Positions 1 to 64,000 of a stretch of 64,000 nucleotides of DNA are shown here, piece by piece (within the stretch, counting starts at the first letter, position 1; every line of letters starts with the position of its first letter). The translations under genes and the position numbers were made by a program. The stretch is from Candidatus Nomurabacteria bacterium. Its GTDB lineage: Bacteria > Patescibacteriota > Minisyncoccia > Phycocordibacterales > UBA9973. The notes under the pieces were generated by a model. That model searched no databases. It was given only the letters and a program-made list of their open reading frames with translations, and was not told the origin of the DNA. Location of the stretch: contig PMDZ01000006.1 in NCBI GenBank assembly GCA_003155695.1, forward strand, positions 20,007 through 84,006, written 5' to 3'.

Positions 1-1
1 A

Positions 2-244
2 AAAGAAGATGGTACAGTGTACGATGTAATGAATATCTTGCAAAATGACAAGGAAAATAATTTTTCTTTTGTTTCAAAAGAATATTCAGGTCTTGGTATT
101 TTTATTGATGAGATAAACGGAATTAAAGGTGTTGCGGGTAAATATTGGGTTTACTCCGTCAATGGCGAAAAAGCATCAATTTCCGTTTCTAAATATATTC
201 TTAAAAACGGCGACAATGTTTTGTGGGAACAAAAAGAATTTTAA
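2..244 (+). CDS. DUF4430-like domain protein, 5' partial (reading frame is open to the window edge)
   Basis: The ORF 17..244 continues in frame to position 2 with no upstream stop. The C-terminus KYWVYSVNGEKASISVSKYILKNGDNVLWE fits the DUF4430 pattern W.Y.VNG...G......L..GD.I.W. Confidence 0.5.
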   Translation, partial: KEDGTVYDVMNILQNDKENNFSFVSKEYSGLGIFIDEINGIKGVAGKYWVYSVNGEKASISVSKYILKNGDNVLWEQKEF

Positions 245-260
245 ATAAAAATTTTGATAT

Positions 261-296
261 CCCCGTAGTAGATTTTGAAAAAAATTCACTACGGGG
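261..296 (+). terminator. Hairpin CCCCGTAGT(18-nt loop)ACTACGGGG immediately after the stop of the first ORF; there is no clean T-tract
   Basis: A 9-bp perfect stem read directly from the sequence. A similar CCCCGTAGT-containing imperfect hairpin lies at 3054..3085 after the next Cys-rich gene. Confidence 0.3.
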
Positions 297-308
297 TATA
301 CTGGTTCA

Positions 309-689
309 ATGCAAACAAAAACGAAATTCATTATATTTATAGTCCTAATAATTGTAATAATCGGAGGTTTTGGCGTCTATACTGCTTTAAAACCGCAACC
401 GCCAAGCAAATTGGATGGTTTTGCCCAGTGTCTGAAGGCTAGTGGTGCAGAGTTTTATGGAGCATTTTGGTGCCCTCACTGTCAGGAACAGAAAGCAGAA
501 TTTGGAACATCTACTCAATATCTACCGTATATAGAGTGCTCTAATGCCGATAATTCTCAGAAACAAATTTGTATTGATAAAAAAATAGAAAGTTACCCAA
601 CTTGGATTTTCAAAGATGGCTCAATTCAAACCGGGAAATTATCGCTAGAGACTCTAGCCGGGAAGACGGGGTGTACCTTACCTCAATAA
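309..689 (+). CDS. Membrane-anchored thioredoxin-fold protein with a WCPHC active site (DsbA-like / VKOR-associated Trx-like domain)
   Basis: An N-terminal TM helix is followed by a CxxC motif (FWCPHCQEQK) in a Trx-like context. The gene directly precedes a DsbB-like gene. Confidence 0.65.
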   Translation: MQTKTKFIIFIVLIIVIIGGFGVYTALKPQPPSKLDGFAQCLKASGAEFYGAFWCPHCQEQKAEFGTSTQYLPYIECSNADNSQKQICIDKKIESYPTWIFKDGSIQTGKLSLETLAGKTGCTLPQ

Positions 690-693
690 TAAT

Positions 694-1251
694 ATGCCCG
701 CTTATTTAGAAACAGTAAATAAAATCCTTTCACTTGGAACAATTTTCCTCCAGGTGCTTATCCTTGTTTTAATTGTTAATCTGGTTTTTATTCGTCATCG
801 TAATAATAAAGTTTTACTTTTCTTTAAGAAATATACATTTTATTTTGGATTTATTGTTGCACTTCTGGCAGTTCTTCTTTCTTTATTTTATTCGGCAGTT
901 GTTGGGTTCCCGGCTTGTGAGCTTTGTTGGGTAGAAAGAATTTTCTTATACCCTCAGTTAATTCTTTTTAGTATGGAATTATACAAACGCGACCGTTCAA
1001 TTGTCGATTTTAGTATTGTCTTTGCAATTCTAGGAACACTTACTTCCATATATCATGTCTATGTGGAAAATGGGGGCGCAAGCAATCTTGCTTGTACAGT
1101 AACCAATCCATTAAATCCCGGCGTTGTCTCTTGCGCCGTTAGATATGTTTACGAATTTGGCTACATCACGATACCGATTATGGCTCTTACAATATCATTA
1201 TTTATAATTTCACTACTTCTGAATTATAAGTATATGTCTCATATGGAATAA
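694..1251 (+). CDS. dsbB: DsbB/BdbC-family disulfide bond formation membrane protein
   Basis: A multi-TM protein. The loop motif PACELCWVERIFL resembles E. coli DsbB PCVLCIYER, and a second Cys pair (C..13..C) sits in a later loop. It is 4 nt downstream of the Trx-like gene. Confidence 0.6.
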   Translation: MPAYLETVNKILSLGTIFLQVLILVLIVNLVFIRHRNNKVLLFFKKYTFYFGFIVALLAVLLSLFYSAVVGFPACELCWVERIFLYPQLILFSMELYKRDRSIVDFSIVFAILGTLTSIYHVYVENGGASNLACTVTNPLNPGVVSCAVRYVYEFGYITIPIMALTISLFIISLLLNYKYMSHME

Positions 1252-1297
1252 AATTTAGCCTCTTCACCACACTTATTTTTAATGTTATAATTATGGT

Positions 1298-3043
1298 GTG
1301 AAAAGCGAAACCAAAACCTGCCAGAATTGCAAAAAAGACTTCATCATTGAGCCGGATGACTTTTCGTTCTACGAAAAAATCAAAGTTCCGCCGCCGACTT
1401 TCTGCCCCGAATGCAGAATGATTCGCAGAATGTCTTTTCGTAACGAAAGAACTATTTATAAAAGAAAATGCAACCTTTGCAATAAAGATATTGTCAGTAT
1501 TTATCGCCCTGATAGCCCTTTTATTGTTTATTGTTATGAGTGTTTTTATGGTGATAACTGGGATTATTCCAAATATGGTGTGGATTATGATTTTGATAAA
1601 TCATTTTTGAAACAATTCAGTGATTTAATTTTGAGTACACCGAAATTGGCAAATCAAGCAAGTAATAATCTTGTTAATAGTGAATATACGAATCACGTAG
1701 AATCGTTGAAAAATTGTTATCTTTTATTCGCTTCTAGAAATAATGAAGAGTGTATGTATTGTACACATGTTAATTATTCGAAAAATTTGATGGATTGCTA
1801 TAGAGTTTCAAAAAGTGAACTTTGTTACCAATGCGTTGATTGTGACAACGGTTATAATTTAAAATATTCTATTCAGTCGCAGTCTTGTGTTGACAGCTGG
1901 TTTTTGTTTAATTGTCGAGGCTGTACGGACTGCTTTTTAAGTTCGAATTTGATAAATAAGTCGTATTGTATTAATAATGAACAATGTACGAAAGAACAAT
2001 ACCAAGATTTTATGAAAGAATTGCTGACTGGAAATCATCAAACCGTTATTGATTTTCTTGATAAATTTAATATATTAAAAATGAATACAATCAGAAAATC
2101 TTCCGAAGGTGTTAATAATATCTTTTCTTCGGGTAATTATCTGAAAAATACGAAGAACTGCAAAAATTGTTTCGATATTTCCGATTCTGAGGACTGCAAA
2201 TTCTTAGGATATTGCAACAATGCTAAAGATGTAATGGATGGTTATGCCATTTATCCAACAACCGAATTTTCTTATGAAGTAGTCGGGGCAGGTGTAAATG
2301 CTTTCGGTAATCTGTTTTCATATTTACCCTGGGAAGGAGCTCTCAATCTGGTTTATTGTATAAATGCTTTTCCAGACTGTAAAAATTGTTTTGGATGTAC
2401 TCAAATAAGACATAAACAATATTGTATTTTGAACAAACAATATACAAAAAAAGAATATGAAGAACTTGTTCCGAAGATCATTAAACACATGAATGATATG
2501 CCATATGTAGACAGTAGGGGAATAGTATATAAATACGGAGAATTTTTTCCAAGCGAATTAAGCCCATTTTATTACAACGAAACTATTGCCCAAGAGTATT
2601 TCTCGTTAAAAAAAGAACAAGCTATATCACAAGGACATAAGTGGAAAGAGAAAGAAGACAGAAACTATAGTATTGATATACAAAATAAAGATATTCCTTA
2701 TGATATAAAAGATGTAAAAGATAATATATTAGGCAAAGTCATTGAGTGTGCTCACAAGGGAGAATGTAATCAACAATGCACTGAAGCTTTCAGAATTATC
2801 CCTGAAGAATTACAATTTTACAAAAGAATGAATTTACTCTTACCACGTCTTTGCTCAAACTGTCGGCACTATGAAAGATTATTGGAAATGAATCCAATGA
2901 AACTTTGGAAGAGGGAATGTATGTGCAACAAAACCAGTCATAGTCATAAAGGTAAATGCACAGTTGAGTTTGAAACAAGTTATGCTCCCGAGCGACCGGA
3001 AATTGTTTATTGTGAACGATGTTATCAGCAGGAAGTTTATTGA
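1298..3043 (+). CDS. Cysteine-rich protein, paralog 1 of 3 (581 aa); N- and C-terminal zinc-ribbon-like modules with an internally duplicated Cys/Asn/Tyr-rich core; family unknown
   Basis: N-terminus CQNCKKDFIIEPDDFSFYEKIKVPPPTFCPECRMIRRMSFRNER..YKRKCNLC. C-terminus ...FYKRMNLLLPRLCSNCRHYERL...ERPEIVYCERCYQQEVY. About 40 Cys and no signal peptide. Paralogs lie at 3626..5332 and 14905..16665. Confidence 0.8.
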   Translation: MKSETKTCQNCKKDFIIEPDDFSFYEKIKVPPPTFCPECRMIRRMSFRNERTIYKRKCNLCNKDIVSIYRPDSPFIVYCYECFYGDNWDYSKYGVDYDFDKSFLKQFSDLILSTPKLANQASNNLVNSEYTNHVESLKNCYLLFASRNNEECMYCTHVNYSKNLMDCYRVSKSELCYQCVDCDNGYNLKYSIQSQSCVDSWFLFNCRGCTDCFLSSNLINKSYCINNEQCTKEQYQDFMKELLTGNHQTVIDFLDKFNILKMNTIRKSSEGVNNIFSSGNYLKNTKNCKNCFDISDSEDCKFLGYCNNAKDVMDGYAIYPTTEFSYEVVGAGVNAFGNLFSYLPWEGALNLVYCINAFPDCKNCFGCTQIRHKQYCILNKQYTKKEYEELVPKIIKHMNDMPYVDSRGIVYKYGEFFPSELSPFYYNETIAQEYFSLKKEQAISQGHKWKEKEDRNYSIDIQNKDIPYDIKDVKDNILGKVIECAHKGECNQQCTEAFRIIPEELQFYKRMNLLLPRLCSNCRHYERLLEMNPMKLWKRECMCNKTSHSHKGKCTVEFETSYAPERPEIVYCERCYQQEVY

Positions 3044-3156
3044 AAAATGCTTGCCCCCGTAGTGAGCTTTGCCCTACTGCCGGGGTTATCATAATGAGGT
3101 ATTGTAACTATCAAGCCGAGATAGTTTAAGATTATTAACTAATAAAATTTAATTGT

Positions 3157-3582
3157 ATGCTTTTTGAATCAGTCGACAAAGAATCAAAAAATATTGTTTT
3201 CGTTTATACGACATGTTCTGGTATTGAAGAGGCAAGGTCAATAGGGCTCTCTGCCGTCGAAGAGAAGCTGGCTATTTCTGTGGATTATTGGCCAGTTAAT
3301 TCTATATATCCATGGCAAAATGTTATTAAGGAGATAGACCAATGTATGCTCATTTTTTCGACCCAAAAAATATTGAGTGATAAATTAATGAAACATATAG
3401 AGGCAGAACATTCATATGAAGTCCCAATGGTCATACGCTCAGATATGAAGATAACCAACCAGCCTTATTCTTTCTGGGTAGATAATACATTATCAAACAA
3501 AGATAAATATCTTACCGAAGAAGAATATGAACACAAAAAGAAAGAAGAAGAGGGAGGATATCAATATGATAAACTGAAGTAA
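3157..3582 (+). CDS. cutA: CutA1 divalent-cation tolerance protein with an acidic/basic C-terminal tail
   Basis: VYTTCSGIEEARSIGLSAVEEKLAISVDYWPVNSIYPWQ...HSYEVPMVI matches the conserved CutA core (VYTTxP..EEA..IA..L.E.LAAC.N..P..SIY.W.G.I..HPYEVPE). Confidence 0.8.
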   Translation: MLFESVDKESKNIVFVYTTCSGIEEARSIGLSAVEEKLAISVDYWPVNSIYPWQNVIKEIDQCMLIFSTQKILSDKLMKHIEAEHSYEVPMVIRSDMKITNQPYSFWVDNTLSNKDKYLTEEEYEHKKKEEEGGYQYDKLK

Positions 3583-3616
3583 TTACGAATTACGAATTAA
3601 TAATTACGAATTCAGG
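3581..3616. repeat. AT-rich microsatellite, TTACGAA(T) x3, directly after the cutA stop
   Basis: The sequence aattacgaattacgaattaataattacgaattcagg read directly. Confidence 0.5.
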
Positions 3617-3625
3617 ATTAAAATT

Positions 3626-5332
3626 TTGGAAAACAAACCAGAAAAAAGAATATGCCAGAATTGCAAGAAAGACTTCACTATCGAGCCGGAGGATTTTAAT
3701 TTTTACGAAAAAATCAAAGTTCCACCACCGACTTTTTGCTGGGAGTGTCGTCATCAGCGAAGACTAAGTTTCAGAAACGAAAGGATGTTTTATAAAAGGA
3801 ATTGCGGTTTGTGTGGAGAAAGTGTCGTGTCTCGTATTTCTCCAGATAAAAAATACCCAATGTATTGCCAAAAATGTTGGTGGAGCGACAAGTGGAACCC
3901 ATCAGATTACGGTCAAGAATATGACTTTTCAAAAACCTTTTTCGAACAATGGAAGGATTTATTTTTTAAGGTTCCTAGTATTCCGATGATTAATTCAAAC
4001 TCGGTTAACAGCGACTGGGTTAATCAAGAAACAGATGATAAAAATTGTTATTTGAATGTTGGAGGTCATTATAACGAGGATTCAGCTTACAATACATATG
4101 AAATATACGGAAAAAATTGTTTCGATGGTTACTGGATTTTAAATTGCGACCATTGTTCCAATTGCATACATTGCGAGAGAAGTTATTTTTCAAATTTTTC
4201 CGAGGAATGTCACGAGTGTTTATATACAAATTTTTCTTACGATTGCCGCAATTGTGACCATATGATCGGTTGTGCAGGACTCCGAAATAAAAAATATTAT
4301 ATATTTAATAAACAATACGAGAAAAAAGAATATGAAAAATTTTTAGAGGAACATCCATTTTCTTCCAATACTGGAGTTCTTTGGTGGATAAATGAAAGTC
4401 AAAAGATTTGGCTAAAATCTCCTCATCGAGAAAATATGATATTTAAAGCTACCAATTCTACCGGTAATGATTTATCTGAAGTAAAAAATTCCCATAATTG
4501 TTTTCAAGGAACAAATCTGGAAAACTGTAAAAATTCATTTATTTGCGGTTGGATGAAAGATACTCATGACAATAGTTCTCATGGAGCAGCCGAATTAGCA
4601 TATGAATGTGCACATGGTGGTGGATGTTACAATTCGAAATTTTTATTATATTGTATGGCAGGTGATCCTCTGAAAAAAATCAATCTTCACAATATTGAAT
4701 ATTCTGCGGCAGTTCTAAGCTCCAGCAATTGTTTTGGTTGTGTTGGCGTTCATGGGGGAGAATATATGATACTTAACCGCAAATATTCCAAAGATGAATA
4801 TAGTGAGTTATTGCCTAAAATTAAACAACACATGAATGATATGCCCTATGTCGATAAAAAGGGGAGAATCTATAAATATGGCGAATTTTTTCCAAGTGAA
4901 TTTTCTCCATTCGGTTATAATGAAACAACAGCAGAAGAATATATAAAATTAGAAAAAGAAGAAGTGCTCAAACAAGGTTATAACTGGAGTGATTATACTT
5001 CGGATGTGAAATATGAATTTTCGGATTATGTGATTCCCGATGATATTAAAGATGTTGGTGATGATATATTAGATAAAATTCTTAAATGCGAAGAAACTGG
5101 CAAAGCTTATAAAATAATCGAGATGGAGCTATCTTTCTATCGTCAGCTTGGGTTACCAATACCGCGTAAATCTCCACTTGCCCGCCACAAAGAAAGAATT
5201 TCCAAATTATTACCTTTAAAAATATTTAAAAGGAAATGTGATTTTTGTAAAAGAGAAATAAATACCTCATATCCTCCGGAACGTCCTGAAATTATATATT
5301 GCAAAAAATGTTATCAAAACGAAGTATACTAA
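3626..5332 (+). CDS. Cysteine-rich protein, paralog 2 of 3 (568 aa)
   Basis: Same architecture as 1298..3043. N-terminus CQNCKKDFTIEPEDFNFYEKIKVPPPTFCWECRHQRRLSFRNERMFYKRNCGLC. C-terminus ELSFYRQLGLPIPRKSP...ERPEIIYCKKCYQNEVY. Shares the block HMNDMPYVDKKGRIYKYGEFFPSEFSPFGYNETT with the other paralogs. Confidence 0.8.
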   Translation: MENKPEKRICQNCKKDFTIEPEDFNFYEKIKVPPPTFCWECRHQRRLSFRNERMFYKRNCGLCGESVVSRISPDKKYPMYCQKCWWSDKWNPSDYGQEYDFSKTFFEQWKDLFFKVPSIPMINSNSVNSDWVNQETDDKNCYLNVGGHYNEDSAYNTYEIYGKNCFDGYWILNCDHCSNCIHCERSYFSNFSEECHECLYTNFSYDCRNCDHMIGCAGLRNKKYYIFNKQYEKKEYEKFLEEHPFSSNTGVLWWINESQKIWLKSPHRENMIFKATNSTGNDLSEVKNSHNCFQGTNLENCKNSFICGWMKDTHDNSSHGAAELAYECAHGGGCYNSKFLLYCMAGDPLKKINLHNIEYSAAVLSSSNCFGCVGVHGGEYMILNRKYSKDEYSELLPKIKQHMNDMPYVDKKGRIYKYGEFFPSEFSPFGYNETTAEEYIKLEKEEVLKQGYNWSDYTSDVKYEFSDYVIPDDIKDVGDDILDKILKCEETGKAYKIIEMELSFYRQLGLPIPRKSPLARHKERISKLLPLKIFKRKCDFCKREINTSYPPERPEIIYCKKCYQNEVY

Positions 5333-5366
5333 ATAATTACTAATTATATATGGTATAATAAAAGAT

Positions 5367-7124
5367 ATGCATGTTGATGAAAAAGTAATTATAGACCTTC
5401 TCAATGATTCCGGATTAGTCACCAAAACAGATATTTCTGTCGCTCTTAAAAAATCTAAGGAAACCAACCAGCCACTCGGTTCGGTTTTGGTCAGTAACGG
5501 TAAATTGACCGAGAAAGACTGGAATAAAATTCAAGCGGTAGCTCTTGGCATTCCGTTCGTCAGTTTGGAAGGAGAGAAGATTGACCCGAACGTTTTAACT
5601 TTGATTCCCGAGCCGATTGCTCGAAATAATAATATTATTGCTTACAAAAAAACCAGTATTGGTTTGGAAGTGGCTATGCTTGATGTCGAGAACCTTCCGG
5701 TTATAGATTTTATTAAAAAGAAAGTTGGCACGCGCATTCTTCCCAGAATAACGAGCTCGGCTTCCATAAAAGAAGCCCTTAATCAATACAAGAAAAGTCT
5801 GCAAGCGGATTTTGAGGATATTATTAAAAAAGAAAGTAGCTCCATTAAGCCAGTAAAAGAAAGTGGCCCAGGTTCCGAAGAAAAATCTGAAAAAGAATTG
5901 AAAGAATTGGCCGAGGATTTGCCGATTGTTAAAATTGTAGACACTCTTATCTCGCACGCTATTACTCAAGGAGCTTCGGATATTCATATTGAACCGGAGG
6001 AAGAATCACTCATTGTTCGCTATCGTATTGACGGTATTTTGCATGATGCCATGGTACTACCCAAAGATACATCGTCAGGAATTGTCGCCCGTATTAAAGT
6101 CCTATCCAATCTAAAACTTGATGAGAAACGTCTTCCGCAAGATGGGCGTTTCAAAATCACAAACGACCAAGGCAATGTTTCTTTCCGTGTCTCGACTCTT
6201 CCGACATATTACGGCGAGAAAACTGTTATCAGAATTCTGCGGGAAAACGCCAAAGGTTTTTCTCTGGAAGGGCTTGGTTTCCACGGTGAAGCCCTGGAGA
6301 GAATCCATGACGGGATGAAAAAACGTACGGGCATGCTCCTTTGCGCCGGGCCGACCGGTTCCGGAAAGACGACAACCCTTTATACGATGCTCGATATTTT
6401 GAATACTCCTGATGTGAATATTTCAACCGTTGAAGACCCTATTGAATATCAAATGGCCAGAATTAATCAAACTCAGACGAAAGCGGAAATTGGGCTGACT
6501 TTCGCCAATGGTTTGCGTACACTACTACGTCAGGACCCTGATATAATCATGGTCGGAGAAATTCGTGACGGAGAAACAGCTTCGCTTGCCATAAATGCTT
6601 CACTCACCGGACATCTGGTTCTCTCGACTATTCACACTAACTCCGCGGCTGGAGCCATCCCTCGTATGATTGATATGGGGGTTGAACCATTCTTGATTGT
6701 TTCAACAGTTAAGACGGTTATTGCCCAGAGATTGGTCCGATTACTTGCAGAGGGGAAAGAAAAATATTTTTTAAGTGATATAGAAATGAAAGCCTTGGAA
6801 AAAGTGGTAGACCTCGACCGCGTTCTTGGATTTTTAAAATTGGAAAAAATTGTTGATGAGAATGCAACTTGGGACAAAATTCCATTTTATAAACCAAAAG
6901 GAAGCGAGGAATCAAAAGATGGCTTTAAGGGGCGTATCGGAATTCATGAAGTTCTTAAAGTGACAACGACTATTAAAGAAATGATTTTAAAGGGCTCGTC
7001 TGTAGATGAAACAGAAAAGATGGCAAAAAGTGAAGGAATGATGACAATGCTTGAAGATGGCATATTCTTGGCGGCCCAAGGTTTGACTTCGACGGAAGAA
7101 GTTCTTCGTGTTGTTTCGGAATAA
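5367..7124 (+). CDS. pilB: Type IV pilus assembly ATPase PilB (GspE family)
   Basis: An N-terminal T2SSE_N-like domain, the Walker A motif GPTGSGKTTTL, and the His/Asp boxes typical of GspE/PilB. The gene is followed by pilC. Confidence 0.9.
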   Translation: MHVDEKVIIDLLNDSGLVTKTDISVALKKSKETNQPLGSVLVSNGKLTEKDWNKIQAVALGIPFVSLEGEKIDPNVLTLIPEPIARNNNIIAYKKTSIGLEVAMLDVENLPVIDFIKKKVGTRILPRITSSASIKEALNQYKKSLQADFEDIIKKESSSIKPVKESGPGSEEKSEKELKELAEDLPIVKIVDTLISHAITQGASDIHIEPEEESLIVRYRIDGILHDAMVLPKDTSSGIVARIKVLSNLKLDEKRLPQDGRFKITNDQGNVSFRVSTLPTYYGEKTVIRILRENAKGFSLEGLGFHGEALERIHDGMKKRTGMLLCAGPTGSGKTTTLYTMLDILNTPDVNISTVEDPIEYQMARINQTQTKAEIGLTFANGLRTLLRQDPDIIMVGEIRDGETASLAINASLTGHLVLSTIHTNSAAGAIPRMIDMGVEPFLIVSTVKTVIAQRLVRLLAEGKEKYFLSDIEMKALEKVVDLDRVLGFLKLEKIVDENATWDKIPFYKPKGSEESKDGFKGRIGIHEVLKVTTTIKEMILKGSSVDETEKMAKSEGMMTMLEDGIFLAAQGLTSTEEVLRVVSE

Positions 7125-7131
7125 TGGATGA

Positions 7132-7253
7132 ATCCCGTACGAGATCCACATGTTATCTTTTACAGAATAGTTAAAAATAATTATAAGGTTTATATTATAA
7201 ACAATAAATTAGTAAGAAACGTCCCATCTTTGAGGGACTATCTCGTACGGGAT
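7132..7253. promoter_or_regulatory. 14-bp perfect inverted repeat (ATCCCGTACGAGAT / ATCTCGTACGGGAT) bracketing the pilB-pilC intergenic spacer; the right arm overlaps the pilC ATG
   Basis: Arms at 7132..7145 and 7240..7253 read from the sequence. An inner hairpin GTCCCATCTTTGAGGGAC lies at 7221..7238. Confidence 0.4.
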
Positions 7254-8466
7254 GAAATTTAAATATAAAATACAAAATAAAAATAATGAAATAATGGAAG
7301 GAATTATTGAATCTCCCGATAAGTTTACTTTGGCCAGGGAATTGCGGGAAAAAGGAAATACTCCGATTTCGATAGAAGAGGTCAAAGAAAAAGAAGGAAT
7401 TTTATCGGTGAAGTTAAGTTTTTTTTCGAGAGTTTCTCTCTCGGAAAAAATCATGTTTACCAATAATTTAAGCGGAATGTTAACGGCTGGACTTTCTTTG
7501 AGTCGAGCATTATCAATATTGGAAAAACAATCGACCAATCATGCTCTCTGCGATATACTGCGTGGACTGGAAGAAGATATAAGCAAAGGTAACTCTCTTT
7601 CGGAGGGAATGAAAAAATTTCCCAAAATTTTTTCCGGAATTTTCGTTCCAATGGTTCATGCAGGAGAAGAATCCGGTAATTTGCCAAGCACACTGACCGA
7701 AGTTGGTATAAGTCTTAAGAAATCCTACGATTTGAATAAAAAAATAAAAGGAGCGATGACATACCCAGGAATTATTCTTTGTGCCATGATAGTAATCGGT
7801 ATATTTATGATGATTTATGTTGTTCCAACTTTGACCAAGACATTTAAAGATTTAGGAACTGAATTACCGACATCGACAAAAATAATTATTTGGATTTCCG
7901 ATACTATTAGTCAGCACATAATCCTATTCTTCGCGATAATAGTCTTTGTTATCATAGGTATTGTTTTACTTTCCAAACTTAAACTGGTCCAAAGATATTT
8001 TGACCGTATCATTTTATATATTCCGGTTATCGGGAATATAGTTAAAGAAGTTAATACTGCTCGCACAGCAAGGACAATGTCGTCGCTTTTATTATCGGGT
8101 GTCAGCATTTCAAATTCTTTATCGATAACGGAAGAAGTTCTTCAGAACGTTCATTACAAGGAACTGATTCATAAATCAATCGGGTCCATAGAAAAAGGAA
8201 TGGTTTTATCCGCTTCATTTAAAGAAAATATTTTTCTGTATCCAATCATGATGGGTGAGATGGTTGAAGTTGGAGAAGAAACCGGTAATCTGTCAAAAAT
8301 GCTTTTGGATATTGCCAATTTTTATGAAAATGAAGTAGATAATAAAACCAAAGACTTATCGACGATTATTGAACCGGTATTGATGCTTATAATCGGTGCA
8401 GTTGTCGGAATTTTTGCTGTCTCAATGATAAAACCGATGTATTCGGTTATGAATAATATTAGCTAG
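7252..8466 (+). CDS. pilC: Type IV pilus inner-membrane platform protein PilC (GspF family)
   Basis: Two T2SSF-like repeats with three TM segments, in the usual position after pilB. Confidence 0.85.
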   Translation: MKFKYKIQNKNNEIMEGIIESPDKFTLARELREKGNTPISIEEVKEKEGILSVKLSFFSRVSLSEKIMFTNNLSGMLTAGLSLSRALSILEKQSTNHALCDILRGLEEDISKGNSLSEGMKKFPKIFSGIFVPMVHAGEESGNLPSTLTEVGISLKKSYDLNKKIKGAMTYPGIILCAMIVIGIFMMIYVVPTLTKTFKDLGTELPTSTKIIIWISDTISQHIILFFAIIVFVIIGIVLLSKLKLVQRYFDRIILYIPVIGNIVKEVNTARTARTMSSLLLSGVSISNSLSITEEVLQNVHYKELIHKSIGSIEKGMVLSASFKENIFLYPIMMGEMVEVGEETGNLSKMLLDIANFYENEVDNKTKDLSTIIEPVLMLIIGAVVGIFAVSMIKPMYSVMNNIS

Positions 8467-8470
8467 TTAG

Positions 8471-10285
8471 ATGATAAATTATTTTAAAATAAAAAATAAA
8501 AAAAATGGATTTACATTAGTGGAAACATTAGTGGCGACGGCTATTTTTGTCTCTATCTCGGTTGGAATATATGTAGGGCTAATGAATATTTTAAAAATAA
8601 TGAATATAATCCGGACAAAAAATATAATGACGGATATTGCCAATGAACAGTTTGAAATTGTCCGAAATTTGCCATATAGTAGCGTGGGCACAGTTAGTGG
8701 AATTCCTTCCGGTATTCTTTCCCAAAGTAAAACAATTAATCGTGATAATAAAGTTTTCGATGTGGATACTGTGGTTCGTAATTTTGACGACCCGTTTGAT
8801 GGCACTTTTGACGGGACTCCCAAAGATACATCTCCGGCAGATATGAAGATAATAGAATTGACGATTGCATGTACTTCATGCGACGATACTTTAGCCCCGA
8901 TCTCTTTTACGACAAAAGTTGCGCCGAAAAATCTTGAAACCACTTCCGTAGATGGGGCAATTGTTGTTAAAGTTTTCGACTCGTCGGGATTGCCTGTCGG
9001 TGGTGCTAGTGTTAATGTTGTAAATAATAGTATTACTCCCGCTGTAAATATAAACGATGAAACCGATGTAAATGGAATGTATACAATTGTTGATGCTCCT
9101 CCGTCGGTTGGTAGTTATCAGATTATCGTTACTAAAGACGGGTATTCTACTGACCGCACTTATCAAACTGGAGGAACCGGTAACCCGGCGCATCCAACTA
9201 AACCAAACCTGACTGTCGTTGTTCAACAAATTTCGCAAATGTCCTTCACAATAGATCAAACCAGCACTATTGATTTTTCCAGTATAAATAGTCAGTGTGT
9301 GGCAACTCCGGGTTTTGATTTTACTTTGTCGGGAAGTAAATTAATCGGAACAAATCCTAACACTCTCAAATACTCCAATTCGCTTGTGACAGACAGTTCA
9401 GGACTGCTAACTTTACCTAATGTTGAATGGGATACATATAACATTACCGGTATTGATAGTGCTTATGATATTATCGGAACCAATCCGCTTTTATCACTCG
9501 GTATCAATCCCAATGTTGAACAAAATATGCAGATTATTACCGCTCCCAAAAATGGCAGAAGGCTTTTGGTTGTAGTGAGAGACCAATCTACCGGGTTGCC
9601 TATTTCCGACGCTACTGTTGCTGTCACTGGTCCAAGTAGCTATTCGCAAAGTTATACTACAAGCCAGGGATTTTTGACTCAAACAGATTGGTCCGGGGGA
9701 AGTGGACAAACCTCCTTTGGAAGCGCAAATAAGTTCTTCGATTCGGACGGTAACATTGATTATAGTTCTTCGCCTGGGAATTTAAGCTTGAAAAAACTAA
9801 GTAATTATGTTCCGAATGGCTATCTCACTTCGTCTACTTTCGATACAGGTTCGGCAAGTAATTTTAGACAAATTATTTGGAGTCCGGCAACGGAACCATC
9901 TCAAACAGGAACATCAAGTGTTAGATTCCAAATCGCTACAAACAACGATAATGCCACATGGAATTTTACCGGGCCTGATGGAACTTCATCCACATATTAC
10001 AGTTCCGCCAATCAAAATATAAGTTCAACCAATAACGGACAAAGATATATCCGCTATCGGTTGTATCTCTCTACTTCAAACCAATCATATACTCCGACTA
10101 TATCGGATATTTCCTTCACTTATACTTCAGCTTGTATCCCTCCCGGACAAGTATCTTTCTCTGGTCTTGCTTCCGGTAGTTACGGTATTTCTGTGACAAA
10201 AACCGGTTATCACAGTACGTCAAAAAATATAACAATTGCAAGTGGAGATAGCTGGGTCAAGCAAGAAATTACGATTTCGCCATAA
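8471..10285 (+). CDS. Large (604 aa) type IV pilin / prepilin-type protein
   Basis: A class III signal peptide: MINYFKIKNKKNG|FTLVETLVATAIFV, i.e. the G-F-T-L-V-E cleavage/methylation motif followed by a hydrophobic helix. The long S/T/G-rich globular region contains carboxypeptidase-regulatory-like beta domains. Confidence 0.8.
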   Translation: MINYFKIKNKKNGFTLVETLVATAIFVSISVGIYVGLMNILKIMNIIRTKNIMTDIANEQFEIVRNLPYSSVGTVSGIPSGILSQSKTINRDNKVFDVDTVVRNFDDPFDGTFDGTPKDTSPADMKIIELTIACTSCDDTLAPISFTTKVAPKNLETTSVDGAIVVKVFDSSGLPVGGASVNVVNNSITPAVNINDETDVNGMYTIVDAPPSVGSYQIIVTKDGYSTDRTYQTGGTGNPAHPTKPNLTVVVQQISQMSFTIDQTSTIDFSSINSQCVATPGFDFTLSGSKLIGTNPNTLKYSNSLVTDSSGLLTLPNVEWDTYNITGIDSAYDIIGTNPLLSLGINPNVEQNMQIITAPKNGRRLLVVVRDQSTGLPISDATVAVTGPSSYSQSYTTSQGFLTQTDWSGGSGQTSFGSANKFFDSDGNIDYSSSPGNLSLKKLSNYVPNGYLTSSTFDTGSASNFRQIIWSPATEPSQTGTSSVRFQIATNNDNATWNFTGPDGTSSTYYSSANQNISSTNNGQRYIRYRLYLSTSNQSYTPTISDISFTYTSACIPPGQVSFSGLASGSYGISVTKTGYHSTSKNITIASGDSWVKQEITISP

Positions 10286-10290
10286 ATATT

Positions 10291-10908
10291 ATGTTTACGA
10301 ATTCATTTAAAAAAAATAATGGTTTTACACTTTTGGAAATTCTGATTACGATGGTGATTTTTACCGCAATTATGGGTGTTGTAACCATGTTTGCCAGAGA
10401 CTTGTTTTATTACAACAGTATGTTTTCCAGTGGTTTAACTTCTTATGATGAAGCAAGAAAAGTTCTTCAGCCTATCTCTTCCGAGATTCGTTCCGCTTCG
10501 CCATCTTCTTTGGGTTCTTATCCTATTGAGACAGCAGGTATTACAGCTTTTACTTTTTTTTCCGATATTAATAGTGATGGGTTGAAAGAAAGAATTAGAT
10601 ATTTTTTATCCGGAACTACATTAATGAAAGGAGTTATTGTACCGTTAGGAAGCCCATTGCAGTATTTGTCGAATACGGAAGTTCTTACAGAAATTGTGCA
10701 CAATGTTCGAAATGGTTCAACTCCCATATTTACTTATTATGATTCCAGTTATAACGGTAGTACATCTCCTTTGTCGCAACCGGTTTCAATTTTATCCGTC
10801 CGTCTTGTTATGATAACTTTAATTCTTGAAGGAGACCCCAATAGGCAACCTGCCCCGATAACAGTTACTACGGAAGTAAGTATTCGTAACCTTAAAGATA
10901 ATTTATGA
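10291..10908 (+). CDS. Prepilin-type N-terminal cleavage/methylation domain protein (minor pilin / pseudopilin)
   Basis: KKNNG|FTLLEILITMVIFTAIMGV prepilin motif. Confidence 0.8.
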   Translation: MFTNSFKKNNGFTLLEILITMVIFTAIMGVVTMFARDLFYYNSMFSSGLTSYDEARKVLQPISSEIRSASPSSLGSYPIETAGITAFTFFSDINSDGLKERIRYFLSGTTLMKGVIVPLGSPLQYLSNTEVLTEIVHNVRNGSTPIFTYYDSSYNGSTSPLSQPVSILSVRLVMITLILEGDPNRQPAPITVTTEVSIRNLKDNL

Positions 10909-12386
10909 TTTATAAAATAGAAAAATACAATAAAGATAGTCGCGGAGTAATTCTTTTGAATGTTCTGGTGTTTTCTGCTTTAGCGATATCTCTTGTGACG
11001 TTCTTTATTACCTGGGCATCCTCCAGTGTCAAAATAGTAGAATCAACATTGCACAAAGAACAAGCTTTTCAGATTGCGGAAGCTGGGGTAGATTATTATC
11101 GCTGGCATTTGGCTCATGCTCCTAGTGATTTTAAAGACGGAACAACAAACAATGGACCTTATACCCACATTTTTTACGATAAAGATGGAGTTGCTATCGG
11201 TAGTTTTATTTTAACCATTACTCCTCCTATAATAGGCTCAACTATCGTTACAATCAAATCGGAGGGACATGTAAATAATTACCCATCAATCAAAAGAACA
11301 ATTCAAACAAAACTCGCTATTCCATCTTTTGCAAAATACGCTATTGTTGCAAACGATAATATGCGTTTTGGAGAAGGAACTGAAATTTTTGGTCCAGTTC
11401 ATTCGAACGGTGGTATCAGATTCGATGGAATAGCTCACAACATTGTGACAAGTGCCCTTTCTTCCTATGATGACCCCGATCACTCGGGTGGTTCAGAGTT
11501 TGGTGTTCATACCCACGTGAATGTCGGAGGTGGAATTAACGATTCTTTTCGCTCACAAGAGGCGCCTCCGACAAGTCCGGTTCCAACAAGGAGTGATGTC
11601 TTTCTCGCAGGACGTCAATTCCCGGTTCCGCAATCTGATTTCACCGGAATTACAAATGATCTTTCTGTAATTAAAACAAATGCTACGTCAGGGGGTAAGT
11701 ATTTGGCTCCATCAGGAGCTCTTGGCTATCATATTGTACTTAAAACAAACGATACTTATGATTTATATAAAGTAAATAATTTGGCTACTCCCTCCGACAG
11801 CGATTGTGCCAGCACTTCAAATTACGGGGACGATACCTGGGGAACATGGAGTATAGCTTCTGGCGGACAAACTCTGGTAGGGAATTACAATAATCCGGCA
11901 AATGGACTTATCTTTGTGGAAGATAATGTTTGGGTTGACGGTCAGATAAATACCGCCAGAATTACAATTGCTGCCGGAAAATTCCCGGATAATGTAGGTA
12001 CCAGAAAAAGTATATTTATTAATAACGACCTTATGTATACAAACTATAATGGGCAAGATGTAATCGGTCTAATTGCCCAAGACGACGTGACTGTCGGAAT
12101 GATAAGTGACGACAACCTTCGCATTGATGCCGCTCTCATGGCGGTTAATGGCAGAGTTGGAAGACATTATTACAGTGATCAATGTAGCCCGTATCATTTA
12201 AGAAATAGCATTACTCTTTATGGAATGATAGGCAGTAATCAACGATATGGATTTGCTTACACAGATAATACTGGTTACGATACCCGTACAATTATTTATG
12301 ATGCCAATTTGTTATACGGGCCACCGGTTTCTTTTCCTCTAACTTCCGATAAATACTCAACTATTTCGTGGGATGAGATGGAGTAA
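10905..12386 (+). CDS. Pilus-associated membrane-anchored protein (PilX-like, degenerate prepilin motif)
   Basis: The N-terminus SRGVILLNVLVFSALAISLV is hydrophobic and prepilin-like but lacks the Glu at +5. Its start overlaps the upstream pseudopilin gene by 4 nt, so it is operonic. Confidence 0.45.
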   Translation: MIYKIEKYNKDSRGVILLNVLVFSALAISLVTFFITWASSSVKIVESTLHKEQAFQIAEAGVDYYRWHLAHAPSDFKDGTTNNGPYTHIFYDKDGVAIGSFILTITPPIIGSTIVTIKSEGHVNNYPSIKRTIQTKLAIPSFAKYAIVANDNMRFGEGTEIFGPVHSNGGIRFDGIAHNIVTSALSSYDDPDHSGGSEFGVHTHVNVGGGINDSFRSQEAPPTSPVPTRSDVFLAGRQFPVPQSDFTGITNDLSVIKTNATSGGKYLAPSGALGYHIVLKTNDTYDLYKVNNLATPSDSDCASTSNYGDDTWGTWSIASGGQTLVGNYNNPANGLIFVEDNVWVDGQINTARITIAAGKFPDNVGTRKSIFINNDLMYTNYNGQDVIGLIAQDDVTVGMISDDNLRIDAALMAVNGRVGRHYYSDQCSPYHLRNSITLYGMIGSNQRYGFAYTDNTGYDTRTIIYDANLLYGPPVSFPLTSDKYSTISWDEME

Positions 12387-12430
12387 TAATAACCTTACAT
12401 AAATGGTTATTTTGTGGTATAATAGAACAT

Positions 12431-13183
12431 ATGGCTAAAATCGTTGTTGCCAACTGGAAAGAAAACCCGCAATCCCAAAAAGAGGCGGAAGTTCTTTTTA
12501 AGGGTACATTTCTCTTGGCGAAATTCAGAGAAAACACCAGAATCATTATCTGCCCGCCATTTCCATACCTCTATCTGTCCGGAAAATTTAAAAATAAAAA
12601 AGTTTTTCTTGGTGCCCAGAATGTCGGAAAAGAGGAGGGCGGGTCTTATACCGGGGAAGTTTCGCCTAAAATGCTTTCCGATATGGGAGCGGATTTTGCA
12701 ATAGTCGGCCACGGAGAAGAACGCTTACTTGGAGAGACAAATGAAATTATAAATGCAAAAATATTAAATTTACTTAAATTTAAACTCTCACCGATTCTTT
12801 GTGTCGGGGAAAGTGAGAGAGACAAAGAGGGAAATTATCTTTCTTTCGTCGAAGGACAAGTGAAAGATTGTCTTTTGGCTGTACCTAAAGCCCAAATGAA
12901 AAATATTATCATCGCTTACGAACCGATATGGGCAATAGGAGCGAATGCCACTCGTGAAGCAACAAAAGAAGAATTTATGGAAATGAAAATTTTTATCAAA
13001 AAAGTAATTTCCGATATTTATGACGGGAAGATTGCTCACAGTATACCGATTCTTTACGGCGGTTCGGTGAATCCAGCTAATGCTTCGCAATTTGTGGATG
13101 GTGGAAAAGCCGACGGACTGCTCGTTGGTCGCGACAGTCTCGACCCGAAAAAATTTGGAGCAATATTAAACGCCTTAAATTAA
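12431..13183 (+). CDS. tpiA: Triosephosphate isomerase
   Basis: ANWKEN, IVGHGEERLL, AYEPIWAIGAN and YGGSV match the canonical NWKMN, GHSERR, AYEPVWAIGTG and YGGSV motifs. Confidence 0.9.
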   Translation: MAKIVVANWKENPQSQKEAEVLFKGTFLLAKFRENTRIIICPPFPYLYLSGKFKNKKVFLGAQNVGKEEGGSYTGEVSPKMLSDMGADFAIVGHGEERLLGETNEIINAKILNLLKFKLSPILCVGESERDKEGNYLSFVEGQVKDCLLAVPKAQMKNIIIAYEPIWAIGANATREATKEEFMEMKIFIKKVISDIYDGKIAHSIPILYGGSVNPANASQFVDGGKADGLLVGRDSLDPKKFGAILNALN

Positions 13184-13188
13184 ATAAA

Positions 13189-14310
13189 ATGAAATCAATA
13201 AAAGAATTAAAAAATTTAACCGGCAAAAGAGTTGTTCTCCGAGCCGATTTCAATGTGCCGATAAAAAACGGCGTTGTCCTTGATGATTTCCGGATTAAAA
13301 AAGTTATTCCGAGCATTTTATATTTGCAGAAGAAAGGCGCGAAAGTTATTATTATTTCCCATATCGGAGACGACGGGAAAGAGAGTTTGCTTCCGGTGGC
13401 AAATAAACTTAAAAAATATATTAAAGACGTGAACTTTATTCAAACGCCGATTTTTTCCAACGAGACACAAAAAATATTAAATTCACTAAAAAATAAAGAT
13501 ATAGTCTTGCTTGAGAACTTGCGTCGCGAGACCGGCGAAAAGAAAAATTCGCCTTCATTTGCAAGGGCTTTATCGCGGTATGGCGATATTTACGTCAATG
13601 ATGCTTTCTCGGTTTCTCACCGCGAACATGCTTCGATTGTTGGCATCACCAAGTATCTTCCCGGCTATGCCGGTTTTCAGATGGAAGCCGAAGTAGAAAA
13701 TTTATCAAAAGTCTTTAATCCGCCACACCCATTTTTATTTATCTTGGGCGGAGCGAAATTTGAAACGAAAATTCCTTTGATTAAAAAGTTTCTTCGCCAA
13801 GCCGACCACATTTTTATTGCCGGAGCGATTGCCAATGACTTCTTCAAAGCAAGAGGTTATGAAGTCGGAACATCGCTTGTCAGTGATGCGAATTTTCAAA
13901 TTACTCCGCTCTTAAAAGCTAAAAATCTAATTCTGCCGACTGATGTTGAAGTTACAAAAAATTCCAAAAATCATATAACCAAGCCGACCGAGGTCATGCC
14001 GGATGAAAATATTGTTGATATCGGACCGCAATCGGTTCTCCAGCTCAAAGATTTAATTGCTAAAGCCGAATTTATTCTCTGGAATGGACCACTTGGAAAA
14101 TTTGAAAGTGGTTTCGGTAAAGCAACAGAAGAAGTGCTTAAGATTGTTTCCAAATCAAAAGCCAAGAATGTCATCGGCGGAGGGGACACAGTTGCACTTA
14201 TCTCAAAACTCAAAATTGAAGATAAACTCGGTTTCGTTTCAACCGGCGGTGGGGCTACTCTCGATTTCCTTTCCAAAGGAACCTTGCCGGGGATCCGTGT
14301 ATTAAAATAA
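13189..14310 (+). CDS. pgk: Phosphoglycerate kinase
   Basis: RADFNVP at the N-terminus, a hinge, and C-terminal nucleotide-binding motifs (GGGDT-like GGGATLDFL). The gene is adjacent to tpiA. Confidence 0.9.
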   Translation: MKSIKELKNLTGKRVVLRADFNVPIKNGVVLDDFRIKKVIPSILYLQKKGAKVIIISHIGDDGKESLLPVANKLKKYIKDVNFIQTPIFSNETQKILNSLKNKDIVLLENLRRETGEKKNSPSFARALSRYGDIYVNDAFSVSHREHASIVGITKYLPGYAGFQMEAEVENLSKVFNPPHPFLFILGGAKFETKIPLIKKFLRQADHIFIAGAIANDFFKARGYEVGTSLVSDANFQITPLLKAKNLILPTDVEVTKNSKNHITKPTEVMPDENIVDIGPQSVLQLKDLIAKAEFILWNGPLGKFESGFGKATEEVLKIVSKSKAKNVIGGGDTVALISKLKIEDKLGFVSTGGGATLDFLSKGTLPGIRVLK

Positions 14311-14322
14311 ATATGTAAATAT

Positions 14323-14901
14323 ATGTCCATAATAAATATTTTTAAAAAGATAATTCAAAAGAGACCAAATGAGAATGATTATGGAATAAACCTGTCGATT
14401 CCATCACTTAAAAAATTTCTGACTTATTTGCCCCCGAATCCAATGATTCTGAACGTCGGGTGCGGAATAGGTCAAGACTCCAAATTTCTGAAAGAGAACG
14501 GCTGCTATGTTTTGGGAGTGGATTCGTCCAAAGAGATGATTAACCGAGCGAAAGTTTACGCTCCCGAAGTTAAATTCGAATTGCAAGATTTTATGAAGTT
14601 GGAGCCGAGCGTCAAATATGACGCGATTTGGTGCTCCAGAGTTTTTCATCATATGGTAAATATTGGACCAGAAAAATTCTTCGGCCAAGCAAAAAATTTA
14701 TTGAAAGAAAAAGGAGTTTTATATTTAACATCGGTTGCTTCCGATACGGAACGAGGTGAAATAATAAAAAACAATCTGGTTATTCGCGGATTAACCGAAA
14801 ATTCGTTCAAGAGTATGGTTATGGAGAATGGTTTTGAAATCTTGGATTTTAATTATTGGGATGACAGGAAAGGTATGGAAATATTTGCCAGAGTAAAATA
14901 A
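14323..14901 (+). CDS. Class I SAM-dependent methyltransferase
   Basis: Motif I LNVGCGIGQD, followed by the acidic motif VLGVDSS. Confidence 0.7.
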   Translation: MSIINIFKKIIQKRPNENDYGINLSIPSLKKFLTYLPPNPMILNVGCGIGQDSKFLKENGCYVLGVDSSKEMINRAKVYAPEVKFELQDFMKLEPSVKYDAIWCSRVFHHMVNIGPEKFFGQAKNLLKEKGVLYLTSVASDTERGEIIKNNLVIRGLTENSFKSMVMENGFEILDFNYWDDRKGMEIFARVK

Positions 14902-14904
14902 AAA

Positions 14905-16665
14905 ATGGAAGATCAGACCAAAATATGCCAAAACTGCAAAAATAAGTTCAACATCGAACCCGATGATTTTTCTTTCTACGAGAAAATGAAAGTTCCGGCA
15001 CCAACTTTTTGCTATCTTTGCAGAGTAGAGAGACGGCTGGCATTTCGAAACGAGAGAAAATTTTTCAGAGTCAAGGATGCTTTTACAGGTCTTGATATTT
15101 TTTCTCTTTACCCACCAGAAAGCGGGAAGAAATCAGTAACCGAAGAAGAATGGCACAAGGACAACTGGAACGAACTTGATTACGGCCGTGATTATGATTT
15201 TTCCATAAATTTTTTCAAACAGCTCTACAAATTGGAAAAAGAAGTGCCGATTTTCGCCCTTCGGGTTGAAGGCATGATCAATAGCTCCTATTGTGCCAAT
15301 GCTTCATATTTGAGGAATACTTACCTTTGTTTCAATTCCAATACTTCGGAAAGCTGTATGTACGGTAATGCCGTCGATTACAGTAAAGATTGTGTAGATA
15401 ACTCCCATGTCAATCATATGGAAAGATGTTACGAATGTTTCTGGATGCAGAATTGTTATCAATGTTATTTTACGATTATGTCGGCGGAATCGAGAAATTT
15501 GTGGTTCTGTCGAAATTGCCTTGGTTGTAACGATTGTTTTGGTTGTACCAACTTACGCAAAGCCTCATATTATATATTCAATAAACAATATTCAAAAGAA
15601 GACTATTTTTCGGAAATAGAAAAAATGAAATTGGATACGATATCCGGTCTTAAAAAGGCAAGAGAAGCTGCCAGAAATTTCTGGAAAACTCAACCGACAA
15701 AATACCAGCACGGCCTGAAAAATATTAATTCAACCGGTTCGTACGTTACCAATTGCAAGAATGTTAATGACAGTTTCCTTATCAGAGAAGGGGAAAATAT
15801 GCGTTATTGCCAGTATTTGCAGGTTCCAAAAAACAAAGATTGTTATGATACCACAGCCTGGGGGGATAATATGGAAATGCATTATGAAACTTGTCTTTGC
15901 GGCGAAAATTCATACAATCTTAAATTTTCAACCGACAGTTGGCCAAACTGCAAAAATCTCGAGTATTGTATAAGTTGTTTCAGTACATCCGATTGTTTTG
16001 CTTGCGTCGGTTTGAAGAAAAAACAATATTGTATTTTCAACAAGCAATATGGAAAAGACGAATATTTTGAAATGGTGGAAAAAATAAAAAAACAGATGGA
16101 TGATATACCGTATGTCGACAAAAAGGGGAGTGTCTATAAATACGGTGAATTTTTCCCGATTGAACTTTCACCGTTCGGTTACAACAATACGACATCTTTC
16201 CAATATTTCCCGATGACGAAAGTTAAAGCCGAGGAAAACGGCTACCCATGGATTGAAGTTCCGCGTGGTAAATATAATATCACCAAAAAAGCCTTGGAAT
16301 TACCCTATTCAATTAACGATGCGGATGAAAGCATTTTGGATGATGTCATCGAATGCAACAATTGTAAAAATCCTTACAAAATTCTGGAAGACGAATTTAA
16401 TTTTTATAAAAAAGAAAAAATACCGTTGCCGGATTTATGCGATGAGTGTCGTTTCAGAAGAAGAATCGAAGACAGATTAAAGTTTCAACTCTACGATAGG
16501 TCTTGTATGTGTTCAGGAGAAAAAGATGCCACTGGAAAATACAAAAATACCGTCAAACATGTCCACGGTGACAATTCTTGCGAAGAAAAATTCAAAACCG
16601 GCTACGGTTCGGAGAGAGGAGAGATAATCTATTGTGAGAAATGTTATCAGCAGGAAGTTTATTAA
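14905..16665 (+). CDS. Cysteine-rich protein, paralog 3 of 3 (586 aa)
   Basis: N-terminus CQNCKNKFNIEPDDFSFYEKMKVPAPTFCYLCRVERRLAFRNER. C-terminus EFNFYKKEKIPLPDLCDECRFRRR...ERGEIIYCEKCYQQEVY. The internal block QMDDIPYVDKKGSVYKYGEFFPIELSPFGYNNTT is conserved with paralogs 1 and 2. Confidence 0.8.
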   Translation: MEDQTKICQNCKNKFNIEPDDFSFYEKMKVPAPTFCYLCRVERRLAFRNERKFFRVKDAFTGLDIFSLYPPESGKKSVTEEEWHKDNWNELDYGRDYDFSINFFKQLYKLEKEVPIFALRVEGMINSSYCANASYLRNTYLCFNSNTSESCMYGNAVDYSKDCVDNSHVNHMERCYECFWMQNCYQCYFTIMSAESRNLWFCRNCLGCNDCFGCTNLRKASYYIFNKQYSKEDYFSEIEKMKLDTISGLKKAREAARNFWKTQPTKYQHGLKNINSTGSYVTNCKNVNDSFLIREGENMRYCQYLQVPKNKDCYDTTAWGDNMEMHYETCLCGENSYNLKFSTDSWPNCKNLEYCISCFSTSDCFACVGLKKKQYCIFNKQYGKDEYFEMVEKIKKQMDDIPYVDKKGSVYKYGEFFPIELSPFGYNNTTSFQYFPMTKVKAEENGYPWIEVPRGKYNITKKALELPYSINDADESILDDVIECNNCKNPYKILEDEFNFYKKEKIPLPDLCDECRFRRRIEDRLKFQLYDRSCMCSGEKDATGKYKNTVKHVHGDNSCEEKFKTGYGSERGEIIYCEKCYQQEVY

Positions 16666-17066
16666 ATCGCTTTCTTTATTTTTTCAAGTGTTTTTTTGGC
16701 TTCCGATTCTTTGTATTCTTTTGTCGGGAAGTTTCTAAAAAAATCTCCATTATATCGAGGTATCACGTGGACGTGGAAATGGGGGACTTCGTTACCGACA
16801 ACTGATTCCTGAACATAATCACATTTTAAACTCTTTTTGAGAGCAAGCATCATTTTTTTTGTTAGTTTGAAGATATCTCCGATTGTCTTATCGTCTGCTT
16901 CCTGCATCCAAACAATATGTTTTTTGGGAATTATCAAAAGATGACCATGGCTGACCGGTTTAATATCAAGAAAAACCAAGAAATTTTTATCCTCGAAGAC
17001 TTTACTACAAGGGATCTCTCCCTTTGCCAGCTTGCAAAATATGCAGCTATTTGTTTGTTCGGTCAT
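16662..17066 (-). CDS. HIT-family (histidine triad) nucleotide hydrolase
   Basis: The HIT motif VPHFHVHVIP. The start is taken at MTEQTNSCIFC rather than the longer ORF reaching 17090, which would overlap recJ. Confidence 0.8.
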   Translation of the reverse strand: MTEQTNSCIFCKLAKGEIPCSKVFEDKNFLVFLDIKPVSHGHLLIIPKKHIVWMQEADDKTIGDIFKLTKKMMLALKKSLKCDYVQESVVGNEVPHFHVHVIPRYNGDFFRNFPTKEYKESEAKKTLEKIKKAI

Positions 17067-17094
17067 GTTAGCATTATATGGTAAAATCAAAAGT

Positions 17095-18774
17095 ATGCCA
17101 AATCACATTGAACTACTTGACTTATTGCTCGCCAATCGCGGAATACCGAAAGATGAGCAAGAAAGATTTCTCAATCCATCTTATGAAGAGCATCTTTACG
17201 ACCCATTTCTGATGAAAGATATGGAGCGAGCTTGTGTGCGGATTTTCGAGGCGGTGGAAGCCAAAGAAAAAATTCTTATTTATAGCGATTACGATTGCGA
17301 CGGTATACCGGCTTCAGTTATCATCTACGATTTTTTTAACAAGATTGGTCACAAGGATTTTTCTATATATATTCCTGACCGGCATGATGAAGGCTATGGA
17401 CTCCACCTTGATGCTATCGACCAATTTATCGCCGAAGAGGTAAAACTTTTAATCACTTTCGACCTTGGAATTACGGCGGTAGAGGAAGTGGCTCGTGCAG
17501 AAGCGGCTGGAATAGATGTTATAATTTCCGACCATCACCTGCCTCATCGGCAGGCAGGCTTACCCCAAGAAGAACTTCCTCGGGCTTATGCCATCTTAAA
17601 TCCAAAGCAAGAAGATTGTGGATACCCGGATAAAAATCTATGCGGAGCCGGAATTGCTTTTAAGTTAGTTCAAGCACTGATAAAAAAATATGGTGAATAT
17701 TGGAAAATAAATAATGGCTGGGAGAAATGGTTGCTCGATATGGTCGGGGTGGCAACTTTGGCTGACCAAGTTCCACTTCTCGGTGAAAACCGCGTGCTTG
17801 CCTATTATGGTTTGAAAGTTTTGCAGAAAGGACGCCGACCCGGACTTGTCGAAATTTTCCGTAAGGCTGGAGTAGAAATTACAAAACTAAACGAAGAGGA
17901 TATTACTTTCACTTTGGCTCCGCGCATAAATGCTGCCTCGCGAATGGCCGACCCGATGATTGCTTTTGAAGCTTTGTCGGCAATCGATGCGGTCTTGGCC
18001 AGAACTTGTGCCGATAATTTGTCGAAAATAAACGATGAAAGGAAAATAATGGTTGCTCATATGATGAAAGAAGTGAAAAAGATTTTGAGTAAGAGGGAAG
18101 ACAAGAAAGTGATTGTTATCGGGAACCCTTTATGGCGAATCGGTGTCTTGGGAATTATCGCTTCGAAAATTGTTGAAGAATATAAAAGACCGGTTTTCGT
18201 TTGGGGGTCGGATGGTAGCGACATATTGAAGGGTTCATGCCGTTCATGGGGGAATGTAAATTTAGTCGATGTTATGAGTGCCTTGCCGGAGAACAGCTTG
18301 GCTGGCTTTGGCGGGCATAGCGGGGCAGGGGGGTTCTCGGTCTCACACACAGAGATACATTTTCTTGAAGAAAGAATTTTGAAAGTTTTTGACAAAGATT
18401 GGGGGACTGGTGAAGAAGTCCTTCCGGATGAAGCCGAAGCAACGATAAGTATTGATGACGTTACAAGCGGCAATTACAGTGTCATAGAAAAGCTTGCGCC
18501 CTATGGAATAGGGAATCCAAAACCGAAATTTCTTTTCAAAAATTTGACGATATCGGGAATTAAAGAATTCGGCAAAGAGAAAAACCACTTGGAATTATCT
18601 TTCAAAAATAGTCATGGGTCGCAAATTAAAGCCATTGCCTTCTTTAAAACACGCAACAGTTTTGAACCCATACTTCTAGAGGGGAACAGCATAAATCTGG
18701 TGGCGACATTCGAAAAGAATAATTTCGCCGGTCGGGACGAGCTTCGATTAAGAATTGTTGATATAATAATATGA
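17095..18774 (+). CDS. recJ: Single-stranded-DNA-specific exonuclease RecJ (DHH/DHHA1)
   Basis: DYDCDGIPAS, ISDHHLP (DHH motif), and a DHHA1 C-terminal region GFGGHSGAGG. The start is moved to MPNHIELL, which avoids overlap with the divergent HIT gene. Confidence 0.85.
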   Translation: MPNHIELLDLLLANRGIPKDEQERFLNPSYEEHLYDPFLMKDMERACVRIFEAVEAKEKILIYSDYDCDGIPASVIIYDFFNKIGHKDFSIYIPDRHDEGYGLHLDAIDQFIAEEVKLLITFDLGITAVEEVARAEAAGIDVIISDHHLPHRQAGLPQEELPRAYAILNPKQEDCGYPDKNLCGAGIAFKLVQALIKKYGEYWKINNGWEKWLLDMVGVATLADQVPLLGENRVLAYYGLKVLQKGRRPGLVEIFRKAGVEITKLNEEDITFTLAPRINAASRMADPMIAFEALSAIDAVLARTCADNLSKINDERKIMVAHMMKEVKKILSKREDKKVIVIGNPLWRIGVLGIIASKIVEEYKRPVFVWGSDGSDILKGSCRSWGNVNLVDVMSALPENSLAGFGGHSGAGGFSVSHTEIHFLEERILKVFDKDWGTGEEVLPDEAEATISIDDVTSGNYSVIEKLAPYGIGNPKPKFLFKNLTISGIKEFGKEKNHLELSFKNSHGSQIKAIAFFKTRNSFEPILLEGNSINLVATFEKNNFAGRDELRLRIVDIII

Positions 18775-19232
18775 TTATGAATAAAGATATAAAAATTTAT
18801 ACCGATGGATCGTCGCTGGGGAATCCGGGGCCAGGAGGATGGGGGATGGTGGTACTTGAAGGTGAAAAGAAAATCCATGAACAAGGCGGATACGATAAAA
18901 ATACGACCAACAACCGGATGGAACTGACGGCTGTTATGGAAACTTTAAAATATATAACCAAGCACCACAAAAAAGATAATGTTGCAATTTTTGCCGATTC
19001 GAGTTATGTTCTAACGGGGATACAATCGTGGATACATAACTGGGAAAAAAACGGCTGGCGAACAGCCAACAAAAAGCAGGTTTTAAATCAGGATTTATGG
19101 AAAGAATTAATTGCTCTTGTCCGAAGTTATAGAAACAAAATAAATTGGGAGAAAGTGAAAGGTCATTCAGGGCATATCCACAACGACCGTGCCGATGAAA
19201 TTGCGAAAAGTTGTGCGTTGAAACAGGAATAA
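18771..19232 (+). CDS. rnhA: Ribonuclease HI
   Basis: TDGSSLGNPGPGGWG, NRMELTAV, ADSSYV and HSGHIHNDRADE match the RNase H catalytic D-E-D-D pattern. Confidence 0.9.
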   Translation: MIMNKDIKIYTDGSSLGNPGPGGWGMVVLEGEKKIHEQGGYDKNTTNNRMELTAVMETLKYITKHHKKDNVAIFADSSYVLTGIQSWIHNWEKNGWRTANKKQVLNQDLWKELIALVRSYRNKINWEKVKGHSGHIHNDRADEIAKSCALKQE

Positions 19233-19242
19233 ATAAATTTTT

Positions 19243-20541
19243 ATGTCGAAGAAAGAAATTGTGATAGTTTCTATCCTTTTAGCCATCGCCGGTGTGCGAT
19301 TTTTCTTTTTTACATCGGTTGCTCCTTCGTATGGTGAAGTCGTCGGCAAAGAAGTGACGTTTGAGGGGATGGTCAGTGACGACCCGGATGTCCGCATTAA
19401 AAATCAGCAACTCGATATAAAATTAAAAGATAAAGATATAAATATCTTGGTTATCGTCGATAGAAATGTAAAAGTTTCTTATGGGGATGAAGTCAGCGTT
19501 CACGGTGTGCTCCTTGAGCCGGAGAATTTTATCACCCAATCGGGCAAAGAATTTAATTATAAAAGATATCTGGCAAACCAAGATATTTATTTTATGATTA
19601 AAAATGCCGATATTGAAATTCTTTCGAGTGATAATGGTAGTAAAATCAAATTGTTACTCTATAAATTAAAAAATGCTTTTATAAAAAGTATCAATAAGGT
19701 TATCCCGATGCCGGAAAGCGATTTGGCAAATGGTCTGGTTCTTGGAATTCGGGGTGGTTTTGACCAAGACACCAAACAGGAATTTATTGAGACGGGGACG
19801 ATTCACATCATCGCACTATCGGGGTATAACGTTTCTATTGTCGCCAGTAACGTCATGAAATTTTTCAGTTTAATTTTCTCCCAAACTATCTCAATTATTT
19901 TTGGTATTATTGTTATCTTTCTATTTATAATTATGACTGGGGCAAGTACGACGGCGATTCGCGCCGGAATTATGGCGACGATTATGCTCCTCGGCCGGAT
20001 GACGGGCAGGAATTATATTGCCGGCCGTGCACTTGTGATAGCTGGGCTTTTGATGGTCGCTTATGACCCTCGAGTACTTACCGATATGTCTTTTCAATTA
20101 TCTTTTCTTGCTACAGGCGGAGTGCTTTATCTGACACCCAAAGTTCTGAATTGGTTTAAATTTCTGCCAATGCGTTTTGGTTTCAGGGAAATGATTGCAA
20201 CTACCGTTGCGGCGACAATTGCCGTTTTGCCGATACTTCTTTATCTGACGGGTATATTATCTCTCGTTTCTCTTCCGGCAAACGCATTGATACTTCTATT
20301 TATTCCTACCGTAATGTTTTTTATTTTTGTTACAGGAATTCTCGGTTTTATTTCACCAATACTTGCAATTCCATTCGGGTATATTTCTTACCTAATACTC
20401 CTATATGTTCTTTCCGTTATCCACTATCTCGGTTCACTTTCGTTTGCCAGCGTTTCTATATTATCTTTCCCACTACCGCTTGTAATTTTGATTTACGCCT
20501 TTTTGCTTTGGTGGGTGTTTAAAAAAAAAGACCATAGATGA
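19243..20541 (+). CDS. comEC: ComEC/Rec2 DNA internalisation channel, membrane portion (DUF4131 + competence domain), lacking the C-terminal MBL domain
   Basis: An N-terminal OB-like DUF4131 region, the competence-domain motif IIALSGYNVSIVAS, and about 8 TM helices. A metallo-beta-lactamase domain is encoded separately at 21401..22267. Confidence 0.75.
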   Translation: MSKKEIVIVSILLAIAGVRFFFFTSVAPSYGEVVGKEVTFEGMVSDDPDVRIKNQQLDIKLKDKDINILVIVDRNVKVSYGDEVSVHGVLLEPENFITQSGKEFNYKRYLANQDIYFMIKNADIEILSSDNGSKIKLLLYKLKNAFIKSINKVIPMPESDLANGLVLGIRGGFDQDTKQEFIETGTIHIIALSGYNVSIVASNVMKFFSLIFSQTISIIFGIIVIFLFIIMTGASTTAIRAGIMATIMLLGRMTGRNYIAGRALVIAGLLMVAYDPRVLTDMSFQLSFLATGGVLYLTPKVLNWFKFLPMRFGFREMIATTVAATIAVLPILLYLTGILSLVSLPANALILLFIPTVMFFIFVTGILGFISPILAIPFGYISYLILLYVLSVIHYLGSLSFASVSILSFPLPLVILIYAFLLWWVFKKKDHR

Positions 20542-20555
20542 TACGGTCGTCCATA

Positions 20556-20650
20556 AAATAGCTCCTCTCAGAGGGTACGAAAATTTTTTACTAAAAATTT
20601 TCTCAGTTTTCGCTCCGTCGAGCTCAAAAGCCCCTCTGGTAGGACTATTT
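20556..20650 (+). repeat. Copy A of the ~92-bp structured interspersed repeat (subfamily 1)
   Basis: atagctcctctcagagggtacgaaaattttttactaaaaattttctcagttttcgctccgtcgagctcaaaagcccctctggtaggactat. It is homologous to 42392..42486 and, in reverse orientation, to 43737.., 44941.. and 47766.. Confidence 0.8.
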
Positions 20651-20755
20651 CATTTCCTCCCTTATAAGTGAAGCAGGATTATTGAAATTATGAGTCGCGT
20701 CGGAGCCCTTTAGGGTAAAGCGCGAATAATTTTAATAATCCTGTGGAACGGCTAC

Positions 20756-21349
20756 TTAAATTACTTTCTTGTAATTTTCTTCCACAGTCATCCAATTTAA
20801 ATTTGCGAAAAAAGCTTCGACATATTTCTTTTTTTCGCTCGTCGGATAATCATAAACGTAGGCATGTTCCCACATATCAAGACAAAGTAGCGGTGAGAGC
20901 CCAGTCAGTTGCCCCAAGTGATGCTCGTCTACCCATGAGATAATCAGTTTGTCACTAATTTTATCGAAATAGAGAATTGTCCAGCCAATTCCGCGAGTTG
21001 CGGCGACGAATTTAAAATGACTCAAGAAATTCTCAAACGTTCCCCATTCTTTTTCTATTTTTTTATATAATTCTCCTTTCGTATTGATTTCTTTTTTCCC
21101 GCCGGATAGATGGGCAAAATAATATTCATGATTTCGCATCCCATCGAACTCGAATCCAAGACGACGTTGTAATTCTCCCAAGATGTAGGCATTTTTTTCC
21201 GGGTCACTCCTGAGCTCACTTATTTTATTAAAAATAAGATTCGTGTTTTTCACGTACCCGGCGTAAAGTTTCAAATGCTCCTCGATATTTTTTTCCGATA
21301 TTCCCGCAAGCTTGGGAATATCAAATTTTTTTGCAGTAAATGTTTCCAT
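20756..21349 (-). CDS. Fe/Mn superoxide dismutase
   Basis: The C-terminal metal-ligand motif DMWEHAYVYDY and HHLGQLTG. The gene sits on the opposite strand between the two ComEC parts. Confidence 0.85.
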   Translation of the reverse strand: METFTAKKFDIPKLAGISEKNIEEHLKLYAGYVKNTNLIFNKISELRSDPEKNAYILGELQRRLGFEFDGMRNHEYYFAHLSGGKKEINTKGELYKKIEKEWGTFENFLSHFKFVAATRGIGWTILYFDKISDKLIISWVDEHHLGQLTGLSPLLCLDMWEHAYVYDYPTSEKKKYVEAFFANLNWMTVEENYKKVI

Positions 21350-21400
21350 ATTTTTAAATTTGCTTCAATTAATAATTAGTTATAATGTACGAAGTATAAC

Positions 21401-22267
21401 ATGGAAAGATTAAGAAAATATGAACAATATATACCCCTTATTTTCCTCATCATTTTCGCCATTATCATATGGTTTTTCGCTTTTCTATATAACAATCATC
21501 ATAATTATTTGGAAGTTGTCTTTTTGGATGTCGGTCAAGGAGATTCCATTTACATAGAAGCGCCGAACGGCAAACAAATGCTTGTTGATGGCGGGCCCGA
21601 CGCGAAACTTCTTTCAAGTTTGGCCAAAGTTATGCCTTTCGCCGACCGCTCTATCGATATGGTCGTGGAGACTCATCCGGATACGGACCACATCGGAGGA
21701 TTGCCACAACTGCTCGACAATTATAAGGTCACAAATATTTTGGAAAATGGAGCGACTTCAGACTCCAAAACATTTTCTGCTTTGGAAGAAAAAATTTCCG
21801 AGGACAAAATAAATAAAATTATTGCTCGTCGCGGAATGCGCATTGTTTTGGATGCGGAGAAAAATATTTATTTTGATATTTTATTCCCCGATCGCGATGT
21901 CTCAAATCTTGATTCAAACGACGGCTCGATAGTCGGGAAGCTAGTCTATGGGAATAGTTCCTTTATGTTGACAGGTGATGCAACTCTTTATACGGAAAAT
22001 CAAATTGAATGGAACGAGAACGAGGACACACTAAAATCCGATGTCCTCAAATTGGGGCATCATGGTTCGCGAACATCGTCGAGTATCTTATGGCTAGAAA
22101 AAGTTAATCCAAAAGTTGCTATCGTTTCTGCTGGAAAAGATAACAAATATGGTCATCCTCACCAGGAAACACTCGACAGGCTTTCGTCATTATATATTCC
22201 ATTTTTAAGTACGGCTGAAATAGGAAATATAATTTTCAAAAGTGATGGAACAAAACTAGTTTATTAA
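21401..22267 (+). CDS. Membrane-anchored metallo-beta-lactamase-fold protein (ComEC C-terminal-type MBL domain encoded as a separate gene)
   Basis: An N-terminal TM helix, then VVFLDVGQGDSIYIE...HPDTDHIGG...LKLGHHGSRTSSS, the ComEC-type lactamase_B motifs. Confidence 0.7.
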   Translation: MERLRKYEQYIPLIFLIIFAIIIWFFAFLYNNHHNYLEVVFLDVGQGDSIYIEAPNGKQMLVDGGPDAKLLSSLAKVMPFADRSIDMVVETHPDTDHIGGLPQLLDNYKVTNILENGATSDSKTFSALEEKISEDKINKIIARRGMRIVLDAEKNIYFDILFPDRDVSNLDSNDGSIVGKLVYGNSSFMLTGDATLYTENQIEWNENEDTLKSDVLKLGHHGSRTSSSILWLEKVNPKVAIVSAGKDNKYGHPHQETLDRLSSLYIPFLSTAEIGNIIFKSDGTKLVY

Positions 22268-22387
22268 ATAAACATCTCCGCAAATCTTATCAATAAAAAA
22301 GTCCTCGGACGAGGGAGGACGAGGAGCCAGACATTTTTTCTTGAAAAGATTTGCTACGATTTAAAAATCTTCACGACTGTGAGGATT

Positions 22388-22633
22388 TTACTTTATAATT
22401 CCGGCTTTTTTCAGAACTTTATAGGCGCCTTTTTTGTTGATTGTTTTGATGGCCTTAGTTGAAATAGTGAGAGGGAAATATTTTTTGAGTTCTGGGACAT
22501 AAACCCTTTTCTTTTGCAGATTGGAATATTTACGAACATTACCGGTCGGATTGAATTTGGTAGCACGAACAACGTTGGAATATCCTCCCGCCATTATCGA
22601 ACCCTTTTTTGTTATGTCGCAAACTTTCGCCAT
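22388..22633 (-). CDS. rpmB: 50S ribosomal protein L28
   Basis: MAKVCDITKKGSIMAGGYSNVVRATKFNPTGN...ISTKAIKTINKKG fits the L28 pattern (MAKVC.ITGK...GN.VSH....T.R.F.PN). Confidence 0.75.
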   Translation of the reverse strand: MAKVCDITKKGSIMAGGYSNVVRATKFNPTGNVRKYSNLQKKRVYVPELKKYFPLTISTKAIKTINKKGAYKVLKKAGIIK

Positions 22634-22736
22634 CCCATTAAAAAATTTAATTATAATATTTATACTTAACTCTATAATCCCGGAATTTTCTAACGGGACA
22701 AGTATGTGAAGCTATGCTATCATATAAAACACACCT

Positions 22737-23387
22737 ATGCAAGCCCAAATTATTACCGGAATTTTTTATATTATTGTTTTGATTATGTCCATCGTCATCC
22801 ACGAAGTTGCGCATGGTTATTCGGCGTATCTTCTCGGGGATAATACCGCTCGCCTAAGTGGAAGACTTACTCTGAACCCGATTAAACATCTCGACCCTTT
22901 TGGTTCGGTTATTTTGCCGCTCTTGCTCCTTTTGACCGGGTCGGGTTTTATTATCGGTTGGGCACGACCTGTTCCTTACAATCCAAATAACTTGCGAAAT
23001 GGCAGAATGGGGAACTTTATTGTCGCAATTTCGGGAATAGCCGCGAATATTATTATTGCCATTATTTTTGGTTTTCTGATAAGATTTGCCCCGATGCTTG
23101 GAATTCCAGCATACAATCCCGACCCACTATTCCTCAGTCCTTTTTATAGTATCGCATCGATTATTGTTGAAATGAATTTGGTTTTAGCATTATTTAATAT
23201 CATTCCTATTCCACCACTCGATGGCTCAAAAATTTTATTTTCTTTTCTTCCGGCGAGACTCCATTTTATTGAGGATTTTCTTGAGAGATGGGGAATATTT
23301 ATTCTCCTTTTCTTCATAATCTTTATATGGGGCAGCGTTTCTCCTCTTATTTATTATGCCTTTAAATTGCTCACTGGTTTGCCTTAA
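22737..23387 (+). CDS. Peptidase M50 family (site-2-protease-like) intramembrane zinc metalloprotease
   Basis: HEVAHGY (HExxH) lies within TM1, with LNPIKHLDPFGS and multiple TM helices. Confidence 0.75.
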   Translation: MQAQIITGIFYIIVLIMSIVIHEVAHGYSAYLLGDNTARLSGRLTLNPIKHLDPFGSVILPLLLLLTGSGFIIGWARPVPYNPNNLRNGRMGNFIVAISGIAANIIIAIIFGFLIRFAPMLGIPAYNPDPLFLSPFYSIASIIVEMNLVLALFNIIPIPPLDGSKILFSFLPARLHFIEDFLERWGIFILLFFIIFIWGSVSPLIYYAFKLLTGLP

Positions 23388-23449
23388 AATATCTTGAGTT
23401 TTTGCACTAAAAACATGCCACTTTAATTGAAATCTATAGTATAATATAG

Positions 23450-26400
23450 TTGTATATTATGAGAAAATTAAAGTTCCTAAAACTCCATTGGGCAAAACTT
23501 CTTTCGGTATTCTTTTTAATATTACTTCTCGGAGCTTATGCCCATATTTTCGCTATTGACCGAAAATATAATCCGGGAGAAATATTGAACCCGGATTGTT
23601 TTCCGGGAGAAACAAATTGCACGGTTGATATTACAACTGGAAGTTCACAGTGGACGACAAATGGGTCTAGTATTTATTACAACACAGGGAATGTTGGAGT
23701 AGGGGTGATTGCACCGACAGCACAATTACAATTTAAAGCTGGAACTACTACTGCTGGAACTGCTCCGCTTAAATTCACTGTCGGAACAAATTTAACTAAT
23801 GCCGAAGCCGGAGCGATGGAATGGAATGGAACAAATCTTTTTATAACCCAAACATCAGGTCCAACTAGAAAAACAATTGCTTATACCACGGATATTTCAG
23901 ATAGTTCACCTATCACTATTGTTGATAGTACCAATCTTGTTTCGACCGGACTTCAGGCAGCTGGACCCGTTCCCTATGGAACACAAGATGCGATTATCAT
24001 TGGTCGCTGGGCAGGATTCAATATGATTTCCGGTTATAATTCAATTTTTTTAGGCCTTGAAGCTGGTGCTCAAGCCAATGCCGAGTCCTCTAATTTTATA
24101 GGACATGGCGCTGGTAGTGGTACTACATCTCAATATTCAAACTTTTTGGGTCATTTTGCTGGTGAAAATTCTACCTCAGCTAACTATTCAAATTTTATTG
24201 GTAGTGATGCTGGAGCGTCTACTTCCGCTACTTTTTCAAATTTCATCGGTTTTGTTGCTGGCCGCGATGCAACTTCCGCTTCCTATTCAAACTTTTTTGG
24301 GTCTAGCGCTGGTTCTTCTGCTGCTAATGCCAGCAATTCAAATTTTTTTGGTGCAGGCGCTGGAGCGAACGCCACTAATGCATCTTATTCAAATTTAATC
24401 GGTTTCAGAGCCGGACTATCTCCCATTAGTATTAATAACAGTATCGGTGCCAATAATATAATTATCGGGACAAACATTTCATTACCAACCGCAACAGCTA
24501 ATTCGATGAACTTGGGTGGTGTTTTGTTTGCCACCGGAACTTATGCAACTACAACAGGTAATCCATCAACCACAGCCGTTGCGACGGGTAAAGTTGGAGT
24601 CGGAGTTGTTTCGCCATCGGCAAGATTGCAACTTGCTGCCGGAACCGCTTCCGCCGGTACTGCTCCACTTAAATTAACTGCCGGGACAAACTTGGGAACA
24701 ACCGAAGCTGGAGCGATTGAATACGACGGTTCCCATTTATATTTTTCGGCCACAAATAATGGAGACAGATATCAACTGGACCAACAAGCAGATGGAATAG
24801 TAAGTTCCCCATGGTTAGCAAATGGTTCTGATATTTATTATGATGGTGGCAATGTCGGCATTGGAAATGATTCACCGACATCAAAACTTGACATCAAACT
24901 TGATTTGACAGTATCTTATAATCAAAGTTTTTCCGGTAGTGGATTAAATGATGCCATATATTCAGGAACATATTCTGGATCAAATCCTCCAAACGCTGTA
25001 ATTGTTCAAATAGATGGCGAAGGCACACCTGATACTTTCACATATTACGATAACCATTCAGATTGTTCTTATCCTAATGGATTTTCAATTCCAATTACCG
25101 GCTCGGCGCAATTAGTTTGCGATGGTATTTCTATTACATTTACAAATATAACTGGGCATCACAGTGGAGATACTTGGACATATGAAATTAACAGTCCGGA
25201 TTCTAATCCGATTATTAAAATAAGTGATAACACGGGCAATAATTACTTTACTGTTAATGCGGTTGCCGATAAATCAAATTTCCTAGGTACTAATGCTGGT
25301 AATGGTGCTGTCTCTGCTCATGATTCAAACTTCATCGGTACATCTGCTGGTAATGGTGCTGTCTCTGCTCATGATTCAAACTTCATCGGTACATCTGCTG
25401 GTTATGGTGCAACCTCAGCTTCCGGCTCAAACTTCTTAGGCCTAAATGCCGGTATTTATGCTACTGGTGCCCATAACTCAAACTTCTTAGGTCCTAGTGC
25501 TGGTAATGGTGCCACCTCTGCCATCTTTTCGAACTTTATAGGTACTGTTGCTGGTCTTAGTGCCACCTCCTCTTCCTATTCAAATTTTATAGGTAATGGT
25601 GCTGGATATCAAGCCACTTCTGCTTCTTACTCAAACTTCTTAGGGATAAATGCAGGTAATGGTGCTACCTCTGCTATCAACTCAAACTTCTTAGGTCCTT
25701 GGGCTGGTTCTGGTGCTATCAATGTTTCTTATTCAAATTTATTTGGCTATGAGACGGGGATGTCTTTTACTGGCAACAACATTGGCTCCAACAACATAAT
25801 CCTCGGAACAAGTATTTCTCTACCTAATGCGGCAACCAATGCTATTAATTTAGGAGGAGTCATATTTGCAACAGGGACACATTCTGACACAAATGGCATA
25901 TCTATCATTGCTGAAGCTACTGGCAAAGTTGGTATCGGAGTCGTCTCACCGTCAGCTCGCTTACAACTTGCTGCCGGAACCGCTTCCGCCGGTACTGCCC
26001 CACTTAAATTAACTGCCGGTACAAATCTTTCGACAACCGAAGCCGGAGCGATTGAATACGACGGTTCCCATTTATATTTTTCGGCCACAAATTCCGGAAG
26101 CCGTTACCAACTCGACCAGCAAGGTGGAACTCCTTCTCCTATTACTATTGTTAACACCTCAAATCTTTTTTCAACAGGAATTAGTGCTGGAACTGGGGTA
26201 ACTTCTACAACTGATTCAAACTTTTTTGGTACTGATGCAGGTGATTCTGCTACTGGTGCTTTTGGTTCAAACTTTTTTGGTCCATCTGCTGGAATTTCAG
26301 CCCCGGATGCTTTTTACTCAAACTTTTTTGGTTTACAAGCTGGGGCAGGGGCTAATGATGCCAGCAATTCAAATTTTTTAGGTCATAATGCTGGTGCTAG

Positions 26401-27781
26401 TGCCATCAATGCCGCATTATCAAACTTCTTAGGACAATCCGCAGGTTTAGGAGCTGTAGGAGCTTCTGAGTCAAACTTCATAGGTGATTCTGCCGGATAT
26501 CAAGCCACCTCTGCTCATGATTCAAACTTCTTAGGAAATGCTGCTGGTCAAGGTGCTTCCCTTGCCTCTTACTCAAATTTATTTGGTTACCAATCGGGAA
26601 GGTCTTTCCCTGTAGATACTCCCACTAACAATATCGGTTCCAACAACATAATCATCGGAACAAATATTTCTTTACCTAATGCGACTGCAAATACCATGAA
26701 CTTAGGTGGAGTTCTTTTTGCCACAGGAACATATGCAACGACGACTGGCGACCCATCTATCACCGCAGTCTCAGGTGGCAAAGTCGGTATCGGCGTCGTT
26801 TCGCCATCATATACTCTCCAAGTCGGAAACTCATCTATCTCCGGAGTAGTCGCCCGATTTGAAAATAGTGTCGGAACTTGTGACATCAATCCTACTACCT
26901 CATCGGTTGGTTGTTCTTCCGACATAAGATTAAAGAAAAATATAACTACCCTCGATAATACAGAATTTGCTCTCTCAACTGTCCCTGATATGACAGGTAA
27001 ATCAACATTGGAAAAAGTTCTGAATCTCACTCCGGTCACATACAACTGGAATAGTGAAAGTGATACCGACCAGAAACACATTGGGTTCATCGCCCAAGAA
27101 ATGGAACAAATATTCCCTGATTTGGTCAGCACCGACCCGGTAACAGGTCTTAAGTCTCTTAGTTACGCAAACATGACGCCATACCTAGCCAAAGCCATAC
27201 AGGAGATGGATTTAAAAATTACAGATATTAATAATCAGGAATTAGAAAATAGTTGGAGGGATAGCATACTTGCTTGGTTTAAAAATACCTCAAATGGAAT
27301 TACTGAATTTGTCTCAAGTATTCTTCGAGCCAAAGATAAACTTTGTATCGGAGAGGGAAGTGACGAAGTTTGTATAACAAAGGAAGACTTATTGCAAATG
27401 AAAAATAATGCCGGACTAAACGCCGGAACAGCTGCCGTGCTTCCGACTGTTGATAACTCCGGCTCATCCGGGACAGATAATTCAACTGCTGGGACATCGG
27501 ATACTTCGGGAACAGGAGCATCCAATACCGGAACAACGACCGACACCACCGGTACGACAGGGGGGAACGACGGTAACAATACCGATACAACCGGAGGAAA
27601 CACAAATAACACAACCACAGATACATCCACCACAAATACTCCCGATACTGGAACGACGAATATAAATGCTGGTAATGATACGACCGGTAATGCAAGTGGT
27701 GATACGACAAATACGGATACAACCAACACTAATAACAATAATAGTGGAACGGATAATCAAAATAATGACCTCGGTAATTAA
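23450..27781 (+). CDS. Giant (1443 aa) secreted repetitive surface protein with a C-terminal phage-tail-fibre-type intramolecular chaperone (Peptidase_S74-like) domain and a T/N/G/D-rich tail
   Basis: A signal peptide, then three modules each starting with GKVG(V/I)GVVSPSARLQLAAGTASAGTAPLKLTAGTNL..TEAGAIEYDGSHLYFSATN. Each module is followed by 10-15 tandem 17-aa repeats (SNFIG..AG.GA.SA..). Near the C-terminus is CSSDIRLKKNITTLDN...LNLTPVTYNWN...HIGFIAQEMEQIFPDLV...LSYANMTPYLAKAIQEMDLKI, the S74 chaperone signature. Confidence 0.75.
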   Translation: MYIMRKLKFLKLHWAKLLSVFFLILLLGAYAHIFAIDRKYNPGEILNPDCFPGETNCTVDITTGSSQWTTNGSSIYYNTGNVGVGVIAPTAQLQFKAGTTTAGTAPLKFTVGTNLTNAEAGAMEWNGTNLFITQTSGPTRKTIAYTTDISDSSPITIVDSTNLVSTGLQAAGPVPYGTQDAIIIGRWAGFNMISGYNSIFLGLEAGAQANAESSNFIGHGAGSGTTSQYSNFLGHFAGENSTSANYSNFIGSDAGASTSATFSNFIGFVAGRDATSASYSNFFGSSAGSSAANASNSNFFGAGAGANATNASYSNLIGFRAGLSPISINNSIGANNIIIGTNISLPTATANSMNLGGVLFATGTYATTTGNPSTTAVATGKVGVGVVSPSARLQLAAGTASAGTAPLKLTAGTNLGTTEAGAIEYDGSHLYFSATNNGDRYQLDQQADGIVSSPWLANGSDIYYDGGNVGIGNDSPTSKLDIKLDLTVSYNQSFSGSGLNDAIYSGTYSGSNPPNAVIVQIDGEGTPDTFTYYDNHSDCSYPNGFSIPITGSAQLVCDGISITFTNITGHHSGDTWTYEINSPDSNPIIKISDNTGNNYFTVNAVADKSNFLGTNAGNGAVSAHDSNFIGTSAGNGAVSAHDSNFIGTSAGYGATSASGSNFLGLNAGIYATGAHNSNFLGPSAGNGATSAIFSNFIGTVAGLSATSSSYSNFIGNGAGYQATSASYSNFLGINAGNGATSAINSNFLGPWAGSGAINVSYSNLFGYETGMSFTGNNIGSNNIILGTSISLPNAATNAINLGGVIFATGTHSDTNGISIIAEATGKVGIGVVSPSARLQLAAGTASAGTAPLKLTAGTNLSTTEAGAIEYDGSHLYFSATNSGSRYQLDQQGGTPSPITIVNTSNLFSTGISAGTGVTSTTDSNFFGTDAGDSATGAFGSNFFGPSAGISAPDAFYSNFFGLQAGAGANDASNSNFLGHNAGASAINAALSNFLGQSAGLGAVGASESNFIGDSAGYQATSAHDSNFLGNAAGQGASLASYSNLFGYQSGRSFPVDTPTNNIGSNNIIIGTNISLPNATANTMNLGGVLFATGTYATTTGDPSITAVSGGKVGIGVVSPSYTLQVGNSSISGVVARFENSVGTCDINPTTSSVGCSSDIRLKKNITTLDNTEFALSTVPDMTGKSTLEKVLNLTPVTYNWNSESDTDQKHIGFIAQEMEQIFPDLVSTDPVTGLKSLSYANMTPYLAKAIQEMDLKITDINNQELENSWRDSILAWFKNTSNGITEFVSSILRAKDKLCIGEGSDEVCITKEDLLQMKNNAGLNAGTAAVLPTVDNSGSSGTDNSTAGTSDTSGTGASNTGTTTDTTGTTGGNDGNNTDTTGGNTNNTTTDTSTTNTPDTGTTNINAGNDTTGNASGDTTNTDTTNTNNNNSGTDNQNNDLGN
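25295..25396 (+). repeat. Perfect 51-nt tandem duplication (2 units) inside the giant surface-protein gene
   Basis: gctggtaatggtgctgtctctgctcatgattcaaacttcatcggtacatct occurs twice back to back, encoding AGNGAVSAHDSNFIGTS x2. Diverged copies flank it. Confidence 0.9.
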
Positions 27782-30700
27782 AATATTTTTCAAATATATA
27801 CTCCTCATTATTTTAATTGGCGGAGCTTTTGGGGTTTTTGCCTCGACTACCAACGGAACGATAGATGCGGGCAATCACACGGCGCTTCTTTGCATGAATG
27901 ATATTTGTTCCGTCACCACCAGAATAAATTTTTTGACGACCAACGGCAGAGCTGTACATGTCACAAATAGTGCGTTAACCGGTGAAATATGGTCGGAACA
28001 GGTAGGTTGGATAAATTTAAATCCGACAAATAGCGGGGTAGCCAATACAACGAGAGGTATTCTTTCCGGCGATGCTTGGGGAGAAAATGCTGGTTGGATA
28101 AATTTTGATCCCTATAATGGTGGAGTAGTCATAAATAATAGGGGTGAATTTGTCGGCTTTGCTTGGAGTCAAAATTACGGATGGATTAAATTTGATTGTA
28201 CTGTTGCGAATGCTTGTGTCAAAACTGATTGGCGCCCGAGTAATGATGGGGGTGGTGGAGGAGGGCCACCAGTGGTGGATATATGCCCAAATATTGCCGG
28301 GAATCAAACATTAATACCGGATGGTCTTGTTATCAATGCTCTTGGGCAATGTGTTTCCCCAGAACAATGTAATGTCCTAGATGGTGCACTTAAGCAACCA
28401 CTTGATGTCATGATTATAATTGACAAATCAGGCAGTATGGCTGGCACCAAACTGTCTCAAGCCAAAACCGCCGCTACAGCCTTCATCAATAATCTGGTTC
28501 TCGGTTCTGACCGGGTCGGATACGTCTCATATTCTACGACGGCAACACTCGAAAATGGGCTGACAACATCTTTTGATACAATTAAAGCAAAGATAGCAAG
28601 TACTGTATCAAATGGAAATACGAATATCGGAGGAGCGGCAAGAATTGCTTATCAAGAAATGTTGATCAATGGTCGGGCGGGAGTTAAGCATGTCATCATT
28701 ATTCTGACCGATGGACAAGCAAATGTCTCGGATGTTAGAACTCTGACCCCAAATCAATACGCGATCAATCAATCGGACCTGGCCAAACTCCGAGGCATGA
28801 TTGTTTATTCTATCGGACTGGGGACAGATGTAGATTCCGATCTTCTTTCTTCTATGGCAACCTTGCCAAGTTATTTTTATAATTCTCCGACTGGTAGCGA
28901 CCTTTCAAATATTTATCTGCAAATTGCCGCTATTGAATGTACCGCTGCCCCTTCAAAGGTTTTCGATACGGTTATTTATGATGCAAATAGAAATGGATTA
29001 TATGATACCAATGAAAGGGGATTAGCTGGATCTATTATCTCCTTAACAAGTAGTGATGGCAGTCAACAAACAAGAACGATGACAACGCTTGCCGACGGGA
29101 GTTTCCTTTTTGATGCTGTAACACCAGGGAACTATTCAGTCTGCAATACATCACCTTCGGGGATGTATCAAACCAAACCAGTTTCAAATGGATGTTTTGA
29201 TATAAGTGTTGTTCAAGGTATTAATGTCACAGATCTCAAATTTTTAGTTACTGGTAACCAACCATTTTGTTCGCTTAATCCAAATGACCCATCATGTGAT
29301 GTTTGCCCAAACATTTCAGGTATCCAAAGTACAATTCCGAATGGATTTACCATTAACTCAAGTGGTAATTGCGTTCCAACCCCAACATTCTGCGAACAAA
29401 ATCCCACCGACCCATCATGTAATCCAACATTCTGCGAAAACAATCCCAATGACCCATCATGTGATGTTTGCCCAAATATTTCAGGTACCCAAAGTACAAT
29501 TCCGGATGGATATACCTTGAACTCAAGTGGTAATTGTGTTCCGGCTCTAACATTTTGTGAACAAAATCCCACCGACCCATCTTGTATAACTCCAACGTTC
29601 TGTTCACTTCACCCGAGTGACTCAACATGTGTAGAGCCAAGTTTCTGTACACTTCATCCCACAGACCCATCTTGTATAACTCCAACATTCTGCACACTTC
29701 ACCCTAACGATCCGTCATGCACAACCCCATCATTTTGTGCTCTACATCCCACCGACCCATCTTGTATAACTCCGGCATATTGTGCTCTTCACCCGACTGA
29801 CCCATCATGTTCAACGCCGGAGATATTTTGTGCACTTCATCCGACCGACCCATCGTGCATTAATCCGACATTTTGTTCTCTCCATCCGACGAATATATTA
29901 TGTGTAATTAAAGATACAACATCCGGTATTTTAGAAACAATAAATGGAAATCTTAATAATACTATTACCGATGTAGCCAAAAATGTTGCCGAGGCAACTG
30001 AAATTATCTTTACAAATCCAGTCGGGAAAGTTGTCACTAAAATAGTTGAAACAACCGGAGCTGTCACTGGTGCAATCGGCATTGCCGGCTTAGTTTTCTC
30101 CGGACCAATTGCTCTGGCTGATGCTTTTCTAATTCCAATTCGGTTGTGGAGTCTTCTTCTTGCTCTGTTTGGAATCAAAAAAAGGAAAACTCCATGGGGT
30201 ACAGTTTATGACAGTGTCACAAAGCAGCCCCTTGACCCGGCATATGTCGTTTTACAGAATTTAGATGGCAAAGAAGTTGCGACTTCGATTACCGACCTTG
30301 ATGGTAGATATGGTTTTCTTGTTCCACCTGGAGCGTATAGAATTATCGCCAGAAAAACAAATTATGAATTCCCTTCAAAGAAATTACTTGATAGACAGAA
30401 AGATGAATTATATGATGATTTGTATTTCAATGAAATCATAGAGGTTAAAGAAGGGGGAATCATAACCCGTAATATCCCAATGGATCCGATTAAGTTTGAT
30501 TGGAATGAATTTGCCAAGCGCGATCGCAAATTAATGAAGTTCTACTCGAGACGCAGTCTTTGGGTTGCTCTTATTTCGGATATTCTGTTTTTCCTTGGTC
30601 TAATCATCTCTACAATTGCGACAATTATTACGCCAGTTACATACAATATCATCGTTCTCGTTGTTTATCTAGTTTTACTCATATTAAGAGGGACGATATT

Positions 30701-30968
30701 AAAACCTAGAATTTATGGTCTTGTAAATCAAAAAGAAAACAAAGATCCATTGTCTTTTGCTATCATGAGAATTTTCTTTGCCGGAAGTGACCATGAAATA
30801 GCACACAAAGTCACAGACCAAACAGGTAGGTATTATTGTCTTGTTCCAAACGGCAGGTACTATACAAAGATTGAGGTAAAAAACCCTGATGAAAGTTATA
30901 GTTTAGTTCATATATCAGATCCAATTGAAGTTAAAAAGGGGTATATAAACAAGAAATTTGAGGTGTAA
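27765..30968 (+). CDS. Large multi-domain surface protein (putative adhesin): tryptophan-rich GWI(N/K)F triple repeat, vWA domain, SdrD-B/Cna-B-like domain, a roughly 10-unit CxLHPTDPSC repeat array, a carboxypeptidase-regulatory-like domain and TM segments
   Basis: The start is taken at MTSVIKIFFKYILLIILIGGAFGVFA (27765) rather than the upstream ORF start 27666. The vWA MIDAS motif is DVMIIIDKSGSM...ILTDGQAN. The SdrD-B-like motif is DANRNGLYDTNERGLAGSI. The Cys repeat is TPTFCTLHPNDPSCTTPSFCALHPTDPSC... Confidence 0.7.
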   Translation: MTSVIKIFFKYILLIILIGGAFGVFASTTNGTIDAGNHTALLCMNDICSVTTRINFLTTNGRAVHVTNSALTGEIWSEQVGWINLNPTNSGVANTTRGILSGDAWGENAGWINFDPYNGGVVINNRGEFVGFAWSQNYGWIKFDCTVANACVKTDWRPSNDGGGGGGPPVVDICPNIAGNQTLIPDGLVINALGQCVSPEQCNVLDGALKQPLDVMIIIDKSGSMAGTKLSQAKTAATAFINNLVLGSDRVGYVSYSTTATLENGLTTSFDTIKAKIASTVSNGNTNIGGAARIAYQEMLINGRAGVKHVIIILTDGQANVSDVRTLTPNQYAINQSDLAKLRGMIVYSIGLGTDVDSDLLSSMATLPSYFYNSPTGSDLSNIYLQIAAIECTAAPSKVFDTVIYDANRNGLYDTNERGLAGSIISLTSSDGSQQTRTMTTLADGSFLFDAVTPGNYSVCNTSPSGMYQTKPVSNGCFDISVVQGINVTDLKFLVTGNQPFCSLNPNDPSCDVCPNISGIQSTIPNGFTINSSGNCVPTPTFCEQNPTDPSCNPTFCENNPNDPSCDVCPNISGTQSTIPDGYTLNSSGNCVPALTFCEQNPTDPSCITPTFCSLHPSDSTCVEPSFCTLHPTDPSCITPTFCTLHPNDPSCTTPSFCALHPTDPSCITPAYCALHPTDPSCSTPEIFCALHPTDPSCINPTFCSLHPTNILCVIKDTTSGILETINGNLNNTITDVAKNVAEATEIIFTNPVGKVVTKIVETTGAVTGAIGIAGLVFSGPIALADAFLIPIRLWSLLLALFGIKKRKTPWGTVYDSVTKQPLDPAYVVLQNLDGKEVATSITDLDGRYGFLVPPGAYRIIARKTNYEFPSKKLLDRQKDELYDDLYFNEIIEVKEGGIITRNIPMDPIKFDWNEFAKRDRKLMKFYSRRSLWVALISDILFFLGLIISTIATIITPVTYNIIVLVVYLVLLILRGTILKPRIYGLVNQKENKDPLSFAIMRIFFAGSDHEIAHKVTDQTGRYYCLVPNGRYYTKIEVKNPDESYSLVHISDPIEVKKGYINKKFEV
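29570..29890 (+). repeat. DNA-level array of about 39-nt repeats encoding the C-x-LHPTDPSC-ITPTF peptide units
   Basis: Near-identical units read from the sequence, e.g. ttctgcacacttcaccctaacgatccgtcatgcacaaccccatca and ttttgtgctctacatcccaccgacccatcttgtataactccggca. Confidence 0.7.
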
Positions 30969-31051
30969 ATGGGGGTTGCATTTTTACATATATTATAGTA
31001 AAGTATTCTAACTAGTCAGATATGGCTATTTTTGTTTAAATTTTAAAAAGG

Positions 31052-31474
31052 ATGCCTACAATTAATCAATTGGTTCGAAAGAGCCGCAAAACAACCAAAA
31101 GAAAATCTAAAGCCGTAGCTCTTGCTCGCGGGTTTAATTCGATTAAGAACAAGCCGGTTTACTACCCGGCGCCGTTTAAGCGTGGAGTTTGTACGAAAGT
31201 TTCAACCACAACGCCAAAGAAGCCGAACTCAGCCCTCCGAAAAATTGCTCGTGTCAGACTGACAAACGGAATGGAAGTTACCGCCTATATTCCCGGAGAA
31301 GGGCACAACTTGCAGGAGCACTCAGTCGTTATGATTCGTGGCGGACGTGTCAAAGACCTTATTGGAGTTCGTTATCATATCGTCCGCGGACGTCTTGATA
31401 CGAGTGGTGTTGAAAAACGTCGCCAATCGAGAAGTCAGTATGGAACGAAAACACCTAAAGCTATAAAGAAATAA
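31052..31474 (+). CDS. rpsL: 30S ribosomal protein S12
   Basis: [12 protein letters not shown]...[10 protein letters not shown]...[38 protein letters not shown]. Confidence 0.95.
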
Positions 31475-31507
31475 TTAAGAATTAAGAATTAAGAATTAAA
31501 AATTACA
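31473..31507. repeat. AT-rich heptamer microsatellite (AATTAAG) x4 directly after the rpsL stop
   Basis: aattaagaattaagaattaagaattaaaaattac read directly. Confidence 0.5.
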
Positions 31508-31511
31508 AAAA

Positions 31512-31982
31512 ATGAGAAGAAGAATAAAAAATAAAAATATAGTAGAACCGGACATTGTCTATAATTCTCAAAAACTTGGGAAGTTTATTAACAATATAAT
31601 GCTAAACGGCAAAAAGGAAACGGCTCGAAAGTCCGTTTATAAAGCTTTTGATATCATTAAAGAAAAAACCGGCAATCCAAACCCTTTAGAAATATTTGAT
31701 ACAGCAATCAAGAATGCTGGTCCAATGGTGGAAGTTCGCTCACGCCGTATTGGCGGAGCCAACTACCAAGTTCCACGAGAAGTCCGACCGGAAAGACGCA
31801 CAGCTCTTGCCATGAGGTGGATTATTTTGGCGGCTCGAGGAAAGAAAGGAGCCCCAATCCATGAAAAGCTAGCTGAAGAATTGATTCTGGCCTCAAAAAA
31901 CGAAGGAGCAGCTGTCAAAAAGCGTGAAGATACCCACAAAATGGCGGAATCAAACAAAGCCTTCGCTCACTTCGCTTGGTAA
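31512..31982 (+). CDS. rpsG: 30S ribosomal protein S7
   Basis: Conserved S7 blocks (GKKETARK, RIGGANYQVP, ESNKAFAHFAW), in the position between rpsL and fusA. Confidence 0.95.
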   Translation: MRRRIKNKNIVEPDIVYNSQKLGKFINNIMLNGKKETARKSVYKAFDIIKEKTGNPNPLEIFDTAIKNAGPMVEVRSRRIGGANYQVPREVRPERRTALAMRWIILAARGKKGAPIHEKLAEELILASKNEGAAVKKREDTHKMAESNKAFAHFAW

Positions 31983-31994
31983 AAATTATATTAT

Positions 31995-34136
31995 ATGGAA
32001 AGAGATTATCCTTTAGAAAAAGTTAGAAATTTTGGAATTATAGCCCACATTGACGCCGGGAAAACCACGACGAGTGAACGTGTGCTCTTTTATACTGGAA
32101 TGTCGCACAAAATAGGGGAGGTTCACGACGGCGATACGACCACCGACTGGATGGAGCAAGAACGGGAACGGGGAATTACGATTACCAGTGCGGCGGTTAC
32201 CTGTTTCTGGACTCCGACTTATGCTGGGACCGACAAAACAAAAAAACATCGTTTTAATATTATCGATACCCCCGGGCACATTGACTTTACGGTTGAGGTT
32301 AAGCGTTCACTTCGTGTGCTTGATGGCGCAGTAGTAGTCTTTGATGGAGTTGCCGGAGTTGAACCGCAATCCGAAACTAACTGGCGCTATGCCGACGAAG
32401 CTATGGTTCCGCGAATTTGTTTTATAAACAAGCTTGATCGTATTGGCGCCTCGTTTGAGCATTCATATGCCACAATACTCGACCGTTTAAATAAAAATGC
32501 CGTTCGGATGCAAATCCCAATCGGGCTTGAAGAGAAGCACGAAGGAGTTGTTGATCTTCTCACAATGAAAGCCTATTACTTTGAAGGAGAAATGGGAAAT
32601 AAGGTTATTGAAAAAGAGATACCGGAGAATCTTGTCAACGATGCTAAAAAATATCGCGAAGAATTAATTGAAAAAATTGTTGAGCAAGATGATAAAGTCA
32701 TGACTGAATATTTGGAAGGAAAAATTCCGGATATTGAAATTCTAAAATCAATTTTGCGAAAAGCGGTAATTGCCAATAAGGTTTTCCCGGTTTTTGCCGG
32801 TAGTGCCCTTAAAAATAAAGGAGTTCAATTGGTTCTTGATGCTGTCGTTGATTACTTGCCCAGCCCGATAGATATCCCATCTATTGAAGGAATTAATCCG
32901 GATACCGAAGAAAAAGAGGTTCGTCACGCTTCCGATTCCGAACCGTTTTCGGCTCTGGCTTTTAAAGTTGCGACTGATCCGTTCGTTGGCCAGATTATTT
33001 ATTTTCGTGTTTACTCCGGAAGTTTATCTTCGGGAAGTTATATTTACAATCCTCGAACACGCAACAAAGAACGTATCGGAAGAATTTTGCGTATGCACGC
33101 CAATGACCGTGAAGAAATGAAAAAAGTTTTTGCCGGAGAAATTGCCGCAGCTGTCGGATTGAAAGATACGATTACTTCCGATACTCTTTGTGATGAAGAC
33201 CACCCAATAGAACTTTATCGTATCATTTTCCCTGAGCCGGTTATTCAATTGCGAGTTGAGCCGAAGACAAAAGCCGACCAAGAAAAGATGGGTATGGCAC
33301 TCAACAGATTGGCTCAAGAAGACCCGACGTTTAGGGTTTCAACCGATATGGAAACAAACGAAACAATCATTGCCGGAATGGGGGAACTTCACCTTGAAAT
33401 TATTGTTGACCGTATGAAAAGGGAATTTTCAGTGGAAACAAATGTCGGCAAACCTCAAGTGGCATACAGGGAAACAATTACCGGGAAAGCAGAAGTTGAA
33501 GGAAAATACATCAAACAGTCCGGTGGACGTGGTAACTATGGTCACGTCAAAATTAAAGTTAAGCCGATGGATATGACCGTCGACCCTGACGACTTGCCGA
33601 AGAATACAAAGAGAGAGAAAGGATTTGAATTTATCAATACTATTAAAGGTGGAGCTATTCCACAGGAATATATTCCGGCTTGTGAAAAAGGATTTAAGGA
33701 AGGCCTTGACCGAGGAGTCCTGGCCGGATTCAAACTTGTAAATGTTTCGGTTGAACTTTGGGATGGAACATATCACGATGTGGACTCTAATGAAATGGCT
33801 TTCAAGATTGCCGCTTCTATGGCTGTGCAAGATGCTTGTCGAATAGCTCGCCCGGTAATTCTTGAACCAATGATGAAAGTTGAAGTTGTGACGCCGGAGA
33901 AATTTATGGGTGATGTCACCGGGAGTCTTTCGTCAAAGCGTGGACTTATCGAAGGTATGGAACCTCGTGGACTCAATCAAGCCGTTCGAGCTGTCGTTCC
34001 GCTTTCGGAAATGTTCGGCTACATGACGACCCTCCGCTCGATGACCGAAGGCCGCGCCGGATTCACCATGGAATTCTTGCGTTACGATATCGTGCCTAAT
34101 AGTGTAGCGACATCAATTATAGAAAACAGAAAGTAA
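31995..34136 (+). CDS. fusA: Elongation factor G
   Basis: [18 protein letters not shown] and NKLDR GTPase motifs in a 713-aa protein, in str-operon order. Confidence 0.95.
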
Positions 34137-34158
34137 AAAAGCTGAAATGATTAAAAAA

Positions 34159-34194
34159 AGGAGGTGTTGGCGAAAGCAAACACCTCCTTTTTTA
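34159..34194 (+). terminator. Rho-independent terminator of the rpsL-rpsG-fusA operon
   Basis: AGGAGGTGTT-ggcgaaagca-AACACCTCCT followed by TTTTTT, a 10-bp perfect stem. A TATAAT box (tgtgctataatatg) follows, ahead of the FKBP gene. Confidence 0.85.
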
Positions 34195-34248
34195 TATTGT
34201 AATTTGTGCTATAATATGCCCATATTAGTTAATAATTTTCGTAAAATC

Positions 34249-34758
34249 ATGCAAAATCAAAAGGAAAATATAGGTGTTATTGTTTCTTTTATTATCGTTG
34301 TCTGTGTCATCGGGCTTGTTGTCTACCTTTTATTGAACCAAAAAGAGAAAGCAAATCCATTGGAAGGGATAAAAAGTGTAGGGACCGAACAAACGGCACC
34401 AACAACCAACGATACGACAACACAAGCGCCAATTAATAATAATCAACAAAAAAATACTATGGAAAAAATAGCAAAAGCAGGTGACACTTTAGTTATGAAT
34501 TACACTGGACGTTTAACCAACGGAACTGTTTTCGATTCTAATGTTCTACCGAAATTTGGGCATGTTGAACCTTTTAAATTTACTCTTGGAGCCGGCCAAG
34601 TTATCAAGGGCTGGGATGAAGGTCTAGTTGGGATGAAGGTTGGTGAAAAGAAAACTTTGACAATTCCGCCAGAGAAGGGATATGGAGCGCAAGCAGTCGG
34701 TTCAATTCCGGCAAATTCAACTCTTATTTTTGATGTTGAATTGGTTGGCATAGAATAA
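34249..34758 (+). CDS. Membrane-anchored FKBP-type peptidyl-prolyl cis-trans isomerase
   Basis: The C-terminal FKBP domain YTGRLTNGTVFDS...FKFTLGAGQVIKGWDEGLVGMKVGEKKTLTIPPEKGYG...LIFDVELVGI. The start is taken at MQNQKE, since the longer ORF start 34147 would include the fusA terminator. Confidence 0.8.
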   Translation: MQNQKENIGVIVSFIIVVCVIGLVVYLLLNQKEKANPLEGIKSVGTEQTAPTTNDTTTQAPINNNQQKNTMEKIAKAGDTLVMNYTGRLTNGTVFDSNVLPKFGHVEPFKFTLGAGQVIKGWDEGLVGMKVGEKKTLTIPPEKGYGAQAVGSIPANSTLIFDVELVGIE

Positions 34759-34769
34759 ACCAAAATATT

Positions 34770-36269
34770 ATGGCAAAAGTTAAAAATTTTTTTAAAGATA
34801 AAATTCTGAAAAAGAAGGGGGTTTGGATACCACTCTTGATTATTTTGGTAATTGGTCTTTTTATTTTATTAAAGCCAAACAATAATGCAAAAAATACCGT
34901 TACCGATATTGCAAAGTATACAGACTTAAAAGAAACAGTTCTTGCTACTGGCCAAGTTGTCTCAAATACGGATTTGAATTTGTCTTTCAATTCAGGTGGA
35001 ACTGTCAAAACCATAAAAGTAAAAGTTGGGGATACTGTCAAACAAGGACAAGAACTTGCGACTCTCGACCAAGCATCGGTTCTGGCTACTCTGACATCGG
35101 CTCGTGGGGCACTTGCGGCGGCAAATGCCGGATATAAGAAAATTTTGGAAGGTGCTTCGAATGAACAAATTGCTCTATCTCAAGTCACTCTTGACCAAAC
35201 TAAACTGACCCAAGGGACACTTGTTAACAACGCCTATAAAAATCTTTTGAATTCTACTCCGGAAGCAGTGCCCAAAGATGGAACAAGTGACAATGCCGCA
35301 CCGACAATTAGTGGAACTTATAATTTAGGGAAAGAAGGGGAAATATATTTAAGTATTTATAATAGTTCCGGTGGTGAAAGTTTTAGTGTGACTGGACTTG
35401 CGGAAGGAACAGGGCTGGTTGATGCAATTACTCCCCAGCCAATAGGTGATTCAGGCTTATATATTAAATTTCCTTCGGAGACAAATATAGACGTTAGTGA
35501 TTGGGTTATAGAAATTCCCAATAAAAAAGCTGCCGATTATTTAATCAATTATAATGCATACCAGACTGCACTTGCCCAAGCGAAATCGGCTATAGACCAA
35601 AGTGCTGCCGAACTTGCTTTAACAAAATCTACCGCTCGTCAATCGGACATTGATTTAGCGGAAGCTAATATTATTTCGGCCGAAGGGCAAGTGGAACAGG
35701 CCACGGCTGTGTACAATAATACTGTAATTACAGCACCACTTGACGGGACAATCACAAGCATTGATATCAAACAGGGAGAACTAGCTTCGGCCTTGAGCCC
35801 GGCTATGACTCTTCAAGATGTTTCGAATATTTACCTTGAAGCCAATATAAATGAAGCAAATATTGCGAGCCTTGGTTTGGGTATGCCTGTTGATATCACT
35901 TATGACGCTTTTGGCTCGGATACACATTTTAAGGGTAATATTACAAAGATAGACCCATCCTCTACCATAATTTCCGGAGTCGTGAATTACAAAGTTACAG
36001 CCAGTGTAGAGCAAACAGAAAATCTTCGCCCAGGGATGACAGCCAATATGACGATTCTTGTCAAAGAGAAAAATCATATTTTAGTTGTTCCGTCTCGCGC
36101 AATTTTAACCGATACTTCAGGTAATAAAACTATTCGCATAGTTACAGATACAAAAACAAAAAAATTTAAAGAAGTAAAAATTACTACCGGCCTCGAAGGT
36201 GATGGCGGTATGGTTGAAGTTACTTCGGGGTTAAATGAAAATAACGAATTTGTCATTTTAATAAAATAA
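34770..36269 (+). CDS. HlyD/MacA-family periplasmic adaptor (membrane fusion protein) of an ABC efflux system
   Basis: An N-terminal TM anchor, a biotin-lipoyl-like region (KVKVGDTVKQGQELATLD), a coiled coil, a beta-barrel, and a C-terminal MFP domain. It is followed by the ABC ATPase and permeases. Confidence 0.75.
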   Translation: MAKVKNFFKDKILKKKGVWIPLLIILVIGLFILLKPNNNAKNTVTDIAKYTDLKETVLATGQVVSNTDLNLSFNSGGTVKTIKVKVGDTVKQGQELATLDQASVLATLTSARGALAAANAGYKKILEGASNEQIALSQVTLDQTKLTQGTLVNNAYKNLLNSTPEAVPKDGTSDNAAPTISGTYNLGKEGEIYLSIYNSSGGESFSVTGLAEGTGLVDAITPQPIGDSGLYIKFPSETNIDVSDWVIEIPNKKAADYLINYNAYQTALAQAKSAIDQSAAELALTKSTARQSDIDLAEANIISAEGQVEQATAVYNNTVITAPLDGTITSIDIKQGELASALSPAMTLQDVSNIYLEANINEANIASLGLGMPVDITYDAFGSDTHFKGNITKIDPSSTIISGVVNYKVTASVEQTENLRPGMTANMTILVKEKNHILVVPSRAILTDTSGNKTIRIVTDTKTKKFKEVKITTGLEGDGGMVEVTSGLNENNEFVILIK

Positions 36270-36278
36270 AATATAAAA

Positions 36279-36992
36279 ATGTTAATAGAACTTAAAAACA
36301 TTATTAAGAATTATGATAATGGGGGAGTGATAACTCGTGTTTTGCAAAATATTAATTTGGAAGTTGATAAAGGAGAGTTTATCGCTATTATGGGACCATC
36401 CGGTTCCGGTAAATCAACCCTGATGCATACGATTGGATTTTTGGATAGACCAACTTCCGGAGATTATTTTTTTGACGGAGAAAATACAAAAGATTTTACC
36501 GATGATGAACTGGCTAAAATTCGTAACGAACAAGTTGGCTTCGTTTTTCAATCTTTTAATTTATTACCACGGACAACGGTTTTTGATAATGTCATGTTAC
36601 CACTTCTTTATAGTGAAAATAAAGAAGGGCATGACCGTCGAGTGAAAGACGCGCTGGAGTCGGTAGATTTGGGAGAGAGAATGTCTTTCATGAGCAATCA
36701 AATTTCCGGTGGGCAGAAACAGCGTGTAGCCATTGCTCGAGCTCTTGTCTGTGACCCGAAAGTTATTTTTGCCGATGAACCGACAGGAAATCTTGATTCA
36801 AAAAGTGGTGGAACGGTTATGCACATACTTGATGAACTAAACAAAGAGGGGCGGACTATAATTCTTGTTACTCACGATATAAATGTCGCTCGTCATGCCA
36901 AGCGCATTGTAGCTATTCGCGACGGGGAAATCGTCAAAGATGAAAAGGTGGCGGAAAGTGAAAGAATGCACTCAAAACGAAGTGAGGATTAA
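36279..36992 (+). CDS. ABC transporter ATP-binding protein (MacB/LolD-type)
   Basis: Walker [10 protein letters not shown], the signature [15 protein letters not shown], and Walker [13 protein letters not shown]. Confidence 0.9.
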
Positions 36993-36995
36993 TTT

Positions 36996-38282
36996 ATGCG
37001 GAATTTTTTATCCGAAATTAAAACGACTATTAAAAACTTGCTCTCTCGAAAAGGCAGGTCCTTTTTGACAATTCTAGGTATTATTATTGGTGTCGCTGGA
37101 GTTATTATCATTATTTCTCTTGGAGCAGGAGCTCAATCTTTGGTTCTTGGACAAATCACAAAATTGGGGACAAATATGATTGGAATTCTTCCGGGCAAAA
37201 GCAACGAGAATGGTCCACCGGCGGCTGTTTTTGGCGTTCAAATAAAGACTTTATCTGACCGTGATGTTGAGGCCATAAAAGATAAAAGTAAAGTTCCTTA
37301 TGCTATCGCAGTTGCTTCTTTTGTCAGTAGTAATATTACGATTACCTCGGGACGCGAAAGTGTCGACACAACTTTTACGGCTACAGACGGAGATTATACG
37401 AAAGTTCAAAATGTTGAAATGGAAAAAGGTGATTTTTTCACCGAGGAACAAAGCGATGCCGGGAGTAACGTTATCGTCTTGGGTTATGACGTGGCTACCG
37501 GTTTATTCCCAAACGGCAACGAGCTTGGCCAAGTAGTCAAAATTCAAATACCGAATAATAATCCGACATCACTCACGTCGGATGTTGGAAGTATTCCATT
37601 TCGAGTTATTGGAATCCAGAAAAAAATGGGAACAGTTGGATTCCAAAATCAAGACGACCAAGTCTTTATTCCTTTTTCTATCGGACAACGTCAACTGCTT
37701 GGCATTGATTATATTCAATTCATTCGGATAAAAGTTGACGATGCCGTAAATGTCAAAATAACCATCGATGATATTACTCGTGTTCTTCGAGAACAACATC
37801 ACATTACAAACCCGATTGATGACGATTTTTCTGTTCGAGATTTAGCTGATGCCATAAAAGTTCTGACAAATATTACCGGAACATTAAGTATCTTTCTCAG
37901 TTTAATGGCCGGCATTTCGCTTATCGTTGGAGGTATTGGAATTATGAATATCATGCTGGTGACTGTCTCCGAGCGAACTCGCGAGATTGGACTTAGGAAA
38001 GCAATCGGCGCAACTAGAAAAAATATTCGCAACCAGTTTCTTCTTGAATCGATTGTTCTTACTTTCTCTGGCGGAATCATCGGTATTATTGTCGGCATTT
38101 TAATTTCTTACCTTATCGCCCTCGGTGCCCGCTTTGCCGGCTATGATTGGGCTTTTGTTATTTCACCAATGGCCGTTATTCTGGCTGTTGCTGTTTCTAT
38201 TCTTACTGGAGTAGTTTTTGGCCTTTACCCGGCGATAAAGGCCGCCAAATTAGACCCGATTGTGGCACTACGTTATGAATAA
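36996..38282 (+). CDS. ABC transporter permease, MacB/FtsX family (large periplasmic domain + FtsX C-terminal TM bundle)
   Basis: An N-terminal TM helix, a roughly 230-aa extracytoplasmic domain, and three C-terminal TM helices carrying FtsX-type motifs (GIMNIMLVTVSERTREIGLRKAIGA). Confidence 0.8.
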   Translation: MRNFLSEIKTTIKNLLSRKGRSFLTILGIIIGVAGVIIIISLGAGAQSLVLGQITKLGTNMIGILPGKSNENGPPAAVFGVQIKTLSDRDVEAIKDKSKVPYAIAVASFVSSNITITSGRESVDTTFTATDGDYTKVQNVEMEKGDFFTEEQSDAGSNVIVLGYDVATGLFPNGNELGQVVKIQIPNNNPTSLTSDVGSIPFRVIGIQKKMGTVGFQNQDDQVFIPFSIGQRQLLGIDYIQFIRIKVDDAVNVKITIDDITRVLREQHHITNPIDDDFSVRDLADAIKVLTNITGTLSIFLSLMAGISLIVGGIGIMNIMLVTVSERTREIGLRKAIGATRKNIRNQFLLESIVLTFSGGIIGIIVGILISYLIALGARFAGYDWAFVISPMAVILAVAVSILTGVVFGLYPAIKAAKLDPIVALRYE

Positions 38283-39540
38283 TTTATATTTAAAGCAAGC
38301 TATACGTGGTATTAAATCAAACCCCTCGAGGACAATTTTGACGACTCTGGGAATTATGATTGGCATCGGAACGGTTATCCTTGTTCTTTCGGCTGGAGAA
38401 GGGTTTAAGAGTTACATCAATGCTCAAGTGGAAGCTTTCGGTTCAAATTCAATTATTATCCAGACTTCGGTGCCAGCTTCTACCAAGGCTAGGTCAAGCA
38501 GTGGAATCGGCTCAAATGAACCACAAAGTTCGGCCAACAACGCTGTTCCGATCACGACTCTTAAAGTTCGTGATGTCGAAGATATAAAAAATGTTTCAAA
38601 TGTCAAAAATTCCTATGGGGCGTCTGTTGGTCAGCAAACTGTCACCTATAAAAATGTTTCAAAAAGTTCTTTTATTTTTGGAGCAAGCGCCGCCCGTTTC
38701 GATATAGATAAAGGTGTGATTGCAAATGGACGCGGTTTTGTCGACCAGGAAGATAAAGCTTTGGCCCAAGTCGCAGTCCTTGGGAATAAAATTGCCACCG
38801 ATTTATTCGGGAATGAAGATCCGCTCAATAAATTTGTAAGAATCGGTAATTATAATTTTCAGGTAATCGGTGTTTACGAACCGACGGGAAGTCTGGACCC
38901 GACAAATGACGGAAGTGAAATTGTCATTCCGGTCACAACCTTGCAGAAAAAGATTCAAGGCATCGATTATCTTATATATATTGTCGCTGAATTACAGGAT
39001 AACTCTAAAGCCGACGCCACGGCTCTTGATATCATTGACGTTCTTCGCCGTAATCACTACATTACCGACCCGGTCAAAGATGATTTCAAAGTTCAAACTC
39101 AGCAAGAAAGTCTGGCAACTTTTGAGACAATTCTGAAAGCCATAACATTCCTGCTCATCGCCATTGCTTCTATCTCACTTATCGTTGGGGGAGTGGGAGT
39201 CATGAATATTATGTATGTCATCGTTACCGAACGTATCGGTGAAATCGGATTAAAGAAAGCTCTCGGTGCTCGCAACCGCGATATTCTTTATGAATTTCTT
39301 ATTGAGGCCATACTCCTGACAATTATAGGAGGAGTGATAGGAATAATGGGCGGTGCTTTCTTTGCTTTCATTGTTTCAAAAATTGCTCAAGGTTATGGGC
39401 TAGATTGGGCCTTTATTGTGCCTCCTTGGGGAGTAGCCATTTCCGTTTCCGTCTCAGCTATCATCGGCATCATTTTCGGTGTTTTTCCAGCCCAAAACGC
39501 CGCCCACCTAAATCCAATTGACGCGCTTAATAAAGAATAG
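38260..39540 (+). CDS. Second ABC transporter permease, MacB/FtsX family
   Basis: Same architecture: VMNIMYVIVTERIGEIGLKKALGA. Confidence 0.8.
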   Translation: MWHYVMNNLYLKQAIRGIKSNPSRTILTTLGIMIGIGTVILVLSAGEGFKSYINAQVEAFGSNSIIIQTSVPASTKARSSSGIGSNEPQSSANNAVPITTLKVRDVEDIKNVSNVKNSYGASVGQQTVTYKNVSKSSFIFGASAARFDIDKGVIANGRGFVDQEDKALAQVAVLGNKIATDLFGNEDPLNKFVRIGNYNFQVIGVYEPTGSLDPTNDGSEIVIPVTTLQKKIQGIDYLIYIVAELQDNSKADATALDIIDVLRRNHYITDPVKDDFKVQTQQESLATFETILKAITFLLIAIASISLIVGGVGVMNIMYVIVTERIGEIGLKKALGARNRDILYEFLIEAILLTIIGGVIGIMGGAFFAFIVSKIAQGYGLDWAFIVPPWGVAISVSVSAIIGIIFGVFPAQNAAHLNPIDALNKE

Positions 39541-39626
39541 AAAAAAATATAATGATTGCCTAATCTCAATTAAAGTTATATAATCGACAAGTCGGAACAT
39601 TATTAGTAGTTAAAAATATAAAATAT

Positions 39627-39896
39627 ATGCCAAAAGAAAAAGGACCTGAAGCGTTTAGTTTAACTCCAGAATATAGTGAGGCGAAGAAAGAATTTGGTCT
39701 TGATGTTTTAGATAATACCCAAATAGGTCTACGGGAAAAACTTAAAAAGCTCAAAGATCTTGCAGAAAAAATAGGTAACAATGCTAATAATTCCGCTGAT
39801 TTCGAGAATTTTCTTGGATATTGGATAAAAGCCAAAGATCGTGAACTTTATGAAGCTTATATGGAAAGTTTAGAAAATCTCAGAGACGCTGCATAA
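39627..39896 (+). CDS. Small hypothetical protein (89 aa), acidic/helical
   Basis: The ORF has a following imperfect 17-bp hairpin (atacaaaaatgtcctta / taaggatatttttgtat at about 39917..39958). No recognisable motif. Confidence 0.4.
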   Translation: MPKEKGPEAFSLTPEYSEAKKEFGLDVLDNTQIGLREKLKKLKDLAEKIGNNANNSADFENFLGYWIKAKDRELYEAYMESLENLRDAA

Positions 39897-40003
39897 GAAG
39901 GTAAATAAAGATTTTAAATATACAAAAATGTCCTTAATTATAAGGATATTTTTGTATATTTAGATTAATTTAAGTTTTAACTCTTCTATGGTATGATAGG
40001 CAC

Positions 40004-40798
40004 ATGGAAACATTATTAAACAACAAGAGAATAAGCATTTCGGTTTTTATATTATTAATAGTTTTGTCTTTGTTTGTCGTAGCTAAATTTATTAATGAGG
40101 TTAAGGGAAGTCCATATGTCGGTCGCGGGAATCAGCCGGCTAATGTGATATCTGTCGATGGAAAAGGCGATGTCACAGCCGTTTCCGATATTGCATCTTT
40201 GACTGTCAATCTAACCAAAGATGGAACGACGGCAAAAGAAGCCCAAGATTTGCTGAATACATCAATTACTAAAACGTTAAAATATCTTAAAGACCAAAAG
40301 ATTGACGATAAAGATATCAAGTCGGAATACGGAGGGTTAACTCCCAAGTATTCATATGCTCAACCTATTTGTATTACTTATCCGTGTCCGACCAAGGACC
40401 CAGTCATAATCGGTTACACCGCCACCCAGTCAATTACAATAAAAGTTCGTGTTGTCGACAATGCAAGTATTATTCGTACCGGTTTGGCCGATTTGGGAAT
40501 TACCGATATCAGTGGTCCAACCTTCACGATTGATAATCAAGATGCGTTTAATGACCAAGCTCGCGCTCTAGCTATAACCGACGCAAAAGGCAAAGCTCAA
40601 ATTTTGGCTAAAGAACTGGGAGTAACACTTGGTAAAGTTGTAAGCTTCTCGGAAAGTGGCAATAACCCATACCCAGTGATGTATGACACTAAAGCTATGC
40701 TGGGAGCCGGAACCTCAAGCAGTGCAGTTCCACCAACTCTTCCAAAAGGGGAAAACAAAATCACTTCAAACGTCTCAATTACTTACGAGATAAGATAA
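40004..40798 (+). CDS. SIMPL/DUF541 family periplasmic protein (26-kDa periplasmic immunogenic protein-like)
   Basis: An N-terminal TM/signal anchor, then the SIMPL-like fold signature (VSVDGKGDVTAVSDIASLTV...TQSITIKV...GKAQILAKELGVTLGKVVSFSE). Confidence 0.65.
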   Translation: METLLNNKRISISVFILLIVLSLFVVAKFINEVKGSPYVGRGNQPANVISVDGKGDVTAVSDIASLTVNLTKDGTTAKEAQDLLNTSITKTLKYLKDQKIDDKDIKSEYGGLTPKYSYAQPICITYPCPTKDPVIIGYTATQSITIKVRVVDNASIIRTGLADLGITDISGPTFTIDNQDAFNDQARALAITDAKGKAQILAKELGVTLGKVVSFSESGNNPYPVMYDTKAMLGAGTSSSAVPPTLPKGENKITSNVSITYEIR

Positions 40799-40810
40799 AA
40801 ATAACGAAAA

Positions 40811-40837
40811 AACCCTGCAAATGCAGGGTTTTTTTTG
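40811..40837 (+). terminator. Rho-independent terminator
   Basis: aaCCCTGCaaatGCAGGGtt followed by TTTTTTTT. Confidence 0.85.
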
Positions 40838-40981
40838 CTTTGCAAAATATTGTAAATATGATATTCTTCTATGGACAATAGCTCATCGACATATATTTTA
40901 GTAAATATTTGCCGATTATTTTTTTGAGTACTCTTTGATTGAAAAAATTAAATATCAAAATATAAACTAAAATTAAATAAT

Positions 40982-41521
40982 ATGGAAACAACGGAAATAA
41001 CCGCAACAAAAACTTGGAAAGAAACACTTGTCCAAATAGACGCCCGCCTTAAAGAGTTAAACGAAAAGGCAAAACCAAAGATTGAGCAAATTAAGGGAAA
41101 AATATTTCACGAAGATGATGGGGAGAAAAATTTTGCCCTTCTCATGGACATCGCTAAACGATTGGAAGCCATACAAACAGAAAACAATAAATTAATTAAT
41201 AGACATAAAGATGAGTATGAACTAATTTGTCTAACGAAAGAAAGCACTAAAGATTGTCTTTTATTGTTTAATGCTCTTAATCCGTCCGAAAGAATAGCCT
41301 TTGCTCGGTGTTTAAGTGGTGTTTTCCTTCCTGCTTGGAGAGACAAAATAGAAAGAGTCTCAGATGAAAGAGAAAAAATATTCTATAAAGAAAAATTTGA
41401 GCAATTGATGTATTTCTACAGAATTGAGATGATGTTTTATTTAACTGAAAAGGAAGTGGATGAAAAAGGCTTACCTAAGAAACGGTCAGCGGTCAAACCC
41501 GACCTCAAAGAAATAATGTAG
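40982..41521 (+). CDS. Hypothetical protein (179 aa)
   Basis: A clean ORF with its own terminator. No family recognised. Confidence 0.5.
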   Translation: METTEITATKTWKETLVQIDARLKELNEKAKPKIEQIKGKIFHEDDGEKNFALLMDIAKRLEAIQTENNKLINRHKDEYELICLTKESTKDCLLLFNALNPSERIAFARCLSGVFLPAWRDKIERVSDEREKIFYKEKFEQLMYFYRIEMMFYLTEKEVDEKGLPKKRSAVKPDLKEIM

Positions 41522-41531
41522 TTATTTATTT

Positions 41532-41559
41532 AAACCCCTGTAAATCAGGGGTTTTTTTT
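41532..41559 (+). terminator. Rho-independent terminator (near-twin of the one at 40811)
   Basis: aaaCCCCTGtaaatCAGGGGtttttttt. Confidence 0.85.
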
Positions 41560-41641
41560 CATGTTGACTTTATGGGTCTGAAAGCGTATTATATATCTAT
41601 TACACCCCCGGGGTGTTTTTTACTAAGACTAAAACATTTTT

Positions 41642-41827
41642 ATGGATAAAGTAATAAATTATATAAAAGAAGTAATAGAAGAATCAAAAAAGGTAACTTG
41701 GCCGACCCGCAGACAGACAATATTTTTCACAGTTACGGTTTTAATAATATCTGTAGCTGTCGCTTATTATCTCGGGTTACTGGATTTTCTATTTAGTAGT
41801 GGTCTTAAATTTTTACTTACAAGATAA
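41642..41827 (+). CDS. secE: Preprotein translocase subunit SecE
   Basis: A 61-aa single-TM protein, ...KKVTWPTRRQTIFFTVTVLIISVAVAYYLGLLDF, in the position before nusG. Confidence 0.8.
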   Translation: MDKVINYIKEVIEESKKVTWPTRRQTIFFTVTVLIISVAVAYYLGLLDFLFSSGLKFLLTR

Positions 41828-41839
41828 TTTTAAAATATT

Positions 41840-42391
41840 ATGGCAAAACAAGAATTAAGAGGAGAAAGGAATTGGTACGCGATTCATACTTACGCTGGTT
41901 ATGAAAATGCCGTCATGCGTAATCTAAAACAGCGTATCGATTCGCTTGGAATGAATGACAAAATTTTCAGTGTTGTCGTCCCAATCGAGAAAAAGATTAA
42001 GATAAAAGCTGGGAAGCGTGTCGAAGTTGAAGAGAAAGTTTACCCGGGTTATGTCCTCGTCGATATGATTGTTGACGATAATTCTTGGTATGTTGTTCGT
42101 AATACTCCTAGAGTCACAGGTTTTGTCGGAGCCGGAGTCAACCCGGTTCCGCTTGCCAAGAATGAAGTCGATGAACTTTTCAGTCGAATGGATAAAGTTG
42201 ATACGAAAAATAAACACCAAATTGATGTTGAGATTGGGGAGATGGTTCGTATTGCCGATGGCCCATTCAAAGATTTGGAAGGTAAGGTGAGCGATATAGA
42301 CAGAGAGCGAGGTAAAATAAAAGTTCTGGTTTCAATGTTTGGTCGTGAGACTCCAGTCGAGTTGGACTTTCTACAAATCAAGAAAATTTAA
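41840..42391 (+). CDS. nusG: Transcription termination/antitermination factor NusG
   Basis: An NGN domain (NWYAIHTYAGYENAV) and a C-terminal KOW motif (GEMVRIADGPFKDLEGKV). Lies in the secE-nusG-rplK order. Confidence 0.9.
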   Translation: MAKQELRGERNWYAIHTYAGYENAVMRNLKQRIDSLGMNDKIFSVVVPIEKKIKIKAGKRVEVEEKVYPGYVLVDMIVDDNSWYVVRNTPRVTGFVGAGVNPVPLAKNEVDELFSRMDKVDTKNKHQIDVEIGEMVRIADGPFKDLEGKVSDIDRERGKIKVLVSMFGRETPVELDFLQIKKI

Positions 42392-42486
42392 AATAGCTCT
42401 TCCCAAAGGGTACTCAAATTTTTTGCTAAAAATTTGCTCAGTTTTCGCTCCGTCGAGCTCAAAAGCCCCTTTGATAAGACTATTCT
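42392..42486 (+). repeat. Copy B of the ~92-bp structured interspersed repeat (subfamily 1), abutting the nusG stop codon
   Basis: aatagctcttcccaaagggtactcaaattttttgctaaaaatttgctcagttttcgctccgtcgagctcaaaagcccctttgataagactat. Confidence 0.8.
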
Positions 42487-42578
42487 AAATTTTCTTTATT
42501 CTTCTTGATTTGTAAGGATAATTATGATAGATTAAGTCTGTTACGCTAGCTTCAAATTAATAAAAAATATACATTTAT

Positions 42579-43001
42579 ATGGCAAAAAAAATTATAAAAA
42601 AAGTAAAATTACAAATTCCAGCCGCAAAGGCTACCCCTGCTCCACCACTTGGTCCGGCACTTGGTCAGGCCGGCGTTAATATCGCTGAATTCTGCCAAAA
42701 ATTTAACGCTATGACGGCTAAAATGGCTGGAGATATTGTCGGTGTTGCAATTACCGTTTATGAAGATAGAACTTACGATATTAAGGTTAAAACCCCACCA
42801 GTTTCAGGTCTGATATTCAAGGCCGCCGGAGTAGAAGGTGGCTCGGGAAAACCAAATACGGCAAAGGTTGGCAAATTAACCAAAGCTCAAATCAAAGAAA
42901 TTGCCATGAAGAAAATGCCCGACCTGAATGCCAAAGATATAGAAGGAGCCATGAAGATAGTGGAAGGTTCTGCTCGTTCAGCCGGAATCACCACAGAATA
43001 A
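42579..43001 (+). CDS. rplK: 50S ribosomal protein L11
   Basis: [35 protein letters not shown], the canonical L11 N-terminal domain. Confidence 0.95.
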
Positions 43002-43018
43002 ATAAAAATTATTTAACA

Positions 43019-43069
43019 TCTCAAAAGAAACAAACGAGAGCCATGGCTCTCGTTTGTTTCTTTTGAGAT
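43019..43069. terminator. 51-bp perfect palindrome between convergent rplK and efp (bidirectional terminator)
   Basis: atctcaaaagaaacaaacgagagccatggctctcgtttgtttcttttgagat, a 23-bp stem centred on CCATGG. Confidence 0.8.
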
Positions 43070-43072
43070 ACT

Positions 43073-43654
43073 TTATTTTCCAACTCTTTCGACATATTCA
43101 CCAGTTTCTGTATTGACGACAACTTTATCGCCGGCTTCAACGAAGAAGGGAACTTGAATCTTGACGCCATTTTCAAGTATGGCCAGTTTGCCTCCACCGT
43201 TGGCTGTGTTGCCACGGATTGATGGAGGAGCTTCCTTGATGGTGAATTCCATTTTAATCGGTAAGGATATTTTTATGATTTGGTCTTCATCGTCATTGTT
43301 GTTCCATACAAGGGCAGTTACATTCTCGTTAGTTTTCAAAAATCTAGCGGAGTTACCGATGATACTCTCGGAGATTTGGAAGCGGTCTTTCGGGTCAGTT
43401 GGATCGGCGAACCAATATTCTCCCTTATTAGTATAAAGGAATTTAATTTCACGTTTATTGATGTCTGCTTCATCCACTTTATCGGCAGCATGGAATGTTG
43501 CATTCAAAGCGCGACCATTCAACAAGTTTTTGAGTTTAACCTGATTTTGTGGCTTTCTCATCTGAGTTCGGGCAACGTGATTATCCAGAACTTCACACGG
43601 TTCATCCTCATAAATTATTATTTTTCCAACACGGATTTCGCTGTATTCGAGCAT
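43073..43654 (-). CDS. efp: Elongation factor P
   Basis: Three OB/KOW-like domains with MLEYSEIRVGKIIIYEDEPCEVLDNHVARTQMRK... The length and block structure are typical of EF-P. Confidence 0.85.
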   Translation of the reverse strand: MLEYSEIRVGKIIIYEDEPCEVLDNHVARTQMRKPQNQVKLKNLLNGRALNATFHAADKVDEADINKREIKFLYTNKGEYWFADPTDPKDRFQISESIIGNSARFLKTNENVTALVWNNNDDEDQIIKISLPIKMEFTIKEAPPSIRGNTANGGGKLAILENGVKIQVPFFVEAGDKVVVNTETGEYVERVGK

Positions 43655-43736
43655 ATATTTTCTAATTATTTAATAACTAAAGGAGTATAACAGAATAAGT
43701 CATTATTTTCAAGCTAGGATAACAAAAAACAAAAAA

Positions 43737-43827
43737 TAGTCTTATCAGAGGGACTTGGGAGCGCGACGGCGCGAGCACGAGGAATTTTTCAGCAGAAAAA
43801 TATCCGTGCCCTCTGGGAAGAGCTATC
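43737..43827 (-). repeat. Copy C of the structured interspersed repeat (subfamily 2, reverse orientation), between recA and efp
   Basis: Its reverse complement reads atagctcttcccagagggcacggatatttttctgctgaaaaattcctcgtgctcgcgccgtcgcgctcccaagtccctctgataagactat. Confidence 0.8.
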
Positions 43828-43846
43828 TTTTGTTTTTATCTTTAAA

Positions 43847-44917
43847 CTATTCTCCACTACTTGCAACCTGGATTTCTCCGAACCTGGATTTAATTTCTTT
43901 CAATATTTCGTCGGAAAGTTTTTTATTGTCACGCAGAAATGTTCGAGCAGCGTCATATCCGCGACCAAGTTTTATTTCTTCGACAGGACCTTTCTCTTTT
44001 TGTTTAGCTGTTCCGTTGTAACTAAATATTGCTCCGCTTGTTTTGCTGATGATTCCGAGTTTTTCACCGAGAGCCATTATTTCGCCTTCACGTGAAATTC
44101 CTTCCCCATACAGGATATCGAATTCAGTTTGTTTGAAAGGACTTGCGACTTTATTCTTGACGACTTTCACTCGAGTACGGCTTCCGACAACTTCCTCGCC
44201 TTTTTTGATTTGGGCAATACGACGGATATCCAAGCGAATAGTTGTGTAGAATTTAAGAGCCTTACCTCCCGGAGTTGTTTCCGGATTTCCGAACATTACA
44301 CCGATTTGCATACGAATCTGATTGATGAATATTAATACTGTTTTTGAATGAGCAACTATAGCTGTTAATTTGCGAAGGGCTTGCGACATCAGGCGAGCTT
44401 GTTTTCCCATATGCTGTTGGCCCATATCTCCCTCAATTTCGTCTTTTGGAGTCAGTGCCGCGACAGAGTCAATGACGATAACATCTATTTTCCCAGAACG
44501 AACCAAACTTTCTGTGATTTCAAGGGCTTGCTCACCATTATCCGGTTGGGATATCAAAAGCTCTTTTATATTTACTCCAAGCTTTCCGGCATAATCCGGG
44601 TCCATGGCATGCTCGGCATCTATATAGGCGCAAACTCCGCCTTTCTTCTGAGCTTCAGCAACGATGTGTAGGGCCAGTGTTGTCTTACCGGAAGATTCCG
44701 GTCCATATATCTCAATCATACGGCCACGAGGCACTCCACCGACGCCGAGAGCCATATCCAAGCCGATTGAACCAGTCGGAATAACATCGATATCTACTTT
44801 TGGAGCATCTCCCAATTTCATAATGGCTCCTTCTCCGAACTTTGTCTGAATTGATTTAATCGTATCTTCAATCGCTGCACCCATTTCCTTTGGGGCCTTT
44901 TTTGCTTTTTTTAACAT
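43847..44917 (-). CDS. recA: Recombinase RecA
   Basis: Walker [10 protein letters not shown], ...[19 protein letters not shown]..., and the conserved L1/L2 loop regions, in a 356-aa protein. Confidence 0.95.
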
Positions 44918-44940
44918 GACTATTAATTTCTCGAAATGAA

Positions 44941-45037
44941 AATAGTTTTCCCAAAAGGGGCTTGTGAACTCGACGGAGTGAACACGGAGGAAATTTTTAG
45001 TAGAAAATTTCCGTACCCTTTTTTGAATACTATTTTT
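44941..45037 (-). repeat. Copy D of the structured interspersed repeat (subfamily 1, reverse orientation), upstream of recA
   Basis: aatagttttcccaaaaggggcttgtgaactcgacggagtgaacacggaggaaatttttagtagaaaatttccgtacccttttttgaatactat matches the reverse complement of copies A and B. Confidence 0.75.
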
Positions 45038-45051
45038 GTTTCGAATGTATT

Positions 45052-45465
45052 TTAATTTATAATGTTCACACTTCTAAATGCGATCGCCTTCGCATTTTCT
45101 TCATAAACTACTTCGAATTTTTTCTCTGCGGTTTTCCCGAATTTGTCTTTGGCATCCAATGTCACAACCGAGAACCCCGGCAATACAGCGATGGATTCGG
45201 AGAAATTTCCATCCGTGTCGACAAATATTTCTCTACCATTGAGTGTTAAGTATATAGCTTTTGATGCGCTACCGCTAACTGTAGCAAGCGGTGAATTATT
45301 TTCTTGTTTTATCGCTGCTTTTATTTCAACACCTTTCCAGATAAAGTGCATTTTCTCATAACCAAAAATCATGATGATAGAAAACAATGCTACACAGGAA
45401 ATTATTCCTATCCACCATTTTATATTTTTGTTTTTTATGTTTCGCATTATGATTTTGCAAATCAT
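45052..45465 (-). CDS. Hypothetical membrane-anchored protein (137 aa)
   Basis: An N-terminal TM helix ([20 protein letters not shown]) followed by a beta-rich extracytoplasmic domain. No family recognised. Confidence 0.45.
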
Positions 45466-45500
45466 GTCGCGTAAGTCGATTGATACGCGACGCTGATTTT

Positions 45501-47741
45501 TTAATTGTTATTTTTTATTTCTTCTTCCTCAGTATGGTCCATTGGCTTCTCGAGTATCTCTCTTGGCTTTGCTCCATTACCGGCTCCTATCACTCCGCGT
45601 TCTTCAAGCATATCTATCAATTTTGCTGCCCGAGCATATCCAACTCCCAATTTTCTTTGTAAGTATGAAGTCGAAGCTTTTCCGGCTTCCATGACAGTTA
45701 ATCTTGCATCTTCGTAAAGGTCATCATCTCCGTCATCAATGCTATCTGTAAAAAGGCTACCATTTCCTTTATCTATATTACCACTTAAATCAATTGTATT
45801 CGGTATTTCGTCAATATACGCTTTCCTTAAATATTCTACCACTTTTTTGACTTCTTCTTCAGAGATAAAGGCACTTTGCAATCTCTCCGGGTGAGGAGTC
45901 TCGGCACACGAATAAAGCATATCTCCGGCGCCAAGAAGCTTCTCGGCTCCGCCTTGGTCCAGTATTGTTCGGGAATCTATCTGTGAAGAAACCTGAAGTG
46001 CAATACGCGTAGGAATATTGGCCTTGATTAACCCGGTAATTATATTTACCGATGGTCTTTGGGTGGAAAGGATGAGGTGTATACCCACAGCCCGGGACAT
46101 TTGGGCCAAGCGAATAATAGCACTTTCCAATTCTCTTGGGTAGGCGGTCATAATATCAGCCAGTTCATCCACAACGATAACAATGTAAGGAAGACGTTCA
46201 GCTTCTACTCCACTTTTCTTGGCTTTTTCATAAACATTGGCATGATATGATTCGATATTCTGGACCGATTCAGCCTGTAAAATATCGTAGCGTCTGTCCA
46301 TTTCGCGCGCGGCCCACTTGAGAGAAAGAATTGTTTTCTTTGCTTCGGTTATAACCGGTGTAAGCAAATGAGGAATTTTATTATATAGAGTAAGTTCGAC
46401 GCGCTTTGGGTCAACCATTATAAATTGCAAATCCTGTGGTCCATTCCTATAGAGTAGTGATGTGATAATGGAGTGAATGGTTACAGACTTACCTGAGCCG
46501 GTAGTTCCGGCAACAAGTAAGTGTGGCATCTTGGCAAGATTGCCGAATATTGATTTACCGGAAAGTCCACGCCCGAGTGCGATAGTGAGTGGCTTTTGAG
46601 AATTTTGGAATTTTTCATCGGCAAGAAGGGTCGCCAGTCCGACAGTTGATTTTACTTTATTCGGAATTTCAATTCCGACAAGCGATTTCCCAGGGATAGG
46701 AGCTTCGATACGGATAGTTTTTGCCATCAAAGCAAGAGCGAGTTCATTCTGAAGTCCGACGATTCGGGAAAGTTTAACTCCCTGAGCCGGCTTGAGTGAA
46801 TAACGAGTGACGGTCGGACCGACAGTTACTTCATCCATCTCGACAGAAATTCCGAAGGTAAATAAAGTTCTTTGAATGGTATTCATATTACCTTTCATGT
46901 CCCCGGTGTTTGCAACACCTTTATCCTTCTCGAGAAGTGATAGTGGGGGAGGGATGTAGTTCGTACTGAACTTCTTTACTTTGCCGACTGCCTTTGTTAT
47001 CTCATCTTCTTCTTTTGTTTCGTCATGAGGCATTTGTTCTACACTCTTATCTTTTTCGGCTTCTTTTTTAATTTCCACAATATCCTCCTCAATAGTTTCT
47101 TCAACTTCTTCTTTCTTTAGTTTTAGAGAACGAACATCCGATTTAAGGAAATCCCAAATCTTTCGGAATAGGTCCATTAAGTTTGGTTTCTCATCAAACA
47201 AAATAATAAGGGATGCGATAAGTATGGCACCAAGTAAAAGTATGGAAGCATATATTCCGAAAAGTTTTATAAACGGCCACGAGACTATGCTACCGAGATA
47301 TCCACCAAAAGTAATATTTATAGATTCCCCTTTTCCATTACTTGCGATGTCCATTATGGAGAGGGAAGAGAGTAGAGCGACAAAACCGAAAATAGCGTGA
47401 ACTTTTGCAATTTGTGGTTTCTCTTTTTTCATAAAAGAAAAACCGATAAGCACAAGCAAAATAGGCAATAGATAATATCCAACTCCCAAGAATGAATTTA
47501 ATATTGTATAAATAAAATTTCCGACAACTCCCGCCATTCTGAAAATTGAAAGTATAACGAGAAGTCCGAGGACCATAAAACCAATACCCCAGATACTGTA
47601 TCGAGTCTCTTCTTTTAATTCTATTTTTTTACCATTTTTTTTCTTTCCCTTCTTTGATGTTACTTCATCATCAATATCCTCATCAGTATCTTTTTTAGCC
47701 ATATATGTACACATTATATCATAATTTTTTTGCCTCCACAC
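45501..47741 (-). CDS. ftsK: DNA translocase FtsK/SpoIIIE
   Basis: N-terminal TM helices, a linker, and the motor domain with Walker A GTTGSGKS plus a C-terminal winged-helix gamma domain. The true start may be the internal MAKKDTDED. Confidence 0.9.
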   Translation of the reverse strand: MWRQKNYDIMCTYMAKKDTDEDIDDEVTSKKGKKKNGKKIELKEETRYSIWGIGFMVLGLLVILSIFRMAGVVGNFIYTILNSFLGVGYYLLPILLVLIGFSFMKKEKPQIAKVHAIFGFVALLSSLSIMDIASNGKGESINITFGGYLGSIVSWPFIKLFGIYASILLLGAILIASLIILFDEKPNLMDLFRKIWDFLKSDVRSLKLKKEEVEETIEEDIVEIKKEAEKDKSVEQMPHDETKEEDEITKAVGKVKKFSTNYIPPPLSLLEKDKGVANTGDMKGNMNTIQRTLFTFGISVEMDEVTVGPTVTRYSLKPAQGVKLSRIVGLQNELALALMAKTIRIEAPIPGKSLVGIEIPNKVKSTVGLATLLADEKFQNSQKPLTIALGRGLSGKSIFGNLAKMPHLLVAGTTGSGKSVTIHSIITSLLYRNGPQDLQFIMVDPKRVELTLYNKIPHLLTPVITEAKKTILSLKWAAREMDRRYDILQAESVQNIESYHANVYEKAKKSGVEAERLPYIVIVVDELADIMTAYPRELESAIIRLAQMSRAVGIHLILSTQRPSVNIITGLIKANIPTRIALQVSSQIDSRTILDQGGAEKLLGAGDMLYSCAETPHPERLQSAFISEEEVKKVVEYLRKAYIDEIPNTIDLSGNIDKGNGSLFTDSIDDGDDDLYEDARLTVMEAGKASTSYLQRKLGVGYARAAKLIDMLEERGVIGAGNGAKPREILEKPMDHTEEEEIKNNN

Positions 47742-47765
47742 CTTTTTCTCTTTGGCGTATCTCTG

Positions 47766-47858
47766 AATAGTCTTATTGAAGGGGCTTGTGAACTCGACGG
47801 AGCGAACACTGAGCTAATTTCTACCAAGAAATTAACGTACCCTTCAAGAAGAGCTATT
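47766..47858 (-). repeat. Copy E of the structured interspersed repeat (subfamily 1, reverse orientation), upstream of ftsK
   Basis: aatagtcttattgaaggggcttgtgaactcgacggagcgaacactgagctaatttctaccaagaaattaacgtacccttcaagaagagctattc. Confidence 0.75.
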
Positions 47859-47884
47859 CATATTTAATACAGAGCAGTTCCGAG

Positions 47885-47975
47885 ATAGCTCTTCTCAGAG
47901 AGCACGGATATTTTTCTACTGAAAAATTCCTCGTGCTCGCGCCGTCGCGCTCCCAAGTCTCTCTGATAAGACTAT
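47885..47975 (+). repeat. Copy F of the structured interspersed repeat (subfamily 2, forward orientation), flanked by a 12-bp inverted repeat (gagcagttccga / tcggaactgctc)
   Basis: atagctcttctcagagagcacggatatttttctactgaaaaattcctcgtgctcgcgccgtcgcgctcccaagtctctctgataagactat. Nearly identical to copy C, with compensatory changes (CAGAGAG/CTCTCTG versus CAGAGGG/CCCTCTG). Confidence 0.8.
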
Positions 47976-48072
47976 TTCGGAACTGCTCCCAAACATCTTG
48001 CGCAGAATATTTTTCGGTATATAATGGACACATTAAAGACATATTATCCCGTCAAGGCGGGGAAAAAGACAG

Positions 48073-48903
48073 ATGGATAATAAAAAAGACATACAACAGA
48101 CAAGCATAAATACTTATGGACAACCAAATGTCTCTGACAGTAAATCATTAGTGGACAGGCCTGTTTATGAGTTTATCAACAAAAAGACAGAAAAATTAGT
48201 TACTGCTCTCTATATGGTTACCGACTGCATGGATACCGACGATGCTCTCAAAGGGAAACTTCGTCAGTTAGGTGTAGAATTACTGTCCGATATGTATAAG
48301 CTTTCAACCTTATCCCCAATGGACAAATATACTCGTATTTCTTCCTCTCTTGCCCGTATTGATGAGATACTTTCTTTCATTGAGATTACTTACACAATTG
48401 GTTTTATTTCGGAAATGAATACCGTCATTTTGAAGAAAGAGTTCACAATTTTAATAGAGGAGCTAGAATCTCACCAAAAAGAAAACAAGCATTTCACATT
48501 TACCTTAGACGAGAAGATATTTGATTTACCGGAACTTCAAATCGCAGGGAAAGATTCAGATTACAAAGGGCAATCATTTATAAAGGACAAAAGGACATCT
48601 TTTAATAGTATGTCCTTTATGGATAATAAAAGTCCTTTACAAAAATCCCAACCTAAAAGGACAATATCTCACGAATCAAATTTTGCCGATAGGCAAGAGA
48701 GGACGAATAAGATATTAGCTCTTATAAAAGAAAAGAAGGACTTGCCTACTGGAGAAGTAGGAGTTTCGATAAAAGACATCTCTCTTTCTTTTACAGACTG
48801 CTCGGAAAAGACAATTCAACGCGAACTGAACTCACTTGTCCAGAAAGGTCAACTCAAGAAAACCGGGGCTAAACGCTGGTCGCGATACTCTATTGTTATT
48901 TAA
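48073..48903 (+). CDS. Hypothetical protein with a C-terminal winged-helix-like DNA-binding region
   Basis: A 276-aa protein. The C-terminus ...LPTGEVGVSIKDISLSFTDCSEKTIQRELNSLVQKGQLKKTGAKRWSRYSIV resembles wHTH recognition-helix/wing patterns. The N-terminal domain is unrecognised. Confidence 0.35.
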   Translation: MDNKKDIQQTSINTYGQPNVSDSKSLVDRPVYEFINKKTEKLVTALYMVTDCMDTDDALKGKLRQLGVELLSDMYKLSTLSPMDKYTRISSSLARIDEILSFIEITYTIGFISEMNTVILKKEFTILIEELESHQKENKHFTFTLDEKIFDLPELQIAGKDSDYKGQSFIKDKRTSFNSMSFMDNKSPLQKSQPKRTISHESNFADRQERTNKILALIKEKKDLPTGEVGVSIKDISLSFTDCSEKTIQRELNSLVQKGQLKKTGAKRWSRYSIVI

Positions 48904-49013
48904 AAAAGACGACAATATTATTGTTTTGTGACGACGGGTGGGGGCGTGCCGTTCCGAGGTAACCCGAGGAATGGGGTTAAGGAGGAATAAAACAATAATA
49001 TTGTCGTCTTTTT
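48903..49013. repeat. 25-bp perfect inverted repeat (AAAAAGACGACAATATTATTGTTTT) enclosing a GC-rich 61-nt loop, starting at the stop codon of the preceding gene
   Basis: Arms at 48903..48927 and 48989..49013. The loop reads gtgacgacgggtgggggcgtgccgttccgaggtaacccgaggaatggggttaaggaggaat, roughly 62% GC in a roughly 35% GC genome. Confidence 0.7.
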
Positions 49014-49328
49014 CTGTTTTAGGCTATTTCAAGGAAACCCTTATATTCCCAGTTATCCACACCTTTTGGTCAAATCCTATGTATCTATTGCATATTATAA
49101 ACCTGGAGTATATAATATCTGTGTATATTGTTGCTGGTATTTTTTTACCATATGTGATAATATATAGTATCCCTGTGTACTTGTTTCTAATAAGCGCATT
49201 TGGGAAGAGAAGATCATTGAAAATAAAATACCTCTATATTCTAATACCAAGAAGGTAGTGGCCGTTTCGTTTTCACTGGTCGGATCCGTTTTGTTTCTTT
49301 TCAATTTTATTTTTCCTCAATCGCCCGA

Positions 49329-49700
49329 TTGATAGAGATTGGGTGAGTCTTACTTTGATAGAGGTGAGATTATCCCGTTGATAGAGACGGGTGATAAAAG
49401 AAAAATAAAAATAAAGATTTCAAAATGTGGTATCGGCCCTGTCGACAAGGCAGATATGCTTGTCTCGTCTTTTCTTTACTCTCTCGAAAAGAGATTCTTA
49501 AGAAGGGTAAAGGCAGGCAGTGTTTTTTAGTTTAGTTATTCAAGTAATTTATTTTTTGATACTTATTCCGTCATCATTTTTTTGATAGAGAAATTGTGGA
49601 GGGAAGAGAATAAAATAAATTATGAGATGGAAGGTTTATGTTTGTTATTTTACGGTTTTGAATTTTGTTACTTTTTCCATCGCAACTTTTTTGATAGAGA
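49329..49700 (+). promoter_or_regulatory. Five direct copies of TTGATAGAG in the roughly 960-bp noncoding region upstream of the S-layer-like gene
   Basis: Three copies lie at 26- and 23-bp spacing (49329, 49355, 49378), each followed by a GGTGA-containing tail. Further copies are at 49581 and 49692, each preceded by a T-run. They fall in different codon phases of any overlapping ORF, so they are nucleic-acid-level repeats. Confidence 0.5.
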
Positions 49701-49865
49701 GAAGTTATGGTTCAAGTTTCAGAATTTGGAAATTCAGTAAAAAAAGATTATTAATTATTAATTTCAATTCTTAATTATTAATCAAATACACACACATTAG
49801 TTTTTTTCCGGAGCACACAATTCATTATCAGTCGTCTTCCGGAATTAGTCGAAGCTAATCTAAAC

Positions 49866-51752
49866 GTGTATAAAATTATAAAGATTATGTTAAAAAAATT
49901 TTTAATCGGAGCAATAGCAGTAATAGCTTTTGGTGTTGTTATGCACACAGCTATGGCCGCTCTTGATTTCGGTCCTACAACTTTAAAAGTAGGTAGTACA
50001 GGAGTATTCGTAAGCACACTTCAGCAATTTGTTGGAGCAACAGCTGACGGATCTTTCGGTCCTATGACGAAAGCAAAGGTTATGGCATGGCAAGCAACAA
50101 ACGGCTTAACAGCTGATGGCGTGTTTGGTCCATTGTCAAAAGCTAAAGCTAACGCAACAGTTGGAACATATCCATCAGGTTGTTCGTCAACATTGGGTTA
50201 CAGCACAACAACCGGTTTACCATGTACAACAGCAGGAAATTATCCGGCAGGCTGTACTTCAGAAGTAGGATACTCTCCTACAACCGGAGCAAAGTGTGAT
50301 AGTTCAACAACTGGTGGTGGTTCCTCAGGTGGAGCTCTATCCGGTGGTGCAGGGGATGCAACTTTAACTCACTATTCAACCAGTGAGAAAAGTAAAATAA
50401 AAGAAGGAGATTCAGACGTTAAAGTTCTTGGCTTCAGAGTTGAAGCTTCAGATTCTGACATTGCTGTAAACAATGTTAAAGTTAAAATCGAAAACACTGA
50501 TGCACCTTCTTCTTCGTACAAAATCACAAAATACTTAGATTCAGTGGATATCTACCAAGGTTCAACAAAGGTTGGATCGGCAGATGCTGCTGACTTTACA
50601 AAAGCATCAGATGATTCTTACTCAAAATCAATTGCAGTTTCAAATGCAGTTGTTAGAGATGGGGACAAGGATCCTTTCTATGTAGTATTCAATGCTGTAG
50701 ATAGTATTGATTCAGAAAACTCTACTGCAAGTCTTACAGTAGGTGTAGAATCATTCCGCTTTACAGATGGATCAGGAGTTGTTACAACAGCAACACCCGA
50801 TCCAGCAGTTTCTAATGTAGTTACATTAGATGATTCATCAGATGTTCTAACTCTAAAGTCATCTTCAAATAATCCTGATGATGTAACTGTTACAGTTGAT
50901 GAAAACAATACTACAGATGAAGTATTAGCTCTTGCATTCAAATTGAAGGCAGGTTCTGATTCTTCAGATATCACACTTGATAAACTTCCAATTACTCTTG
51001 AAATAGCTGGTGCTGGAGCATCGGTTACTTCTTCAGAAAAAGTTATTGATTCTGTAGTTGTTAAGTTAGATGGTAAGGAAATCACAGCTGATGCTACTAA
51101 TACATCAATTAATAACGCAGGGTCAGATACAGCTCTATATACAGCTGACCTTTCAAATGAGGATATTACTATTGCTCAAGATGATACCCTTGAAGCAAAA
51201 GTTTATATAACTTTTGTTGAACAGGGTGGAACAGGTTCTGGTAAGAACTATACAGATGGCTCAACAGTTGTTACTGCTCATATAACAGGTACTGCTATTA
51301 CAGCAGAAAGTGCTAATGATGATACTATCAGTCCAACATCTGGTACACAAACAGGTGCTGCACTTACACTAAGTACATCTTCAATTACTTTGTCTGGTAT
51401 GAGTTGGACAACAACTTCAGGTTCATCTACTGGTACACTTGACTTCTACTTCTCATTAGAAGCTGGTGATAATGATGTTGAAAATCTTACAATAAGTGAT
51501 GTTGTTACATCAGAAAATACAACTAATGCTGGTGGTAAAGCAGCTGGTGATGCAGCAGGAGTTCTTACAAAGATATCTGGTGATGCAACAACAAACTCAA
51601 CAGGTAACTTTACAATCTCATCAGGTGATACTGCTAACTTCAGAATTAGATATACCACAACAGTTTCTGGTTCAGAAGTTCAGATTAAAACAATTAAAGG
51701 ACAAACAGTTCCTGATAACAAGCAATTGTCAGGTACATTTATTGCTCAATAA
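49866..51752 (+). CDS. Secreted cell-surface protein with an N-terminal peptidoglycan-binding (PG_binding_1-like) domain, Cys-pair repeats and a long S/T/D/A/V-rich beta region (S-layer-like)
   Basis: A signal peptide, then LKVGSTGVFVSTLQQFVGATADGSFGPMTKAKVMAWQATNGLTADGVFGPLSKAKA (a PGBD pattern), then three repeats YP(S/A)GC..(L/V)GYS.TTG..C, then about 450 aa of low-charge T/S/D/V-rich sequence. The gene has its own strong terminator. Confidence 0.6.
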   Translation: MYKIIKIMLKKFLIGAIAVIAFGVVMHTAMAALDFGPTTLKVGSTGVFVSTLQQFVGATADGSFGPMTKAKVMAWQATNGLTADGVFGPLSKAKANATVGTYPSGCSSTLGYSTTTGLPCTTAGNYPAGCTSEVGYSPTTGAKCDSSTTGGGSSGGALSGGAGDATLTHYSTSEKSKIKEGDSDVKVLGFRVEASDSDIAVNNVKVKIENTDAPSSSYKITKYLDSVDIYQGSTKVGSADAADFTKASDDSYSKSIAVSNAVVRDGDKDPFYVVFNAVDSIDSENSTASLTVGVESFRFTDGSGVVTTATPDPAVSNVVTLDDSSDVLTLKSSSNNPDDVTVTVDENNTTDEVLALAFKLKAGSDSSDITLDKLPITLEIAGAGASVTSSEKVIDSVVVKLDGKEITADATNTSINNAGSDTALYTADLSNEDITIAQDDTLEAKVYITFVEQGGTGSGKNYTDGSTVVTAHITGTAITAESANDDTISPTSGTQTGAALTLSTSSITLSGMSWTTTSGSSTGTLDFYFSLEAGDNDVENLTISDVVTSENTTNAGGKAAGDAAGVLTKISGDATTNSTGNFTISSGDTANFRIRYTTTVSGSEVQIKTIKGQTVPDNKQLSGTFIAQ

Positions 51753-51794
51753 TTGTATAACTAAATCTGGTTGATACGCCTTAAAATGTATTCA

Positions 51795-51825
51795 AAAAAC
51801 CACTCATTATATGAGTGGTTTTTTG
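51795..51825 (+). terminator. Rho-independent terminator of the S-layer-like gene
   Basis: aaaaaCCACTCATtatATGAGTGGtttttt. Confidence 0.85.
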
Positions 51826-51885
51826 TTATTTGAAAAGCTCCATTTCGTATAGATATTTTGTTCTTTTTCGGTTATACTCTTTAAT

Positions 51886-53904
51886 ATGGTGAAGGTAAAA
51901 GAGCAAATACTTTGGCAATGGAAGTGGATAGAATACTTGGCCTATGCTATTGTTTTTATCACCCCTCTTTATTTTAGTACAAATCATTGGTTTTCGTTTA
52001 ATTCCCCGAAGACGCTCGCTATTTCTTTTGGAGTTTTGTCTATGACTATATTGTATGCTTGGGGAGTTATTGTCTCAAAGAAATTTTCTATAAAAGTTAC
52101 CCCACTTCACATTGTATTAGGAGTTTTTCTTGTCATTCTTACTATCAGTTCTATTTTGGGAGTGGATGCGCATAATTCATTTTTTGGGACTTTTAGTTTT
52201 CCGACCAACTTAATTTTTATTTATATAGTATCTTTGTTCGCTATTTTTATCGGATTTTTGATTCATAGAGATAAACAATTTTTACCAAAAATAATTTTAA
52301 CATCTTTTCTTAGTAGTATCATTGTGGCTTTTTTCTCATATACAGGGACTTCAATTTTTAAAATATTTACTGATTATAGTTCGACAATAGGGAATAGTTC
52401 ATATGCCGGGGCTTATCTCTTGTTCAATATTTGCTTTGGAATTGGCTTATTCTCATATTATAAAAAATGTTGGAAGAAGATATTAATAGCGATTTCAACT
52501 CTTTTTATTATTTTTTGCCCGCTATTCTTCAATATAGATATTTTTTCCGGGAAAATTGCATTATCGGATATTTTACACAATCCGCTTTTGCTCGCAGGTG
52601 TTGCAAATGGGGCAGCTCTGGGTGTAATTTTTTCCATTATAATCATTGCTTGTTTTTATCTCTTATTATCTTGTAAGAAGCCAATTAAAATTATTGGAGT
52701 TGTTTTATTTTTAGGATTTCTTTTGGGAACTGTTTATACTGGTTATATTTTTTTGAATCCAACCTCGAAGATTCATAATATATATTCTGAAGTAAAAGGT
52801 GATAATAGATTTATAGCTTGGGATATTGCTGAGAGAGGTTTGATGGATAGACCGCTACTCGGTTCCGGATTTAATAACTTTTATTACACATATCAAAAAT
52901 ATTTTAGAGCGGATATTTATAAAGAAGATATTGAATTTTTCCTCCAACCGCATAATGTTGTTTTTGAGTATGCATCAAATAATGGTATTTTAGGATTAGT
53001 TTCTTTTCTCTCGTTGTTATTTTTTACTTTTCTCGCATTGTTTAAGTATAGAGAAGATGAAGACGGAGAATATAGAATGTTTAGAATCTCTATAATTGGT
53101 ATTTTATTCGGATATTTTATTCAAAATTTATTTGGTTTTGATACAGTTACCTCTTACCTGATGCTTTTCTTGGTTGTTGGGATTGCGATAGGACTATCTT
53201 ACAAAAACCGGGATATTGCATTTACCGACAAATCGGAAATAATAAAAAAAATAATTTCTGTAATTATAATACTTGGGAGCCTAGTTTCTATTGTTTTATT
53301 TGTTGTATTGCCATGGAAAGAATCTTTAAAATGGAGACATTTTAACCAGGAGACAAGACTTCAGGAGCTTAGCATATTGAGACAAGGGTTGCAGGAGACC
53401 TCTCTTTTCGGAGGAGTAGGAGATAGTACTTATGAAGCAATTAAATTATATAATTTTTATATAGCAAATGTGGATAAAATAAATGATTCGAATAGAATGT
53501 CTTTTCTTGATGAAATTGATTCTATTGTCGGGCAAATAGAAAAAGACCAACTGTCTCAACCAGATGATTTTCGGGCTTATCTTGTCATAGGGAAGTTATT
53601 GAGTCTAAAAATATATATTATGGGGAGGGTCGATGAGAGTGTTTGGGGAAAAGCGAATTTTTATCTGGATAAAACACTCAGCATTGTTAATTACCAAAAC
53701 CCTGAAGCTTTCTTGGCAAAGGCACAATTATATATTTTCAAAAATGACTATGTCCAAGCTCGTTTATATACCCAAAAAGCAATATCGTTAATTCCAAACT
53801 ACAAAGATTCATATGAAATAGCAAAAAAAATTCAAGCCTTGAGCTCCGATAAAGATTTCCAGAAATACATAGATAATATGCAAAAAATCTGGCTTATAAA
53901 ATAA
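51886..53904 (+). CDS. Wzy_C-domain (O-antigen ligase / O-oligosaccharyltransferase-like) polytopic membrane protein with C-terminal TPR repeats
   Basis: About 12 TM helices with the Wzy_C signature region ...RPLLGSGFNNFYYTYQKYF...QPHNVVFEYASNNGILGLVSFL. The C-terminus AFLAKAQLYIFKNDYVQARLYTQKAISLIPNYKDSYEIAKKI is TPR-like. Confidence 0.7.
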   Translation: MVKVKEQILWQWKWIEYLAYAIVFITPLYFSTNHWFSFNSPKTLAISFGVLSMTILYAWGVIVSKKFSIKVTPLHIVLGVFLVILTISSILGVDAHNSFFGTFSFPTNLIFIYIVSLFAIFIGFLIHRDKQFLPKIILTSFLSSIIVAFFSYTGTSIFKIFTDYSSTIGNSSYAGAYLLFNICFGIGLFSYYKKCWKKILIAISTLFIIFCPLFFNIDIFSGKIALSDILHNPLLLAGVANGAALGVIFSIIIIACFYLLLSCKKPIKIIGVVLFLGFLLGTVYTGYIFLNPTSKIHNIYSEVKGDNRFIAWDIAERGLMDRPLLGSGFNNFYYTYQKYFRADIYKEDIEFFLQPHNVVFEYASNNGILGLVSFLSLLFFTFLALFKYREDEDGEYRMFRISIIGILFGYFIQNLFGFDTVTSYLMLFLVVGIAIGLSYKNRDIAFTDKSEIIKKIISVIIILGSLVSIVLFVVLPWKESLKWRHFNQETRLQELSILRQGLQETSLFGGVGDSTYEAIKLYNFYIANVDKINDSNRMSFLDEIDSIVGQIEKDQLSQPDDFRAYLVIGKLLSLKIYIMGRVDESVWGKANFYLDKTLSIVNYQNPEAFLAKAQLYIFKNDYVQARLYTQKAISLIPNYKDSYEIAKKIQALSSDKDFQKYIDNMQKIWLIK

Positions 53905-53932
53905 TTATTAAAATAAATGTTATAATTAGGAT

Positions 53933-54817
53933 ATGAAAATAATAGTCACAGGCGGAGCGGGGTTTATTGGGAGCCATATTGTGGATACTCTTATTAACGG
54001 GGGATACGAAGTCCATGTTGTGGATAACTTATCGGCTGGGAAAAAGGAAAATGTGAACCCAAAGGCAACTCTACATGTAGTGGATATCCGAGATAAAGAT
54101 GCCCTCATTCCGATTTTTAAGGATGCCAAATACGTCTTCCACGAAGCAGCTTTCCCCCAAGTAGAGTATTCTATCCAAAATCCAATAGAGACAAATGATA
54201 TCAATGTGAATGGAACGTTGAATGTCTTGGAGGTTTCAAAAATAAATAAAGTCAGAAGAGTTATCTTTGCCTCTTCGTGCGCTGTCTATGGTGACCAAGA
54301 GAAAATGCCAATGGTTGAGGATATGGCTGTTTATCCACTTTCTCCTTATGCTGTCCATAAGCATATTGGGGAAATATATATGAAATTATATTCAGAAATT
54401 TATAATCTGGAGACTGTTTGTCTTCGGTATTTTAATGTCTATGGTCCACGCCAATCTGTGAATGGCTCATATCCACTTGTCATAGCCAAATTTTTAGACC
54501 TGAAAAAACAAAATAAGCCGCTTATGATAGTCGGAACCGGTGAGAATACTCGCGATTATGTCAATGTTCGAGATATTGTCCGGGCAAACATATTGGCGAT
54601 GAAAGGTGATAAGGTTGGAAAAGGAGAAGTTATAAATATTGGTACCGGCAAACAATATTCTGTTAACCAAATTGCCGAAATCATCGGTGGTCCGACAGAG
54701 CACATTCCTCCGCGAATTGAACCTCGTTGCGCGGAAGCTGGCATTACAAAAGCCAAAGAGCTTCTTGATTGGGAGCCGAGTGTGAGTTTAGAGGAGGGGA
54801 TAAATACTTTGCTTTAG
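53933..54817 (+). CDS. NAD-dependent sugar-nucleotide epimerase/dehydratase (GalE/WbpP-like SDR)
   Basis: MKIIVTGGAGFIGSH Rossmann fold and the YxxxK catalytic motif (YAVHKHIGE). Confidence 0.85.
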   Translation: MKIIVTGGAGFIGSHIVDTLINGGYEVHVVDNLSAGKKENVNPKATLHVVDIRDKDALIPIFKDAKYVFHEAAFPQVEYSIQNPIETNDINVNGTLNVLEVSKINKVRRVIFASSCAVYGDQEKMPMVEDMAVYPLSPYAVHKHIGEIYMKLYSEIYNLETVCLRYFNVYGPRQSVNGSYPLVIAKFLDLKKQNKPLMIVGTGENTRDYVNVRDIVRANILAMKGDKVGKGEVINIGTGKQYSVNQIAEIIGGPTEHIPPRIEPRCAEAGITKAKELLDWEPSVSLEEGINTLL

Positions 54818-54847
54818 GCCTTATTAATTAAAATATAAAGTTGTTAT

Positions 54848-55603
54848 ATGGATAATATTTTAGAAGAAGAAAAAAAATTTCAAGATTCGAAAGTCACAAG
54901 CAGTGTTCGTGCTGGGTATTATGCTTTCTATAAAGATAACAAAGAAACATTAGCTCATATTAATAATCATTTAAATGGAGTTTCCGGGAAAATTCTTGTT
55001 TTGGGATGTGGAGATGTGGATATTACCTTGCTTTCCAAATACAAATTCAACCAAATTGTTGGAATCGATATTTCTCCCGAATCGGTGAAAAAAATAAATT
55101 TATTCATAAAAAATAAAGGGTTGGGCGACAAAATAAAATGTTTTGTTATGGATGCCCATAATTTGGAGTTTAGTGATAAAGAATTCGATATAATCTTCGG
55201 AACTGGTATTTTGCATCATTTAAACATTGAAAAGGCCTCAGAAGAAATGAGGAGAGTATTAAAAGATAACGGCGAAATAATTTTTATGGAACCACTGGGA
55301 ATAAATCCAGTGCTAAATTGGCATCGCAAAAGAACACCGGAAGCAAGAACTGAATTTGAACACCCACTTCGCTCCAAAGACTTCAAGACAATAAAAAAAT
55401 ATTTTTCAATAAGCACAAAAGGGTTTTATCTATTTACAATCCTAAGTTTTGGATTCAAAACTATTATTAAATCTGATTTTCTTTATAAAATAAGTCGATT
55501 AGCACTTTCAGGCTTGGACATGTTATTATTATCTGTACTACCCTTAGATTACTTATGTTGGATTACAATCATTGAAGGTAAAAAAAGAAATTTAACTGTC
55601 TGA
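54848..55603 (+). CDS. Class I SAM-dependent methyltransferase
   Basis: ILVLGCGDVD motif I, GIDISPES, and a hydrophobic C-terminal tail. Confidence 0.65.
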   Translation: MDNILEEEKKFQDSKVTSSVRAGYYAFYKDNKETLAHINNHLNGVSGKILVLGCGDVDITLLSKYKFNQIVGIDISPESVKKINLFIKNKGLGDKIKCFVMDAHNLEFSDKEFDIIFGTGILHHLNIEKASEEMRRVLKDNGEIIFMEPLGINPVLNWHRKRTPEARTEFEHPLRSKDFKTIKKYFSISTKGFYLFTILSFGFKTIIKSDFLYKISRLALSGLDMLLLSVLPLDYLCWITIIEGKKRNLTV

Positions 55604-55621
55604 TGAGTCAGCAAAATAATT

Positions 55622-56554
55622 ATGGAAATAAGTGAAGAAAAAAGAAAGGAACTGATATCTCAACTTGACAGACTTTCAAAAAGAGCGTTTGAATACTTAA
55701 GATTTTTAGGCGCTGGCTTTATAAAAAAAATAATGAGAATGATCTCCTCTCCACGAATATTTTTTGAAAATATTTTCTGGCGCTTACGAGTGAAAATATC
55801 AGGATGCAAAAGTGAAATCCCTGTCACGTTTTTCTTTGGCAGAAAAATCCTTTTGGATATAAGAGACCGTGATGCCCTTGACCTCAAGCTGTTCGGTCTT
55901 TTGCCGGCCGACGAAGAATGCTCACTCACGAAATATTTTATAATGAATTTAAAGTCAAACGACGTATTTTACGATATCGGCGCGAACTGGGGTTTCTATT
56001 CTTATCTTGCCGTCATATTTTGCAATGAAGTACATGTTTTCGAACCTTTGCCAAATATAGCGAAACTTTTGGAAAAAAATTTAAGCGGTGACGCAAAAGT
56101 AACTTTCAATAACATTGCCATATCCGACAAAAAAGGGAGTTCTGAAATCTATATCAGTGAAAGTTCAGGAAGAAGTACGATTAACAAAGAATCTGTCGAG
56201 ATGAATGGGGGAAAAAACATGGGGAAAATTATTATTCAAACAACAACTTTGGATGAATATGTCCTGGGGAAAAATCTTCCGACAATCATCAAGATGGATG
56301 TGGAAGGAGCGGAATATATGGTAATCAAAGGGGGTATTGATATCTTTTCAAAACACAATCCGATTATTGCTTTAGAGGTATGGTCATCCTCTTTTGGAGG
56401 ATCAATTTCGATGAAAGCGGTAGAATTGCTGAGAGAAATGGGGTATACTTCATATAGAATAACGGATAAGAGCACGCTTGAAGGAATAAAAGGAGATCTA
56501 TCTTTGTCGATAGGACAAGGAAGAAATTGTGAAAACTTCATTTTTAAAAAATAA
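55622..56554 (+). CDS. FkbM-family methyltransferase
   Basis: YDIGANWGFYS...LDEYVLGKNLPTIIKMDVEGAEYMVIKGG, the Methyltransf_21/FkbM signature. Confidence 0.8.
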   Translation: MEISEEKRKELISQLDRLSKRAFEYLRFLGAGFIKKIMRMISSPRIFFENIFWRLRVKISGCKSEIPVTFFFGRKILLDIRDRDALDLKLFGLLPADEECSLTKYFIMNLKSNDVFYDIGANWGFYSYLAVIFCNEVHVFEPLPNIAKLLEKNLSGDAKVTFNNIAISDKKGSSEIYISESSGRSTINKESVEMNGGKNMGKIIIQTTTLDEYVLGKNLPTIIKMDVEGAEYMVIKGGIDIFSKHNPIIALEVWSSSFGGSISMKAVELLREMGYTSYRITDKSTLEGIKGDLSLSIGQGRNCENFIFKK

Positions 56555-56590
56555 TGTTCATATTTACAATTATTAACAAAAAGTGTATCA

Positions 56591-57649
56591 ATGAATAACC
56601 AAGAAAAAAAAATTAAAATAGGAATAGTGGGTGCCGGCTGGGTGGCGAATAATCGACATATTCCGGCTTTTAAGTCCGACCGACGATGCAGTATCGTGGC
56701 AATATACGATACAACACTAGAAAAAGCGGAAAAAACGGCAAAAAAGTACAAAATAAAAAATATATTTTCTGATTATAATTCGTTTTTAAATTCGGAAATA
56801 GATGCTGTTGTGGTCTGTACTCCGCCAATGTGTCATGCCAGTGTGGCCAAGGAAGCGCTTCTTCGAAATAAACACGTGCTGGTAGAAAAACCATTTTCTC
56901 TCACTATCGCTGATGGAAAAGAAATTGAAAATATTGCAAAAAGCAATGGTTTAATACTTTTTCCGGGACATAATTTCCTTTTTTCTAGAGCAATGTTAAA
57001 AATAAAAGAAGAACTAAAAAAACCGGACACAGGTGATATTTTGCATGTATCCGGATATCAGTGGAGCAGTTGGATGCGTCATCTTCCGACTTGGTTTCCA
57101 GAATTACCCGGCGGCTTATTCTTTGATGAAGGTCCTCATTTTATGTATTTGATGAAATATCTTGTGGGAGATTTTTCCGTAACTTCCGCAACATATACCA
57201 AAAAAGAAGCTGGGATGAAAAGACCGTTTGAAAATTATGTGGTCTCGGTAAAGGGAGAAAGGGCAACTGGAGATTTTTCGATGTTTTTCGGGTCGCCAAT
57301 GTCCGAATGGTTAATTGTCATAATGTGTCAGAAAAAGACACTTGTTTATGATATGTTCAGGGACTTTTACTTTACATTTAACCCCGAGCTAAAAAGAACT
57401 CGCATGTATCCAATAAGTGTTGTTGCATCCTTTGACAGACAGGTTTGGAAACAATATATAAAGTGGATATTCAGAAGATACGCCATATTTAAGCGGCACT
57501 TATATGGTGCCGATGTAATCGCAAGAAAATTTTTGGACGCAATCACAGGAAAAAGCGAACCAATTTTACACCCGTCAGATGGATATCAAGCTGTCGAAAA
57601 AATTATTGAAATAATTAAAAAATCAGGAACGAATTTATATGAAGTCTGA
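56591..57649 (+). CDS. Gfo/Idh/MocA-family NAD(P)-dependent oxidoreductase (sugar-nucleotide dehydrogenase-like)
   Basis: IKIGIVGAGWVANNRHIPAF N-terminal Rossmann fold and the EKP motif (VLVEKPFSLT). Confidence 0.8.
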   Translation: MNNQEKKIKIGIVGAGWVANNRHIPAFKSDRRCSIVAIYDTTLEKAEKTAKKYKIKNIFSDYNSFLNSEIDAVVVCTPPMCHASVAKEALLRNKHVLVEKPFSLTIADGKEIENIAKSNGLILFPGHNFLFSRAMLKIKEELKKPDTGDILHVSGYQWSSWMRHLPTWFPELPGGLFFDEGPHFMYLMKYLVGDFSVTSATYTKKEAGMKRPFENYVVSVKGERATGDFSMFFGSPMSEWLIVIMCQKKTLVYDMFRDFYFTFNPELKRTRMYPISVVASFDRQVWKQYIKWIFRRYAIFKRHLYGADVIARKFLDAITGKSEPILHPSDGYQAVEKIIEIIKKSGTNLYEV

Positions 57650-58745
57650 AGTAGTTTTTTTTACTCATACACTAGAGGGGGGAGTCGGCAGAGTTACCAT
57701 GCAGTTGGCTGAAGGTTTTTTAAACGAGGGTGTTTCTTCGGAAGTTTGGACACAAGAGAACACAGATTTGTCTCCATCGTTTGCTTCAGTTAAAATTTTT
57801 TCTTTTAACAAAAAAAAGGCTCGCCAACTTTTTTTTCTTCTATTAAAAAAGATTAATGAAGATAAACCGAGAGTGATAATTTCATCAACATTCTATACCA
57901 ATATTATTGCTATAATATCGTCACTACTCTCTCATCGTAAAGTCAAAGTAATTGTTATCGAACATATTGCTGTTAAGTCTGAATTCAAAAACTTGGGTCT
58001 ATTAAAAAAATTAATCATGCGCGTCTTGATATTCTTTTTTTATCGTCTTGCCTATTCGGTCGTAACAGTGTCCGATGAATCCGGCGATATTCTAAGTAGA
58101 TTCTGCCTTTTACCACGAAAAAAAATTATTACTATATACAACCCTGTTATTTCTAAAGATTTATACGAAAAATCAAATACTCCAATAAACCACCCTTTTT
58201 TTAACTTAGGTCATCCAATTCTTCTTAATGTAGGAAGGCTAGATAAGCAGAAAGATATTGGCACACTCCTCGAGGCGTTTTCTATAGTAACGAAAGAAAT
58301 TGAAAGCCGCCTTATTATAATTGGAGAAGGAAATGGAAAAACACAATTAATAGAACAATGCAAAAAATTAAAAATTCTTAATCAGGTGGATTTTGCTGGG
58401 TATTTGAAAAATCCCTATCCTTTTTTCAAAAAATCTAGCGTGTTTGCCCTTTCTTCACTATATGAAGGTCTGCCAACTGTTCTTATTGAGGCCTTGGCTT
58501 TGCGACTTCCCATTGTCAGCACAAAATGTCCATCAGGTCCGGCAGAAATACTCCAGCAAGGAAAATACGGGATTCTTGTACCTATTAAAGATCCGAAATC
58601 TCTCGCACAAGGAGTTTTGAATCTTTTGAAAAATAAAAATATTATTCATGAACCACCGGAAGAATATCTAGACCCGTATACTCAAAAGTATTCTGTTCAC
58701 CGTTATCTTTCAATTATTCATAATATTAATAAAAAAAATGATTAA
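57639..58745 (+). CDS. Glycosyltransferase family 4 (GT-B, Glycos_transf_1)
   Basis: LLNVGRLDKQKDIGTLLEAF...FALSSLYEGLPTVLIEALALRLPIVSTKCPSGPAEIL (the EX7E region). Confidence 0.85.
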   Translation: MKSEVVFFTHTLEGGVGRVTMQLAEGFLNEGVSSEVWTQENTDLSPSFASVKIFSFNKKKARQLFFLLLKKINEDKPRVIISSTFYTNIIAIISSLLSHRKVKVIVIEHIAVKSEFKNLGLLKKLIMRVLIFFFYRLAYSVVTVSDESGDILSRFCLLPRKKIITIYNPVISKDLYEKSNTPINHPFFNLGHPILLNVGRLDKQKDIGTLLEAFSIVTKEIESRLIIIGEGNGKTQLIEQCKKLKILNQVDFAGYLKNPYPFFKKSSVFALSSLYEGLPTVLIEALALRLPIVSTKCPSGPAEILQQGKYGILVPIKDPKSLAQGVLNLLKNKNIIHEPPEEYLDPYTQKYSVHRYLSIIHNINKKND

Positions 58746-60012
58746 AACAATGTTAAATAAAATATCAAAAGAAATCGACTACTGTTTAATAGGAATTCTG
58801 TTTTTATGCATGTATTTTACCGGGCCCTTATATCAAGTAAATCTGATTGGGATAAAGATTTTACCATTTGATTTTGCCATTGTTGGAATAACAATTTTTG
58901 TAATTCTGAGAATGCTTAAAGAAAAAACTTTGAAATACAATATAATTTCATTTCCTAAGATATTACTGATTTCTTTCTGTTTATTCGCCACAATGATGTC
59001 ATTGGACATATTGAGAGTACCGGCACATTTATCAGTCTTGACCCTTCTTATTGCAACTATTCGAAATTTCGTATTCTCTTGGATAATAATTAATCTGGTT
59101 TTGCGTACTAAGATTAATCAAGAGCAAATCATGAGTTTAGTTACATGCATAACTACTGCCGTTTCATTTGTTAGTATAATTGCATATTTTATCTATTCTA
59201 TCTCGTTAGCTAAAATTCAAATGATGCCTTCTTTATGGCATCTTGGTATTTGGTATTATTTAAGCGAAGGAAAATTCTTGAGATTGTCTGGACTTGCAAG
59301 CGATCCCAATTTTTTTATCGCAGTTAGCATCGTGGGATTTATTTTTTCCCTCTTACTTTTCAATAAGAATAATTTACAGAAGATTATGTCGTTTATTATA
59401 TTCATTGCGCTTGTTCTTACTATTTCAAAAATTTTTCTAGTGTTGCTTGTTGGGTCATTCATGGGTTTGTTGGCGATTTATATAATAAAAAAACAAAAAT
59501 ATATTTTGGATATCCTACGAAACTTTTTAACGATCGTTATTATATCGTCGGTTGTTCTGCTGATTATTGGTATCATGTTCCCGAAAGTAAATGTGTATAA
59601 AATGTATACATCAAGAATATCCACTGAAGTAGCTTATACAAATAACCCAGAAGCAATTGACACTCGCTCGAGTTTGTGGAAGGTAGGATATGAAACTTAT
59701 TTGGAACACCCGGTTACTGGTTCCGGTGGCAAAGCTATACTCTTCAAAAGAGGTATGTATGTTCATAATGATTATCTGGAAATGATGAGTTCCTATGGCA
59801 TAATTGGCTTGATGATCTTACTCTTCTTCCTTTTTTCCAATCTATTTGTATCCTTTAAATATTTATACAGTAGATTGTTGCTGGCACCATTCCTCTCAAT
59901 TTTTTGTTATGTTGGTTTTATGATGGGTTTTTCAGTGTTTTTCAATCCATATTTTTTCTTTCCTCTCGGAATAATGTGGTCGCAAATTATTCTGTTAAAA
60001 AAACAAGAATAA
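58738..60012 (+). CDS. O-antigen polymerase/ligase-family (Wzy-like) polytopic membrane protein
   Basis: About 10-12 TM helices with a Wzy_C-like loop ...HPVTGSGGKAILFKRGMYVHNDYLEMMSSYGIIGLMILLFF. Confidence 0.7.
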   Translation: MIKTMLNKISKEIDYCLIGILFLCMYFTGPLYQVNLIGIKILPFDFAIVGITIFVILRMLKEKTLKYNIISFPKILLISFCLFATMMSLDILRVPAHLSVLTLLIATIRNFVFSWIIINLVLRTKINQEQIMSLVTCITTAVSFVSIIAYFIYSISLAKIQMMPSLWHLGIWYYLSEGKFLRLSGLASDPNFFIAVSIVGFIFSLLLFNKNNLQKIMSFIIFIALVLTISKIFLVLLVGSFMGLLAIYIIKKQKYILDILRNFLTIVIISSVVLLIIGIMFPKVNVYKMYTSRISTEVAYTNNPEAIDTRSSLWKVGYETYLEHPVTGSGGKAILFKRGMYVHNDYLEMMSSYGIIGLMILLFFLFSNLFVSFKYLYSRLLLAPFLSIFCYVGFMMGFSVFFNPYFFFPLGIMWSQIILLKKQE

Positions 60013-60041
60013 TCAGTTAACTTGCCAAAATTAGATTTAAG

Positions 60042-60932
60042 ATGATGATTTCAGTAATAATAATTACATACAGAAGAAAGGAGGAAATCCTGAAATGTTT
60101 AGAATCAATCGTATCACAGGACTATAATAATTATGAAATTATTCTTATCGATAATAACAAGGAAGAACATTTTTCCGAATATATTCTAAATCATGCAAAA
60201 GATGTACCTCGATTAAAATATATCAAAAATAATTTTAATTCTTCGGTTACAGGAGGGAGAAATCTGGGTGTTTTGCATGCCTCGGGAGATATTTGTGTTT
60301 TTATCGATGATGACGCGTTTTTTGAAAAAAATAATGCATTAACCTTAACTTCCGAAAAAATGAATAGAGAAAAAGATGTGGGGGTTTTAGCTTATAAAAT
60401 AATAAATTATTCGAGTAAAAATGTTGAGCGCAAAGAATTCCCATTTAAGAACAAAAAGATCGATAAAAATACTGAAACTGAAGCCTCATACTTCTTGGGA
60501 GGAGCACATGCAATACGTAGGAATGTCTTTGGTTTAGTAGAAGGATACCCGGAAGATTTTATATATGGAATGGAAGAATTGGATATTTCATTCAGAATTT
60601 TGGATAAGGGTTTTAAAATATTGTATTTCCCTTGTGTTATCGCATGGCACAACCCGTCCATATCGGGAAGACTTGAAAAAAAATCTTACTGGAAAAACAT
60701 TTTGGAAAATAGACTAAAGGTTGGAATCCGGAATCTTCCATGGAGGTATTTTGCGATTAATTTTATCATATGGTCTCTGAAGGTGCTGAAAGAATCCAAG
60801 AACATAATGGTGCTGATTGAAACATATAGTTCTCTTCTCAGAAACAGGAAAGAGATTCAGAAGGGAAGAAAAGTCATTTCGAACAAGACAATTAAAAAAT
60901 TAAAATTAATTGATAATAGGTTATATTATTAA
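60042..60932 (+). CDS. Glycosyltransferase family 2
   Basis: MISVIIITYRRKEEILKCLESIVSQDY..YEIILIDN and a DDD motif (FIDDDAFF). Confidence 0.85.
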   Translation: MMISVIIITYRRKEEILKCLESIVSQDYNNYEIILIDNNKEEHFSEYILNHAKDVPRLKYIKNNFNSSVTGGRNLGVLHASGDICVFIDDDAFFEKNNALTLTSEKMNREKDVGVLAYKIINYSSKNVERKEFPFKNKKIDKNTETEASYFLGGAHAIRRNVFGLVEGYPEDFIYGMEELDISFRILDKGFKILYFPCVIAWHNPSISGRLEKKSYWKNILENRLKVGIRNLPWRYFAINFIIWSLKVLKESKNIMVLIETYSSLLRNRKEIQKGRKVISNKTIKKLKLIDNRLYY

Positions 60933-60934
60933 AA

Positions 60935-62161
60935 ATGACAAAAAGAAAAAAAATACTGATTTCATTGTTCAGATTTCCTTATCCAGCAAGTGATGGTACT
61001 CGAAATAAAATTCTAAAAAGTGTGATTGAAGGACTTGCTACTGATTTTGATCTTGAGTTTTTTATTGTTTCAACTGAAAAAATTGAGCCCAAAAATGTTG
61101 AATATTTTAAGAACAAATACGGCAAAATCCATTTATTTAAGCATTCGAAATTCGAAATGGTATTAAGGGCATTTTGTGCTCTATTCTCAAAACTACCGAT
61201 TCAAGCGCGTGTGTACATATATGAAGATGCAAAGAAATGGCTAAGAAAAAACATCAATTCATTTGATGCATTATATGTTCACGAAATACGTCTTACCGAA
61301 TATTTAACAGATATTAACTTCGATAAAAATAAAATAGTAATCGACCTGAACGATGCAATATCTTTAAATTATAGTTCTTCTTTGGTTAATATCGGATATT
61401 TTAAAAAATTATTTTATTCTTTCGAATTTAAAAGAGTTAGAGATTATGAGGAAAAAATTGTTAATTCATTTAAACATTTTGTTACGGTGTCGGAATATGA
61501 CAGAAATTATCTGTTAAAATTTAATAAAAATAATTCACTAATACATTTTGTCTGTATTAGACTCGGTTTTGCAGTCTCTGAAAATTTTTATCGAGAAAAG
61601 GCGTCCGACCACAATATTTATTTTATCGGCAATTTGAATTATGAACCTAATCGTGATTGTATTTATTTCTTGTTACAACAAATTTTGCCGGAAGCAAAAA
61701 AAATAATTCCTGATCTTTCTTTATATATAATAGGAGGAGGTAATATTCCGAAGAAATTCTTTAGCCTTCCTGGTGTGATATTTACCGGGTTTGTTAATGA
61801 TCCTCTTCCAGTAATTGAAAAATGTAGCGCACTTATCGCACCCATCCGCTTCAACGGGGGAGTTCCTTCAAAAATTTTAGAATCCATGTCATACGGTATT
61901 CCCGTGGTGACATCCAAAGAAGCGGTTAATGGTATCGTTGATCTTAAAAATCACGAAAATATAATTTTATGCAATATTACCGATGTACATGCTTGGTGCC
62001 TGTCATTAAAAGAAATATTATTCAACTCTGAATTAAGAAACAAAATAGGGGTAAATGCTAAAGTATTCATAAATGAAAATTATTCTATATATAAAAGTCA
62101 ACAGGAATTTCGTAATTTGTTCCATGAAATTATATTGAGGAAAGAACCCTTTTCCAGCTAA
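60935..62161 (+). CDS. Glycosyltransferase family 4-like (GT-B)
   Basis: A C-terminal GT1/GT4 domain: IYFIGNLNYEPNRD...APIRFNGGVPSKILESMSYGIPVVTS. Confidence 0.75.
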   Translation: MTKRKKILISLFRFPYPASDGTRNKILKSVIEGLATDFDLEFFIVSTEKIEPKNVEYFKNKYGKIHLFKHSKFEMVLRAFCALFSKLPIQARVYIYEDAKKWLRKNINSFDALYVHEIRLTEYLTDINFDKNKIVIDLNDAISLNYSSSLVNIGYFKKLFYSFEFKRVRDYEEKIVNSFKHFVTVSEYDRNYLLKFNKNNSLIHFVCIRLGFAVSENFYREKASDHNIYFIGNLNYEPNRDCIYFLLQQILPEAKKIIPDLSLYIIGGGNIPKKFFSLPGVIFTGFVNDPLPVIEKCSALIAPIRFNGGVPSKILESMSYGIPVVTSKEAVNGIVDLKNHENIILCNITDVHAWCLSLKEILFNSELRNKIGVNAKVFINENYSIYKSQQEFRNLFHEIILRKEPFSS

Positions 62162-63386
62162 GTGTTACCAAAAGGCATAATGCCAATGTTGTTGTTACAG
62201 ATGAACCAATAATTCCAAACTTAGGAACAAAAATAATATTAAATACCAAATTAAAAACCAATGCGCAAATATTAGCGATGAGGAGTTTTCTTTGCTTATT
62301 TGCAGCGATTGAACCATATATAATCAAAAAATTCAGAAAAGTTGGGATAAGAGAAATAAATAATATTCGGAGAGCGTCGATGCTTCCAATATAATCTTTC
62401 CCGTATATTAAAATTATTATCGTCCTTGAAAAAAACATTCCAAGTACAGCTACAACAATTGCCAACCCAGAATAAAATTTAGCATATTTTTTTAATAGAT
62501 TCTTGAATTTTTGTATATCTTCTTTTGCGCTCCTGACTAAAGTTGGTAACAATGATATTGAAAGAAATGCGGGTATAACATATAAAAACAATATGATTCT
62601 TTGTGCTGAAGAATACAGACCGACTTGTTGCACTCCTTTAAAATATCCTAAAATAAGAGTATCAACATTGAAAGCTGTAGTATTTACTGCAAAATTAATG
62701 GTGATCGGCAAAGCAGCTACGAAAATTATTAAAGCGAGTTTTTTGGAAAAATTGAAAAATATTTCTCTTCGATACTCGGCAAGCGAAAATATTGAAAATA
62801 ATAATCCTATGAAAGCCCCTATACTGTATCCCACTGCAAGAAAAAAAACATTTTTATATAAAAAAAGAAATAAAATACCCAGGATCCCGACGGAGGCATA
62901 CGCAATTATTTTCAATACTGCCTCACGCTCCATTTTTTCCAATGAGCGGTGAAAAGACATGAAAAATTCTCTCAAGGAATCAAAGACGAGAAAAAGCAGT
63001 ACGAAGAAAACCAACCACCCATCAACTTTTATCTTTCCTAGGTGAATAAGGACAAAAGTTAACAATGAAGCGAAAATAAGAAGTGAGAATTTAAGATAAA
63101 ATGCCGTCGAAAAATATGAGGTTTTATAATCATTATCAGTTGAAAGTTCTTTTGTTGCCAAGGTGTTTAACCCGACGTCGGTAAATGAAATAAACAATGA
63201 GGCAAAAGCAAGAATATACGAAAATAGTCCCCAACCCGTGAGCCCAAGGGTTCTTGCGGCGTAAATAACCAGAATCATTTTAAACAATCTTCCTATTACT
63301 TCTCCGAAAAATAGCCATACAGTATTTTTAATAACAGTTTGTTTGGTATTAGTATTTACAAAAAAGAAATTCTTAATTTGCTCCAT
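62130..63386 (-). CDS. Polysaccharide/oligosaccharide flippase (Wzx, MOP superfamily)
   Basis: A 418-aa protein with about 12-14 TM helices in the Polysacc_synt-like arrangement. It is convergent with the glycosyltransferase operon. Confidence 0.75.
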   Translation of the reverse strand: MEQIKNFFFVNTNTKQTVIKNTVWLFFGEVIGRLFKMILVIYAARTLGLTGWGLFSYILAFASLFISFTDVGLNTLATKELSTDNDYKTSYFSTAFYLKFSLLIFASLLTFVLIHLGKIKVDGWLVFFVLLFLVFDSLREFFMSFHRSLEKMEREAVLKIIAYASVGILGILFLFLYKNVFFLAVGYSIGAFIGLLFSIFSLAEYRREIFFNFSKKLALIIFVAALPITINFAVNTTAFNVDTLILGYFKGVQQVGLYSSAQRIILFLYVIPAFLSISLLPTLVRSAKEDIQKFKNLLKKYAKFYSGLAIVVAVLGMFFSRTIIILIYGKDYIGSIDALRILFISLIPTFLNFLIIYGSIAANKQRKLLIANICALVFNLVFNIIFVPKFGIIGSSVTTTLALCLLVTLSWKRVLSSI

Positions 63387-63828
63387 TTTTATTTTTCAAA
63401 ATTTTAGATTCTTCCTCAAGGATCCTTTTTCTTAGATTACTTGTTGAATAATTATGGTTGCGACTGTTATAAATGACTTTCATATCAGGGAGCATGTCTC
63501 TTGAGTAATTTGGTTTATTCCGCCAATCTTCTCCCATAAAGCGTACATCCGGATTAATTTTTTTCAATAATGTAAGCAGTCCTTTTTCGGTATTGTAAAT
63601 TTCTATTTTATCAATATGTCGGCAGGCCTTTAATTGGATAAACCTTTCCTCCATGGATTGAATTGGTTTATGTTTATCCTTCCTATCTATTGAAGGGTCA
63701 ATTTGTAATCCAACAACTAGATAGTCACATTGCTTTCTCGCTTCTTCGAACATCAAATAATGACCGGCATGGGTCAAGTCAAAAGCCCCGCAAGTGAAAC
63801 CAATAATTTTTTTACCTTTCTTTTTCAT
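63373..63828 (-). CDS. Cytidylyltransferase-family nucleotidyltransferase (TagD / RfaE domain II-like)
   Basis: IIGFTCGAFDLTHAGHYLMFEEA matches the (H/T)xGH motif of CTP_transf_like enzymes. It overlaps the upstream Wzx gene by 14 nt. Confidence 0.75.
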   Translation of the reverse strand: MKKKGKKIIGFTCGAFDLTHAGHYLMFEEARKQCDYLVVGLQIDPSIDRKDKHKPIQSMEERFIQLKACRHIDKIEIYNTEKGLLTLLKKINPDVRFMGEDWRNKPNYSRDMLPDMKVIYNSRNHNYSTSNLRKRILEEESKILKNKNGAN

Positions 63829-64000
63829 ATAGGCCTATTTTAACATAAAAGGGAAGGGAAAATAACTAACCCCACAGGTCTTCCTATGGGGTATCTAGAT
63901 TGCTTGCTTTTTAATACTAGTTATAGTATGATAATATCATATTATTATTTAATACAATTATAAGATTATGAGTACAATATCTGTTCCGATTTCTTCTAAA

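Follow-up and report, generated by a model that had tools for sequence, protein, structure and literature searches.

GAUAGA-loop RNA hairpins upstream of a surface-protein gene in Nomurabacteria and related Paceibacteria: probable docking sites for an RNA-binding factor

Main finding

The 9-mer TTGATAGAG, which occurs five times in the window (the whole 64-kb stretch of Candidatus Nomurabacteria DNA analysed here), very probably marks in each case the apex of an RNA hairpin carrying a GAUAGA hexaloop. Since the copies are conserved hairpin loops in the leader of a surface-protein gene, we read them as docking sites for an RNA-binding factor, and not as the array of DNA operators proposed in a preliminary description of the sequence. 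We put the probability of this whole explanation at about 0.6. The features on which the argument draws are the following.

48073..48903 (+), upstream gene, 276-aa protein with a predicted four-helix bundle, disordered linker and C-terminal winged helix
49053..49061 (+), conserved TTATCCACA box, near the upstream side of the -35 element
49088..49116 (+), conserved promoter of sigma-70 type, TTGCAT-17-TATAAT
49123..49886 (+), predicted structured 5' leader RNA of about 765 nt, promoter to start codon
49212..49224 (+), invariant GAUCAUUGAAAAU block in the 5' part of the leader
49300..49415 (+), hairpin cluster with a U-rich/A-rich outer stem and two alternative folds
49322..49345 (+), hairpin 1, CGCCCGAUU-GAUAGA-GAUUGGGUG, U·G-closed, -13.8 kcal/mol
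49346..49371 (+), hairpin 2, AGUCUUACUUU-GAUA-GAGGUGAGAUU, motif at the apex
49374..49391 (+), hairpin 3, CCCGUU-GAUAGA-GACGGG, -10.4 kcal/mol with outer pairs, 31.8 bits
49432..49455 (+), near-invariant core hairpin, AUCGGCCCUG-UCGA-CAAGGCAGAU
49458..49518 (+), hairpin of variable length closed by GCUUGUCU/AGGCAGGC, with lineage-dependent stem sequences
49567..49604 (+), hairpin 4, UUGAUAGAG loop, GGAGG in the 3' arm, 29.3 bits
49677..49710 (+), hairpin 5, UUGAUAGAG loop, 29.5 bits
49786..49871 (+), start-proximal module of nested helices P1 (AUACAC/GUGUAU), P2 and P3, with compensatory changes
49887..51752 (+), downstream gene, secreted PG_binding_1 surface protein of 621 aa, ATG at 49887

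The repeats in the window and in related genomes

The copies of TTGATAGAG start at 49329, 49355, 49378, 49582 and 49691, all on the plus strand. These five fall within 370 bp, at distances of 26, 23, 204 and 109 bp from one to the next, and no further copy is present on either strand of the 64-kb window, compared to 0.52 +/- 0.66 copies expected under a dinucleotide-preserving null, with none of 100 shuffles reaching five. The five direct repeats of the preliminary description are thus real and far above chance, while the positions it gave for the last two (49581 and 49692) are each off by one, the T-runs having been counted in. The GGTGA tails it noted are likewise present, as ATTGGGTGA, (G)GTGAG and ACGGGTGA, and represent the G-rich 3' strands of hairpin stems; the T-runs that accompany the motif in the window lie on its 5' side, where they form the other stem strand. 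All copies are located in the 983-bp gap between the 276-aa ORF (48073-48903) and the gene for the PG_binding_1 protein. Their start positions modulo 3 are 0, 2, 1, 1 and 2, so that every codon phase is used, and no conserved ORF runs over them, in agreement with the earlier view that this is a nucleic-acid signal and not a coding one.

The motif is conserved in relatives, so the 9-mer is not one that occurs at the frequency set by base composition or that related genomes lack, the finding that would have spoken against it. The exact 9-mer is present in one to five copies per equivalent gap in relatives, down to approximately 42% protein identity, and some 190 related Paceibacteria loci contain zero to seven copies each of the motif UUGAUAGAGR; the strand is in every case that of the downstream gene. 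An independent sample of 111 loci, drawn from metagenomes with the invariant 23-nt core of the gap as query, gives zero to seven same-strand GATAGAG copies per leader (mode two to four) and a single opposite-strand copy in total, with the sequence at background outside the leader (49 copies in the remainder of about 750 kb). The association of the motif with its two flanking genes also stands, as the synteny in relatives demonstrates: the 276-aa gene is found upstream in 74 of the 74 informative loci, and a surface-protein homologue is found downstream in 64 of 72. One locus, L044, presents an inversion, as a result of which the surface-protein gene precedes the 276-aa gene and diverges from it; the motifs have moved with the surface-protein gene and are still upstream of it and co-oriented.

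Spacing is another matter. The 23-26-bp interval between the first three copies holds for this genome and its closest relatives and not elsewhere, adjacent copies in relatives being 13 to more than 100 bp apart (142 spacings of at most 100 bp, ranging from 13 to 98 bp, and a further 133 exceeding 100 bp), and no 10.5-bp helical phasing of the copies is detected across leaders (R = 0.09). The GAUAGA hairpins flank the core hairpin on both sides, from -180 to -20 and from +90 to +320. Such variability in copy number and position around a fixed core fits modular binding sites better than a fixed tertiary fold. Copies 4 and 5 are found at the ends of two versions of a 66-nt unit (49526-49591 and 49635-49700), which are 109 bp apart and 71% identical; most relatives possess a single hairpin at this position, and hairpins 4 and 5, to judge from these units, go back to a segment of about 109 bp that was duplicated in tandem in this lineage.

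The repeats as loops of RNA hairpins

The GAUAGA hexaloop is closed by a U·G pair, the next pair is U-A/G, and the stem, of 5-13 bp, is of arbitrary sequence. The flanks of the motif are mutually complementary, yet wholly different in sequence among copies and species (CGCCCGAU/AUUGGGUG, AUAUUGGU/ACCAGUAU, UAGCAGU/ACUGUUA and UUUGC/GCAAA are examples). Covariation was counted over 129 distinct instances aligned on the motif, with an 11-pair stem and a six-base loop. The score for the stem is 0.403, a value not reached in any of 500 shuffles, versus 0.228 +/- 0.013 for shuffled partners, and 275 stem cells are changed on both sides, versus 139 expected. The score peaks at register 0, the inner positions show all six pair types, and the closing U·G pair is present in 129 of the 129 instances. 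G·U accounts for roughly one third of the paired cells (by a tally of the per-pair table), and the mean folding energy is -7.9 kcal/mol for the plus strand, versus -4.2 for the reverse complement and -3.8 for shuffled flanks. Complementary, covarying flanks with abundant G·U make sense only as RNA of the plus strand.

From a larger set of 351 distinct instances, the consensus UUGAUAGAGR is obtained; U occupies position -1 in 89% and position -2 in 86% of them, a purine follows the motif in 96%, and the median enclosing stem is 7 bp. Stems of at least 5 bp are found for 70% of the real sequences versus 45% of the shuffled ones, the latter reflecting the U-rich 5' and purine-rich 3' composition alone; therefore about 30% of the leader GAUAGAG copies are without a clear stem, and these include a second, apparently single-stranded GAUAGAG located 21 nt 3' of a hairpin. 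As the loop is invariant, covariation at the level of the loop does not distinguish protein recognition from RNA-RNA contacts.

Matches to a covariance model of the hairpins are confined, in the window, to 49314-49715 on the plus strand; weak matches at 22431, 90 and 239 (E > 0.3) were discarded, as no GAUAGA was seen there on inspection. In 394 kb of related loci, the same model gives 107 matches in 47 loci, every one of them within the leader and in the orientation of the gene. In the loci of distant homologues, it recognizes nothing significant, and neither k-mer counting nor the covariance model reveals a variant loop motif there. REP/MITE-like palindromes were also considered and rejected: the copies are confined to one leader, both in the 64-kb window and in the 394 kb of related loci, and the combination of a conserved loop with variable stems is the opposite of what REP and MITE elements present.

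The first three copies can be folded in two ways. One is a cloverleaf (49300-49415, -38.3 kcal/mol), in which the outer U/A stem encloses three GAUAGA-tipped hairpins; the other is a rod (-44.5 kcal/mol), with copy 2 apical and copies 1 and 3 opposed in internal loops. In 12 close relatives, the stems of hairpins 1, 2 and 3 of the cloverleaf are paired in 99%, 92% and 100% of cells, respectively, and the rod is 98% paired; for the closest relatives, RNAalifold favours the rod over separate hairpins. One relative possesses a C28U change along with G-to-A changes at both alternative partners, a single event, which hints at a conformational switch. In three relatives, the middle stem (hairpin 2) is kept without the GAUAGAG loop. 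In other lineages, the hairpins stand alone, which points to the display of the loop as the conserved feature.

The leader and its other modules

When ten related gaps are aligned, no conservation is seen directly after the 276-aa gene, and then there is a sharp onset at TTATCC(A/C)CA, followed by TTGCAT, 17 nt, TATAAT and further blocks up to the start codon. The 5' end of the leader is accordingly placed from the promoter and its 3' end at the start codon, for which the choice of the gene callers on identical public contigs (ATG 49887) was adopted; conservation suggests that leader and gene are transcribed together. With hairpins and conserved blocks continuing to the start codon, and with no canonical terminator found between the hairpins and the gene, the whole stretch is best read as one 5' leader. 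Among the hairpins themselves, only hairpin 1 weakly fits the consensus of an intrinsic terminator (1 found, 0.5 expected). The RNA from the presumed start at about 49123 to 49895 has a minimum free energy of -210 kcal/mol (z = -8.8).

The TTATCCACA box together with a -10-like element is present in 67 of 81 loci (the window counted), and these include distant relatives that lack the hairpins. The box is a candidate DNA site for the neighbouring winged-helix protein or for DnaA. In the window and in loci L007-L086, it is a perfect DnaA-box-like 9-mer, located 0-20 bp upstream of the -35 element. An oriC or DnaA-box cluster was nevertheless rejected as an explanation for the region, with a single box and no switch in GC skew, and so was the reading of TTGATA as a promoter -35 element, with weak matches and no conserved -10 partner.

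Within the leader, each of 163 loci has a single GAUCAUUGAAAAU block, located here about 90 nt from the 5' end and across loci at a median of 77 nt after the -10 element; it may resemble the boxA of Gram-positive rRNA leaders. The 2.36 Mb of sequence searched for a comparison contained no rRNA leader. Rare variants of the core hairpin stay paired by way of U·G and U-A changes. The 111 metagenome contigs, which were retrieved with its 23-nt core, all carry that core unchanged, and it is thus more conserved than the flanking proteins. The sequence AUCGGCCCUGUCGACAAGGCAGAU at 49432-49455, 24 nt long and near-invariant, can be described as an imperfect palindrome or as a hairpin whose loop is UCGA.

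The start-proximal module is supported by pair counts of AU:18/GC:14, AU:20/GC:7/GU:5 and GC:15/AU:10/GU:7. It ends 15 nt short of the AUG, with a conserved UUAGUCGAAA segment, and no Shine-Dalgarno sequence is visible between the module and the AUG. The module may be a translational control element or an aptamer. A kissing interaction between the GAUAGA loops and a UUAUCAG loop of this module was considered and rejected, as not every lineage with hairpins conserves the UUAUCAG loop.

The downstream gene cluster

The label of major surface protein, given to the product of the downstream gene in the preliminary description, is plausible from the predicted signal peptide and the PG_binding_1 domain. 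The gene opens a series of ten envelope/glycan genes, co-directional and tightly spaced, which extends to 62161 (about 12 kb). The cluster (49887-62161) encodes the PG-binding protein, two Wzy_C proteins, an epimerase, two methyltransferases, an oxidoreductase and three glycosyltransferases, and probably represents one envelope-biogenesis operon. The gene order is kept in 80 loci of species-representative genomes, with recA, a Glucodextran_B-like gene and ftsK on the minus strand, and with the 276-aa gene, the long gap, the PG-binding protein gene and a Wzy-like gene on the plus strand.

This context brings in an explanation in which the hairpins require no bound partner and function as barriers to RNases or Rho, as folding modules or as loops making tertiary contacts, or else belong to a processive antitermination signal of the boxA type for the 12-kb envelope operon. 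A long untranslated leader would be exposed to Rho or RNases, and this one is extremely structured; it heads a 10-gene surface-glycan cluster, and surface-glycan operons are of a kind that uses antitermination of the RfaH, LoaP or EAR type; and the invariant GAUCAUUGAAAAU block may resemble the boxA of Gram-positive rrn operons. Mere stabilisers, however, need no 9-10-nt loop that stays invariant across genera while the stems drift, and a fixed tertiary fold would not range from zero to seven copies at shifting positions. We consider this explanation unlikely.

The 276-aa protein of the upstream gene

The preliminary description had placed a winged-helix-like domain at the end of the upstream gene product, and structure prediction bears this out. 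AlphaFold2, using a 21-sequence alignment, predicts a four-helix bundle (residues 31-140) that a disordered linker connects to a C-terminal winged helix. Foldseek relates the bundle to S23/23S-IVS proteins (2gsc, 2rld) and to the Avd protein of diversity-generating retroelements (DGR; 4dwl, 8ub7), and the C-terminus to winged helix-turn-helix (wHTH) domains of the BlaI/MecI/ArsR/Fur type. The protein has no match in Pfam or NCBIfam. Its homologues number more than 1,100, the named ones coming from Candidatus Paceibacterota/Nomurabacteria metagenome-assembled genomes (MAGs); all named or locus-checked homologues belong to Paceibacteria-type MAGs of the candidate phyla radiation (CPR), save for one contig binned as Bacteroides.

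The whole family shares an invariant recognition helix and wing (CSEKTIQRE ... G.KRWSRY), and this holds even for homologues of 33-40% identity that have no GAUAGA hairpins at the locus. What the window has in common with those hairpin-less loci is the TTATCCACA box and the promoter. An invariant winged helix in loci devoid of hairpins, along with a shared box, suggests that this domain reads the box or another shared feature and not the repeats, and the TTATCCACA box by the promoter appears to be its likelier target. Neither the N-terminal tail nor the linker motif of the protein correlates cleanly with the hairpins; some of the lineages with hairpins lack the conserved KDKRTSF motif of the linker.

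These data bear on the original proposal, of a winged-helix or response-regulator binding array, that is, of duplex-DNA operators bound cooperatively by the winged helix of the 48073-48903 product and regulating the downstream gene. The proposal has its attractions: the neighbour does possess a C-terminal wHTH domain and is strictly syntenic with the motif, three of the copies in the window are 23-26 bp apart, and the bundle resembles the pentameric Avd, so that an oligomer could occupy several sites. It is opposed by the spacing, which is neither conserved nor phased (13 to more than 100 bp, R = 0.09), by flanks whose G·U-rich covariation is meaningless for duplex DNA, by the position of the sites, 200-580 nt downstream of the conserved promoter (49329-49699 versus 49088-49116), by a recognition helix and wing that are identical in homologues without the motif at the locus, and by the existence of a better DNA target in the family-wide TTATCCACA promoter box. 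We therefore do not support the array interpretation and regard it as very improbable.

The same protein might instead bind the hairpins as RNA, forming a ribonucleoprotein with multiple sites and regulating its own expression. Its gene is upstream in every informative locus (74 of 74), its N-terminal fold is that of Avd and S23-IVS proteins, Avd being part of the RNA-containing DGR complex (8ub7, 4dwl), and the two to five copies would suit an oligomer. Winged helices are able to bind RNA hairpins, SelB and Roquin being examples. However, loci without the hairpins conserve the protein just as well, its KDKRTSF motif is missing in some lineages that have them, and the bundle looks rich in acidic residues by eye, unlike that of Avd. 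This autoregulatory reading is thus doubtful in our estimate, and the neighbouring four-helix-bundle/wHTH protein is a candidate for the factor that we propose, not a favoured one.

Proposed mode of action

In the preferred reading, of loops as docking sites, the leader would be transcribed from the 49088-49116 promoter up to the start codon of the surface protein, and its invariant loops would be bound multivalently by a trans-acting factor, for which an oligomeric RNA-binding protein is the likeliest candidate. The degree of occupancy would determine how stable the mRNA is, how well it is translated or how often the leader is read through, and thus the output of the surface-protein operon, placing the control after the initiation of transcription. 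The invariant 9-10-nt loop and closing pair, the drifting stems and the variable number and position of the hairpins suggest repeated recognition sites for a factor acting in trans. As the three clustered hairpins can refold into a rod that buries two of the loops, binding could also select a conformation. The GAUAGA loop resembles no recognition motif known to us, and the notion of protein binding is thus an argument by analogy, with precedents for repeated loop recognition in CsrA sites and in iron-responsive elements (IREs); we would give even odds to a protein being what binds the loops.

Many hairpins with one invariant loop motif, in variable number and at variable spacing, would also be expected of an independent sponge RNA of the CsrB/RsmZ type, titrating a global regulator with no action in cis. 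However, hairpins and gene have no terminator between them, covariation supports RNA structure up to 15 nt short of the AUG, the element is still co-oriented with the gene after the inversion in L044, and GGA is absent from the loops. Neither the rest of the 64 kb nor flanking sequence shows the motif, and thus no target regulon is visible. A sponge appears to us the most remote of the explanations considered.

A more ambitious extension of the docking-site reading, which we offer as speculation with a low probability, is that the hairpin array, the core hairpin and the start-proximal module together form an unrecognised riboregulator present throughout the Paceibacteria, in which an oligomeric protein captures several loops. 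Such a protein, possibly the adjacent Avd-like/wHTH one, would flip the leader between rod and cloverleaf, gating the surface-layer/glycan operon. If true, this would amount to a new RNA-protein control system in the CPR.

Comparison to known systems

Searched against Rfam 15, the 64 kb give nothing that reaches a gathering threshold; searches for tRNA and tmRNA were likewise negative, and a literature search on the GAUAGA motif and on structured RNAs of the CPR produced nothing relevant. In architecture, the closest parallels are to systems in which loops are recognized. The Csr/Rsm RNAs (CsrB, RsmY/Z) and the leaders bound by CsrA also combine arbitrary stems with one invariant short loop motif, their copy number and spacing also vary by species, and avidity for an oligomeric protein is the principle; they differ in that the loop here is UUGAUAGAG/GAUAGA and not A(N)GGA, and in that the element is in cis, in an mRNA leader; a CsrA was not identified in the 64 kb. 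Another example is the transferrin-receptor mRNA, with its five IRE hairpins, whose CAGUGN hexaloop is read by protein and controls the fate of the mRNA. Here too an invariant hexaloop is presented on covarying stems, about five per untranslated region of one mRNA, but IREs are eukaryotic, are located in the 3' UTR and possess another loop and a bulged C, making this an analogy of architecture only.

The lambda nut site (boxA plus boxB) and ANTAR targets are likewise leader hairpins recognised by their loops and controlling read-through, and the GAUCAUUGAAAAU block, which may resemble boxA, is present upstream in the same leader here. However, lambda boxB has a GNRA-like pentaloop and occurs once, whereas the GAUAGA hexaloop occurs in zero to seven copies, and ANTAR targets possess two hexaloops with A1 and G4 and overlap a terminator, whereas the positions here are G1 and A4, with no adjacent terminator. 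Leaders of S-layer and other surface proteins and the EAR element of the Bacillus eps operon share the arrangement of a long structured leader before the gene of an abundant envelope protein or a polysaccharide operon, but they are not known to have a repeated invariant loop motif, and the leader described here has no sequence or Rfam similarity to them. Overall, the GAUAGA hairpin fits the kind of element that is recognized by its loop and fails the defining sequence features of Csr, IRE and boxB elements; it is a new RNA motif.

Two resemblances of the motif at the DNA level were also considered. The 8-mer TGATAGAG is common to the motif and to the tetO half-site GTGATAGAGA. As no inverted partner is present, a TetR operator was rejected; tetO is an inverted repeat in duplex DNA, unlike the motif, with its one opposite-strand copy in 111 loci, and the resemblance is coincidental. 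Pairs of the form TTGATAGAG-N(8-38)-TTGATAGAG are found in at least 120 viral contigs, which is about the chance rate by a rough estimate of the size of the collection; both copies are in hairpins in only 3 of 120 of these contigs, none shares the gene context, and an origin from phage was rejected.

To our knowledge, almost nothing is known of gene regulation and non-coding RNA in the CPR. These bacteria are uncultivated, and the envelope is central to their episymbiotic lifestyle. A deeply conserved structured leader, of roughly 0.4-0.8 kb as estimated from block positions in related loci, heads their surface-protein/glycan cluster, and the hairpins, the promoter box and the candidate protein provide a testable entry point to the control of the CPR cell surface. 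The catalogue of bacterial cis-regulatory RNAs gains a loop-recognition motif.

Additional observations

Directly 3' of the stop codon of the 276-aa gene, at 48903-49013, a perfect 25-bp inverted repeat is present (AAAAAGACGACAATATTATTGTTTT and its complement), with a G+C-rich loop of 61 nt and flanks of A5 and T5. The aligned relatives lack this repeat, which may represent a terminator or a small insertion. A permissive Rfam search of 48700-50000 (E up to 10) gave chance miRNA-like matches on this repeat, which is unrelated to the hairpins. AT-rich repeats of the TTAATT(C/A)TTAATT type, variable in length, are located between the modules at 49746-49783 in the window and in the leaders of L007, L015, L021 and L026; they are also found upstream of the promoter in some relatives, and in the window they include an 18-nt AT-only palindrome. 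Finally, a hairpin-forming insert, GCCUCGUGGAAGCUUUGCUUCUUUACGAGG, is found at differing positions in the leaders of L016 (5357-5430, in two tandem copies), L011 (approximately 5565-5600), L034 (approximately 5380-5410), L026 and L015, and looks like a small mobile or duplicating hairpin.

Follow-up and report, generated by a model that had tools for sequence, protein, structure and literature searches.

A candidate surface-layer protein gene of Patescibacteria and its adjoining Wzy_C ligase and glycan island

S-layer proteins such as Sap of Bacillus anthracis and SbsB of Geobacillus join a wall-anchoring module to tandem Ig-like domains. In pilA-tfpO the transferase gene lies directly 3' of the gene for its target, an arrangement that recurs in the locus described here, where a ligase gene follows a surface-protein gene. 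The closest described systems are the slg loci, in which S-layer genes are monocistronic, with sgsE and sgtA adjoining their slg clusters, while the clusters lie below the genome in G+C and a WbaP-like enzyme initiates the glycan (PMC2943079). The predicted S-layer O-oligosaccharyltransferases WsaB and WsfB carry a Wzy_C domain, and a TPR is present at the C-terminus of WsfB as well as of PglL (PMC2943079). Surface layers have been seen by cryo-EM on ultra-small CPR/Patescibacteria cells of the Parcubacteria type. The literature that we searched assigns no S-layer protein to such cells and calls the structure and formation of their envelope unclear.

Here we examine a 64,000-nucleotide stretch of contig PMDZ01000006.1 (the window), from a Candidatus Nomurabacteria bacterium, in which the gene for a surface protein (SLP) is followed by glycan genes. 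Coordinates are window positions, and features lie on the plus strand unless stated otherwise. An ORF and Pfam check found the 12 genes that an earlier note had placed here, at their coordinates and with their domains. It also bore out the reading of the low-G+C block 3' of SLP as a surface-glycan island, encoding a Wzx, two Wzy_C proteins, three glycosyltransferases and sugar-modifying enzymes. Each point of precedent in the slg loci (PMC2943079) has a counterpart at this locus. The best reading, to which we give a probability of roughly 0.5, is a slg-like locus that would O-glycosylate SLP. The analysis establishes the domains, folds and topology and a conserved gene order; the lattice, the acceptor, the identity of the sugars and the level of expression we infer.

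SLP had been described as a 628-aa protein at 49866..51752. The open reading frame is sound, but public gene calls and an N-terminus conserved among homologues (MLKKFLIG) indicate that translation probably starts at the ATG at 49887, which gives 621 aa (49887..51752). The protein comprises a signal peptide (residues 1-24, cleaved between AMA and A), a three-helix PG_binding_1 domain at about 30-92 (Pfam, E 3.6e-8), predicted disulfide mini-repeats at 95-137 followed by a G/S linker, and three acidic, Cys-free, S/T-rich beta-sandwich domains (153-315, 316-480 and 481-621). Three Cys-pair repeats had been counted; there are just two, YPSGC..C at 95-113 and YPAGC..C at 119-137, in a protein with four Cys in total, and homologues have from 0 to 4. 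The claim of an S-layer-like composition held: S+T amounts to 26.4%, the top value among window ORFs of at least 150 aa, the mature pI is 4.24 and Cys is confined to the two repeats. With S-layer proteins SLP shares the acidic pI, the scarcity of Cys and the hydroxy and hydrophobic residues, as well as secretion and a dedicated wall-anchoring module. Its family numbers about 390-550 clusters at 50% identity in Patescibacteria (387 representative clusters at E<=1e-10) and is uniform in length and architecture, and every named match came from Patescibacteria lineages.

Lytic enzymes often carry PG_binding_1, and among the automatic names given to homologues of SLP are 'cell wall lytic activity' and 'peptidoglycan hydrolase-like'. 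Domain and fold searches found no enzyme domain in SLP, whether amidase, muramidase, peptidase or transglycosylase, and the idea that it is a peptidoglycan hydrolase is barely credible. The earlier note had called for structure prediction to look for S-layer-like lattice domains. The SLP fold matches no solved S-layer protein, and comes closest to Ig-like modules known from adhesins and pilins (C-terminal domains of AgI/II, pilins of Gram-positives and integrin legs). Ig-like domains in tandem are as characteristic of adhesins as of S-layer proteins, and the window encodes further large adhesin-like proteins (VWA/SdrD_B, Peptidase_S74). SLP might then be a wall-anchored adhesin or spacer that forms no 2D lattice, glycosylated or not, serving for example in the attachment of an epibiont to its host. 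We consider this possible but doubtful: among S-layer proteins of solved structure, those of Bacillus and archaea likewise consist of chained Ig-like domains, and a family of uniform length and architecture at a fixed chromosomal position, whose gene has a conserved leader and a candidate regulator of its own and shows a stronger codon bias than any other in the window, is more what one expects of a structural housekeeping protein of the envelope than of a variable adhesin.

Comparison of neighbouring genes across loci shows a fixed order of FtsK, a winged-helix protein, a long structured leader and SLP. The winged-helix protein, here called up276 (276 aa, conserved; 48073..48903), matched no Pfam or NCBIfam family, its HTH_DeoR/BlaI-like matches being weak, and the winged-helix motif at its C-terminus, SEKTIQREL..KRWSxY, is invariant in the homologue alignment. 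It is the upstream neighbour of SLP in all 51 loci with sufficient upstream sequence, and is a candidate regulator of the SLP gene. Directly 3' of its stop stands a hairpin with a 27-bp perfect stem and then a T-run (48903..49015; RNA fold -49.8 kcal/mol, z -7.3). The hairpin arm occurs at just these two places in the window, and the structure is likely a terminator that divides up276 from the SLP transcription unit. Since a simple promoter scan did not report it, we infer from the sequence a sigma-70-like promoter, TTGCAT-17-TATAAT, at 49088..49116, in a block near-identical among relatives (alignment of five loci). We propose that an SLP leader of about 760 nt would start there.

Five copies of TTGATAGAG lie within this leader (49329..49699), all on the plus strand, against 0.52 expected. 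Most form the apex of hairpins with differing stems, and the stems flanking the motif have a mean of 7.45 bp, as against 4.35 bp in shuffles. At least three plus-strand copies are present in 41 of 80 metagenome loci, and a minus-strand copy in one. The leader also holds an invariant, imperfect 25-nt palindrome, TATCGGCC[C/T]TGTCGACA[A/C]GGCAGAT (49431..49455), which is unchanged in 12 divergent loci and exact in at least 119 metagenome contigs. An SLP-like ORF lies downstream of it in 58 of 58 cases and an up276-like ORF upstream in 51 of 51, which makes it a candidate for an operator, or an RNA element, specific to SLP. At the other end of the gene, a terminator scan found a bidirectional terminator with a 15-bp stem (51793..51825) between SLP and the ligase gene, a sign that the SLP transcript does not extend into the genes behind it. 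The Nc (38.2) and GC3 (0.17) of SLP are the lowest among 51 genes, a bias that is not a clean sign of high expression because its codon preference is unlike that of the ribosomal-protein genes of the same window. SLP probably forms a separate, and perhaps strongly expressed, transcription unit.

The following gene (51886..53904) encodes a 672-aa protein for which a Wzy_C domain and a TPR region had been claimed. The first is supported by Pfam (E 2.9e-13); the second is a weak Pfam match in the window copy, but the C-terminus has a TPR fold in the model, and 28 of 46 homologues match TPR families significantly. In Foldseek searches with the AF2 model (pLDDT 91.5), WaaL (7tpg, 7tpg_B) was the sole significant PDB fold match (E 2.3e-5, TMt 0.60, prob 1.0), and the C-terminal ~185 aa matched TPR proteins. 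The positive-inside rule gives 13 TM helices and an extracytoplasmic TPR domain. R308 and H356, in the outer loop, are invariant in the homologue alignment, so that the protein has both the membrane fold and the outer-loop Arg/His of WaaL. By domain content the ligase differs from the PglL family, in which PglL_A (PF15864) and Wzy_C_2 flank Wzy_C: both are absent from it, Wzy_C and TPR being its sole domains even at E<=10. One of the 46 homologues has Wzy_C_2. On the modelled architecture, we propose that it is an O-oligosaccharyltransferase.

The island has a G+C of 0.33, against 0.386 in the remaining window. Behind the ligase, domain searches place an NAD epimerase/dehydratase closest to GalE (53933..54817; Pfam Epimerase 1.2e-64; NCBIfam galE 9.5e-51, under the curated cut-off), a SAM methyltransferase (Pfam Methyltransf_11/25; 54848..55603), an FkbM-family methyltransferase (Pfam; 55622..56554) and a Gfo/Idh/MocA oxidoreductase (56591..57649), the best partial match of which, UDP-GlcNAc 3-dehydrogenase, is under the curated cut-off. 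These are followed by a GT4 glycosyltransferase (57639..58745), a second Wzy_C protein of 424 aa that has no TPR (58738..60012; Pfam Wzy_C 2.2e-12), a GT2 glycosyltransferase (60042..60932) and a GT4-type glycosyltransferase (60935..62161), the three glycosyltransferases all by Pfam. On the minus strand lie a Wzx-type flippase (Polysacc_synt/MurJ-like, Pfam; 62130..63386) and a cytidylyl/adenylyltransferase resembling RfaE domain II or TagD (Pfam, NCBIfam; 63373..63828). The earlier note saw in these genes a full Wzx/Wzy pathway. Within the window the initiating transferase is absent, and the pathway is full if a Bac_transf (PF02397) gene just past the window end, 5' of rplJ-rplL, is counted; flippase, polymerase and initiating transferase are then all present, the role of the polymerase being read from domain and context. 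No Wzz/PCP chain-length regulator domain occurs in the genes from 51886 to rplJ. The 424-aa protein, whose R..G.G..HN loop is the sole part shared with the 672-aa ligase, is a candidate Wzy polymerase; both proteins carry the Arg/His loop, and the division of polymerase and ligase roles between them, by context alone, is provisional.

Conservation of this gene order in relatives, which the earlier note had called for checking, is partial. The juxtaposition of SLP and a Wzy_C gene recurs, whereas about a third of relatives carry SLP with no ligase or glycan cluster adjoining it, and the link between SLP and the cluster is therefore facultative. A Wzy_C-family gene is found next to SLP or a few kb 3' of it in 27 of 42 informative loci (~64%). 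These comprise 17 of the 23 loci picked by the upstream DNA element, a sample independent of SLP and Wzy_C in which 13 of the genes lie within 400 nt, and 10 of the 19 chosen as homologues. The juxtaposition is thus not an accident of this genome. The ligase is the constant member in most loci, often 4-140 nt from SLP, and the glycan genes behind it vary by locus (Wzx/Wzy, ABC transporter, rhamnose genes, GT11). The interval from SLP to rplJ-rplL is a variable slot that holds unrelated secreted proteins in other genomes, and the adjacency of SLP and ligase could come partly from an insertion hot spot.

A slot of this kind, at times occupied by other secreted proteins, would also suit an island whose product is a polysaccharide attached to the wall or to lipid (a capsule, a secondary wall polymer or a glycolipid), with the ligase ligating or polymerising it onto a non-protein acceptor and SLP a mere neighbour. 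The low G+C and a toxin-antitoxin-like pair, within the island past the window end, recall horizontally exchanged cassettes; the nearest solved fold, WaaL, is a lipid-acceptor ligase, and the Wzy_C family includes polymerases, by its Pfam description. We nevertheless consider this explanation unlikely. Gram-positive wall polymers are attached by LCP enzymes, Wzy_C proteins not being known to do so, and glycan pathways with an ABC transporter need no polymerase, yet the ligase gene is retained in loci with such pathways. Its constant place abutting SLP, while the rest vary, argues in the same direction, as does the reported lack of lipid A in these monoderm-type CPR genomes (PMC5220378); we found no lipid A genes in the window. 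As to other protein acceptors, pilins are substrates of Wzy_C enzymes in Pseudomonas and Neisseria (PMC2943079), and S/T-rich pilin genes with N_methyl motifs are present in the window. That the glycan is made for these type IV pilins, 40 kb upstream, by a TfpO/PilO-like enzyme is nonetheless quite improbable, given that no Wzy_C gene adjoins the pilin genes in the window and that in the loci compared the ligase gene accompanies SLP and not the pilin genes.

Under the preferred slg-like reading, SLP would be expressed from its far-upstream promoter through the conserved, structured leader of about 760 nt to a strong terminator, and exported by Sec. PG_binding_1 would hold it non-covalently on peptidoglycan, the two disulfide-stapled mini-repeats and the Gly/Ser linker forming a short stalk. 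The three beta-sandwich domains would be displayed outside and may make up the surface layer that cryo-EM has shown on such cells. The island would assemble an undecaprenyl-phosphate-linked and probably methylated oligosaccharide, initiated by the Bac_transf enzyme past the window end and extended by GT4, GT2 and GT4, from precursors supplied by the epimerase, the Gfo/Idh/MocA oxidoreductase, the two methyltransferases and the nucleotidyltransferase. Wzx would flip the lipid-linked glycan, the 424-aa Wzy_C protein might polymerise it, and the WaaL-fold ligase, its TPR domain facing the wall, would transfer it en bloc to Ser/Thr/Tyr of SLP and perhaps of other surface proteins. More tentatively, we suggest that SLP may be the S-layer glycoprotein of Paceibacteria/Parcubacteria, anchored in a new way through PG_binding_1 and the disulfide mini-repeats and recognised by the ligase through its TPR domain. 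Its gene might then be under the control of a dedicated module not described before, made up of the lineage-specific up276, the 25-nt palindrome and a leader with 3-7 UGAUAGAG-loop hairpins.

The locus offers a specific and widely conserved candidate surface-layer protein for Patescibacteria, together with a candidate enzyme for its glycosylation. A variable glycan island beside a constant SLP gene suggests that surface glycans of these epibionts are diversified under pressure from phage or host, like O-antigens. The invariant 25-nt element and the hairpin leader provide a handle on gene regulation, of which almost none is known in the phylum.

Among known systems, S-layer proteins of the Sap/SbsB type resemble SLP in their N-terminal, non-covalent wall anchor and in an acidic, Cys-poor beta-sandwich chain. 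They differ in the anchor used and bear no detectable sequence or specific fold relation to SLP, which has three beta domains only. WaaL shares with the ligase its membrane-domain fold and outer-loop Arg/His region, but lacks the TPR domain and has 12 TM helices, compared to 13 in the ligase, and its acceptor is lipid A-core, which CPR genomes reportedly lack (PMC5220378). PglL/PilO (TfpO) of Neisseria and Pseudomonas likewise carry Wzy_C and the outer-loop Arg/His, and the TPR of PglL is C-terminal, as in the ligase (PMC2943079). The ligase is set apart from them by a 13th TM helix, a TPR domain of ~185 aa and the lack of PglL_A and Wzy_C_2, and we propose that it acts on a beta-sandwich protein anchored to the wall and not on a pilin. 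The slg hosts belong to a phylum other than Patescibacteria. Their S-layer proteins are anchored by SLH domains in place of PG_binding_1 and Cys mini-repeats and are unrelated in sequence to SLP, and their glycans are exported by a Wzm/Wzt ABC transporter, as opposed to Wzx with a second Wzy_C protein here, although some SLP relatives use ABC export. In both the slg loci (Geobacillus stearothermophilus sgsE with wsaA-P; Paenibacillus alvei spaA and wsfB) and the SLP locus, a separately transcribed surface gene stands by a low-G+C glycan cluster in a monoderm host. The cluster has glycosyltransferase, methyltransferase and cytidylyltransferase genes, an exporter, initiation of the WbaP/Bac_transf type and, judged by architecture, a Wzy_C O-oligosaccharyltransferase whose TPR is part of it or associated with it, that of the ligase being placed as in WsfB.

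The surface protein that opens the glycan cluster (SLP) is a 621-aa product of the gene at 49887..51752 (+). The earlier note had given it 628 aa, whereas the start is placed at ATG 49887 by public gene calls and by an N-terminus that homologues conserve. In a confident AlphaFold2 model from a 43-sequence alignment (pLDDT 83.8), a three-helix domain at residues ~30-92 is followed by two small hairpins of low confidence where the Cys repeats lie, and then by a Gly/Ser linker and three domains of beta-sandwich type (153-315, 316-480 and 481-621). Three Cys-pair repeats had been claimed, but two are present, of the form YP[SA]GC-13-C (residues 95-113 and 119-137), and the protein has no Cys outside these stalk repeats. 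A thioredoxin-like and DsbB pair encoded at 309-1251 (+) is machinery for extracytoplasmic disulfides and fits the repeats; given this pair, such disulfides are plausible in the SLP. The low-charge, T/S-rich composition described before was borne out, with a pI of 4.2 for the mature protein and an S+T content of 26.4%, the highest in the window.

Foldseek matched the SLP to integrin legs, antigen I/II C-terminal domains, and Gram-positive pilins, and a PDB sequence search returned PG_binding_1 matches only. The view that this PG_binding_1 protein is a hydrolase, which the earlier note had set against its own reading, fails because no catalytic domain was found in the SLP by any method used, and we consider it scarcely credible. 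We propose only tentatively that the SLP forms a true two-dimensional lattice; that it is instead a non-lattice adhesin or spacer, a role compatible with glycosylation, seems somewhat unlikely. The C-terminal three-domain module, searched alone among 1.84 billion representative clusters, matched 549 at E<=1e-3 and 387 at E<=1e-10, and the matches listed are mostly proteins of 560-760 aa with the module at the same position. Named SLP homologues belong to Paceibacteria, Nomurabacteria, Moranbacteria, and similar lineages, which places the source among uncultured Patescibacteria (CPR).

The SLP gene has the strongest codon bias among 51 genes (Nc 38.2, GC3 0.17): it hardly uses GCG, GTC, CTC, or CTG and favours ACA, TCA, GGT, and GTT, unlike the ribosomal-protein and EF-G genes of the window. 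Scored for codon adaptation against the ribosomal/EF set, whose own bias is very weak, the SLP did not rank among highly expressed genes; only Nc and GC3 are therefore given. A terminator with a 15-bp stem lies 3' of the gene.

An ORF list and Pfam scans reproduced the gene content reported previously, at the same coordinates. The PG_binding_1 protein (SLP; 49866/49887..51752) is followed, up to 63828, by a 672-aa Wzy_C protein, a GalE-like epimerase, Methyltransf_11 and FkbM methyltransferases, a Gfo/Idh/MocA oxidoreductase, a GT4, a 424-aa Wzy_C protein, a GT2, a second GT4, a convergent Wzx, and a cytidylyltransferase-like gene. The genes thus agree with the full Wzx/Wzy pathway proposed earlier, except that the initiating phosphoglycosyl transferase is outside the window: a Bac_transf gene is found further along the 93.8-kb source contig, after the cytidylyltransferase and a HigB-like toxin pair, and is followed by rplJ-rplL. 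The toxin gene and its small partner sit inside the glycan island, between cytidylyltransferase and Bac_transf (L086:3358-4929, ~0.1-1.7 kb past position 64000 on the source contig), and rplJ-rplL after Bac_transf marks the end of the variable slot. The G+C content of the cluster is 0.33 versus 0.386 for the rest of the window. The region very probably pairs a surface-glycan island with a wall-anchored surface protein that is not an enzyme.

The remaining window (G+C ~38%) encodes type IV pilus genes, ComEC, S12-S7-EF-G, NusG-L11, EF-P, RecA, and FtsK. A search for tRNA and tmRNA found none. The pilus cluster, at 5367-12386 (+), includes PilB, PilC, and pilin-like proteins (604 and 205 aa) that carry N_methyl motifs. 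At 23450-30968 (+), listed ORFs that share ~115 nt encode two very large S/T-rich surface proteins; one, of 1443 aa, has a Peptidase_S74 domain (endosialidase chaperone, tail-fibre-like) and the other, of 1100 aa, has VWA, SdrD_B, and CarboxypepD_reg domains. Both are possible host-attachment adhesins. The gene at 45052-45465 (-) encodes a small protein, anchored in the membrane, that has a Glucodextran_B-like (Ig-like) domain; nearly all related loci keep it between RecA and FtsK.

The 672-aa Wzy_C protein is the candidate ligase. Its model (pLDDT 91.5, pTM 0.92) has a single significant match to a solved structure, the WaaL O-antigen ligase 7tpg_B (E 2.3e-5, TMt 0.60), and its last ~185 residues match TPR proteins; a PDB sequence search returned designed TPRs only. 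The TPR match is weak in the window copy, and TPR families reach significance in 28 of 46 homologues. The protein has thirteen helices whose arrangement follows the positive-inside rule, with the N-terminus inside and the 291-357 loop and TPR domain outside, and R308 and H356 in this loop are invariant across the 46 homologues. The 424-aa Wzy_C protein shares just this loop motif with the larger protein, and the roles of ligase and polymerase were therefore set by context. It is the TPR form that constantly adjoins the SLP, and it is kept where an ABC-transporter pathway makes a polymerase unnecessary. Since a Pfam search of the ligase and 46 homologues found no PglL_A domain, the ligase was not filed in the PglL family. 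Pilins had been named, along with the SLP, as a possible acceptor of the glycan; that the glycan serves pilin glycosylation we regard as very unlikely.

Gene order in relatives was compared in two independent sets of loci, the first gathered via SLP homologues and the second via an invariant 25-nt DNA element alone. One search for the first set rested on PG_binding_1 motifs, and most of its 80 loci were unrelated PG-binding proteins, leaving ~15 usable. The backbone of this set runs from EF-P, RecA, the small Glucodextran_B-like protein, and FtsK (minus strand) to a Pfam-less protein of 200-300 aa (up276 in the window), 0.4-1.0 kb of non-coding DNA, the SLP, and a variable slot closing at rplJ-rplL. 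A Wzy_C protein of 640-740 aa is encoded directly 3' of the SLP in 9 of 19 informative loci and 3 kb off in one more; the genes behind it vary by locus (Wzx plus a second Wzy_C, an ABC transporter, GT11-type transferases, rhamnose genes). Exact copies of the 25-nt element that defines the second set number at least 119 among metagenome contigs, and 80 loci were fetched. An SLP-like ORF lies downstream on the same strand in all 58 loci with enough downstream sequence, and a Wzy_C-family ORF follows on the same strand within 400 nt in 13 of the 23 loci with at least 1.5 kb after the SLP, and within 5 kb in 4 more. Tandem Wzy_C-TPR-type genes (641 and 679 aa) occur directly 3' of the SLP gene at L013:2121-6089, and in L097, L098, and L164 a shorter Wzy_C without TPR follows much longer SLP homologues (~1100 aa).

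Over both sets, a ligase-type Wzy_C gene follows the SLP in 27 of 42 loci (~64%). CPR genomes, as a general figure, hold roughly a thousand genes, and the linkage is therefore far too frequent for chance. It is not obligatory: in 8 loci of the first set the slot has no glycan cluster, and in some of these it holds other S/T-rich secreted proteins. A competing explanation treats the site next to the SLP as an insertion hot spot and the glycan as destined for a non-protein acceptor, which we consider unlikely.

The reading that we favour, at a probability of about 0.5 for the full statement, is an slg-like locus (S-layer glycosylation cluster type) in which the ligase glycosylates the SLP. The SLP would be exported by Sec and anchored on peptidoglycan; a lipid-linked, probably methylated oligosaccharide would be built on the cytoplasmic side, then flipped by Wzx and perhaps polymerised; and the WaaL-fold/TPR ligase would then move the glycan en bloc onto hydroxyl residues of the SLP. 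Of this picture, the analysis itself establishes the domains, folds, topology, and linkage, and from these the acceptor, the lattice, the sugar chemistry, and the expression level are inferred. The earlier interpretation is partly supported, and the observation beneath it stands with minor corrections.

The spacer 5' of the SLP gene, which lies outside the coordinates of the earlier note, is 983 nt, unusually long for so compact a genome, and conserved. Its blocks are nearly identical in five genomes whose SLP proteins are just 36-45% identical. Within them lie a promoter-like site, TTGCAT-17-TATAAT (49088-49116; transcription start predicted near 49123), and five copies of TTGATAGAG (49329-49699, all +). 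The TGATAGAG copies are mostly at the tips of hairpins (also termed UGAUAGAG hairpins) with unrelated stem sequences, their flanking complementarity exceeds that of all 500 shuffles, and RNAalifold on five sequences predicted 76 pairs, 15 with compensatory changes. Three or more TTGATAGAG copies (3-7) are on the + strand in 41 of 80 metagenome loci, and - strand copies occur in one only. This looks like a repeated, putatively protein-binding RNA hairpin. Further blocks that clades share lie at 49076-49260 and 49790-49886 (+): G[AG]TCATTGAAAA, and GTCGAA[AG]CTAA, 25-40 nt 5' of the SLP ATG, which is kept even in L003, where the SLP lies in other genomic surroundings. The ATG has no obvious Shine-Dalgarno sequence ahead of it. 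An SRP RNA, suggested by the string AAGGCAGAU, was rejected on negative Rfam results: searches at the gathering threshold (whole window) and at E<=5 (48850-49950) gave spurious miRNA/lncRNA matches only.

The invariant 25-nt element is an imperfect palindrome, TATCGGCC[C/T]TGTCGACA[A/C]GGCAGAT (49431-49455, +), which occurs once per locus, always between up276-like and SLP-like genes. It is also present in L005, L006, L007, L009, L011, L012, L014, L015, L017, L020, L024, and L090-L169, and absent from one clade (L004, L008, L010, L016, L019) that shares other conserved blocks. Its variable positions are C/A (67), T/C (12), or C/C (1), never complementary. A dif (XerCD) site beside FtsK was considered and rejected, as the element bears no likeness to known dif arms, no skew or gene-orientation switch is present, and the element is strictly coupled to the SLP and up276.

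The up276 gene (48073-48903, +) encodes 276 aa, has no Pfam or NCBIfam family, and is always the upstream neighbour of the SLP gene; in the second set an up276-like ORF lies upstream in 51/51 loci with enough upstream sequence. The protein has a helical N-terminal region (K..KL.TALYMVTD...DPLK.KLR; ISEMN) and an invariant C-terminal winged-helix motif (SEKTIQREL...G.KRWS.Y), and a PDB sequence search with it found no match. We regard it as a candidate dedicated regulator of the SLP gene. Our working idea, drawn from sequence, is that the SLP mRNA carries a long structured 5' leader and that up276 may act on the palindrome; a separate sRNA ending near 49480 would be the alternative to such a leader. 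At 48903-49015 (+), a very stable hairpin (-49.8 kcal/mol, z -7.3), with a perfect 27-bp stem around ~60 nt of G+C-rich sequence and a T-run behind it, is specific to this genome among the five close relatives aligned; it may terminate up276 or be a small element inserted there.

For some CPR species, S-layers have been observed by cryo-EM or otherwise reported, and SLH proteins were proposed for Absconditabacteria. A Parcubacteria genome paper speculated on a glycosylated S-layer and said that envelope structure remains unclear; among the papers searched we found none assigning the SLP family. The closest comparison is with slg loci, where Wzy_C is contained in WsaB and WsfB, both predicted to be S-layer O-oligosaccharyltransferases; a TPR motif stands at the C-terminus of WsfB and PglL, and a TPR gene lies beside wsaB (PMC2943079). 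In that group S-layer genes are transcribed monocistronically, sgsE and sgtA are near their slg clusters and other S-layer genes are distant, and the G+C of the clusters is below that of the genome. WbaP-type enzymes initiate the glycan there, and both methylation and a cytidylyltransferase of tagD type are known (PMC2943079). Counterparts here are the SLP terminator, the cluster G+C of 0.33 versus 0.386, Bac_transf, the two methyltransferases, and the cytidylyltransferase. The anchor differs, being SLH in slg loci and PG_binding_1 plus Cys repeats in the SLP, as do the structural protein, which is unrelated to the SLP, export, which uses Wzx in this genome, and the phylum. The locus would represent the known arrangement of an S-layer gene plus slg cluster, here as a variant in Patescibacteria.
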